64,000 nucleotides of DNA. Origin: Tubiluchus corallicola. Its lineage: Eukaryota; Animalia; Priapulida. The notes beneath the pieces are model-generated. The model saw only the letters and a program-made list of their open reading frames with translations, was not told where the DNA came from and did not search any database. Every line of letters starts with the position of its first letter. Within the stretch, counting starts at the first letter, position 1. A program made the position numbers and the translations under genes. The stretch spans positions 1,860,001 through 1,924,000 of the forward strand of contig JAQGDQ010000004.1 in assembly GCA_030141605.1 (NCBI GenBank). The letters are read 5' to 3'. Shown here piece after piece: positions 1 through 64,000 of the stretch.

Positions 1-541
1 TATTGTCTGTGGGTTTGGGTTATCCCATGTACTTTATGCATCAAACTTGTGCTTAGAGTTACAATGTTCAGACTTTCCAGAAACCGTTTCATTTTTAAGC
101 ATATAACAGTTTCATTGGTCAATTGTAATAACTTGAACTACGCTTGCTCTCCATCACATCATACTAAAGTATCCCCGTCAGAGTTTAATGCAAAATACAA
201 AACAAAAAATACAACAGATTTTCACTGAAAATGAGACTAAATTTTGAACAAAAGTGATAAAAACATTTTCAAACAGGTGTTGAAATTACAGTTACACATG
301 TTTTCCATGATTCCTGCAACACTCTTTTAGCTACTTCTGGGTGTACCACTGCAAGCCTATATAAGGGTTTTCCAAGTTTTCAAGAGACAAGAGATTCAAA
401 TTGCAAAGAAGTTTTGGATTTCATGTGAGTAAGACAGTTTGCTCACATACTGTGGAAATGAGTAAACTTCAATGCAACACTATTTATGATTTCTGCACAT
501 CCATAACAGTAAGCAATCAAATAACAAATTGCTAAACAAAC

Positions 542-694
542 CTCTTCTTTGCACAATTGCTTTTTTGCTTCCTGCTTTTCAATTTTAGCATTAAATTTCT
601 CCAACTTTTCTCTTTTCTTTGCTTCCTTTTTCAGTTGGGATGCGGATTTAACCACACCTTCAGCAGGAGAATTGACTTGTTGTTGATCCATCAT
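542..694 (-). CDS. VARS1: Probable valyl-tRNA synthetase, first coding exon; gene continues beyond the left edge of the window
   Basis: Translates to MMDQQQVNSPAEGVVKSASQLKKEAKKREKLEKFNAK..., resembling the Lys-rich 'K(T/S)AxQLxKEAKKxEKLEKF' N-terminal extension of metazoan cytosolic ValRS. Acceptor ttttAG at 702-701 just before the ATG; GAG|GTttgt donor at 541-540. Only one exon is visible. Confidence 0.65.
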
Positions 695-1884
695 GCTACA
701 CTAAAATATAAATTAACCCAACAATGAATGTTTCAAATGCACAAAAATACATTTAAAAAACAATAAACTGCAATATTTGTGAAAAGAATGTGGGCACGAG
801 ATACCAAACATTCTTATGCCCGATTCGACAAATCATTCCGGGAGTTTTTACACAAAAATTAGCAGACTGGATCTGTAGTGGAGATGAAGCTCAATCTTTT
901 TTTGCAGATCAGACACACATAGGAAGCTGGAAATGTTTTTCAAAATTGTATTCTAATTAACGGCCAAATCCAATCCAAACATTGTATGTATGTATACATG
1001 TAACCTGCCTACACATTTTGAAAATACTTGAGCCACTAGTGCCATTTTCCTGCATAATACTTTAATCATGCAAATTTCATGTTTGAAATTCCATGTTTGG
1101 TTAATAAGTTTGAAAAAAAAGCAGCAAACATGATTAAAAATGAATTATAACAACATATGTACACCAACTAACTTGGGTTTTTTGCACAATCTTTTAAATC
1201 ATTCAAATCATCATAAAAAAATGTGGAACAAGATGCTATGCATCCTGCATGGTTCATAAAATTATAAGTGCATCCAACGACATCATGAAAAAGTGTATAA
1301 CAAAACTTTACTTACTTTTTACTACTTTTTGTGTAACAAAAATGACAGTGTACTATCCCTGTACATGTTAATAAAATTTATTTCTATTATATCTGGTTGT
1401 TTTCGGAGTTTTGCCTATTCAAAATTGTTCATTTCCTAACACATGTAAATAAAATGGTTTTGCATAACAAAGTTCGAAAATTGTGTGCAGCGGTAGAAAT
1501 GATACGCATGCAGTTGCCTATTAACAGCTGTTCCACATCCTCCAACACAAATGCTCTAGACACGACGAAGCACTACACTTTGGCTAAGAGTCAGCAACGA
1601 ATATTCAAGTTTGAAATTTCGAATCAAATTGAAATTCATTTGAAAAGACTTTTTATTTTAATTTGATTTGAACCTCAAATTATGAACTAAAATAATTAAA
1701 CGCACTATCTACTTTCGTTTCTTTGTCATTAAAATATTTCAAATATCATGTAATCACAACAGTTTAGTCATAATTTCTGCACAATATTTTTTAACAAATC
1801 ATTAATAGTTTCTGCAGAAAGACAAAAACAATATACACAACCTTTGCAAGCTGTTGTACACTGCAAATAAGTAGCTTGAATAAC

Positions 1885-2523
1885 AAAATTGTCCATAAGT
1901 CGACAATTAAGCTTTTCTAGTTATTCAAATATCCTGAATCTCCATTTCATGAGGATCATTTTAGTAGGCAGCTCATCGCTCTACGTTATTTCTACGCTGA
2001 GATAACCCATGTTAAAAATAAGATGCAGGCTGCGCACTGAAAAACTTAATCTTGAGAAAATCGCAGGTAAAGTTAGCCAATGTTTTTTGCAGCGTCTCTA
2101 CAAAACACTTAGCAACAGTACAAAAGTCTGGTTGCTATGGACTTTACAAGAGCAAATTGAAGTTACGTTTAAATCCAATAGAAGACTCTTCCTGACGAAG
2201 ATCTGGTCTTGTCAACAGAAAAAATCCGAAGCAAAATGACAGCTTCAATGAGCTACAATCGGAGTTAGAAAATACAAATTCCTTTTACAATTGCGGTACT
2301 AGTTTTTAGAAGGAAAAGTGGGCAAGGCGTTATAAAATTAGATTTTTAGCATTTTTTGGACATTTTCCTGATAATTTGATATATATTAGAATATAAAAGT
2401 CCAATATATTTAGCATCTGTTTTCATGAAAAAATAAAAAATCGACATTTGACCAAATTTTTGGTGCTTTCTACTTTGAAGTATCATAACATAGTTTTAAC
2501 TATGCCGACTTATGGACGGTTTT
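1885..2523. mobile_element. Putative MITE (~640 bp) with ~20-bp imperfect terminal inverted repeats
   Basis: aaaattgtccataagtcgaca (1885-1905) vs reverse complement of 2503-2523, aaaaccgtccataagtcggca. No clear TSD or coding capacity. Confidence 0.5.
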
Positions 2524-2687
2524 AGTTTGCAAGCACACTTATCACTTAAAAACGATAAGTAAAAGTAGATTCATTACAACAGTAAGTGTGACATTCTTAA
2601 TGTTAGCTGCACAATCAGTCACTATAGTGGTAAATTGGTGATGCAATGCTACATGCAGTCTTCGCCATCTCTGAACATTATAATTTT

Positions 2688-5017
2688 ATTGCTGATTCGA
2701 AACTTACTCGAATATCCTTGATACTGAATTCGAATTCAATTCAGATATGAAATTTTGAAATCTGATACGATTCGAATGCCAAAAATTCCATTCCTTTTGC
2801 CAAACTGTGTTTTTTATATATTTATATATGACTATGAGTCCAACAACAATGGATTTATACTAGATATCCTACATTTTTTTATTAAAATTTAATAATACTG
2901 ATTACCATATGAATTATTCCAAACGTAAACCATCTAGCAACAGTTGAATTTAAAAATTATTTTTTTCTATCGTCAAAAGTACTTTCAGAAAATGTTGTAC
3001 TTTGTTAGATTTAGAATTTGCCTTTCCATTAAATTTCGAATTCGATTTCCAGTAGAGTTTGCTCATCCCTACGTGCATACGCGGCGTTTTGCAGTGCACA
3101 AGTACAAAGTGGCCACATAGTACTTTAGATTAGGAAAAACGTACCTTTTCAAAATTTATATACAAACTCTTCTTCAATCTACAGCCAGTCAACTGTCTAT
3201 GTCTTCGTCTGTAGCAGTAAAACAAACTTTCGACTTTTATTTACAAGTGAATGATGAAATGACAAGTAATTAACCAAGTGTTATACGTAACAATGAAATC
3301 GTTCGCAAAAAAGTGAAATTTTAATACTAAATTGCAAGATATTGCTAATAACTAGTGAGTAACGTGGTCAGGCCAGTTGGGCTGGTGACACCTACAGGAT
3401 GAAATTGGAAACTGACAGTTGGTCAAAACGCCAGCTGTATTTGTCGATCCGAGGAAGAAGCTTCCAGTAAATGTAGTTGAGGCAACAAACATTGAACAAT
3501 TTAAGGGACGTCTTGACAAGCATTGGCAACAGAATTCATCAAAATTCATAGATCCCATGTTACCCCAATGAGAACAAAATGTTGTGATGGCATGACCTTC
3601 CTCTATCTGCGGTGGTGCCACTACATTCAAAATTTCAGTTTTAGTTAGCATAGTCGAGGGGCAAACAGCATTTATACTAATACCCCAGCTCTGGATTATG
3701 GAAACTATTATTTGTGTCCGCCAATCACAGAAATTATATGAAATACACACAACCCATAGACTGAAACGGGATGTCTGCAGTACAATATGCGCATTCTGGA
3801 ACGTCCGGCAATAAACACAAGCCACCACTTTTTATTTTCTCTAATAATTGTACACTCATTTTTAATGGCCGTGTACAGGGTTTATAGCAGGTAAAATAGT
3901 CAAATGTTATAAGTAAGAAAAATTTGTAAGATAAAGTGAAGGAAAAAATGGATCAGGAAGTTACAATGCAGAAGTCTTAATAATTAACTAGGTAGATCAC
4001 GAGTAGACTACAAAAGCTTTTCCCAAATCAATTCAGCCATCAAGGAAACGAAGAAGACGTAGATTGCTTATGCAGATGGATTTCACACAAAAACACCTCG
4101 ATGGAGCGCCTTTAATTTTGAAGGATACTAACTTTAGAGAATGGTAAAGAACATACTGTCCGACAAGGCCGGTTATAAGCCCATTTGACCGATTCTTCAA
4201 ATTGGGCGCCGCGCCAAGAGGGGTCCAGCGCACATGCTCCAGCTGAGGGCGCTATAATGAATAAATGAGTGTCCCGTGTGCACGAAGACTCTTGATACTG
4301 TGAATGGTGAATGTACGGAATCTATTTATTCTGACATCGTATATCTATGTTTAATGTTTTTTTACTGATCGTTTGTTTATTTGTTTGTAATTTCAGTTTA
4401 TTATTCCATTTACTTTCTAAAAAGTAACTGGCGAGCCCTAATCATTAGTTGTGCCAAGCGCACACCATGCCTAGCATGTGATTTAGTTTAGTCCTAGCGC
4501 AGCGTTTCGGACTGTTTCTAAGATAACGATTTTTCCCGTGCCGAGGCGTCGATTACTATAGTATATTGGCACATTTTTAAGAAAACTGTCCTTAAACTGC
4601 GAACTTGAAGCCTGCATACAAGCCTACAGAGAAACGTTAATCTAGTTAGAGACTGGTTAGTTAATCTAGAGAGACGTTAATAATAGGCTGGTATTTTAGC
4701 TTCAATAATAATAATTGAAGGTTAAATTAGTAGGGGTGCTGTTTCAGAAAATTACGTTCAAAAATGTTACATTTCCTTCGAACTGCAAGCTCGAGAAGCA
4801 AAACAGTGCGTTTTTTACTTGACAGCTACAACGCCAACGTTTTGCTGGTACCATTCAAAATTAAAGCTATGAATTTTTGTGCACATTCTTATTTTGGTAT
4901 TTTTTTATTACTGATTCAAAATTTATTCGAATATCTTTCATAGAAATTTTGAAACTCGAGACGATTCAAATTCGAAAGCCAAAAATTCCATTTCTGGTAG
5001 CACTTGCTCACCCCTAC
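2688..5017. repeat. Dispersed degenerate copies of a TTCGAA-rich repeat (approx. 2688-2795, 3035-3072, 4908-5017)
   Basis: Shared 'ctgattc..aa.tta.tcgaatatc...gccaaaaattccatt' (2688 vs 4908) and 'ttgctca(t/c)ccctac' ends (3059 vs 5004). Confidence 0.45.
3390..3530 (+). mobile_element. Degraded 3' fragment of a CR1/L2-type LINE ORF2
   Basis: 3458-3527 reads KLPVNVVEATNIEQFKGRLDKHW, matching the 'WNxLPxxVVxAxxxxxFKxxLDxxW' C-terminus typical of CR1/L2 ORF2. Confidence 0.6.
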
Positions 5018-6265
5018 TTGTGCCAAAAGCCTTCATCATACATTCGCAAGTCTTAATTAATCTTAGTTACGAGACCGTTGTGACAAATGTTACACACAGA
5101 GGCAGCAGCTTGCACCAGTATATTACCACCGCTCTAAATTGCTTATATACAAGAATTTACCAATTATCTCCCACTCCCATATCCAATCTAATGTGCATGA
5201 ATTAGTTTTAGGAGTAATTACTAGTGATTGCAGCAACAAAGTTTTTCGCATTGTACATGGGTCAAAAACCATGTTTGTAATTTTTTTAGTAAGTATTTTA
5301 GCCAGGAAAAATAAGAATAAATAAAAAAAGCTGAAACCCTAAATATATGACAATGGTTAGTAGTCATGCTTTCAACGGGAGTCATGCATGTGGTTTTCAT
5401 GTTATTCGTTAAATATAGGTGGAAAGCTGTGCAACCTGCTAAACGCTCCTCCGTGAGTTCACTTGTTCTGATCTCAAAATCTTACTATTATCTTTATGAT
5501 TTTCATTTACAGATAACGTATAAGTGCCTATTATCTTAGCTAAGACTAACTCTGAATACGATGAACCAGTGAATGGAAGCCTGGTGGAAAATCTCTATAA
5601 TGTTAGAAACTTTTCGTTTAATCTAAGAACCAACGAATTTCAGAAAACAGCTATCTAGAAGCAGCTAGAAAACACTGTTTTTCAAAGAAATATTATAATG
5701 ATAACAGGAAATTAGGAAGAAAGTGTAGATTAAGATTTTACAAAAGTATAAAATACACATACCATACTGAGCCGTACCACACAGAGCCGTTTTTATACCT
5801 ACAGGCTATAAATACATGTAATAAATTGCATAGGCGTAACAAAATCACGTCAGCAAAAAATAAAAGACTCTGTTCCCACTGTATCAGTAGTAGAGACAAT
5901 TGCAAAACCCAACAGAGGATGGACCACACCTATTCGTGTTTGAATGCCATGCATAATAAAAAAAATCAGGCGAAAATATGAAAAATTATTTCATTTTTGT
6001 ATGTATACATGTGTTAATTTATTGAAGTACTTTGCGTGTAGCTCATTAAATATATGTACTCATTTGTATTGTACTCTGCAGTCTCCACTCTTCAGCCATG
6101 TGTAGAAATGAACAGATTTGAAGTGAATTGTTGTAGTTGCAAACAACTGACTTAGCGCCGCAACACGTAGAAATGATGCCAAGTAAACATGTCAACCGCC
6201 TTTTGAGTATTCTGCATGCTGCACACTGTTCCATGTGCAAAATTAGTCAGATTAATTACTGAGTC

Positions 6266-12131
<5,866 letters not shown>

Positions 12132-14999
12132 ACATAGGCCTGTTATATTCCTGTGTCTGGTACTTGCCATTTATATGGAAGTTGTACAGCTTGCATAGAA
12201 AGGCCCGATAATACAATCATGTTTAAATTTGTGTAAGGTGGCATTAAGCTGCTATATGCAACACAGTAACAAATGGTTTTGATTAGTCTGCAATAGCCAG
12301 AATTATGTTCACTCATTATTCACGGTTTTTTTATTTTTAAAGCAATAGTTTTGTTTCAGAGAGCTGTTAACGTGAATTTCCTTCACATCATGCGTGTATT
12401 AGTAATGATAGTAGTAGAGATGTATTAGAAGTGAACGAAAGTAGAAACCTAGATTTAAATTCGAGGCGTCATAGATCCTTCTCAAGTAAAGTAAAATTGT
12501 TTATTATTATTATTAACTTTCTTTCTTTGTTTGCCTTGCAACACACAATTTACTCATGGCAGCTTCACGAAGCACATTGCAAATGAATTAGAACAAGCGC
12601 CTGACAGATTTTAGTAGGTTTTAGATTTTGCCAATAATGCATTGTAGCAAATTAAAAAATTATCTTGTTAACAATCATGTTAGTTCAGTTTGTTAGCTCA
12701 AAAAAGGGCGCTGATTGGATACAGCTGCCAAACTTTCAGGTACAATTCTTTAAGCCATTCTAGCAGCGTTTTAGATATTTTTATAAGATTTAGCCTTAGC
12801 AGACTGAACTATATAGAGAGAAATTGGTGTTGTATCTTATTTGGCAAATTCAAGATGCTAAACACTATTTCTGAAAATGTAACAAATGTAACTATATTGG
12901 GCATATTATTCCTTAATGAGCTTACGGTAGATTTGTTATTGAATGGGAGTGACAGCTTTGCAGAGTATGAAATTTCTGTTAAGTAATGTAATTGAATTTC
13001 TTGAGTGAAGCTGGTTTAGTGATGATTGCGGTTGTTAATGTTGTATATAAATTTACGATAAATATTCGTACCAACTTTCTTTGAAAATTAGATATAAAAT
13101 TCAATATACGTAGCTTGCCAAAGGCTTATACTAACCTTGGAAACTGAGACAAACATTATTATTGTAATTACACTGTTATTTTTTGAAGCTCATCAACACT
13201 GCAGACAACTTTAAATTGGCTTGCCTGTTGTTTCATGGACTGTAATATATGTAGCATGTTGTTATAATAACAAATACTTATTTAAACAAACACAATTTTA
13301 TTTTTTAAATTCATTTTGTTTTCATTTATTGTTTACTTGTCTTGAAGTTTTGCATATTTCTGTATTACCACACAAATAAAAATGGGTAATACATAGGTTC
13401 AGAAGCATTTTTGTATTCTCCATTAAGCAAAAACCAATGGTATCTGCCAAGGCTTACCTAGAGCTACTTCAGGAGTGTCCTCTCTCTCTACAGCATTACG
13501 TGTCATGAAAACATGATGATGTTTCTGACATTATGATTATGACAAAGAAATTATAAACCATTAAGCGAACAACAATTATCGACATGCAAATTAGACAATG
13601 ATATTTGCCTAACGTACACATTTTGTATACAAGTTTTGTGACACATTTCCGCTATTCTGAAAGCACCGTTGCTATCCTCTGAAAAGTGCCACCTCGGCGG
13701 AACCCTCCCTGCTATGCCACTGACGCCTATACAAATGCAAAATCTTGTTATAGGATTAAGGAATTAATTTTCTTGTTTTCTCCCGAATAAGCTATCTAAA
13801 ATGTGTGTTTTCTGTGACATGAGTAAATTTCACACCAGAACTGAAACACTGTCTGTGGCTTGATTTTTTGATTTAATGGCCTTTGCAGTTTTGCAGTGCT
13901 GGGTAATTTATTGCTCAATTGCGACTGTACTGTAGAAAAAATTCGTATGATCAAAATAGTGACCAAAGTGCTTACCCTCATTATATTGTAATTACTGTAA
14001 ACTGCTGTTTCTTCCATGTACATGTAGTATCACAACCGTGCGTGATAGCCATTTTACATTAATAATGGATTAAACCTTCAATTATTGCATTTTTGGTACC
14101 AGACTTAACCAAAAGAAAACGTAAAAAGGCCAGTAATGAACCTGGATTTGAACTTAGGATTGCTATACAACTGCATCACCACTAGATAAGTATAATAAAT
14201 AATTAATTAGCTACCTACTATCAAATTATACTAGGATTCTTTTCGGTCTTTTTCACTTTAGTTAGTATGAGTATATATTTATTTATCACAGGAAGAAAAA
14301 CACAGTGCATAAAACGATAATATGATGCAATGTAACAAAGTTATTGTAGTCACAGAAAACACTGTAAACAGAGGTTAATACCACTGAATGCTTTATTAAC
14401 ATAATCAGTATGTCCAGTATAACATAAATGTTCAACAGCTCCCATAAGTGGATTAACCTGACTGTTCAGAGCACAGCTGTGTAATGACAGACAGGTGACT
14501 AGCAGGTAACAAACAGAAAAGCTGGCCAAAACCAAAAGCTTTACATTCACGTCACAGATGGCGCCTCGTGCACGATAAGTAAGATTAACAAAAAGAATGC
14601 TAAGTCTGCTACAGTTATTATGATGATTAATTTATCTGAGATATGATATTAAACTAATTGGTGAAAGGGTGGCGAAGAACTAAAAGTTCTCAAAGTCAGT
14701 CATCAGATAGGCCTACTGTACCCAGGAACTGCCCCTGCTAAATGCGTTGCTGACTTCTCGTTTAGAACATTCTAAGCAGACTGGGTATCCGCACGCAAAT
14801 TCATCGTTCATCCTTTCACGAATTACAGAGTATAATTTTTAATTATAACGGTAACGCAGTCGTTGTTTTACTTAGAAATGTTTGCCTTAATTGGCCCACT
14901 TTTAACTATAGATATGTTAAATACATTGTCAATAGGTAACAGAGTCCACTTGTTATTGCTTCTAAATCTGTCGATGATATTTTTTTACTACAATGAAGT

Positions 15000-15510
15000 A
15001 CTTGTAGTCTATTTTGCTTCTTTGTTTGTTCGCTTATTCTCACATTGTACCTTTATTCATTCGCTTAGTCATTCATCTTTTACTCGTTGCATTTAGCCTA
15101 CTTATCTGCTCCATTCACTCGTTTTTTAGTCAGTCATTCGCTTTTTCATCAATGCGCTTATTTTTGTGTCTTTTTTCATTTATGTACACTTTTTTGTCTT
15201 TCAGTTATTCAGTTTTCATTTCGAAACTTTTTTGCCTACACACAGTTATTTTCTTACTTATTTGCTAATTCAGTTATTCCGCATTCCGTAATTCGTTACA
15301 TCAATCATTCTGCTTATTTTTCACTCTAATTTTTGCGTCTCGTTTGAAACATTCGTGGTGGCGCCGTGATATCCTGCACTGCATGCAGCCATGTATTCAT
15401 GATAATTTATTCATTGATTCATTCGCTCATGAATTTAATTAGTTACTAATTAATTTACTATTTTACTAGATCATTTATTCATTCATTTTTACACTTCATT
15501 TTTTCAGTTT
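15000..15510. repeat. Low-complexity (ATTC/ATTT)-rich decayed microsatellite region
   Basis: Recurrent attcattc/ttattc words and strong T skew; generates spurious F/L/S-rich ORFs. Confidence 0.5.
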
Positions 15511-16106
15511 CTCTCCCCTTCGAGCTTCGTTTCTTTTTTTATTTAGTTTGTACGTCGTTACGTCAGCTAAAATTATTGAGCCATTCATACACCAAGTTAG
15601 ATATTTTTCTTACTTTACATTTTAGGCGTTAACGGGTAAAAAGATGTGGTAACGTTAACGGGTTTTAATTTTAAAGTTGGTCTAATAAAAGTGAAGAACT
15701 ACGGGTGTGTTTCGAAGTTTGAATAATTACAATGTTTTACAGTACTATGATATACGATTAACTAAGTTACTAGTTTGCTGAAGGTAAGAAATTCTAGAGC
15801 TGGACCTATACTGTATGCCTTCAACTTCCTGTTGATAAATAGGCGAAAAATTAACAGGCGCAATTGCCTTTCAATAGAAGATGATTACATGGGTAATTAA
15901 CTTGTTTTCATTAACTAGTTAGTAGTTACCAAATGTCCAATGCAAACTGTTGACAGTCACCAAAAACTTCGGCTGATATTTGTGTGATTCAGTTTTGCAG
16001 GATGAACTAGCAGTGTTAACATCAAATTACCTACAGTAACTGGTAAAAAGTGTATTAGTAACAGTACTCAAGACGGACCGATAACTATCACCTATTCTGC
16101 GTTGAG

Positions 16107-19100
16107 ATGTATAGGAAAATTTTCCTGTTGCTATGTCTGCTGAGTTATTGTAAGTTTATTTGTTTTTTACATTTCGTGTCACCATTATATAATTTTTTAC
16201 TTTAGCCCTCGCGTAGTTAAGTCTAGTAATCCAAAGTCCCCAGCCAGGTATAAAATTAATGGCTTACAAATAAAAGGAAACAACAATATAGTATGTAATG
16301 TACAAACTACGTAAGGATAGTCATGATAAATTGGACACAAGGAAAACTATTCAGTCCATGCCTACTTTACTAGCTGAATATACCACTTCGCGTAAAAGTG
16401 AACAATGTGCGTATAAAAGTCGACGGATCAATTAGTAGGAAAATAGTAGGAGCAGCCATTCCTTATGGATATTTAGTGTAATGGCAGTCACCTACTCATT
16501 GTGCCATTAGCAACACCCTTACAGAGCCTTGAGTGATGATGGACAGTTCCTCTCTGAGCATGCCTAGTAATTGCTGACTGTGGAATTGTATTAACCTATA
16601 TAATCTAAGAAAGCTAGCTTAGGCAGTGTATCAGTTACTGTCAACACCGCCGCATTTGTAAATAGCCACATAGTTGTATCAATAAAATGTTTACTTTCAT
16701 ACACCTTCTGGTATTTATGCAACTAATATTACATTAGTTACAAGAGACGAACTAGCCGTAAGAGATAATATGGGATAATATGGCACTTAATTTTGCATCA
16801 TTTGAGATAGATCGAATGCTGCTGTATTTTTGATACGTTTAACCATATAGACTGTTTCTTTATTTATTGCACATTGCAAGACAATGTATAAGGGTTTGCA
16901 AAAATAAATCTGAAAACAATATGTTAGGTATGATTTAGGGCGACTCCGTTAATTCGTAATTCTTTTTACCTTGGGGTGCCTAGTACTAGCTTATTTTATA
17001 AGCCACTTAAATGATTCTTTACGTGAATACCTCTGTACTACCTGGCAGATCATGCAGGCTTATCAGACCCAAGATGACAATCTGGGTGGTTAACGTCTAA
17101 GTTTCCGACAGGGGGATGGAATTTATTTTCATATTCCCCAGCAATAATCACATATGGAAAAACATTCAAAACATAAAAGGGCCAGGCTCTAGGAATGAAC
17201 TTGATTATTGAGCGTAGACGATGACAGCCGAACAGTAGTATAATTAAAATGACGGTGCAGTACACCTGCAAAAACTAAAGCAAATGTGTGACTGTGTTAG
17301 AATATAGTATGTTTATAGTTGAAATAGTATAAACATAGTATATGTTTATAGTTGAAATAGTATAAAAATTTTGGTAAATTTTTTATGTATCGCTTATGAC
17401 TATTTATTGCAGGACAAGAACCTCAGTAATTATCAAAGATAATCTCCAATGTGAGACACTGAACAAGCAGAAATGCTTTAAGTAGCTTGGAATGCTTGCG
17501 CATGTTCCTTCAACTAGAGAATTAGCCATAGAGATTAATGGCAAGTAGATCGAGTATTGAAACTTGTACTCAACAACCATTCTCTATTATAAATGAAACC
17601 CGCCGTTCCATGTCTTTCTCAGCTTCAACTAACTCACCCTGACTGCTTGACTGTTCTTCTAGCCAGGGCCTATTTCAGCCTAGGCGAGGCCCGGGGAAGT
17701 GGGGGGGGGGGTGAGGCCCCATCGGGGGAGGAGGGCGGTGCGCCGGAGGCGGGTATGCCGGAGGCGGGTGCTACCGTGGTTGGCACCCAGAAAATTTTTG
17801 AACTGCTAGAACGCCGGAGAAGCATTTTCGAAAAGAAAATATGGAGGAGTTGTACAGTTGTTAAAGGAAAGAACAACTGAAAGAAAAACTGCTTTATTCT
17901 TAAAACAAGCCCAAGACCAGCCCTTAATACTTGTCAATACTAGCGCCTGCGGCAAGAGAGAGGGAGGGAGAGAGGCGGCAGTATGTTCGCATAAAGCAAA
18001 AAAATGTTACCTTGGTGCGAGGCCCCCTGAAGGGTGAGGCCCCGGGGAATTATCCCCACTCCCCCCCCCCTTGAAATAGGCCACGCTTCTAGCCCCCTGC
18101 TAAGGTTCATTATGTAACAAAAGCCTCATTCTGTAACAATGCAGCATTATTAATTTTATGTTAAAAAATGCTGTATTGTGTAACAAAGCACAAAATTGTA
18201 TCGCATTTTAATTTTTTTACCTCAAGTAACAACCATTATGCAACAACTCTTGCGTCATTATCTAACAATCATTATGTAACAAAAATGATGCATTATGTGA
18301 CAGGATGTCCATGGTCTATGGTCAGGTCTTGCCACAGTCTCGGTAACTGATGCTTACTCACGATCCTCTTCGTTGCTGTAGAACGACCCTGCACAAATGT
18401 GTCTGCGAGGTCACACTTCACTGTGATTTTTGTTTGAATTTCAGATTCGCTGCTGTTTTCTATATCTTCCAAATATTTAACTCCCATATCGTTTCGATAT
18501 TCCATTGCAGCTTTGACATACTGGCTTACTTGTTTCAATATTTCATTATTTAAGCTGGATACATACCCGTTTGTTACATTCCACTTTCTTATTTTAGTTA
18601 ATATGACACACTCAAACAAATAATAGTGCGTTGAATCTTGTTCTACACTACATAATGGACATCCTCAGTTATTAACATTCTTACAGTTTGCTTTTACTAC
18701 TATCATACTGGATCGCACTTTCATTAGAGCATTATAGTTGCTTTCAGCTCTAGATGTGGGTCTGACTATGCCTTGGTCTGGTTCAAACTGTGGCTGGTCT
18801 GTTGGGAATCAGGTCTGCTTGATGTCTCATCTACCAGTGGTCTGTCTGAGTTACCAAAGATCTATTATTGGCTGAGTGTGATTGGTAATAATTACACTGA
18901 GAATCGTTCTATGAGTAATTTATGACATGTCTGTCTAGGGACCTGATCTGTCTGAGATTGATCCATAAGTGGTCTGCTTGAAATTTGATCTAACCGAGGT
19001 CTTTTTTGTGGTTGGCTTATTTGAATCAGTTAGTTCCGGTTATATGATGGATTTATTATGACTGAGGTCTAATCTGCCAGCGGTCTGATCTGACTGGGTT

Positions 19101-22100
19101 TGATCTGATTGAACCAAAATAGAGAAATTGGACTCCTTTATGAGCCGCAATTTAGTCCGCATGCCATATGCAACGTGCTGCTTGTGATAGATCTTTTAAA
19201 AATAAATGTGTACAAGAATTACCCCAGCAACATGACCACGAACTATGGATCTGTATAGGATACACAATATAATTTTTCATTTTTCAGTTTCTTTTTATGA
19301 CAAGCCTAAATTCTAGCCGAACCAAAACTCTGGCAGATCACATCCCACCCCGATAAGAATACCCTCGACGCACCAAATCTCAGATTGCAGACCGAGGTGG
19401 AGCCAGATCATATCTAGAAGAAAAAGAAACTGAACCAGTACAATAATTAGACCACACCCACTCTGTGACAAGATCCAACCGCAAACCACAACCAAACCTA
19501 GGTTACATAATTTTGTTAGATAATGATTGTTAATTACTAAAGCAAAAATTGTCTAACGTAAAATTTGTTTTACATAATGACGAATTTTGTGATTGTCACA
19601 TAATGCTGCATTGTTATATAATGAGCCTTTGATACACAATGAACTTTGATATCTCTCAATATAATATTCTATGTCACATCACAGACGATGAAATAATTAT
19701 TATTAATTTGTAAAGCATAACAAACTTATTCTAAAATAATTTTGCTATTTGTGAAAGAACCAAATTTCCACAAATTTTTATCAAGTAATCCGTCTGTCAA
19801 GGCTTTTCTTGATAACTCAACAGAAACTTCAGCTAGCCTAGCTAACAGTTTAGATTATTAAACTGTGAAATGGCCCCGTTTCATTTACTGCCAAATCGGG
19901 TGCAGAAAACAAATAGTTCTTACTTTTTGTGCGTTTGGCGTCCAGTGAGTATTTGTCAATTAGCCATGCTGTTCCGAATGTGCCACTGCTGTTCAACTTT
20001 TCATTACGTGCGTCGTCTAAATTATATATAGAATGTTTGTAGTCGAGCTTAAATAAAAAAATCATAACCAATTAGCATGTGAAAGCTTATGTAATTATAG
20101 TATAAGGATCCGTTGTTAACAGTGAGATTATTCTTGGGTGTCTCAGGAATTATTGCATTTACATTTACTGTATGTATGCGAAACAGATGTTGTACTTAAA
20201 TTAAATGAATCCCCCTTGCAAAAAAATTCAGTGTAACTGCGCATTTTTCACCAGGTGTACTAAATTCACCCTAGTTTGTGTCATGCCGCAATGTGTAAGC
20301 TGTCAGTTCGTTGAATGTCTTACGCGCCCGTACGTAACGTTTCGTGAACAGAATTACCCCTAAAATCCAAATGTGTTCAGCTCGTCTGGCAAACTGAAAC
20401 CTAGCCTAGACGATATAAATACTAAGAGCCAAACGTTGGACATCAGACGCCTTGGTGTATTATATATTTCAACAGTAACAATAACAATAACAAGAAGACA
20501 TTAAATAGAATCGTTAATATAGACACAATAAACTTTTCTTGGACTAACTTATATGCACAGATTATGCCTGCAGAACTTCTTTCGTGCTGGTACGCGACTG
20601 TTATACAGAGAATTTTTTGTTATACAAGAGCACAGTTTGCATTAATAATTCACTAAACAAATGCGACTTTAAAAACAACATGAATTATCAAAATGCCTCT
20701 ATAAAAATTAGGAAATGCTCTAGTTTTCCTAATCGCCTGACAAAGAAATTGTATTACACTCAAGTTACCATTTTTTCTTTTTTCTCTTATAGGTACTGGG
20801 CAGTGTCAAACACCTACTAGGTGCCGCTACCATGGCGACATACTACCTGCACCATATGGAGATTGCAGATATTTTGTCAAATGCATTCATCCACACACGT
20901 ACGTGGAAATGACGACATGTTGGCCTTGTCCACCCGGGACTATATTTGACCCATGCATTTTGTTATGCGTAGCCGATAACTACTACAATCGACTTGCAAG
21001 CGGATGTCCCTTAGGTTTCAATCATCATGATTTTTCACTATGTAACCGCGCCCAACAGGATGTCTATCCTACAGGATATGTACCCAAAACAAATTTTTAC
21101 GACACTGAAGGATACAATTATTTGGGCTATGACCACGATGGCTTTGACCGAGATGGCTACGATTATCTCGGCTACAATAGAGATGGCTACGACCGCCTGG
21201 GTTATAATCGTGATGGTTATGATCGCAGCGGCTATAATAAGTTAGGGTACGATTATGATGGATACGATATTTACGGATATAATCGCAATGGTTTCGATCC
21301 AAATGGCTACGACAGTAGTGGCTATGATATTGATGGTTACGATAGATATGGTTATGATTATTACGGTTATGATCATGACGGATTCGACAAGGAAGGCTAT
21401 AGCCGAGATGGGTGGGATCGTAATGGCTACAACCAGGCAGGATATGACAGCAGTGGGTATGACCATAATGGTTATGATATTTATGGCTATGACCAAAACG
21501 GATATGACTATGAAGGTTATGATCATGATGGTTACAATATCTATGGCTATGATAAAGATGGTTATGATAGAAATGGATACGATCACAATGGCTTCAGTCG
21601 TGATGGCTGGGATCATTATGGATATAATAGAGATGGGTATGACAGTAATGGCTATGATCGTGATGGTTATGACAGAGATGGTTACAGCCTTGATGGATGG
21701 GATAGATATGGGTACGACCGCAATGGATATGACACTGAAGGTTATAATCATGATGGTTTTGATATCTATGGTTATGATCGTAACGGTTATAACAAAAATG
21801 GGTATGATCAAGATGGTTATAGCCGTGACGGATGGGATAGATATGGGTATGACCAAAATGGATATGACATTGAAGGTTATAATCATGATGGTTTTGATAT
21901 CTATGGTTATGATCATAACGGTTATGATAAAAATGGGTATGACCATGATGGCTACAGTCATGATGGATGGGACCACTATGGTTATAACCGGGAAGGATAT
22001 GACAATCAAGGCTATAATAAAGATGGTTACGATAAAAATGGATATGATCGCAATGGCTACAGTCGTGATGGCTGGGATCATTATGGCTACAACAGAGATG

Positions 22101-25100
22101 GGTATGACAAAAATGGTTACAATCATTATGGCTATGATCGTGATGGTTATGACAAAAATGGGTATAGCCTTGACGGATGGGATAGATATGGGTACGACCG
22201 CAATGGATATGACATTGAAGGTTATAATCATGATGGTTTTGATATCTATGGTTATGATCATAACGGTTATGATAAAAATGGGTATGACCACGATGGCTAC
22301 AGTCATGATGGATGGGACCACTATGGTTATAACCGGGAAGGATATGACAGTCAAGGTTATGATCGCGATGGCTATAATAAAGATGGTTATAATAGAAATG
22401 GATATGATGCATATGGTTATAGTCGGGATGGCTGGGATCATTACGGTTATAACAGGGAGGGATATGACAGTCAAGGATATGATCATGATGGTTATAACAT
22501 CTATGGCTATGATAAAGATGGTTATAATAGAAATGGATATGATCAAGATGGTTATAGCCATGATGGATGGGATAAATATGGATATGACCGAAATGGATAT
22601 GACATTGAAGGTTATAATCATGATGGTTTTGATATCTATGGTTATGATCGTAACGGTTATGATAAAAATGGGTATGACCATGATGGCTACAGTCATGATG
22701 GATGGGACCACTATGGTTATAACCGGGAAGGATATGACAGTCAAGGTTATGATCGCGATGGCTATAATAAAGATGGCTATAATAGAAATGGATATGATGC
22801 AGATGGTTACAGTTGGGATGGTTGGGATCATTACGGTTATAACAGGGAGGGATACGACAGTCAAGGATATGATCGTGATGGTTATAACATCTATGGCTAT
22901 GATAAAGATGGTTATAATAGAAATGGATATGATGCAGATGGTTACAGTCGGGATGGTTGGGATCATTTTGGTTACAACAGAGATGGATACGACAAAGATG
23001 GTTACAATCATTATGGTTATGACCATAATGGATATAACAGGGCTGGATATGATCATGAGGGCTATAATCAGTTAGGATACGATAACTATGGCTATGATCA
23101 TGATGGTTACGACCTAGATGGTTACAGCCTTGATGGATGGGACAGATATGGGTATGGCCGAAATGGATATGACATTGAAGGTTATAATCATGATGGTTTT
23201 GATATCTATGGTTATGATCGTAACGGTTATGATAAAAATGGGTATGACCATGATGGCTACAGTCATGATGGATGGGACCACTATGGTTATAACCGGGAAG
23301 GATATGACAGTCGAGGTTATGATCATGATGGCTATAATAGCTATGGCTATGATAAAGATGGTTATAACAAAAATGGATATGATGAAGATGGTTATAGCCA
23401 TGACGGATGGGATAGATATGGGTATGACCGAAATGGATATGACATTGAAGGTTATAATCATGATGGTTTTGATATCTATGGTTATGATCGTAACGGTTAT
23501 AATAAAAATGGGTATGACCACGATGGCTACAGTCATGATGGATGGGACCACTATGGTTATAACCGGGAAGGATATGACAGTCAAGGTTATGATCGCGATG
23601 GCTATAATAAAGATGGTTATAATAGAAATGGATATGATGCAGATGGTTATAGTCGGGATGGTTGGGATCATTACGGTTATAACAGAGAGGGATATGACAG
23701 TCAAGGATATGATCCCAATGGTTATAACATCTATGGCTATGATAAAGATGGTTATAATAGAAATGGATATGATCAAGATGGTTATAGCCATGATGGATGG
23801 GATAAATATGGATATGACCGAAATGGATATGACATTGAAGGTTACAATCATGATGGTTTTGATATCTATGGTTATGATCGTAACAGTTATGATAAAAATG
23901 GGTATGACCATGATGGCTACAGTCATGATGGATGGGACCACTATGGTTATAACCGGGAAGGATATGACAGTCAAGGTTATGATCGCGATGGCTATAATAG
24001 CTATGGCTATGATAAAGATGGTTATAATAGAAATGGATATGATCAAGATGGTTATAGCCATGACGGATGGGACAGATTTGGGTATGACCGAAATGGATAT
24101 GACATTGAAGGTTATAATCATGATGGATTTGATATCTATGGTTATGATCGTAACGGTTATGATAAAAATGGGTATGACCATGATGGCTACAGTCATGATG
24201 GATGGGACCACTATGGTTATAACCGAGAAGGATATGACAGTCAAGGTTATGATCGCGATGGCTATAATAGCTATGGCTATGATAAAGATGGTTATCACAA
24301 AAATGGATATGATCAAGATGGTTATAGCCATGATGGATGGGACAGATATGGGTATGACCGAAATGGATATGACATTGAAGGTTATAATCATGATGGTTTT
24401 GATATCTACGGCTATGATCATAACGGTTATGATAAAAATGGGTATGACCATGATGGCTACAGTCATGATGGATGGGACCACTATGGTTATAACCGGGAAG
24501 GATATGACAATCAAGGCTATGATCGCGATGGCTATAATAAAGATGGTTACGATAAAAATGGATATGATCGCAATGGCTACAGTCATGATGGCTGGGATCA
24601 TTATGGCTACAACAGAGATGGATATGACAAAAATGGTTACAATCATTATGGCTATGATCGTGACGGATATAACAGGGCTGGATATGATCATGAAGGGTAT
24701 AATCGGCTGGGATACGATCATCATGGCTATGATCGTGATGGTTATGACAAAAATGGGTATAGCCTTGATGGATGGGATAGATATGGGCACGACCGCAATG
24801 GATATGACATTGAAGGTTATAATCATGATGGTTTTGATATCTATGGTTATGATCGTAACGGTTATAATAAAAATGGGTATGACCACGATGGCTACAGTCA
24901 TGATGGATGGGACCACTATGGTTATAACCGGGAAGGATATGACAGTCAAGGTTATGATCGCGATGGCTATAATAAAGATGGTTATAATAGAAATGGATAT
25001 GATGCAGATGGTTATAGTCGGGATGGTTGGGATCATTACGGTTATAACAGAGAGGGATATGACAGTCAAGGATATGATCCCAATGGTTATAACATCTATG

Positions 25101-28100
25101 GCTATGATAAAGATGGTTATAATAGAAATGGATATGATCAAGATGGTTATAGCCATGATGGATGGGATAAATATGGATATGACCGAAATGGATATGACAT
25201 TGAAGGTTACAATCATGATGGTTTTGATATCTATGGTTATGATCGTAACAGTTATGATAAAAATGGGTATGACCATGATGGCTACAGTCATGATGGATGG
25301 GACCACTATGGTTATAACCGGGAAGGATATGACAGTCAAGGTTATGATCGCGATGGCTATAATAGCTATGGCTATGATAAAGATGGTTATAATAGAAATG
25401 GATATGATCAAGATGGTTATAGCCATGACGGATGGGACAGATTTGGGTATGACCGAAATGGATATGACATTGAAGGTTATAATCATGATGGATTTGATAT
25501 CTATGGTTATGATCGTAACGGTTATGATAAAAATGGGTATGACCATGATGGCTACAGTCATGATGGATGGGACCACTATGGTTATAACCGAGAAGGATAT
25601 GACAGTCAAGGTTATGATCGCGATGGCTATAATAGCTATGGCTATGATAAAGATGGTTATCACAAAAATGGATATGATCAAGATGGTTATAGCCATGATG
25701 GATGGGACAGATATGGGTATGACCGAAATGGATATGACATTGAAGGTTATAATCATGATGGTTTTGATATCTACGGCTATGATCATAACGGTTATGATAA
25801 AAATGGGTATGACCATGATGGCTACAGTCATGATGGATGGGACCACTATGGTTATAACCGGGAAGGATATGACAATCAAGGCTATGATCGCGATGGCTAT
25901 AATAAAGATGGTTACGATAAAAATGGATATGATCGCAATGGCTACAGTCATGATGGCTGGGATCATTATGGCTACAACAGAGATGGATATGACAAAAATG
26001 GTTACAATCATTATGGCTATGATCGTGATGGATATAACAGGGCTGGATATGATCATGAAGGGTATAATCGGCTGGGATACGATCATCATGGCTATGATCG
26101 TGATGGTTATGACAAAAATGGGCATAGCCTTGATGGATGGGATAGATATGGGTACGACCGCAATGGATATGACATTGAAGGTTATAATCATGATGGTTTT
26201 GATATCTATGGTTATGATCGTAACGGTTATGATAAAAATGGGTATGACCATGATGGCTACAGTCATGATGGATGGGACCACTATGGTTATAACCGGGAAG
26301 GATATGACAGTCAAGGTTATGATCGCGATGGCTATAATAAAGATGGCTATAATAGAAATGGATATAATGCAGATGGTTATAGTCGGGATGGTTGGGATCA
26401 TTACGGATATAACAGAGAGGGATATGACAGTCAAGGATATGATCGTGATGGTTATAACATCTATGGCTATGATAAAGATGGTTATCACAAAAATGGATAT
26501 GATCAAGATGGTTATAGCCGTGACGGATGGGACAGATTTGGGTATGACCGAAATGGATATGACATTGAAGGTTATAATGATGATGGCTTTGATATCTATG
26601 GTTATGATCGTAATGGTTATGATAAAAATGGGTATGACCATGATGGCTACAGTCATGATGGATGGGACCACTATGGTTATAACCGAGAAGGATATGACAG
26701 TCAAGGTTATGATCGCGATGGCTATAATAGCTATGGCTATGATAAAGATGGTTATCACAAAAATGGATATGATCAAGATGGTTATAGCCGTGATGGATGG
26801 GACAGATATGGGTATGACCGAAATGGATATGACATTGAAGGTTATAATCATGATGGTTTTGATATCTACGGCTATGATCATAACGGTTATGATAAAAATG
26901 GGTATGACCATGATGGCTACAGTCATGATGGATGGGACCACTATGGTTATAACCGGGAAGGATATGACAGTCAAGGTTATGATCGTGATGGCTATAATAG
27001 CTATGGCTATGATAAAGATGGTTATCACACAAATGGATATGATCAAGACGGTTATAGCCGTGATGGATGGGACAGATATGGGTATGACCGAAATGGATAT
27101 GACATTGAAGGTTATAATCATGATGGTTTTGATATCTACGGCTATGATCATAACGGTTATGATAAAAATGGGTATGACCATGATGGCTACAGTCATGATG
27201 GATGGGACCACTATGGTTATAACCGGGAAGGATATGACAGTCAAGGTTATGATCGCGATGGCTATAATAAAGATGGTTACGATAAAAATGGATATGATCG
27301 CAATGGCTACAGTCATGATGGCTGGGATCATTATGGCTACAACAGAGATGGATATGACAAAAATGGTTACAATCATTATGGCTATGATCGTGACGGATAT
27401 AACAGGGCTGGATATGATCATGAAGGGTATAATCGGCTGGGATACGATCATTATGGCTATGATCGTGATGGTTATGACAAAAATGGGTATAGCCTTGATG
27501 GATGGGATAGATATGGGTACGACCGCAATGGATATGACATTGAAGGTTATAATCATGATGGTTTTGATATCTATGGTTATGATCGTAACGGTTATGATAA
27601 AAATGGGTATGACCATGATGGCTACAGTCATGATGGATGGGACCACTATGGTTATAACCGGGAAGGATATGACAGTCAAGGTTATGATCGCGATGGCTAT
27701 AATAAAGATGGCTATAATAGAAATGGATATGATGCAGATGGTTATAGTCGGGATGGTTGGGATCATTACGGTTATAACAGAGAGGGATATGACAGTCAAG
27801 GATATGATCGTGATGGTTATAACATCTATGGCTATGATAAAGATGGTTATAATAGAAATGGATATGATCAAGATGGTTATAGCCATGATGGATGGGATCA
27901 ATATGGATATGACATTGAAGGTTATAATCATGATGGTTTTGATATCTATGGTTATGATCGTAACGGCTATGATAAAAATGGGTATGACCAAGATGGTTTC
28001 AGCCATGATGGATGGGACCACTATGGTTATAACCGGGAAGGATATGATGGTCAAGGCTATGATCATGATGGTTATAATATCTATGGCTATGATAAAGATG

Positions 28101-29365
28101 GTTATAATAGAAATGGATATGATGCAGATGGTTACAGTCGGGATGGTTGGGATCATTTTGGTTACAACAGAGATGGAGACGACAAAGATGGTTACAATCA
28201 TTATGGTTATGACCATAATGGATATAACAGGGCTGGATATGATCATGAGGGCTATAATCAGTTAGGATACGATAACTATGGCTATGATCGTGATGGTTAC
28301 GACCTAGATGGTTACAGCCTTGATGGATGGGATAGATATGGGTATGACCGAAATGGATATGACAGTGAAGGTTATAATCATGATAGTTTTGATATATATG
28401 GTTATGATCGTAATGGTTACGATAAAAATGGATATGATAGAGATGGTTATGATAAAAATGGGTATGATAGAGATGGCTACGATAAAAATGGATATGGTAG
28501 CGATGGCTACGATAAAGATGGTTATAATAAAAATGGCTATGACAAAGATGGATACAGCCTTGATGGATGGGACAGATACGGCTACAACCGAAATGGATAT
28601 GACTATGAAGGTTACGATCATGATGGTTATAATATCTATGGTTATGGAAAAGATGGTTATGATAAAAATGGATATGATCGTGATGGATATAACAAAAATG
28701 GAAATAATCGATATGGCTATGGTCGTGATAACAATGACGATGATGACGATGATGATGATGACGACGATGATGATGACGACGATGATGACGATGATGGTGT
28801 TGATGATGATAACGACGACAAGAATTATTATCGAACATTTGGTCAAGACGGATATGACTCATCTGGTTACAATCGTTATGGCTATGATCGCAGAGGATAT
28901 GATCGTGATGGCTATGACTACAGTGGTTATAATTATGAAGGTTACAGCCGCAAAGGATATAATCACGATGGGTATGATAAAGAAGGTTATAATCAAGCTG
29001 GATATGACAGTGAGGGATACAGTCGGGATGGCTGGGACCAAGATGGATATAACAAATCGGGATATGACAAAGAAGGCTATGACCGTGATGGGTATGATGT
29101 CTTAGGTTTTGACCGTAGTGGCTTGGATCGTTATGGTTATAATAAAAATGGTTATGATAGATACGGCCGTGCTCGCGACAATTATAACCAAAACAAAAAT
29201 TATCACAATGAGGACGATGATAACGATAACGATGATGACAATAATTACAATACTCGCAAATACAGTACTCGTTACAGATATAGAGGCAGCAGCTATAAGC
29301 AAGTTAGAAGAAAACAAAGACCTACGAAATCTCGCTACAATGTTGCATCTAATTCTGGAGATTAG
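16107..29365 (+). CDS. Giant (~2,871 aa) probably secreted protein: CBM14/peritrophin-A-like chitin-binding domain + G[YFW][DNS]xx pentapeptide repeats + poly-Asp + basic tail
   Basis: Exon 16107-16149 (MYRKIFLLLCLLSY+T|GTAAGT, phase 1) joins the strong acceptor ttttttctcttatAG|20793 in frame: MYRKIFLLLCLLSYCTGQCQTPTRCRYHGDILPAPYGDCRYFVKC...CPPGTIFDPCILLC...GC. The frame stays open to TAG at 29365. Possible 5'UTR splice aag|GTAAGA 15783 to ttttgcAG|16001. The large exon is well supported; the first exon is inferred. Confidence 0.85.
17664..18085. mobile_element. Non-autonomous hAT-type MITE (422 bp)
   Basis: TIRs CAGGGCCTATTTCA / TGAAATAGGCCACG (12/14 match), perfect 8-bp TSD CTTCTAGC (17656-17663 and 18086-18093), GC-rich subterminal gaggccc repeats with poly-G/poly-C. 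Confidence 0.85.
18102..19647. mobile_element. Foldback-like DNA element (~1.55 kb) with long degenerate inverted repeats
   Basis: 18105 gttcattatgtaacaaaagcctcattctgtaacaatgcagcatta is the approximate reverse complement of 19601-19644 taatgctgcattgttatataatgagcctttgatacacaatgaac. Similarity continues inward (cattatgtaac words vs gttacataat at 19502). Inner tctgatctg-like words (18770-19110) are mirrored by cagatc words (19310-19500). Confidence 0.6.
20414..20446 (+). promoter_or_regulatory. Candidate TATA box + initiator (alternative proximal promoter of the repeat-protein gene)
   Basis: TATAAA at 20414-20419 with TCAG(AC) at 20443-20446 (A 31 nt downstream of the TATA T), followed by ATG 20553 and an in-phase donor G|GTACGC at 20590. 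Confidence 0.4.
21110..29165 (+). repeat. Coding 15-bp tandem array (GGN TAY GAY NNN NNN) with 105/135/195-bp higher-order units
   Basis: Direct reading of DNA and translation; interrupted only by the Asp tract region at ~28730-28840. Confidence 0.97.
28733..28820 (+). repeat. (GAT/GAC)n trinucleotide repeat encoding poly-Asp
   Basis: aatgacgatgatgacgatgatgatgatgac... encodes ND(n)GVDDDNDDK. Confidence 0.95.
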
Positions 29366-29459
29366 CTGTAACAATTAAGACCTATTTATTCATCACACAT
29401 TTATTAAAACCGAACATGTGGCTAATGCTCTGCGAAACGTTATGGTAATTATAAATTTT

Positions 29460-29465
29460 AATAAA
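29460..29465 (+). other. Candidate polyadenylation signal of the repeat-protein gene (second AATAAA at 29621)
   Basis: AATAAA ~95 nt after the stop codon. Confidence 0.45.
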
Positions 29466-31189
29466 ACAATTCAATTCTGACGTTAACAGTTGCAAGAAAC
29501 TAGTTTTCTGAAATTAAAAGTCATGGTAGCTGTGATAGATTGTATATGTAATTTGCTCTAAATTACTACTTTATGCATGACTGTAAATACTGTTCTGAAT
29601 GAGTAAAGATTCTGCTATAAAATAAACGAAACAACATTCATATTTATGAATTAAAAGTATACTGTTTCACAAAACAATTACAATTGGATAGTTATTTTTT
29701 AAATACGTTGTTAACTTTGATAATTCTGAAGTCAAAAAACCAATAATTTAGCATCGCTGGCAACTTGTAACAATTACTAAAAGCATAGTTACAAATATAT
29801 CCAAGTATATATCTAACACCATACAAGTAATGACGTTTGTGGAATGGAGAGCGCTCAACGCAGTAATTTTTTCTAGCAAAATCTAACCAAGTATTTGGCT
29901 GTGGCTCTGGAACCAGCTTCTTTTTAAACAGATATTGCCATTTCCTTCTTCTAACTGCTTAAAAATACTGCTAAATCAAATTTCTTCGACAAAACAATCG
30001 TCTAGACCTAACCAATAGGAAAATAACCAATACACTCGAGCTAGTGCATGACTCAGTCTATAACATACACCACAAGCCATTGGACAAGCAAAATTACAAA
30101 TTCTACGCATATGTGTCATAGCACAGGAATAAATTTGCTTTCACATCTATTGTCCAGATCCAGCTCAAAAAACGCACCAATCAATTTCAGATATCAATTA
30201 TCAAATGTCAGATGGTACTTCTATAACATTGATTATTGGTAACCTGTTACAAGTTAGAGCATTGCAGAACAAAATAGCATATGACAAATATTAGTTAGTC
30301 CCAAAATGATATGCAAGTATAGTGACTTTGATAGTAGTGCAGACTTTATTGGTAACGTTATTATAATCAAAGAAATTATAACTCCTTGACTTTTTACTGC
30401 ACGGCTGCAGTTTGCTCAAGAGTTTTTAAAATCAGTGTAGTTGCAATCACCCAGAAATTAACTTCTCTACAGAGTATAAACCTTACCAGTATGCCCTCTG
30501 ATGCTCCCAAGATCCTTATTTATCAATGAATAAAATTGCGATGAAATACGTTGTGAAAAGTCGTCGCCACCTAAAAAGATCACATCTAGTAATACATTCA
30601 AAGCATGAATTTTGTATTATCAAATGTCAGACGGACTTAAATGCACGGGTCTCTTCCTCATCTTAAATGATTATTTTGTTGCTCAACAATAATTTAGAGC
30701 TTTAATTTCTACCATTGTATTATTTTACGGGTGTCACAATAAACTAAGCTAGATTTTCGCTTGTGTCAAACCTAAAACACTTCCATTCATACTTATGATT
30801 AAACGACATCAGTCAGACAATATGGAATAGTCAAATTTTTGCGCACGATAAAAAATTTTGCAGTCAGTCATTCACTTTCAGTGTTTTCTCAGTTGCTATT
30901 ACCTGATATTCTTCGTCGTTGTAATTTAAATATATAAACTATATAGACTTTGACACACTGTGATTGGAAACTTTAACATTAATTTCGACAATTAAAGAAA
31001 TAGTAATGATGTGTTTCAATTATCCACGAAAAATAATTAATTACCGTAACTGAAGAGTTGATATCCTGTGGCACTAATCTCTGACCTTAAGGCCCAAAAT
31101 CGGTAGGGTTCTCCCTCTATTGAAGTGCGAAGAACAAGAGAAAAATAAAAGTTCTGCATCAAACAATTTAGCTTGAAACTTCTCCGCAA

Positions 31190-31305
31190 AGTCAATAACG
31201 GAATTACGGGCAGACAGACGGATGGATAAGTGGATGAACTGACGAACGGTCGCTCGAACTGAAAGCGCATATCCCAGTTCAACTTCGTTGCGAGGGGATA
31301 ATAAT
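31190..31305 (+). mobile_element. Possible Helitron/Helentron-type non-autonomous element end
   Basis: Short (GACG/GATG)-type microsatellite followed by an imperfect terminal hairpin tatccc...caacttcgttg...gggata. Confidence 0.3.
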
Positions 31306-31665
31306 GTAAAGACGGCAAAACATATTGGTAATTTCTGTTTATGTTTAGCAGAACATGCTGCTAGAAACACAAAACTTTCACCTTGATAACAGACGCATGT
31401 CCTAGTTTGCCTAGTTTGTGGCTGTGGACTTGTAATTACCTTTGACTTTGACTCACTTCATAAGTAACTGCAGCTCACCGGAACCTCTAATTTGGTACAT
31501 TATAAATACAATTAGGGAAAACCCCGACTTATGAAAATTTAACTCGTTTATTTATATTAGAGCGACCTTGCAAAATATTTAAAATGGGTTGGATAAAACA
31601 CGTTCCTCGTTTTTAGACTTCTGTCAGTCAGACGGCTATGGCGGGGTATTAATGCCAAATACCTG

Positions 31666-33253
31666 TGCCAGTCACACGTAGTTTAATAACTGTCTTTTTG
31701 CAACTTCTGACACGTGTTCTTTTTTCGCAATTTGACAAAGAGGACGCATCCTTTTCTTTCTAATGCGCATGTGGTTTTCTCGTAAATTGATGGACAAAAA
31801 GAGTGCATGCATTTGCTGCTAATGCACGCGTGGTTTTCTAGTAATTTGATTAGACAACAAGGACGCATAATTTTCTTGCTAATGCACGCAAACGTCTGTC
31901 TGTCCATCTACCTTTTCTCGCATTGGAGCAAGGTAGGAAGTTGATATTTCGCACAGAGGTAGCGCATTTTTCAAGCTCGGTGTCAAATAATTTTTGGCCC
32001 CATAGGCGCGGATTTGATTTTTTACAGTTTTTTTAAGATCTGCACAGAACAATAGACGATGTAATAAAAATATGCTTGCGCTGTAATGGGTTTATGCTTG
32101 CCGCGATTATAGAATTATTGGTTCTACTATTGTACTGTTGCTACTATTTCTTGGTCTTAGAATTAATGTAGGAAGTTGATACCTCGCAGAGATGTAAGGC
32201 ATCATTCAAGCTCAGAGTCAACTATACAATTATCGGCCTGACTGTCCACTTGTCTCTTGCCACTTTTTCCCAGCTTTGGAGTAACCTAGAAAGTTGGTAT
32301 CTCGCACAGTGGTAGGACATGCTTCAGACTCAAAGCCATAAATTTTGGAGTCAACTGGCACAGAATTTTATTTTTATAGTTATTGCAGATTCGCATAAAG
32401 CAAGTTAGCATATTGAAGTTTTGCAGCTGGTAAGCCCACCCCGCTCAGGTGCACGTGGTCGATAAACACTAATACAGCTAAGTGATTTTTGATCCATTAG
32501 CAGGGAATCAGGTAACAACGATCACTAATGCGCGTACAGTCTCCATGTACATTGTTTAATAGATAATTTTAGACAATTTTACAATTTACATTTCATATGT
32601 TCGATGCTGGGGAAAGGTTAAACTTTTTTTGTTAAAGCCTGTGGTAAGAGATGCATTGCAAATTAAGTTGTATTTGCTTTGGCATTGTGTTATTAGACAC
32701 TGTTTTCGTCTTACGCTTAACTTGTGTATTGTGATCGTCAGCTAAATCGGTTTATTAAAAATTGCTTGTCGGTCCCTGTTATAGTACAGCTGGTAAGACT
32801 GGTATACAGCTAGTTTAGCGGCAAAATTCATAGGGGGGAAAATGTTCACAAAAGCAGGATCACGCATGCTTTTCGAAGGTTCGCGTCGCTCTTGCGAAAA
32901 GGAAAACATTTTGCGAAACCTTTCGTCCTTTTTAGAAAGCACGCGTGCTTTCCGAAATCTCGCATCTTTTAACTAAATCACGCGTCATTTGTTTTGGGAA
33001 GGCGGAATCAAGAAAAAGAAAGCTTGAAGTTTTTTATCCAATCATATTCTCAGAAAAACGATACGTCATTTCCAGAAAGATGCGTGTTTCTCACAAAAAA
33101 ACACGTCCCTTTTATCCAATGAAATTGCGAGAAAAATGACTCGTGCTTTTGCAGAAAAAGCACTTAGATAGTGGGCGGGAATAGTAAATATAGGTGAAGT
33201 TAGGAAATAACACGTGCAGCTATTATAACACTTGAATGCACGTGTAAATGGCA
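31666..33253. mobile_element. Old DNA element with long degenerate inverted arms
   Basis: gtgccagtcacacgtag..taataactg (31666) vs reverse complement of the 33253 end, gtgccatttacacgtgc..taatagctg. Arrays of cacgcg/gacgca words at 31700-31900 are mirrored at 32860-33160. Interior has three copies of 'gaagttgatat.tcgcacag' (~31937, 32172, 32289). Confidence 0.4.
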
Positions 33254-33547
33254 CTACAATCCTCTACAGATAATGGCTAATAAGCTGATGCTAATGCAGA
33301 AAACACTAACAATAAAATAACAAATTTGAACATTAAGAATATTTTAAAACAGCACAGACATGGTCGTTTGAAAGCCCGTGTACAAGACTAACTGAGAAGG
33401 CATTCATTTGGGAATACAAACGTTGCTGCTACATTATTAACCAGTACAGCTGAATCAGAAACTAGGCACATAAGTGGTTTAATTAAGTATGTATAATATA
33501 ACATGGATGAGGCAGACTATAAAGTAAAATTTCTGTAGATACTCCAA

Positions 33548-34441
33548 TCATGCTCTTGCTCTACATTTTACAATATTTCTAAAGGCTGCTTTAAATTTGT
33601 TATTAGAAAATGCATATACTATTGGATTTGCAGCACTATTGCAATAGCCAAACCACAAAATTATGTCTACAGTAGTTTCTCCTATACCTGTTGCACGTCC
33701 AAAGTTAACAACTGAAAAGAAAGAAAACGGGCCCCAGCAGGTGACAAAAACAATGGTTATTATAATTAAAACCTTGGTAGCTTTCATTTCCATGACGTTT
33801 CTGTTGCACATCTGACCCTGATTGCAAACTTGTAAGATTTGTCGCCGAGCAGTTCTCCATATGACAGCATAGACCAAAAGTATCACAACTGTGGGCACAT
33901 AAATCATTAGAATGGCACTCCACAAATACAAACTTTCTATTTCAAAATAAAGAGCAATGATAAATGAATCAACTACAGAGAAACACCATACAAAAAATAA
34001 TGTGCCAGCTATTGTTTGCCTTGTGACATAGACATTATACTTATATGGATGTAAAACAGCAAAGTACCTTTCAGCAGCGATAAAACAGAGGTGCAAGATG
34101 CTACAATGAACTGTACAAACAGAAATAATTATTCTTGCTGTATAATATGTAGGGGATATAATATAAAGTCGATGAGTCCCATAAAGAATGACATGAACTT
34201 TCATTGGCGTTGTCAGCCCTACTATCAAATCTGTCACTGCAAGCGATACAATCAAAGCATTCATTTTTGTTTGTAGCTGTTCGTTAACATAAACTGCAAC
34301 TAGAACTGCCAAGTTTCCAAGAATTACAACAACACAAGTCAGTCCATATAACACAGCAATAACAACAGTAAAGAGTCTATCGCTAACGTTCGCTGTCTCG
34401 CTGTTTAACCACACTGTAGTCCAATTACTACTATTAGACAT
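33548..34441 (-). CDS. Class A (rhodopsin-like) GPCR with intronless CDS, orphan, amine/TAAR-like superfamily
   Basis: 297 aa; N-glycosylation sequons in the N-terminus; seven hydrophobic segments with GN (TM1), SLAVTD (TM2), AERY (TM3, DRY variant), W (TM4), P..Y (TM5), CWGPF (TM6), NSAANPIVY (TM7) and helix 8 FKAAF. Probable 5'UTR intron (donor cag|GTAAGT at 35148, acceptor at 34466-34465). Confidence 0.93.
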   Translation of the reverse strand: MSNSSNWTTVWLNSETANVSDRLFTVVIAVLYGLTCVVVILGNLAVLVAVYVNEQLQTKMNALIVSLAVTDLIVGLTTPMKVHVILYGTHRLYIISPTYYTARIIISVCTVHCSILHLCFIAAERYFAVLHPYKYNVYVTRQTIAGTLFFVWCFSVVDSFIIALYFEIESLYLWSAILMIYVPTVVILLVYAVIWRTARRQILQVCNQGQMCNRNVMEMKATKVLIIITIVFVTCWGPFSFFSVVNFGRATGIGETTVDIILWFGYCNSAANPIVYAFSNNKFKAAFRNIVKCRARA

Positions 34442-36742
34442 TTTGCTATTAAATTTTATCTGAACTGTAATAAATATACTATTACTTGAAACTGCACAAT
34501 TTGGTATTGCTGTTATCCAAAATTTGAATTTTTCTTGCTATCATTTATTCACATGAGCACAATTCCATTGTTACGGAATCAACTATATTTTGTACCAATA
34601 CACAAAAACATATCGCAATTGTAATTAACATAGTAATGTAATAGTCATTAACTAGCAATACTGTTGGCAGTTTTTGACAGTTACTAAAAAGAAAGTGGTG
34701 GCACTAGCACAATCATTATTGCACGACCTAACATCTTCCCAGTATAGCTGTTGTCATTTTTATTTGACCTATTTGTCATCCTTAGTGACAAAAAGCTGAA
34801 AACAAACAGAAAAATCAATGCAAACACATTAACTTGCCATGCTGAACATGAGTAATAAAGCTTGATATATCACTACCGTAATGCAAATATCATACAGAAC
34901 ACCATAAGCAAGGAAATAACAATGGCTTGGGGACTGCATTAAATGACTCTCCAGTTTCCATTTAACGGCTGGTTTTAAGTAATTCTAACCCTTGTAACAA
35001 TATCAAAGTGCAGCAGAGAAGAGCACTGAATAAGTGTCAAAAAGTGCTTCATCAAAAAAAATTAAATAAGCTAAACTATGCATTGGTCTGTTATGCCTGA
35101 TTTAACTAGACGAGAATTTCAAAACAAATATAATTTCTACTAACTTACCTGACGTTCCTTGCAGTCCATCAGCAGGAATCAACTTAAGCACTACCTTGAC
35201 TGCTGTGCTTTACTTGTATCCAAGTTCCACTTGTTTTGGTACATTTTGCAATTCTCGTAGCAAAATAAATAAATAAGCCTGACAAATTTTGTTTGATTCA
35301 ATGCTAAATTTTCTACATACCAGACATTAAAATTATACTTTTAAAATTAAAATAATACTTCAGAATGAGTTTATGTTGATGATATGTATGCAGTAGAAAT
35401 TTCTGTACTGGCAAGAAATTTGCGATATAAGATACAAAAAATCTACTAAGTGGAATAACAATGACCATGCTCAATTGCAACATTAAACTGTTAGTTGTAT
35501 GTGAACAAAATAATCTAGAAGCCCTGAAAATTTTAAATAATTGTTCAGAATGTAACATATCAAACCTTAACCCCAACAAATACAATAGAGCTATTCTGAC
35601 AGACTTAGTAGCTAAGATGATCCAAAAACATATCACTAATTAGTAATTCACAACTCAAAAAAGGCCTGCGAGACATCTGCGGGATATGTTGAAGGATCAT
35701 GGGTTCGATTTCATCTCTTCAAGTTTCTCATCATATTGATCGGGACTGCCAACTAAGTGAGATGCGCAAGGCTTCCACATTAAATTTTGATTCCATAATA
35801 GATTATTTGTTGATTCAGCAGTAGTTTGATGTAATCAGCAGCAATAAACTATTATTTGTGTTTTTTGTACTCCCCTAGTAAAAGGTGTAGATTACATCTG
35901 CTCCATGGCCTGCAAAGTCGCTATTGTTAATTATACCAAATTAACCAAAAATCAGTCACATTTTTCCAGCGTCTGGACCTGCTTTACAATGAAATGTACA
36001 ACATATAGGTCCGCCCAATTTTCATTACATGTGAACTGTTCGTAGTCCTCAGTTTGTTCGTTCAGTTTGTGCTAGTAGCTTGCGCTAACAGGCTAGATGA
36101 GTGAGGTACTTAGCAGGCCACAAGTGCCTTTGCTAATAAATTTAATTGCAAAAAAAATAATTCTACATATTTGTATGACTTAGTTTCTCTGCAAAACTAA
36201 GAATTAGTTTTGCAGAATTAGTTTCACTGTGCAAATGATGACCTAAGAAAAGACCTCAGAATATCCTCAGAAACTGCTGCATGCAAAAGACTAGGCAGCA
36301 GTGAGTTGAGATTTTAAGCATCTTTGGCTCATCATACATTAATATGGTAAAAACACACTAACAGTAGCAGTAGTAGTACTAATAAATTTATTATCAGAAC
36401 CTGTGCAGCTATTGGATAGAGAAAGTTTTCAAGTAAGAAAATGCGGAAAATAAATGTTTTGTTTTCATTAACCGAAATTTCGCACCAACGTATAAATACC
36501 CTATATTACAGTAAGTAACCTGCCAACTTTACTTTAATTATCAAAAAAAGAAAAAAGAAATAACTAATATTTGTATATTTATTCACCTTAGCATACCACA
36601 AACATTGCTATCTCACTAGAACATCACCAATAATAGTAACTGGTTATACGTGGTTTAAAAAAGGAATGTAAATGTAAACATAAATAAATAAATATAGTTT
36701 AAAAATTGATGATTCCCTCGTTGTGCATAAGTGAAACTGTAT

Positions 36743-39700
36743 TCATTCGATGCCATGTGCAAAGATCATCACTAGTCCTGGGTTAAGTATCATATCGTCT
36801 GGTACATGTTGGTTGTCACAGCTCATCACAATCACTGCCTGTTTCCCTGCAAATAATTACCTTACAACAAAACTTGAAATCAAAAGTTGATAGTTATTAC
36901 GGCCATCACTTTCCTGATCATCTGACATGTGAGTGTCTCAAAGTATAGGAAGCTTGATGAGGGAAGCTTTAATCTACACAAGAAAAAATTACAACTATAA
37001 TAACTACACAATCAAATCATTGCTAGACTGATGTACTTAGAAGACATGCAACAAAATCTGCTGGTAATGTATTTTTAATCTCTGTAACTCAAGAAAAGAA
37101 ATTAATTCTTAATTTACCTGGTACCCGCTTTGTGACATAATTGTCATACTGCCTACGATTCATTTGCCGTGTTTCTAGAGTGTTTAGACCGGGTGGCCAT
37201 TTCCGTTCGTGAGCATTTTCCATGAGCTGGTTGAGTATGTATGGCGGGCATCCTGATTCAGCAAGAGACCTTTTAATTACAGCCTGCAAGACAGCATCTG
37301 GTGTGGATATCATGCCACCCCAGCGTGTCACCCTTGCTGGTTGAAGTGACTGAGCCCATCTAAAAATTCAGGAGACGTTCAAAACCAAGCTACTGTTTCC
37401 AAACATATTATGCCAAGGCTGTAAATATTGCTTTTATTTTGGCATTAATAGTTTTTGAGAAATTAAACTGATTATCCATTTAGAATTTACTCAAATAAAA
37501 TATGCTATAAGAAACTTATGATTCTCTAAAATTCGCATGCTTTACATGCTAGAATCTGAATAAAAAATTTACAAAGAATTATCAGTGTAAGTAGAATCAC
37601 AATCCTGCACACCAACCAATAGAATTTATTCCAGATGAATTTTAATTAAGTGTTTAAAAACACTTCTGACAAAAGTTTGCTAAGCTAACAGAAGATTAAT
37701 CTTAAACAGATTTAGGAAGGCATTCATAAGTGGAATAAATCATTTTTAGTGTTGCATAAAATGTGTTTAAGTTACAGGAACTGCTGGGTAATCTGATTAC
37801 TATATGAAACATATACAAACCTGACAACTTCATCATTTTCCATTTGGTCAGTAAGAGCTCTTACAGAGGGATTCGTCGTTCTCATTGCACGCATAAAATC
37901 CTGTAAAAATACTTAATTACACTACTCTGGGAAAGCCAGATACTTTTTCATGATTTTATTACTAAAGCATGCAATCGATGATTCAGATTATCACAGGAAA
38001 AATCATTGCAGGTTAATATGAGTACTGCATGTAATACAGAATATCAAAAATATTTATCCTTGGTAATTACACAGATTATACAAGAACACAATTTAATATA
38101 AATCCACAGTAACACGTGTTGCTTTAATTTTAAATGTCAGTCAGGTCATCTGCATTTTTTTCCATTTTCAAGTTCTAGGCTCATTTGACAAAAATATGTT
38201 TAATCCACATTTAGAGGTTTACCTCATCATCTATTCTTAGTACCTACTGATTTTACTAAAATAGACGTTTCCTAAATCAATATTACACACACCTGCTGCA
38301 CAAGTATATTTGAACAACTTATAAGAAAAGTGACCAGTATTTAGTCTTTCTTTGTATCTTTCAAAGCAAGGTGCTCTTTTGCTTAATCAAATATTCGGCT
38401 GCTAACTTTCTGGGGACAAGCCATAAAATTTAGTAATAGTTGTTTTTTCCTGTTTGTGGAAACACATTAGCGGGTGTTAGAAACTTCACACCAGCTTTCA
38501 TATTTGCGTGCTTAAAGTTATTTGCTTTGACTTCTACCAAATTTGTATAAATACTATGTATAAATATACATCAGAAATATTAAACAAATAAAAAGTTTGA
38601 AAGCTCGTGGACAGATGCAAAAGGTTGCATAATTTACATTCAGTGTGCCATATAATAATCATGTTTTCGTCATGAAACACTGTAATTCTACCACGAAAAG
38701 CTGCAAACATACCTTTAGCAATTGTAATTCCTGTCTTTGTTCATTTAATTGAGTCTTGTGGTTCAAAAGCTCCTGTTGTAGATCTGCTATTTGCGCCTGT
38801 GTTGATACCACAATGGCTCTCAACTCTCGAACACAATTATGATCCTGTAAAAGCATTACAATCTAAAAAACATTCTAGTATAATACTGCACAAAAATTTC
38901 AAGCAGGACATAAAATATAAGACAAAAAATATAGTAAAAATTTAACTTATTGTGGCTAAAATATCCCCAACACATCTTTAGAGGCATCCCTGAAATCGCA
39001 GCTGTTTTTGCAGTATCAAACTGGAACTTGAAATTATTAAGATTAAGTCGAGATGAATAAATTATGAAAGCAGTTGTCATGCAATTGCTAGCAAGCCTAA
39101 GCAGAATTAATAGTTAGGAAGTATGTTTTTCAATGCTAAATCCTTGTCTATGTCTTTTACATTGTTTGTGTTACAAATCTGCTTTGGTATGACAAACCAA
39201 CAAAATAACAAAATTACTGTTTAAACATTTACAAACTATGAATTTATTAGTATGTAGTTCACCCATATAAGCAATATAATAATGAAATAAAAAATTACAA
39301 AGAAAATTTAAAATACAATACTAAACTTAGCATGTTAACAGACACAATTGAGAAGTGCATTTATGCTGTTTTTTTTGTTACCAAAGGTACCAGGACAAAA
39401 GTGCACAGCACATTATAGAAGGAGTTAAATATAAATCCAGCTGCATAAAAATTCAAGAGTAAAAAACCAATGACCAAATTTATATACACACCATTTAGAA
39501 TAACATTATGAGAATTTGTAAGTTATGTAACTGAGCTTAAAACTTATTCTAACTTCAAAACGAAACTCTGTAAGCTACTAGAACACTAGTGGGTTCCCCC
39601 TAGAATTAACTAGCAAGAGGTTAAACTTCATTTATTAAAATACATTTACAGTTTTTTAAACTTTCATACAATCTGGTCAACAATTTAAATTTAGTCTACT

Positions 39701-41686
39701 AATTTGGGCCTTCAAATCTTTCTTTTCTTGCAACTGTTTTAATAAAAAAGTATCATATTTTAAAATACTTAACTATTGTTGCTATCCAATTAAAGTTTGT
39801 ATAGCCTAACTTTCATTTAGAAAGCAACCTGCTATCATAATTGCAGTACTTCGTGTAACACCTAAAACAGATCTGATATAAAAATGTGTAAAAAAACTAA
39901 CCTTTACTTCATCTTTGGGTATAACCAATCCGCAGCCATTGTCACATTCAGTTGGCCTCTTTGGGTTAAACTGGCATTGGTCAAGATGATGAGATAGGTG
40001 ATCGAGCTTCACAACAGTAGAACATCCATGCACAGCATTGTTACAATTAATATGAAGTCTTGAAAGAAGATTACGCAATATACGAGGAACAGGTTTCAGC
40101 TGATTTGACAAAATGGTCTGAAAAATCAATGAAGCTTTTCATAGTTAAAAGTAGAAAGAGAAGCCCTATCTAAAATGTAAAAAGTATTTTGGTTTGGACT
40201 TAACAGACCGTAGTTCAATTTGGTCTTACTCATTATCGAGTTGCAGGAAAACGACTATTAAAAATTTTATTTATAAATCAATAAATAGCACAAAATAGTT
40301 CAGAAAAGCAGTTAAAGTTACTGTGTAGATCTTCCACTGTTTCGTTTTGAAAAATATTTGTGTTTAAGATCTGAACTCCTCTTCCTCGTAAACAAAAATA
40401 TGGGCGCGAGAAGGCTCTGTCCTTGTGCAATTTAAACAGCAGACTCAGTCAAAACTTTGTAGCCTGTATAAACAAACTTGACTTGGTACACACTTTGTAA
40501 ATACACAATGTTCAGCATTCAGTTCCATTACTGCATTGTAATAGTACAATTTAATCATTCCCTATTCTTCTATATGTAAGCAAAATCTTGTAAACAATTA
40601 AAATAAATCAGCAATAATTTAATTGATTGCGGTACCTGTCTATCAACAGGACATGTTTGCTGTCTAGACAACCATTCGCTGATGCAGCTGGAGCAGAACG
40701 CATGTTCACACTGTGGTGCCTAAAAACGAAACAATAAGAAGTACAATAATTTTTCAATTGCTTCAATAGCCTTGTGACATTTTTGCTTCCTAATATACAT
40801 TAATCCAATCGCTGATAATTCTTTTATAAAATAGATAGGCTATGTTTACTTTTGGATTCCCAAAAAACATGACTAAACTGATTGCAGCAACTGCTCAAAT
40901 TGAAACCAAATTGCAGCTATAACCTGCACAATTGACATATATGTCATACAGTGCACCCAAAACTGATCGACCACATGTTAAGTAAATGTGGTGAAAATCC
41001 TGATGCAATTTTGTGTCCCTTCTCGCCATCATTGGGTATTTCTGATGAACAAACAAACTACAACAGTACCCTCATCCACTAAAAGTACAGTGGATCCAAT
41101 GGGAAGAATCTATGTACCAGTTATGTGAAACTATCTGGTTCAAGCATAAAACTACATTTAAAATAAATGTACAGTGTGCAACATAAGATGAAGATAAGTT
41201 GAAATGGAATGATCAAGTAGATGTGTAGTAAAATAAACAATAAACAATGAAAAACAAAAAGCTATTCTAAAGCCATAACTTTACATAAACTAGTGCATTT
41301 AGTCAGTCTTACCTATTTTAAAATGCATCTGCTTTAAGGCATCATAAATTTAGTAAAAAAATAATTTTACAAAAAAGCCAGACAGGAAACAGATGTAGCA
41401 AAATAACATAAATGAACAAAAAGCCGTTACAATTTAAAATAGAACCTAGTGCATTTAGTCAGTGTAACCCAATTTTACATGTATCCCATTCAAGGAGACG
41501 TAAATTTTAGTAAAAAAACAATTAAGTAAGAAACAAAAGCAAGTAAGTAACAGCTACTAAACAAGTTTTATGAAAGCACCTGCAATACAGGCCTACCTGC
41601 AATGGATCCTCCAGGACCCCACTGCATATTGGGCAGAGAAGTTCCTCATCTACCTCTCCACGGAATCGCCCCACATCGTAACCCAT
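36743..41686 (-). CDS. RNF41: E3 ubiquitin-protein ligase NRDP1 (RING finger protein 41), 7 coding exons, 315 aa
   Basis: Exons 41686-41597, 40719-40636, 40117-39902, 38844-38713, 37900-37821, 37359-37118, 36846-36743; all GT-AG and in phase. MGYDVGRFRGEVDEELLCPICSGVLEDP, CEHAFC..CISEWL..CPVDR, VTRWGGMISTPDAVLQ, NAHERKWPPGL, PGLVMIFAHGIE*. Confidence 0.97.
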
Positions 41687-42880
41687 GGCACACTATAGTG
41701 TGGATACAACTAATCTTTTTGTGTAGAATTTATAGACAGCAGAAAAGTAGCAGTGACCTAAGAATTGAAGTAATCGTTATCTCCTACTAAAATAATATAG
41801 ATGAAAAAATATTGTGGGTTATATATTTCGGAATTTGGAGCTAAGTATTGAAAACTGTTAAAATAGAAATCAAGTTCTTCTGTAAAAAATTCTGTATACT
41901 TCTTTGATGAGATTTTCAAGAAAATAGTAATTTAACACCACAACATAGTACCAAGCATTTTAAATGAATATCCTAGTGTATTAAACTGTGTCAAAGGACA
42001 CATGTTGTATACAATACATTTTAAAGGTATGTGTATGTTAATTTTTCTTTTCTAAGTCGTTACTACATAACAGAAATAAATATATTATATATAACACAAT
42101 TATTATTTAGACTCATTTCCAGGCATGCTCTTGTAGTTTACGTGCTGGTCTGCAATGTAACTCAAAAGCCTATAAGCATAAAGTATAACAGACTATGTAT
42201 GGTGAGTGCAAACATTCTGATTAGATCTAATAAACATTCTAATATCTAAAGAGGACTTGCATATGCTGCACTCAATAAAGTACAGCTTCAGCATTAAGAA
42301 CCCTAACATAAGACTGAAAAGAAAAGAAACTTTGATATACTCTGTTTATAAATGTTGCACTAAAAAGCTTCAATTTTTGTTCTTCACTTAGACATGAATA
42401 TTAACTTTTAACACCACAAAAATTTCATTTTTTATACTAACTTCTGTAAAAGATGTCTAAAATGGTCTAAAATCATAAAAAATGCATCGTTTTTAGGACG
42501 TTGTTATGAATGTAGATGGCACTTCGCCATTTCCCTAGATTAGTGCAATTCCTAATCTGACCTTGATCCATACTAGTTAAGCATTATTATACTATTAAGA
42601 TTTTTTAAAAAAGAAAGCTAGTTAGTTAGTAATCACTCAGGCTTGAGTAATTACGCTAACATTTAACAATGCTAGAATACTGCTGAGATGTTAGGAATGA
42701 AGCACAACTTAACTTGATCACAAAAAGCAGGCTTGAGGAACTAAACTGAAATTCAAAGTTCCTGCCAGGTTTAAACCTAGACTGGCTGACTCTCTCTCCA
42801 TATTGCTTTCTTTCAGCCAAATTTAGGTTCAAAATCTGATAAATTCGTATCATAATTATTATGATTGAATGAAGTTGTAT

Positions 42881-43800
42881 GGCGCCGAGTAACCCACTAG
42901 CCGAAGTAGGACACTTCCGGTAAAACGCATGTGCTAAATTTGCGGAAAAGCAATGTCGTACATGGGCAGTTTAAGTAGGGCATTGGCGATTTTTGACGAG
43001 AATTATGATGACATAATAAAACGTAAAACTAAATTTGTTTTACAAAAAATGTAACTTTATAATAATGATGGATGACAATTTACAAAATTAATGTATTTTT
43101 ACAATAGTATCATCAGTATTATTAGCTCCATTAAAATCATCATAACATTAAACTAAGTATCTAATGCTTTAAAGAGAGAAACTATGCACACAATTATTAC
43201 AGAACTAATAGCAAGTTTAAAAATGAAACAGATGCTACTAAGCCTTCACAACACAAAAAATTAATTTTTAACTTTTTAGGAAAAGCAAAGACAATTAGTT
43301 TTAATAATATCATGTAGAGCACATAGGCGCTAGAATGCTGCTTAGTTAAGAGAAAACAATTATTTGTCCAAGAGGTAGTGAAACGAATCACCTGTCTGTG
43401 AAGCGAGACAAAATAAAAAATGATATGCCTTAAACAAAATTTAATGTTGAACTTGCCTAAAAAGTGGATTTATTTCACTTCAACAACATTAATATCGAAG
43501 CCAATTTAATATTGTCTGTTCTACCAGCTCAGAATAAAATTCTTTTATTTTATCAGATGTATAATAAATTATTCAACGTGTATTGACGTTTTTAATAATA
43601 ATTATTATTATTACGTAAACAAGGACAATGGACAGTGCCAGTACGCTTAACAACTCAATTTGCGACCTGTCTCTAGTGTCCTACTTGGGCAGCCCATGCA
43701 CGACACGTCCTACTTGGGCTAGCCTATGTACGATACATCCTACTTGGGCTAGTCCATGTACGCCAATTGTCCTATTTCGGCTAGTGGGTTACTCGGCACC
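42881..43800. mobile_element. MITE (920 bp) with 33-bp TIRs, possibly PIF/Harbinger-like
   Basis: ggcgccgagtaacccactagccgaagtaggaca (42881-42913) vs reverse complement of 43768-43800 ggtgccgagtaacccactagccgaaataggaca (31/33). Three subterminal tcctacttgggc repeats at 43679-43760. TSD not evident, so the superfamily is uncertain. Confidence 0.75.
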
Positions 43801-43815
43801 CAACAAAGTAACAAT

Positions 43816-45019
43816 CAGGGGCATCGTGCACCCAAAAAAATGGGGGGGGGGCGACTATAATGGCAGATTTTAACTGTTTAAATTTGAATTTTAAATTTTG
43901 AAAATTTAATTTTTAAAAAAAATAAACAGTATTTTGCGTGCAAGAAAAACGATTTATTTAACATGGCATTTAACTTAAAGCTATAGCAACGGAAACTTAA
44001 TTAAAATTAAAAATTAAATTAAAATTTAATTAAGTATTTATCAGCTGTCAGGAATCCGACGCAGAACCAACGACGCAGAGCATCAATATCCTTTACGTAT
44101 TCCAACCAGGACCTATAGTTGAACCACTGACCCTGAAATGATCTCGATTTTCCTCCCATTTTGGTCTTTGGGTATGCATCCACTACGTCCCGCAATGGCC
44201 CGCGACGGATGTACTCATCCTTTTGGATTCGTTCTGTTGGAATCGACGTTACAGTAGATACAGACGCCGTAGAACCTGGGTCGGGAACACGGTTGGACTT
44301 GAAAGATGAAGTCAGATTGGACTGCCTTGACATCGTTTAAGAAATATAGCTAAAATCGCAGCGAAAACTAGCAAAGATTTTCCTAGCAGCAGAAAAATGA
44401 TGAAATGTGCTCAAAATCACGCCCTTTTATGCAGCAAACTCGTGGGAAAGAGTCACTAAGGAGTAGCAAAGAGTCGGTATTGTCCAATCAGGAGGTGGCT
44501 GAGCCGTGGCTCATCAATTGGTATCTCCCAAACCGACTCTCTGGTACTAGGCTAGCTCGACAAACTGACTCTCTGGTACTAGGCTAGCTCAACATGACTT
44601 CAATGTTTGCATTGTTTTTGCTCTATTATTTCACTTATTCTCTATTATAACACACTGCTGAACGAAGCTCGAGTGCTAGCTGAGCCGTTTTGTTAACTAA
44701 CAGTCTTTTGTGCAAAGACGCTAATGCTACTAAACGAGCTGCTTTGTTAACTATTCCTGCCTGCCTCCTGAATAGATAGATTACAGGCAAACAAATTAAC
44801 TACATCCTGACTTTCAGGTAAACACATACTCATGCTCATACTGTTCGCATTTATGGAGCGCTGGCCGCGTGTCAAAAAGTCGGAAATAAATTTGCTTACC
44901 GGTCTCATTATGAGCCGCTGACCCCTTCAAATTTTTTTACATTTTTACAATTTTTGACATTTCTAAAAAAATTGGGGGGGGGGGCGGGCCCCCCGGGCCC
45001 CTATGGCACGACGCCACTG
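43816..45019 (-). mobile_element. Internally deleted hAT transposon (1,204 bp) retaining a transposase N-terminal fragment
   Basis: TIRs CAGGGGCATCGTGC / reverse complement CAGTGGCGTCGTGC; perfect 8-bp TSD GTAACAAT (43808-43815, 45020-45027). ORF 44019-44333(-) contains GP...YPKT....RSFQGQWF...WLEY....DA...FC, the TTF-type zinc-finger start of ZMYM1-like hAT transposases. Confidence 0.9.
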
Positions 45020-45371
45020 GTAACAATGCGATTACAAATCTATTTTGGGCCAAATTTACGCTGTTTCTATAAAAAGATCTTACTGACTCTTCAGATGATG
45101 TATTTTTGAAGATTCTGATTAGCATCTTAACCTCACTTTAGACAGTTAAGTTTCCATCAAGTATTTAGAATAGCATAGTTTATTTATTCCAAAGCCAGTT
45201 TACATAAAATGACATAATTTTCAATGAGCAAGGGAAATTATTGGTTCAAATCAAAAGTAAAACGTGTAAGATCTGAGCCGAATAGGCGATATGGAATAAT
45301 GGGGTGCAGGAGGTGCAAAATAAAAGAGGAAAATCATAAAAGGTTGTGAATGTGAAGATGTGGCGACAAAG

Positions 45372-48300
45372 ATGGTAAAGCGATGGAGAATGAAAATCAA
45401 CTTTTTTTCACTACACAGCAAAAACAATGAATGTGCAGCCCTGTGAACTGCGAACCATTTTCTTTACACTGGCAATCGCACAACACACAAAGACTACACC
45501 AAATTGGCAGCATTTAGGCCTTCGTTTTTATGTAATATAGTTTTCAACATGATCATATAGAAATAATTGCTACTGGGAGGACTATCCTCCTCAATGGAAG
45601 CCAAAATAATGACTAGCTGACAAATTCAGCTGCCTTCTACTTAGAGGTACATAATTAATGATATGGTGCCCATTGTTTGAATATTTTAAATTTGTGACCA
45701 GAGTAAAAATTTTGCACCTTTTTGTTACATGTGCTTATATATGTGAATAGCCCATCACCTTCACCATCAGACCTAGGATAGCCGTTTCTAAAAACAACTC
45801 AAAAACAAATAATCTTTCTGACCCAGTTTAAGCGTTATCTGGTGTCTCCGTGATACTTTGCGTAATCTTTGGCTACTACGCTAATAGGCGAAATCTGTGA
45901 TGAGAAACTAACCCCATAAAGAGTTTCCGTATTGACACGTTTGCAGCCATGGTGGTAAGTTGAAATTTCAAAGAAGAAACTACAGGAACATTCTAGGAAT
46001 AAAATGGCCAAAGAAAATATCAAACCAGGATATGTACAATAAAGTCAAGGCAGAGGAATGGATAATTAAAATCAAAAGAAGATTAAGATGGATAGTATAC
46101 GTTATACGACTACCAGGACAGCTTATTAAAATTAGCTTTCAAAAAAGCACCGAAGAAAAAAGAAACCACAAAGAAGATAGTTGCTAACTTCACCCAAAAA
46201 GATCTTATCAACACACCATTTGATATCGATATTTTTTCAGAGACATGGTAGGCTGCAGGTGATAGGATGACATGCGCTAAACCAATTGCAAGAATCATGT
46301 TAGAAGACGTGTGATTCCAGAAATAAATGATGATAATTATAAGTGCCACGCTTAATCTATTTTTACAATGATGATGATATTGGGTAGATTAGTATATATT
46401 TTGCACACATGCCATTAAACGCCATAAATTAAAAGGGATTTTAGAATATATCCCGTAAAACTTTCGATACAATGTTATATTATGGTTTTCTGTTTAATAA
46501 ACTTACATAGTTGAAAAACCAAATTCTTAGTAATTTGAAAAAATGCTCAACACCATGTAAAATGGCACTATATCGCCATCCCAGTGTGCACCACTGATTC
46601 ACCAAAAAACATTATTGATCTTATTGACAATATAAAGTAATTTAAACCTTTGCTTAGTCATCAAAGAGTGTGCTACCAATACTCTCATTTTTTTATGTAA
46701 AAAAATATTTTATTTATTTTTTAGCCCTCTATGTAATAGGATAGCATGCAAGTGATGTAAAATTCCAAGATGAATTTTTAGACATTATTTATGAAGAATG
46801 TCTTTGTGCTTCAAAAAAAGAATGCCCTAAATGGCTAGGAAAAAGAAATATCAGATTCAGCAATATGAAAACCGAAGAATATAACATTTCAAGGGCTACA
46901 GACCAATCATGAAAATGTTGCAATGGGATCAGTATTTAACACAGAATATAGTGTGAAAAACAGGAAAAGCAGTCAGTGCATTATTTTATCTGAAATCTGT
47001 CAAAGCAAGGCTGTGACTGTTCAGTGCCTATGTAACTAGTGTCTTCATGTGCAGTAGTGAAATGTGGGCTTTGCTCACAATGCAGAATACAGAAATAGAT
47101 GTATTCCGCAAAATTACCCAGAAAAACCTTCTAAATAAAATGCTCGTATGTTATTTTCAATGAGCATGAGTTGAAAACTTTAGCTACACGTAGAAAACAG
47201 TGGTGTACCCTCCAGAAAAAGCAGGAGAAGAAATAAATTCCTCTGTGAATTATAGTTAATATTATTAAGAACAAAAGAATATTAATACTAGTGGACGTTT
47301 TTGACTGTGTCAAAACTGTGGTAAGATTCTGCTTCTGTGATTGGAGATGCTTTAAGTGACAGCGTTTCAAATGAAAAATTTTTGTAGCTAACACCATGTA
47401 TGTAAGTACTGTTGTATTTTGGTTTTTTGTTCCAACCGAAACATTTTCCCGTGCGCAAATATCTCATATTCAGCTGTGCACAACAGCTCGACACCACCCA
47501 GCCACATACCAAAAATTATGGCCCTAGCTTAAAAACTGTAGGAGGAGATCCAGCCTAACAAAAAAAAAATGATTTGCAAAAAAAACTTGTAATTCTTGTG
47601 CGTGTTTCAGCACCAAATGGAAACTTGTCAGTCATACATGGATAATTTGTTTACACAAAATCCAGTGGAGAATTATGATGCACTAGTGTAAGTAAACTTA
47701 GTATATAAACACTTACTAACTCATTACTATAATGTATTATATTAATCTACTAAGAGAAATTAATACTAGCTGACATTTGCCTCAATTTATACTGTTGAAG
47801 AATATTCTTTAAACATATTTTTGCATACTTTAAACATGAGACATTTGCATTAAATGAACTTTTAGAGAATTGAAGAACAATGTCATAGGCAGCAACAAAC
47901 AAAAGAACCATGCAATTTTGATGGGAATTGTTCCGAGGTAAGCAAATTTTCTATCAATAAAAACATAATTTTTGATATTATATTAAAATTTTATATTTAA
48001 CCAAAAAAAATGAAATGTTCATATTATAATTAAACAATACAGTGACACAAATGACACTTAGTTAAAGGGGGAATATCGCCAAAATTAAGTTGAGCTTGAA
48101 TAACTCTCAATTATATTGCGAATACAAATACGTACCTCATTCTTCATGAAAATTTCATGTTTAAGAATCCTTGGCAAAAGTTTGGATAAAATTGTACACA
48201 AAACGAACATTTGACTAGGCCGCCATTGAGCATGGACCTGTGCCTGTGCCTCTGGTAGCGGAAATTGTCGCATTACAGATGAAGTCACAAGGAGAGAATG

Positions 48301-51300
48301 CCTATGCTGTACACACTGTATACAACACTGTTTGAGTATTTTTTTACACCAGCCAGCAGCGCCAGCATACAGTACTTTTACGCAGTTTATACCTTGCGAC
48401 GGTATCACTAAAGATTAGCCTATTGTGGATTGAGTGCGTGATTTGCTCAGTTTCGGTTATCGTGATTGTTCTTATTGAAAAACAGCTGTGGAATGTGTTA
48501 CACTAGGATTCAGCAATTAGACGGGCCGTTCGATGCAGCAGTCAGACGGAAAGTTTTGGAATTCGAAGCCAGAATATAAAAACTTTTACTTTGTTTCCAA
48601 TGAGCAACAGAAAATTATCGAAGCAATGAAAGCACAATTTAAAAAGCTGGATTCATGCCTACAAACTGCCACTGCCTGATCTGTGTGTGATAATTTCTCG
48701 GCTGTTTGCTTTGAAATGTGAGTTACACTTTGGACAGATTTAGTCAGATGCAGTTTTTTGTAGTGTCTTTTTTAATTTGTTTCATTTTAAGCCCAAGTGC
48801 ATAGTTTGTCGATGCTGTTTAGTCATCTCGAGATTTGTATCCATTTCAATAAAAAAGATCACAATTACATTACGTAATGCAATTTTTTGTGGTAACATTT
48901 TATTTATGAGGTTTCTTGTTCCTGAATTTTGAATATTAACTAAAGAAAAAGACATTGTAAATTGACAGCTGTAAATTGTTAATCCTTATACCATAAACAA
49001 TGAGCTCAGTATATTTGGTAATTTGTGCAGCACAAAGAGCATTGTACTAGATTATTTTGTACTACATAATTATACTTTTATCAACTTTGTAATAGAACGA
49101 GTGTCAGAATAACCTTGCTTGAAATAACACAATAAATTATTATTTTGTCATTGAACCACATTATATCGTTACTTTTTTTATTTTGTAAAGGAGATAATAA
49201 TATGTTAATAATAAATGCATTATTATCATTATTTTTTATTTCAGTCCAACTGACCACAAGAATTTTATTTAATCCTAATATTTTAATAATACTGGTATGT
49301 AAAAATGAATGCAACATGTTGTTATCATGTAAAAACAAAAGCTAACGAACAACAGTTAAAGTTAAAAAAGTTAAAAATGTCCATATATGTTTAATCACTA
49401 ATTCTACTGCTAATATGTTATGGTCTCTGTGTCCATGGGGTTCAAATTTTTTGTCAAGGCTCATAAAATGAAGTTACTTTATCGGACTTGTTTTACAAGA
49501 AAAGAACTTTTGTTACCAAAGCCCACACTTTTGCAGCTTGTATTGCTGACGATGTTTTTAATTAATACCACAAGAATTTTCACAATAAGCTGTAGGTCTG
49601 CTTTTGTGCAGTGATTGTTTACACATTTATTAGTCTACTATAATGGACCTATAACTTTCTAAGTTAGTAAAATATATCGCTTTTGCAGAATTTGATGAAA
49701 ACATGTGAATGAGCGCAATGACAATCATTTCTATCAGCTGACTACCTATCCGACCCAAGGTCAAATACTGTAAAGTAGTAATAACAGCTTTATTTTTAGC
49801 CCAGTTGTGTATGACAGTATCACAACAAGCTGCGAATAAACTCTGCTACATCATCAGAGCTGCGCTAGTTCAATTTTTTCACCGGGAGAGGCATAAGTGC
49901 AGCTGCATGGTGTTTCCCTCGAGATACAAAAAAGTTAATTACTCATTAATTAGAAAACGTACTGCTAAAAATATTTCGCTTAGTTGTTCACGGGGAAAGC
50001 AACTATAAAATAAGTTTAACTTGATTTTCATGATATTCCCCCTTTAAATTATTTACATTTCTAGCATAGTTTCGCTGATATGTTTTAGAAAAATTTTAAC
50101 TATTTGTGGAAAGACAAGATAAAAGCTCTTTGTCCAATTGTAAAATCATACGAGATACCCGAGATCGTGGCACAGCATATGTCTCAGATGTAATGCTGGA
50201 TACTTAGCATATGTGTTAACATAAGTGAAATGACTTTCAAAATAAATTATATTTTTGTAATGTCAACCTTTTATTAAAATTAGATTTCAGTATTGTAACT
50301 ATTTTTGTGAAGATCACCTTACTAGATATTTTGAATCATTTTTTGTGTTACAGATTAATACAATATCTACTAGATGATGATACTGATGTGCACATGTTGA
50401 CTGAAGCTACCGTTGTTTTAGGTAGCCTTGCTAAAGGCACACTGGATCATGTAGCTGCACTCATTGATCATGGTATAGTCCAAATCACATTAAAAGGTCT
50501 GTTTCTTGTATTAATGAGAATTAACAATGTTGCTCCTAGCTTAGCTGGTCATTAATTGTACAACTTTTTGGCTTCATAATAGTGGTTTTTATTTGTTAAT
50601 ATTATAATTTTTTTAAATTGCCTGTTATATTTGTCACTTTTCTCTCAATTCAGGTGTAGACATTTCACATTTGCTTGCTTAGTTATTGAATACTTCACAA
50701 GAATTTTTAGATCACAATTAAAGTTCAGGTCTTTTTAAGTTAGGTTTCAGTTAATTTATTAGACATGTACCACACTATATCTTATTTTTTCAACACGTAA
50801 GATGCTGTTTTTCCAGCAAAAGGTTCGTTGTCAGCCAGCAGAGTCTTTGCATGTACCCTGAATGTAAATGCCCAATAAATGTAGAAAAAGCTGGTATTGT
50901 TTTTTGTTATATTATTTTATTTTATATTTTGCTGTTAAGTCAGATTCAACTACATGCACTCATACAATGATAAATGTGTATTTGACTATTTATGACCTGA
51001 ATGACGTATCATGTAAGATTTCCCTTTTGTTGTAGAGAATTTGCTATAAAAACTATTCAGTCTATGAACGAGTGATAATCATAACTTAGTACTATACAAG
51101 TTTTGAATAATTTCATCATAAGGTTTACGGATTTTCAGCAGAAGTTTTGAATAATTTCATCATAAGGTTTACGGATTTTCAGCAGGTGAAGCATTCGCTA
51201 CAATGTTTATTTTTTGCTATGCTACGGGATTTTAAGTTGAAAGATAACCAAACTGGAAAGGCAATATACTAAACATTTATTGCATTGAAACAAAATAGCA

Positions 51301-54300
51301 TCATTAGATTTGCACATTTAAATGTGGAAGCACTAATTTTGATTAACAGAAAGACAGTCGTTTAGTATCGGCTTTCATTTGCTTGTGATACATTGAAATT
51401 TAAGAGACAATGTACACTGCTACATTTAAATTACGATTAAATAATACATCAAATAATACGTTTATATACCAAATCTCCACAGGAAGCAAAGAATAATTAA
51501 AATTGTGCGATAATTAACATGGCCTATTACTGATAATTTACCACTTATGAAAAAATGGCATAGTTAAGCTGAGGTGTAAAATTTCTTTTTGCAAAATTGC
51601 TTTGCCTTATATGCCAGTGCATCTAAAATAACAAAACAAAATTGATAGCCCTTTATTTACCATAAGCAAGTGCTGCATTTCCAATTTTCTTAACATCAAT
51701 AAATTTTAGCTAAAGTTTCATACCAAGATGTGATATGATACAGTTTAAATTATTTGATATTATGTGGACTTTTTGCTTAACTGGGAACTAGGGCGCACAT
51801 GATGCAGGTAACAATTTTCAAAATGTCTGCTCAATTACTTGGTTTTTATTATTTAGTTTATTTCAGGTCTTGGACATACCAATCAACCATTTGTAGAAGC
51901 TTGCCTACGTTGTCTTCGCACCATTCTTATGACTCCAATTGCACCAGTGGATTTAATATATCAGGTGATAATTTCATTTTTACAATGCCAATTTTATATT
52001 TCTTGTAAACTTGAGAAACTGGTACGAGAAAAACTGTCTTGAAATTATTTGAGGCAAAAATTGCAATCATTTTAATTTAGACTGTTAAATAATACTTCTA
52101 CAGTGGAAAATTAGCTAGTGCTTTATCATTATCCTCCCAAGCAAGTACTTGTGACTAGTTTTTATATGTTTATCTTAATAATTGTAGGGAGATTATCGAA
52201 TAATTCTTAGTAATATTTGAGTTGCATATTGTCAGCTTGAAGATCGGCAAAGTCATTTCAGGAAATCATTGCAATTGAGTAAAATTATGGACAAATAGTT
52301 TAACAATAGTAAGTCCCAGAGCAGACATGACAGCAGCATCGGTGACAAGTCGGCTATAGCTGTCTTTCTGAGTAGCAGGTTATCGTTACATATCACGCAA
52401 CCCGGCTAAAGTGGAAAATAAGAAGTAATCTGATGCAAAAATCCATTCTTTAAGTGAAAACATTCTAGTCACATTATTATTCTCTGAGGTAGCATCATAA
52501 GACTAATCTGGTAACCGCTGATTTTCTATTAACAGAAGTCTAAGTGGCCTTCTTTGAGCTTGCATATGTAACGTGTATTTCACTAGGGAATTTGTTTTTA
52601 TTGTGTTTCATTAGCTATTTAAGAAGAGTTTATATTAATGATTCAAAAATGTAACTTAAGAAATGTTTATATTAATCATGGTTTTCTTTACTTAGGATCC
52701 TAACGTTGTTCCTCAGCTGATACATCTATTGCCATTGTCAGCCACCACGCAGGAATGTGTTGCTAATATTCTTGCTCATTGTTGTAAGGTAAAATGCATT
52801 TTTTGTTCTACATTTTTCTACTGCACTTAAAACCTTAACAATACGCTAATAATTAATAACAGTGTGTAACACCACACAGATGTGCCGCCATTCTGTCCTA
52901 TCTTTTTGAAGGGCAAAATATCACTAACATTGTTTTAATACATGTTGTTTATTGTAACAACTTTTTTACCGTTTTATTTTATTATTTTCTTTTTCTTGTC
53001 AGAAAATATACAAACTTCAATTATTATTTTTAACATGGACTGTCTGTTACATAAGAGAAGTAGTTTCTCACAACTTGACCATAAATGCCTTTCAAATTAT
53101 TATTTGGTTCAATATTTTAAATCAAATTACCGTTTATTTTTTTTTTCAGACAATGGAACATCAGACAATTCTTTGCAATAATGATGCAATTGCAGCTTTG
53201 TCACCATTAATACAGACAAATGTGTTTAAAGTACAAATGCCTGCACTTAAATGTTTTGCAGTGTTATGTTATCAAAATCCAAGTGTCTCTACTCTAGTAG
53301 CTAATGGTGAGTCATTATAGAGCTATTTTAATGGTAGTGTAGTGGAGGCTGCTTGTGTTGTAATATCTGATGATGTCAAATTGTAATATTACTTTTTATA
53401 TTGTAGCTAACTTATTCTTTCTTAATCTTTTAGTCAGCTTAGTTGGACCTATTTGATTTTGTAAATGAAATAAATGATCAGAGCAATCCTTGTTTGGAAT
53501 GCTGAGGTCCTAAGCATACTTGGAAATTTATGAATATTTCTGGATTACTTTCTTGCAATGTAATCTTTGAAACAGATTTGTCTTGCCATGAAGCCAGTCT
53601 CGTTCTTGTTGCTGATGTAATAAATTTTCAGCCAATTTTTATATTGTGACATTACAGTAGATTAACTGAGAATCTAAATTTTTGCAATAATGTGAATTTA
53701 TGACATCGTTAAATGACTGTCTAAATTATATTTTCCTGAAGTGATTCCATTACAACAATAAGTGGCATTCTAATTGACCAGGGCTAAGAAGTTGGATAGA
53801 AAAAAAACCAGCAAGCGAGTAACCCAATTCTTTACATTCTGGACTAGTTAGAATCAAGCATACCTTTTTAGTTACTTTTTAGTCCTTCTTAAATGCAACA
53901 CGTGCTTGCAAATTTACATTACTAGACATTTTCTGGTATATGTATTTCTTTTCACTTGTTTTTTCACAGACTTTTTATTTGGATAAAAATAAAAGTGGTG
54001 TTCTTTCTTATAGGTTCGTTTAATGGAAAAATGATAATCGACTCCATAGCCGAGCTGCTGTCTAGAGATAAACCTTTGGAAATGCAAATGGCTGCTGCTA
54101 AATGGTTTGTTTATGTTGGTGTTTCACAGCTTTTTAATTATCAAAACTTTACTTTTTTATTATTTACTGTCACCAAGTCACTGGTAGTTATAATCTTTTT
54201 TTCTGTTTGTAGTTTTACATTCATGTGCAGAGCTGATGCAATCAGTCCACAAGATGTGATTGTGTTTCGTGTGAGTATATGACTACTATATATTCGTGCG

Positions 54301-57300
54301 AATATAAATATAATGAAATGTTTGGCAAATCTTTGTAAATTTTTCTAGTGACGTTTCTATTTACTCTGAAGCTTGGAAACTAATGTTGTCCCTTTAAATC
54401 TAAAATGGAATGTTCTTAAAATATAAAGTGTCATTTGACTTGAGTATACCTTAATAGTAAAAAATAATTTTGCATAATTCAGAAGCTCCTTTGGCTGTTC
54501 AACGAATGAAAAACTTTGAATGAAATTGGTATGTAAATTAATAATTGTGTTATTAAAATCAGAAAAAATGCCAAGGCTTATTCTGTCATTTACTTGCAGC
54601 AAAATTACTTCTAGCAGTCATGTTAATGTGTGAATTTCTTTGTCTGTTTAAAATACAATGCAGTATCACTCAGTTGTTCATTTGTCTGAGTTTCAAATTT
54701 ATTTGACAAATGTAATTTGTTTCACAGACATTGCCTTGTCTTGTTCGAATGTGCAAGAAGGATAAGGACCCATCTGTTCGCATAGAGGGAGCTGAAGTTC
54801 TTGCATATCTAACTGAGATGGACTCAGATCTTCAGAGAACTGCCTCCATTTCAGATCACCTCATCAGTACTTTATCTCAGTACTTCAAATACATTAAATA
54901 CCCCGACACAACAGAACAGAGAAAAGTATGTGAAATCAAGCTGTGTAGACCATAATGTAGCTATGTGCTGTAGCTGTATGTTGTGAGTGCATGCGTTTGT
55001 ATGAGGGTGTGTGTGTATGTGTGTGTGCATGTGTGTGCACGCATGCGTGTGTGATTGTGAGTGTGCATGTGTGCACGTGACTTATACAAAGACTTATTTA
55101 TCTAACTCATTAGTCTGAAGATTATTGCAATTGTATTATATCAACAATATTTGTTGTTTCTATATTTCTGTAAAAAACTGCTGTGTTTTGGTCTACTGCT
55201 ATAATATATTAATGTAATTTATGTTGAGTATCATACTGCACACTGAATTTTTGCCAAATGGGACTTGCAGGAACTGGTAACTTGCACATAGAAAAAGAAG
55301 TATGGACTATTAGGTTCTGTCACTACTAATTTTGTGCATGGAATAACAACCATGCATAATAAATGAGCTCTTGTTACAGTAGTTTATAGACCTGTTTTCA
55401 TATTTCTTGAATTGTGAAGAATTTGTCATTTATAAGTTGTTTTTTAATTCAATTTGTATTTAGATGGAGGAGAATGAAAAAATACATAAGGAAATGGTTC
55501 AAGCTGCATTTCTAGCTTTTGCTTCTATTTCAGCCAATGACGAGGATGTTAGGAAAAAGGTATAGATTTCGCTTTAGATTGCTTTCTCTACATTGCTGAC
55601 ATCATTTTTTTAAAAAAATTGTAATCACCTATAATGATGAGGATGTTAGGAAAAAGATATAGATTTCACTTTAGATTGCTTTCTCTACATCGCTGACATC
55701 ATTTTTTTAAAAAAATTGTAATCACCTATAATGACGAGGATGTTAGGAAAAAGATATAGATTACACTTTAGATTGCTTGCTCTACATCGCTAACATCATT
55801 TTTTAAAAAAAATTGTAATCACCTATATGTAGAGGCCAGAGCCATGCCGTTTCAGCTGAGCTCCAGACGGTTTGTTTCTACAGTCGACCTGGCCGATAAT
55901 AACCGAGCTTTAGTCGAGCCAGCCGCTGGGCATCTGGAATGATGGAAGTCGAGCTAGCCAACATTTTTGCCAGCTGTGAAGATTTTCGCTCTTGCGAACA
56001 AGCCACTGGCATAGCAGTGTCTAGTTTTTTGCTCGATTACTGCTGTGTTTACCTGTCTTGAGGGCAGATTTGAGATTTCTTTTATTTTAGAATTCTCCCC
56101 GCCCAATGTATATAATTGACGTAACGGGCTTATGATGATGATGATGAAATCACTGGTTGAAATATGGTAAACACATTGCAGATCTCCAGTCAGATTGTTT
56201 GTGTGTGCTGGCAGAGATGCTAAACTTTAGAAATTTTTGAACGAGATAGCATTCAATTCAAAATTAAATACACAACTAGGCAACGTTAGTCACGCATGTG
56301 GGATCATTTTGGTGTTTTGGTATTGATTCGTCAGTAATCAAGATAAGCCTCGCCAAGAGTTGGATTTAAATTATATTTCCAATAAGTCATGGTTTTTTAT
56401 AATAAAAAAAATGATCTCTGATGCATTATCTGAATTTGTACGTCAGCTTTTTTCTGTGTATAAGCAACGCAAGTTATTTGAAAGATTTATCTCCATAATT
56501 TAACAGTTAACTAATAATTTATCATTTATTTAGCTAATTTTTATTTAACTAAAAATTTGTAGGTTTAGCTGACTTAGCTGATTCTTTCTTTAAGCCAATG
56601 CAGCTGAAAAGTCAGTCGACTTAGCTAATTGATTTATTGTGTGAGTCAGCTGATGTAGTAGCAACTGACTCAGCTTCAGCCTCTGCCTATACAAAATTAG
56701 ATAAATATAACCATAGCGCAGTTTTGAGAGCTTAAACAAGATTTGTTGAATTTAAGTCTGCACTTTGCCTCTTCAGCCTCAGTTTTTTTTTCTCAATACA
56801 GAAATCTCTGGTATATCAATGTTGATATTAATTTTGGGAATACAGAGATCTTTGATATATTGATATTGAATGTCATGCCCGTAGACCTTTCAACAGTGTG
56901 TAGTCTGTCCCGTCATCTAACTCTTTCTTTTCCATTCTCATCATTTCAATTTCTTCAAAACCTGCCCAGTTTTTCTAGGTTTAAGTTTGGTAAAACATTT
57001 TTTCCAGCAAAGCACTTGTAATGTATTGGGTGTGCCAGCATTTCACACTATTTGTGGCGTATTGTTAAAATTGTGCAGTTTATTTTAAAGTTACATTGTT
57101 TTTTTAGATAATAGAAACAGAAGGAGTGATGGAATTAGTGGTAAATGGATTAAGTGATGCTAATCCTAAAGTAGCTTTAGCATCTGTGCGGTGTCTACAT
57201 AGTTTATCACGCTCAGTACAACAATTACGTACTAGTTTTCAAGATCACGGAGTCTGGAAGCCACTAATGAAGGTAACCATAGCAGGAAAATGCTCATTCT

Positions 57301-60300
57301 TTCTGGAATACTCAAAACTTGCCAGTTCTTAGACTTTTAAATAATTTTATGATAAAATAAGACTGCTGTGTTTCTGTCTAATACCTGAAGTTATATCTAC
57401 ATACAGTTTTAATATAAGGTCTGTTTTGTGTGTAGAATACAGGAAACATTATTTAATGTTAAAGGTAGACGGGTAGTGCACGTTTTTCAAAAATTTTAGT
57501 GAGCAGCGTATGGGACTTTAGCATGGAAGTTTACAATGTGAGGGCAGCTTCATTAAACTTGTATGCTAAAAAAACTGAGCCAACTTACTTAAAATATTTC
57601 ACTCTAAACTATTTTTATCAAATTTTAAGTAAATTTTGTTAATGTGCTGCATACAAGGACAGTGTTTTTAGGAATTTCTAGTTATGCACTACCCCCACAC
57701 TTATTCCCTTACAACATAAGCTTATTTATTGTTTACTTGTAATCCAGCTGTGTGAAATGAACAAAGCTTATATCTTGTATATCTTATAAGTAAATAATGG
57801 GTTAATAAATAATATATCAAAATATTATAAGTTTAGTTTAAAATTTCAGGAAATAATTATTTTTGGAAGTAATTCTTTAAAAGTTATTAAGCTGTTAAAT
57901 TGTTCTTCTGTATACACATTTTACTGTTTTGTAACATTTTAGTCATCCTTACATAAACTTAATATTCTTTAATGCAGTTACTGTACAATGGTTCAGAAGA
58001 CATTATGATTGGCGCTTCATCGACTTTGTGCAACCTGCTGCTAGAATTTTCCCCTAGTAAAGAACCCATGTTAGAACACGGAGCTGTTGATCTTCTGTGT
58101 GGACTAACCAGGAATGATAATAGTGCTCTCAGACTAAACGGGATCTGGGCTTTAATGGTACATATGTCAGCATTAAAAATCTGCAGTGAATTTTTGGATT
58201 TTTCTTACATATGTTAAGTTGTTGTGCAGCATTAACTAAACTGGTGCTTCTCTTAAAAAACAAATTTATAGAGCATATACGACCTTGGAAATATAACTTA
58301 TTTACATACTTGAGGTTTTCTTGAAATAGTTTACAAAGAAGTATCTGCAAACTTCTAGAATCTAGAACAATAATTGCCGTGTTATCAATCAGGTGGAGCC
58401 ACACAATAACTTATAGTCCTATAATTTTAGTAAATTCCACTGCTTTTTGTTGCAATAAAACAGCTGCCGTATGGAACGTAATCATTAATTTTATTATATT
58501 TCACTTAATGTACAAGGATTATTTCAACTGTCATGGGTTGTTTTGCATTTAGTTAGGTAGTAAAATTTTATCCCTGAAGACATCTTTCGTAATTATACTG
58601 TTGGGGATAAATTATTATACTAATGATGATTATTATACAAATAGTGCAATAAGTGTCTATTTGCAGGCAGAAAAAAATAGAAAACTTATTATACTAGAAA
58701 TTAGGGAAACTTTACTATTTTAAGATAGTAAGTTACTAAAAATGCTAGGAATCATTTTTGTCGTGAAAATAAAAGTGTTTTAAATGTCATCATTACAAAG
58801 CATGTTTTCTTTGTATATATATAAAATATATATAAAAGATGTTTGAATCAATTTCAATATCAGAAGTAATTAGTTTACAATATTATTTTTACAATATGCT
58901 ATGTATTACAGAACATGGCATTCCAAGCTGAACAAAGTGTAAAGAGTAGCATCTTGAAGGGGCTTGGAACTGACCAACTCTTTCGTCTTCTCTCTGACAC
59001 GGATGTCAACATACTCATGAAAACACTAGGTCTTCTGCGTAATTTACTCACTACAAAGCCGGTAATTGTTAATAAATTAATTGGATAATTAGTGAAGAAA
59101 ATTGCGAACTGTATCTAATTAACTATGATTTTGATGTTATAGTCATGCTTGCACTGCACACTTTTTTAAATTTGTAGTTTTAACTAGTTTAATATAATGT
59201 TTTTGCAATATAGCATACTCTCATTTGCCTGCCTGCAGACCAACTGTATTGCGAATCATCTGTGCATTACTGTACTATGTTAATTTTCTGTTACAACATT
59301 TAATTGTACTGCCTAACACATATAAAACAGATGTTAAACAAAGCTTATTTATAGCAAATTTACAATAATACAAATTTAACCATCACTACCTTGAGTAAAT
59401 GTAACATTACAACTCGCTGTTTATGCTATGAAGTAAAAATATTAATTATGAGACAGAATTATGCATGTTGACAAAAAAACGGTAGGTGTGTATGCAGAGC
59501 TGAGATAAGAATGACAGCAATGAGATAAAATATTTTATGTAATTTGTTACAAACATTTGTTCCAGCTCACCAGTTAGAATAAATTAATCATATATCACTG
59601 AACGTCCATTCTCTATAGTCTTTATGTGCTAGGAGCAGAGAAAAGGGGTTTATGATACGCTGTATGCATATTTCGATTAACAATGCATTTTATTAATCCA
59701 TGCTGACTCGGTCGGAAATTAGTGTGGATGATGGAGCGTCCACTGCACTTCATGTCTATTTTGTTTAGCATTTAGATTATTTAGCCTTCTTCCACCGAAA
59801 TTGGTGTAAAAAGCCCCAAGCACATTATTTAGTTTTATTAGTTTGCCAGGAAGGTGCCAGTACCTGTCCTCTTCTGTGTCTGAAAGGTTATCTGTCTACT
59901 ATAAGCTGATGCCATTTGATCTCTTGTGTGTACTTTCATTATAATACTAATTATAACACACTGGGATGTGTTTTCACCCCCGTATTAGTATTGCCATAGT
60001 ATTGATTTTCTCCATTATTTTGTAGGCAAAAATCAGAAAGTAAAGAAATGCTGTATATTTTTATAGTGCATGTTAGCTGGCTTTGGAATTTATCATTGTT
60101 GTGTAAAATTGCCTATACATATTAGGCCTTGAAGAGTTCACTAAAGTGGTTCACTAAACAAAACCATGCCATCTGATGATTTTTTTTAATTTTTCATGTG
60201 TAAACTTAATATAGCATATGCCAGCAAGATACGTAAAGGTATGACATAAGTTTACTGATCAACAAAAGCACTACAGTAGCAGTTCTTCTGCATTTGTACA

Positions 60301-63129
60301 CAGGGAGGTATTACATCCCATTACCAGTATTCGAGTAATCTTGAAATATTTCTGGTGGTAGAGAGTTAATTGGGTGTGTGACACTTCTCATGAAACATTT
60401 CCAGAATATTTGGCTTTGTTCGTTTACATGAGTGTTTGGCATGCAGAGTATATCAGAACTGACAGAATAGAAAAATACGCCTATATTGGTAGGCATTTTT
60501 GACTTTAAATTTGTTAAAAAACTAGTAAGTAGTCAATAAGTATTTTGAAAATGGATTTTAGTTTTATGTGTGTGAGTGTGTGTATTTACTGGTCTTGTCC
60601 AGAAAAAATAGTTGATAAATTGTTAAATATTTAAAATATGCTCAGGGAACAGCATTTGGGGCCTTTGATTCAATGACACTTTTTAGTGAACAGTTATACA
60701 ATTGAGTATCGATTGCCTAGAAGCTAATGAGATAACAGCATTACATTCATTTCATTGATTCACTTTTTTTTCAGCATATAGATTACATAATGGGAGTTCA
60801 CGGAAAGCAGGTGATGCAGGCAGTAATACTCATATTAGAGGGTGATCATATTGCTGATGTCAAAGAACAAGTATGTAAGAAAATGGGTAAAATTTTGTTA
60901 GCATAATGCAAAATACGTATTTTTAGCTTTTAAGGAATTACTTCTGCTTTTGCAAACAGCATATCAGTACTAGTATGCCCCATGAGTAGTGTACGGAGCT
61001 AACAGTTGTTAATTGGCTCTTAAATAATGTTAAAAAACTTCAACTGCTTGTTAAGTATTTCACAGTGTTTGGCTAAGTATGGCAGCCATTCTCTACCATC
61101 TCCAGCCATTTTTGCAAGTTTAAGGATGTAACATGCAGACCAGTTAATCAACTGCAAAAAATTACTTTAACTCACTTATTTGCATTCATCTTTGAAGTGA
61201 TATGAATGAATGACCACCACCATTTGTAGCAGATTTCACTGTTATTTTGCTTTGTTGCAGTTAATGATGTACTTGATGTACTGTTTGTCATTTTATATTA
61301 GATATAGTTAATTTTTGTATTTTACTTTTAGGCATTGTGCATACTAGCAAATATTGCAGATGGTGAATCAGCTAAAGAATACATTATGTCAAATGAAGAT
61401 GTGTTAAAAAAGATAGTTAGCTACATGGTAAGATTTTCTAAAACTATTTTAACCATATGTAATTGCACAAATCTTTTTCCAGCAGATTTGCAAAACAAAT
61501 CTTGTTTAATGACACGTTATCAATTGCAAGTTTTTGTTATACATTTTTTCATTCTTTGTAGCTTAGTGAACAGTTTTTCATGGTTCTGTTTGCTCACTGT
61601 TGTTAAAAAATTATTACCAATTTTATACTAATAGCAAGCCAACTGTGATGTTAATAATCTATGATCTTTATAATAAACACCATAAGAAATATGCAACGTT
61701 GAAGTCCATGGCAGTCTGCTAGATAATACGTAACTTTAAGATCTTGTGGTATTGTCCACAAAACTTAAAATATGAAATAGATTTCTCACTTGAAATGTGA
61801 TGATAGAGCTCTATTTTATGTATACTTACCCTGCCTAGCCCCATCTATTGGAATCGTCATTCACGTAATTGTTCTTTGTCAAAAAACTGAACATATGAGA
61901 AATTACAGTACGTTGATTATAGTTGTGTGCTTTCACTTTTTTACTGATTCCTATTTTATAGGTACATCCAAATATTAAGTTACAGATAGCTGCAACATTT
62001 TGCGTCTCAAATCTTATCTGGAATGAAGAAGACGGTATATGTAATTTTAATGTATTTAAGTACTTCTGATGAGTGGTAGAAGCATGCTAGAATTTATTAA
62101 TCTCTGGCCATCTAAGTTACAGGAACTGTTACCTTTTTGTCAATTTTAACACAATCCAGTTACCTAGAATTTTGTTAAACATGATTAAAATATTTTCCCT
62201 CAATCTGTTTCATTAATTTACAACAACGCTGGAAACTTTTTTCGTCACCATAGCTGTTTAGTTGAGTTATGTAAAAATTAACAGAATTTTAGCATGCCAC
62301 TTACTATTACAAGTTAATGACTTGATTTTATACTTACTTTGAAAGCAATTTCAGATCCTTGCTATTCGTGCATGATATCTGTACATTTACAGGTTCATGG
62401 CAAATTCATCGAGAATTTGATACGAGTATGTAGCTCACATTGTTGGAGATTTGTGAATTCCATCAGGTTTCTTGTATCCTCTATTCTAGTGTATACTTAT
62501 TGTTTAACTAACAACACCAAGTCAACTATAGTGTTGTGCCATTGGGACCGCTGGTCAGTCAGAACCATAATGACTGATGAATATTATAATATTCATCAGC
62601 TGGTGATAATAACAGTGATGACAATGACAATGATGGCGATGATGATAGTGTCTTAACCACAAATTTTATGTACATGAACGTTAAGGTGAAAAACAATTAA
62701 AATTTTTCTTTTTAAATTTTGGAATTTCCAAGTAAACAATGTATACATATCTTTTTGTATCTATAGGGGCATATGAGCGTCAAATAAGATTAAGAGAGAT
62801 GGGTGTCAGAAATCTTCTACAACAGTTGCAGGACACATCTGATACAGTTTTATACGACAAGTAAGATGAAGTATTTTTCATCATGTTAACTTTCAGAATT
62901 TCAGTTTGTATTTGAGTAAGAAAGATATAAAAATCCAGAATGTTTCATGTGAAATAATTTTGTACAAAAGTGGATTATGGGTGCAAACTTTGTTTCATTA
63001 TGCGACGGATACAAGAACGAAATGCATTCAATAGAGGAAATCATTTTCTTTTGCTGTGAAAAACTTGAACATTTACATTTTTTATTTTACAGAGTGAAGA
63101 CAGCGTTAAATCAGTTTGGTACTTCCTGA
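45372..63129 (+). CDS. ARMC8: Armadillo repeat-containing protein 8 (GID5, CTLH/GID E3 complex subunit), 19 exons, ~658 aa
   Basis: Exons 45372-45374 (ATG only, uncertain), 47611-47687, 47866-47937, 50354-50496, 51867-51964, 52696-52788, 53150-53306, 54014-54104, 54213-54270, 54728-54925, 55464-55559, 57108-57272, 57978-58157, 58912-59061, 60775-60870, 61332-61427, 61962-62034, 62767-62860, 63093-63129; phases all consistent. Hallmarks [79 protein letters not shown]. Confidence 0.96.
45840..46380 (+). mobile_element. Degraded 3' end of an RTE-like LINE in ARMC8 intron 1
   Basis: [25 protein letters not shown]...[10 protein letters not shown] resembles the post-RT 'FxRRxLRxILxIxWxxxISNxELY...RRLxW' segment; ends in a short (ATG)n tail at ~46368-46379. 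Confidence 0.65.
48066..50043. mobile_element. Kolobok-like DNA transposon remnant (~1.98 kb) in an ARMC8 intron
   Basis: TTAA|AGGGGGAATATCgccAAAATtAAGTT at the left vs reverse complement of the right end TTAA|AGGGGGAATATCatgAAAATcAAGTT; TTAA TSD at 48062-48065 and 50044-50047. TIRs beginning with purines plus a TTAA TSD fit Kolobok. Confidence 0.75.
51098..51185. repeat. Perfect 44-bp tandem duplication (intronic)
   Basis: aagttttgaataatttcatcataaggtttacggattttcagcag x2. Confidence 0.9.
55006..55078. repeat. Imperfect (TG)n microsatellite
   Basis: gtgtgtgtgtatgtgtgtgtgcatgtgtgtgcacgcatgcgtgtgtg... Confidence 0.75.
55536..55826. repeat. Three-copy 97-bp tandem repeat spanning an ARMC8 exon/intron junction
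   Basis: Units start at 55536, 55633 and 55730 (aatgaYgaggatgttaggaaaaagRtatagatt...gtaatcacctat). Confidence 0.92.
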
Positions 63130-64000
63130 AATAGACACAGTCAGTTCACATACAAGATATTTGTTCAAATAAACACTTCATTATAGCAGCGATACTTTCA
63201 GATTCTTTTGATGTGCATCAGCATATCTACTAGCTGCACTGTAAATCATAAGTCAGCAATAAATCAGCTTCACAGCCTCTCTTGTTGAAGGGCCACATTG
63301 CTGGTAATACTTGTCATCAACGCTAGAATACCATATTGTCTTTCAATTGTTGGACAATTGCTATTTTCGAGTTAGCTGTTATTAAAGTGCTAACAATAAA
63401 AGAAACTTATTTGTTAGCTGGCCTATTGGTAACAAGTCTTGGTTGCAGTATTTGACTAGCATAAAATTTGAAATGTTATATAAAGCTGTTGCTGCATTTT
63501 GTGACAGACAGAGTTTGTGACTTTTTCTAAGTTGCCTTTGTTACTTTTTTCCTCGTGTATAAACAGTGATGTCAAATGCGAAAACCCTGCTTTTCTACAT
63601 TCTACCTGTCTAAAATGAATTATTTAAGCCAGTTTTGGAAATTGACTTATAATAAGAATGACATAAAATGACATTCTACTGTGGCATTCTACATAGCTGC
63701 TGACATGGGTCAGCACAGTTTGATTACATTCAAAATCAAATGTGTATCTGATACTTCCTCCCACGTTTATAAATTATTATCATCAGCAAAAGAAATTTGT
63801 TGACAAAATTCCTTCTACAGTATCTTGCATTAAATATAAAGCTAATGTTTTATCTGTAACTTTTGTAAATGATAGTTGATATACTATCATTTAATAGCAC
63901 AATCAAATTATTATATATTAGTTTAGATTATGTCACTGTATTGATTTAAAATAATAATTTGTAGCCCAGCAAGTTCAACTTTTATATTTATTATTTATTC

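Follow-up and report, generated by a model that had tools for sequence, protein, structure and literature searches.

In this study, a 64,000-nt stretch of Tubiluchus corallicola DNA (the window) was found to contain a putative gene whose product is dominated by tandem pentads of the form G-[YFW]-[DNS]-x-x. Sequence comparisons showed that these pentads are kin to a widespread repeat family and that the Tubiluchus array is enriched in His and Tyr over that family. The protein may well be a secreted, anchored structural rod hardened through Tyr and His, a reading to which we give an even chance. The features concerned are as follows:

16107..16149, forward: likely first coding exon (14 codons and 1 nt); start of a predicted signal peptide, comprising its basic n-region and hydrophobic core; splice predicted from DNA
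16150..20792, forward: predicted phase-1 intron of 4,643 nt, with branch-point-like sites at 20729 and 20737, a polypyrimidine tract and AG
20793..29365, forward: exon 2, 8,573 nt, open to TGA
20804..21043, forward: 10-cysteine CBM14/peritrophin-A-like module (Pfam profile, Cys spacing, library and Atlas matches)
21110..28714, forward: array 1, 507 in-register G-[YFW]-[DNS]-x-x pentads
23432..26161, forward: 1,365-nt (91-pentad) block duplicated in tandem almost without change, 1,232 nt identical
28736..28795, forward: Asp20 run with mixed GAT/GAC codons, within an acidic segment (41 residues, net charge -23)
28841..29167, forward: array 2, 21 pentads
29210..29239, forward: second acidic (Asp/Asn) patch
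29255..29362, forward: basic Arg/Lys/Tyr C-terminal tail
29403..29465, forward: candidate polyadenylation signals (ATTAAA at 29403, AATAAA at 29460), weak indicators in AT-rich DNA

Organization of the gene and of its arrays

The stop-free frame (20741-29365, forward strand) spans 2,874 codons, and between 10 and 679 stops occur in each of the remaining five; after base-shuffling of the array (200 shuffles), the longest ORF was 183 codons. An earlier sequence-only reading had described a single 8.57-kb exon with an unbroken frame, which was borne out by the 8,573 nt of exon 2 and the absence of stops from this frame. It had also remarked that the ORF track missed 36 codons, in agreement with a first GTG start lying 36 full codons into exon 2, and had placed a signal-peptide exon upstream. 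Four upstream mini-exons with an ATG start, phase 1 and a GTRAG end were found, of which only the one at 16107 was hydrophobic (3.6 versus at most 1.11); it is signal-like, is followed directly after 16149 by a GTAAGT donor, and would be joined to an acceptor at 20792 that has a polypyrimidine tract and AG. Joining 16149 to 20793 in phase 1, as predicted from the DNA, keeps the frame open and gives a protein of 2,871 aa, with signal-peptide cleavage predicted after Gly17. No later hydrophobic segment was found along the predicted protein (19-residue hydropathy maximum, 1.24), and its sequence suggests that it is likely secreted.

The predicted protein has a mass of 338 kDa and a pI of 4.37, with 642 acidic versus 280 basic residues; approximately 80% of the chain is Gly, Tyr, Asp, Asn, Arg or His, and the pentad array accounts for 88% of it. 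The long Asp run, second repeat block, second acidic patch and Arg/Lys/Tyr tail reported earlier were all recovered, the last with 12 Arg/Lys and 6 Tyr in the final 40 aa, and the previous estimate of about 530 pentapeptides compares well with the 528 counted in arrays 1 and 2 (507 + 21).

In array 1, the motif G[YFW][DNS] fits 492 of the 507 pentads, position 1 is Gly in 504/507, and no out-of-register indel occurs over the 507. Higher-order units, mostly of 9, 8 or 12 pentads and marked by a Ser-pentad and then a Trp-pentad, differ in length by whole pentads only, and unequal crossover that adds whole pentads may have lengthened the array. Purifying selection acts on the array, at positions 1-3. 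The pN/pS ratio was 0.146 across 155 non-independent pairs of higher-order units, the second base of the Gly codon is invariant in 507/507 pentads with all four bases used at the third, and none of the 529 Tyr codons has given rise to a stop.

The 1,365-nt duplication could be a recent unequal crossover or an assembly artefact; in the latter case, array 1 would lose 91 of its 507 pentads and keep 416. This exact internal repetition, two further frames that also stay open over long stretches because of the periodicity of the array, and the lack of an exact match to the ORF in the protein collection would fit an array that is satellite-like or mis-assembled, or a long exon not joined to that at 16107, in which case there would be no functioning gene of such size. 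This explanation is very improbable in view of the low pN/pS, the Tyr codons free of stops, the canonical splice signals and the 416 pentads left after removal of the duplicate.

Kinship and predicted fold of the pentads

The earlier reading had missed that the repeat is one member of a widespread pentad family with a predicted fold. Homologue searches with the pentads returned 157 and 682 matches at E<=0.001 (two length classes) with a typical identity of 44-62%, and the best Atlas match (0.91) was to unnamed clusters. These comparisons of sequence placed the pentad in a large, unnamed family of bacteria, archaea and animals and showed that it is not a private low-complexity tract. Bacterial pentads are fused to UvrD-helicase, nuclease, kinase, TrbI/VirB10 and other domains and also occur in large Firmicutes proteins; the archaeal carriers are hypothetical proteins. 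The family has Gly at position 1, an aromatic residue at 2, Asp/Asn at 3, Arg/Lys as the commonest residues at 4 and Asn or an acidic residue at 5, and its pentads follow one another in register. The Tubiluchus array conforms to these rules, which are the same in the 240 homologues examined, from bacteria to vertebrates.

No model in Pfam, NCBIfam or PHROGs corresponds to the family. In Pfam, the predicted protein matched neither the classical pentapeptide-repeat family PF00805 nor the mycobacterial PF01469, nor PF25296 (decapeptide repeat region; match at 45 bits), on which three bacterial pentad proteins scored 17.8-40.2 bits. The PMG protein family PF05287 reached 34.7 bits over the whole protein (cut-off 29) with no single stretch passing; bacterial pentad proteins match it too, and this match is likely compositional.

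Within the family, the Tubiluchus array stands apart in length, with 507 pentads in register versus at most 101 among the 240 examined matches (fivefold), and in its enrichment in His, Tyr and Trp. His-bearing pentads amount to 25%, compared with no more than 17% in any of 238 homologous arrays, and Phe at position 2 to 5%, compared with 38-43% pooled in homologues. CBM14 and pentads were found together in none of the 240 matches examined, nor were a signal-like peptide, CBM14 and pentads; the earlier reading, which recognised no named protein with this architecture at this scale, holds among these matches.

The AF2 model of the pentads had a pLDDT of 95.3 with a 57-row alignment (five models, all 94-95; pTM 0.60), and a 50-residue pentad stretch without an alignment gave 77-89. 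DSSP assigned no helix and no strand of at least 3 residues, and a fold search of the model against the PDB returned no match. The model predicts an ordered turn-rich fold unlike solved structures. Classical pentapeptide-repeat proteins, in contrast, fold as a beta-solenoid. The net charge of the array, -334, would also suit a disordered polyanion.

If the array were disordered, it would work as a coacervate or glue precursor of the sticker-and-spacer type (Tyr/Arg/His), setting when pH or metal changes, and the predicted fold would be an artefact. The pKa of His lies near secretory pH, which counts in favor of such a precursor, as do the six residues that make up most of the chain and the lack of helices and strands in the DSSP assignment. 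Moreover, AF2 gives confident yet unrealistic models for near-perfect repeats (PMC11795689), although the published failure concerns beta-solenoids built from perfect repeats and the Tubiluchus model has no regular strands. The strict register, the near-constant Gly and the positional rules shared by 240 homologues argue for a stereochemical constraint on the pentads, and we regard a disordered array as improbable.

The N-terminal module and possible functions

The N-terminal module has the core C25-x13-C39-x5-C45-x14-C60-x12-C73-x12-C86 and four additional cysteines (C19, C57, C69, C98). Its six-Cys spacing of 13-5-14-12-12 fits CBM14/peritrophin-A (PF01607), for which the wider consensus is 13-20, 5-6, 9-19, 10-14 and 4-14; the pattern of EHEP is 15-5-9-12-(5-9). 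The CBM14 pattern noted earlier was therefore upheld in its spacing and in its related matches: five of six library matches to the Cys region were multi-CBM14 proteins, the three best Atlas matches were all CBM14 (0.77-0.80, a lead only), and a profile built from 30 matched domains, a partly circular measure, gave 37.4 bits versus at most 8.1 in 1,000 shuffles. The claim was weakened in two other respects. The PF01607 match (17.6 bits, E=0.0042, model positions 6-48 of 53) lies below the Pfam gathering score of 22.1 bits, and the chitin-stacking aromatic at C73+2, which is F/H/W/Y in 27/30 domains of 5 related proteins, is replaced by Ala75. Aligned by Cys register, Ala75 corresponds to CHIT1 Trp465 and Avr4 Tyr103, and Leu occupies the position of Avr4 Trp100. 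In CHIT1 and Avr4 the aromatic at this position stacks on chitin, and Trp465 is critical in CHIT1 (PMC5459812). The best PDB sequence match was Blo t 12 (E=0.14). Separate searches with the N-terminus and the repeat, as proposed before, retrieved multi-CBM14 and pentad-family homologues; no orthologue was found (no match at E<=1e-10). Sequence evidence thus supports a module related to CBM14 but degenerate, and the proposed chitin binding is weakened by the score below the cut-off and by Ala at the stacking position. Binding residues vary across the CBM14 family, and some peritrophin-A domains, such as those of EHEP and Der p 23, have no affinity for chitin.

In the rod reading, the module would anchor the protein to chitin or another matrix polymer, and the 507 pentads would form a long ordered rod stiffened or cross-linked by the extra tyrosines and histidines. 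Positions 1-3 (Gly, aromatic, Asp/Asn) would build the fold, and positions 4-5 would face outward and have been retuned in the Tubiluchus lineage. His, Tyr at position 5 and the change of most Phe to Tyr or Trp may form a surface of regular period, suited to oxidative cross-linking through Tyr/His or to the coordination of metals, and the acidic runs and basic tail may serve electrostatic chain pairing or Ca binding. In favor of a rod are the intact, selected frame, the hydrophobic N-terminus, the CBM14 kinship, the AF2 confidence, the His/Tyr shift, the tyrosinase-domain setting of the pentads in animal matches and the cross-linking described for Gly-Tyr-rich shell framework proteins. The AF2 bias on repeats, the sub-threshold CBM14 score, the missing aromatic, the strong negative charge of the array and the failure to find an orthologue all count against it.

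One and the same degenerate module would suit a peritrophin/mucin-like mucus, gut-lining or defence protein, in which the head would bind microbes or a ligand other than chitin and the Tyr/His/Asp array would sequester metals or polyphenols without bearing load; EHEP, whose peritrophin-A domains precipitate phlorotannin without binding chitin, offers a precedent. Thr and Pro are nearly absent from the array, however, which has one N-glycosylation sequon, unlike mucins, and a sink needs neither strict register nor a predicted fold, so that this function appears decidedly unlikely.

Invertebrate matrix proteins that join a chitin-binding head to a repetitive body are a known kind, and such repeats are mostly taken to be disordered. 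In Tubiluchus, the body is drawn from an unnamed family reaching from bacteria to coelacanth, with a predicted fold that has no solved match. Solving the structure of a pentad fragment would reveal how hundreds of proteins that lack annotation fold, and a load-bearing or metal-hardened animal rod, if real, might be a template for designed materials; if disordered or unexpressed, the protein would be one more lineage-specific low-complexity matrix protein.

Comparison with known animal proteins

Pif/BMSP are secreted and combine a chitin-binding domain with an acidic mineral-binding part (PMC11291548). The Tubiluchus protein resembles them in its predicted secretion, CBM14-like domain and acidic parts and differs in having a single degenerate CBM14 and a chain that is mostly pentads. 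By this logic, a chitin-tethered carboxylate array with Asp20 could concentrate Ca and direct the nucleation or orientation of carbonate or phosphate, for which the low pI, the excess of acidic residues and a basic Tyr tail like those of shematrins/KRMPs speak. However, the VWA domain that defines Pif/BMSP had no Pfam match in the 2,874-aa frame, and the charge per pentad is just moderately more negative than in homologues (-0.65 versus -0.46). Asp at position 3 occurs in 63% of 12,065 homologous pentads, including those of proteins fused to helicases, and is therefore no mineral adaptation. The Ca/metal binding and mineral templating proposed at the outset were read from composition and found no support, and a mineral template seems unlikely.

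Shematrins/KRMPs are Gly-Tyr-rich shell framework proteins with basic Arg/Lys/Tyr tails, and their Gly-Tyr part is described, in the passages cited, as involved in cross-linking (PMC3896809). The Tubiluchus protein shares the Gly-Tyr-rich body and basic tail; whereas the former have GnY (n=2,3) repeats and RKKKY/RKYKY-type ends, with KRMPs of ~10 kDa, it has a single Gly in a strict pentad, is strongly acidic and far larger, and carries a CBM14-like module, and its basic, Tyr-rich tail lacks the RKKKY/RKYKY-type signature. With CBM14 proteins (CHIT1 ChBD, Avr4, tachycitin, Blo t 12, EHEP) it shares the six-Cys core and the Cys-Pro-x-Gly-x-x-Phe loop, differing by its four additional Cys.

Short arrays of the same pentad occur in 'kielin/chordin-like' tyrosinase-VWC-VWD animal proteins. 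The named animal matches come from molluscs, Lingula, chelicerates, a tunicate, amphioxus, chimaera, sturgeon and coelacanth; in 25/25 of them the pentads lie in tyrosinase-domain proteins, flanking the tyrosinase domain in 3/3 mapped. These multidomain enzymes have 3-13 pentads broken by linkers, with CBM14 not listed, and neither tyrosinase nor VWC domains were matched in the Tubiluchus protein, whose array a composition classifier assigned to neither the animal nor the non-animal pentad group. Tyr at position 5 reaches 19% in Tubiluchus, compared with a median of 16% in the tyrosinase-VWC proteins and 2% in non-animal matches. A bolder view, which we advance as possible though doubtful, is that an ancient undescribed five-residue fold of bacteria, archaea and animals was expanded in the Tubiluchus lineage into a single-chain rod some hundreds of nanometres long, tethered to chitin at one end, with a programmed 45/90-residue His/Tyr/Trp pattern. 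Animal structural proteins would then include a new class besides collagens, silks and coiled coils, whose dedicated role is that of cross-linking substrate, as counterpart to the tyrosinase-flanking pentad arrays in conserved animal VWC proteins.

Gene model and array organization

The window is AT-rich spliceosomal animal DNA (GC mostly 0.30-0.39), probably invertebrate judging by composition and by the pairing of CBM14 with repeats, and the following features accompany the pentad gene. The neighboring genes (prostaglandin E synthase 2-like, RNF41-type, armadillo and GPCR) provide no functional hint for the pentad protein.

Features around the pentad gene
446-700, minus: Lys/Glu-rich exon starting with Met, presumably resembling the N-terminal extension of valyl-tRNA synthetase; no match supporting that enzyme in the homology search
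10499-10801, plus: prostaglandin E synthase 2 exon (PDB match, E=3.5e-9)
17680-18100: GC-rich island within the inferred intron of the pentad gene
18102-18150 with 19600-19647: 49-bp inverted match
31730-31889: 59-bp tandem array, x2.7
33548-34537, minus: rhodopsin-family GPCR without introns (7tm_1, E=2.5e-36; about 296 aa from the first Met), convergent with the pentad gene and 4 kb downstream of it
37092-40138, minus: RNF41/NRDP1-type E3 ligase exons (USP8_interact, E=3.5e-44; Sina/TRAF zinc finger, weak); from the USP8-interacting domain, we take the gene to be RNF41
44022-44336: fragment resembling a decayed DNA-transposon zinc finger; no match in the Pfam search
50229-61628, plus: armadillo-repeat gene, several exons (PDB matches include ARMC8)
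51098-51185: perfect 44-bp duplicate
55536-55827: 97-bp tandem repeat, three copies, 95% identity, within the armadillo gene region

The unbroken frame in a single long exon that had been claimed from the sequence was borne out: frame 20741-29365 contained no stop in 2,874 codons, the remaining five frames of the same region contained 10, 679, 13, 513 and 14, and the longest open run in 200 base shuffles of the array was 183 codons. An artefact is considered very improbable. A polypyrimidine tract and AG ending at 20792 form the putative acceptor side. Among four candidate upstream mini-exons (ATG start, phase 1, GTRAG donor), only the 43-nt exon 16107-16149, with a GTAAGT donor, was hydrophobic, and its predicted join to the 8.6-kb frame stays open to give 2,871 aa; the gene may contain additional small exons. 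The predicted N-terminus combines a basic n-region with a hydrophobic core, and a signal peptide is likely cleaved after Gly17, where the residues at -3/-1 are small. The predicted mature chain comprises 2,854 aa (338 kDa, pI 4.37) with 572 Tyr, 145 His, 642 acidic and 280 basic residues; past the N-terminus, a hydropathy scan of the whole predicted protein found no segment hydrophobic enough for a membrane anchor.

The estimate of about 530 pentapeptides also agreed with the count. Array 1 (residues 121-2655) holds 507 pentads whose register is never broken, with Gly first in 504 and G[YFW][DNS] fitted by 492, and array 2 adds 21 pentads downstream of the Asp20 run. Array 1 is further organized into 54 higher-order segments, most often of nine pentads (32 segments), less often of eight (10) or twelve (5), and every segment starts with a Ser-pentad followed by a Trp-pentad; a Ser-pentad preceded 53 of 53 scored Trp-pentads, versus 9 of 223 in homologues among the matches listed. 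Across 155 non-independent pairs of similar units, drawn from 43 distinct ones, synonymous change was 0.233 per site against 0.034 for replacement change, a ratio of 0.146, and unit lengths differed by whole pentads only; therefore, selection acts on both the protein sequence and its five-residue register. Moreover, a 1,365-nt block occurs twice; the two copies share 1,232 identical bases and show three later mismatches, and a third, more diverged copy follows the pair. The duplication reflects either recent crossover or misassembly, and 416 pentads are left if it is discounted.

The pentad family and its animal members

Homology searches with the N-terminal region as query, against library proteins of 30-5,030 aa, matched 157 proteins of 1,580-5,030 aa and 682 of 30-1,579 aa, and the best 120 of each set were compared in detail. 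Among these 240 matches, all proteins of at most 5,030 aa, no in-register run exceeded 101 pentads and no protein totalled more than 143. In the non-animal matches listed, pentads are fused to UvrD helicases, exonucleases, kinases, TrbI/VirB10 and zinc ribbons, or occur in unannotated Firmicutes giants. Most of the best shorter matches join long arrays to UvrD-type helicases; partners in other short matches listed include exonuclease, kinase, TrbI/VirB10, Sel1, vWA/OmpA and zinc-ribbon domains. These varied fusions suggest that the array may be a portable spacer or binding rod. In Atlas, the repeat fell among unnamed clusters from bacteria and archaea (0.91, with low recognition), and Pfam, NCBIfam and PHROGs contained no model for it, bar a probably compositional PF05287 score.

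All 25 named animal matches listed, from molluscs, a brachiopod, chelicerates, a tunicate, amphioxus and fishes, are tyrosinase-domain proteins labelled 'kielin/chordin-like', most of which also carry VWC and VWD domains. Short pentad arrays flank the tyrosinase domain on both sides in the three proteins mapped. Under this automatic name, a conserved animal protein combines tyrosinase domains with many VWC domains, often VWD, and short G-[YF]-[DN]-x-x arrays, and among the matches listed the combination ranges from molluscs and chelicerates to sturgeon, chimaera and coelacanth. A literature search found no description of it.

Composition was compared with 238 homologous arrays of at least 10 pentads, two of the 240 being shorter. 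His-bearing pentads make up 25% of the window array versus a maximum of 17% in the homologues, and Phe at position 2 makes up 5% versus a pooled 38-43%, some non-animal arrays also being all-Tyr there. Tyr at position 5 reaches 19%, against an animal median of 16% and 2% in others. A composition classifier assigned the window array to neither the animal nor the non-animal group, and no orthologue of the protein is known.

The N-terminal module and the predicted fold

The claim of a CBM14 chitin-binding module held for the Cys spacing and CBM14 kinship, but not for the profile threshold or the stacking aromatic. The ten-Cys module has a core spacing (13-5-14-12-12) that fits peritrophin-A, its top Atlas matches were CBM14 (0.77-0.80), and five of six library matches to the Cys region were multi-CBM14 proteins (clam, insects and one further source); PF01607 scored 17.6 bits (E=0.0042), below the cut-off of 22.1, and the best PDB sequence match was Blo t 12 (E=0.14). 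The peritrophin-A/CBM14 fold assignment is likely right. Another match to the module is a 131-aa metagenome ORF with three internal repeats and no Pfam family; it closely resembles about 13 residues of the module at 20860-20920 (E=4e-4), probably by chance or through a spurious ORF. Neither PF01607 nor the CBM14 loop motif occurred with pentads in any of the 240 matches listed, and five CBM14 matches from the full-library search had only 0-1 tandem pentad pairs each.

CHIT1 requires Trp465, which is aligned to Avr4 Tyr103, for chitin binding (PMC5459812), and Avr4 depends on Trp100 (PMC6128652). By Cys register, these positions correspond here to Ala75 (Trp465/Tyr103) and Leu72 (Trp100); related domains carry F/H/W/Y at the Ala75 position in 27 of 30 cases, which include non-independent internal repeats. 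EHEP and Der p 23 are described as peritrophin-A folds without chitin binding (bioRxiv 2023.06.04.543649). Chitin binding is accordingly less sure than the fold, and nearby Trp58, Tyr78 and Tyr79 might stand in for the missing aromatic.

AF2 modelling of 40 pentads (57-row alignment of 10 window stretches and 47 homologues) gave pLDDT 95.3, high in all five models, and pTM 0.60; the model lacks helices, and its beta-bridges are isolated ones. Confidence that is high locally but moderate globally would suit an elongated chain of repeated turns. General geometry would bound the length of the rod at about 0.1-0.9 micrometre, from compact solenoid to full extension. For near-perfect repeats, AF2 is known to return confident but unrealistic solenoids (PMC11795689); the structure predicted for the pentads is no beta-solenoid, and family members have diverged at positions 4-5. 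Foldseek, VIA-align (48,161 chains) and BFVD found no structure match, and such models align poorly.

Proposed function and comparison with known systems

At roughly even confidence, we propose a secreted rod, anchored at its N-terminal head, in which positions 1-3 would hold the fold and positions 4-5, retuned to His and Tyr, may serve cross-linking or metal coordination in a tough matrix. The acidic runs and basic tail could mediate chain pairing or Ca binding. Two analogies support this proposal: the same pentads are paired with tyrosinase in animal proteins, and shematrins and KRMPs have Gly-Tyr bodies and basic tails (PMC3896809). The biomineral template suggested by the sequence-only reading is rather doubtful: Asp at position 3 is a trait of the whole pentad family, the VWA domain that defines Pif (PMC11291548) is absent, and nothing links the protein to mineral. 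A role as a gut or mucus sink is unlikely, and a disordered coacervate appears quite unlikely.

The repeat is notable as undescribed, cross-domain and probably folded, and the array as large and clearly under selection. Repeat and architecture were undescribed in the open literature searched; supplements of shell, tube and jaw proteomes may hold related peptides. The PF01469 solenoid, to which the protein had no Pfam match, is a different family (PMC9663297). The window protein may work like an invertebrate chitin-anchored matrix protein, although it is a member of neither Pif/BMSP, shematrin/KRMP nor the classical pentapeptide families.
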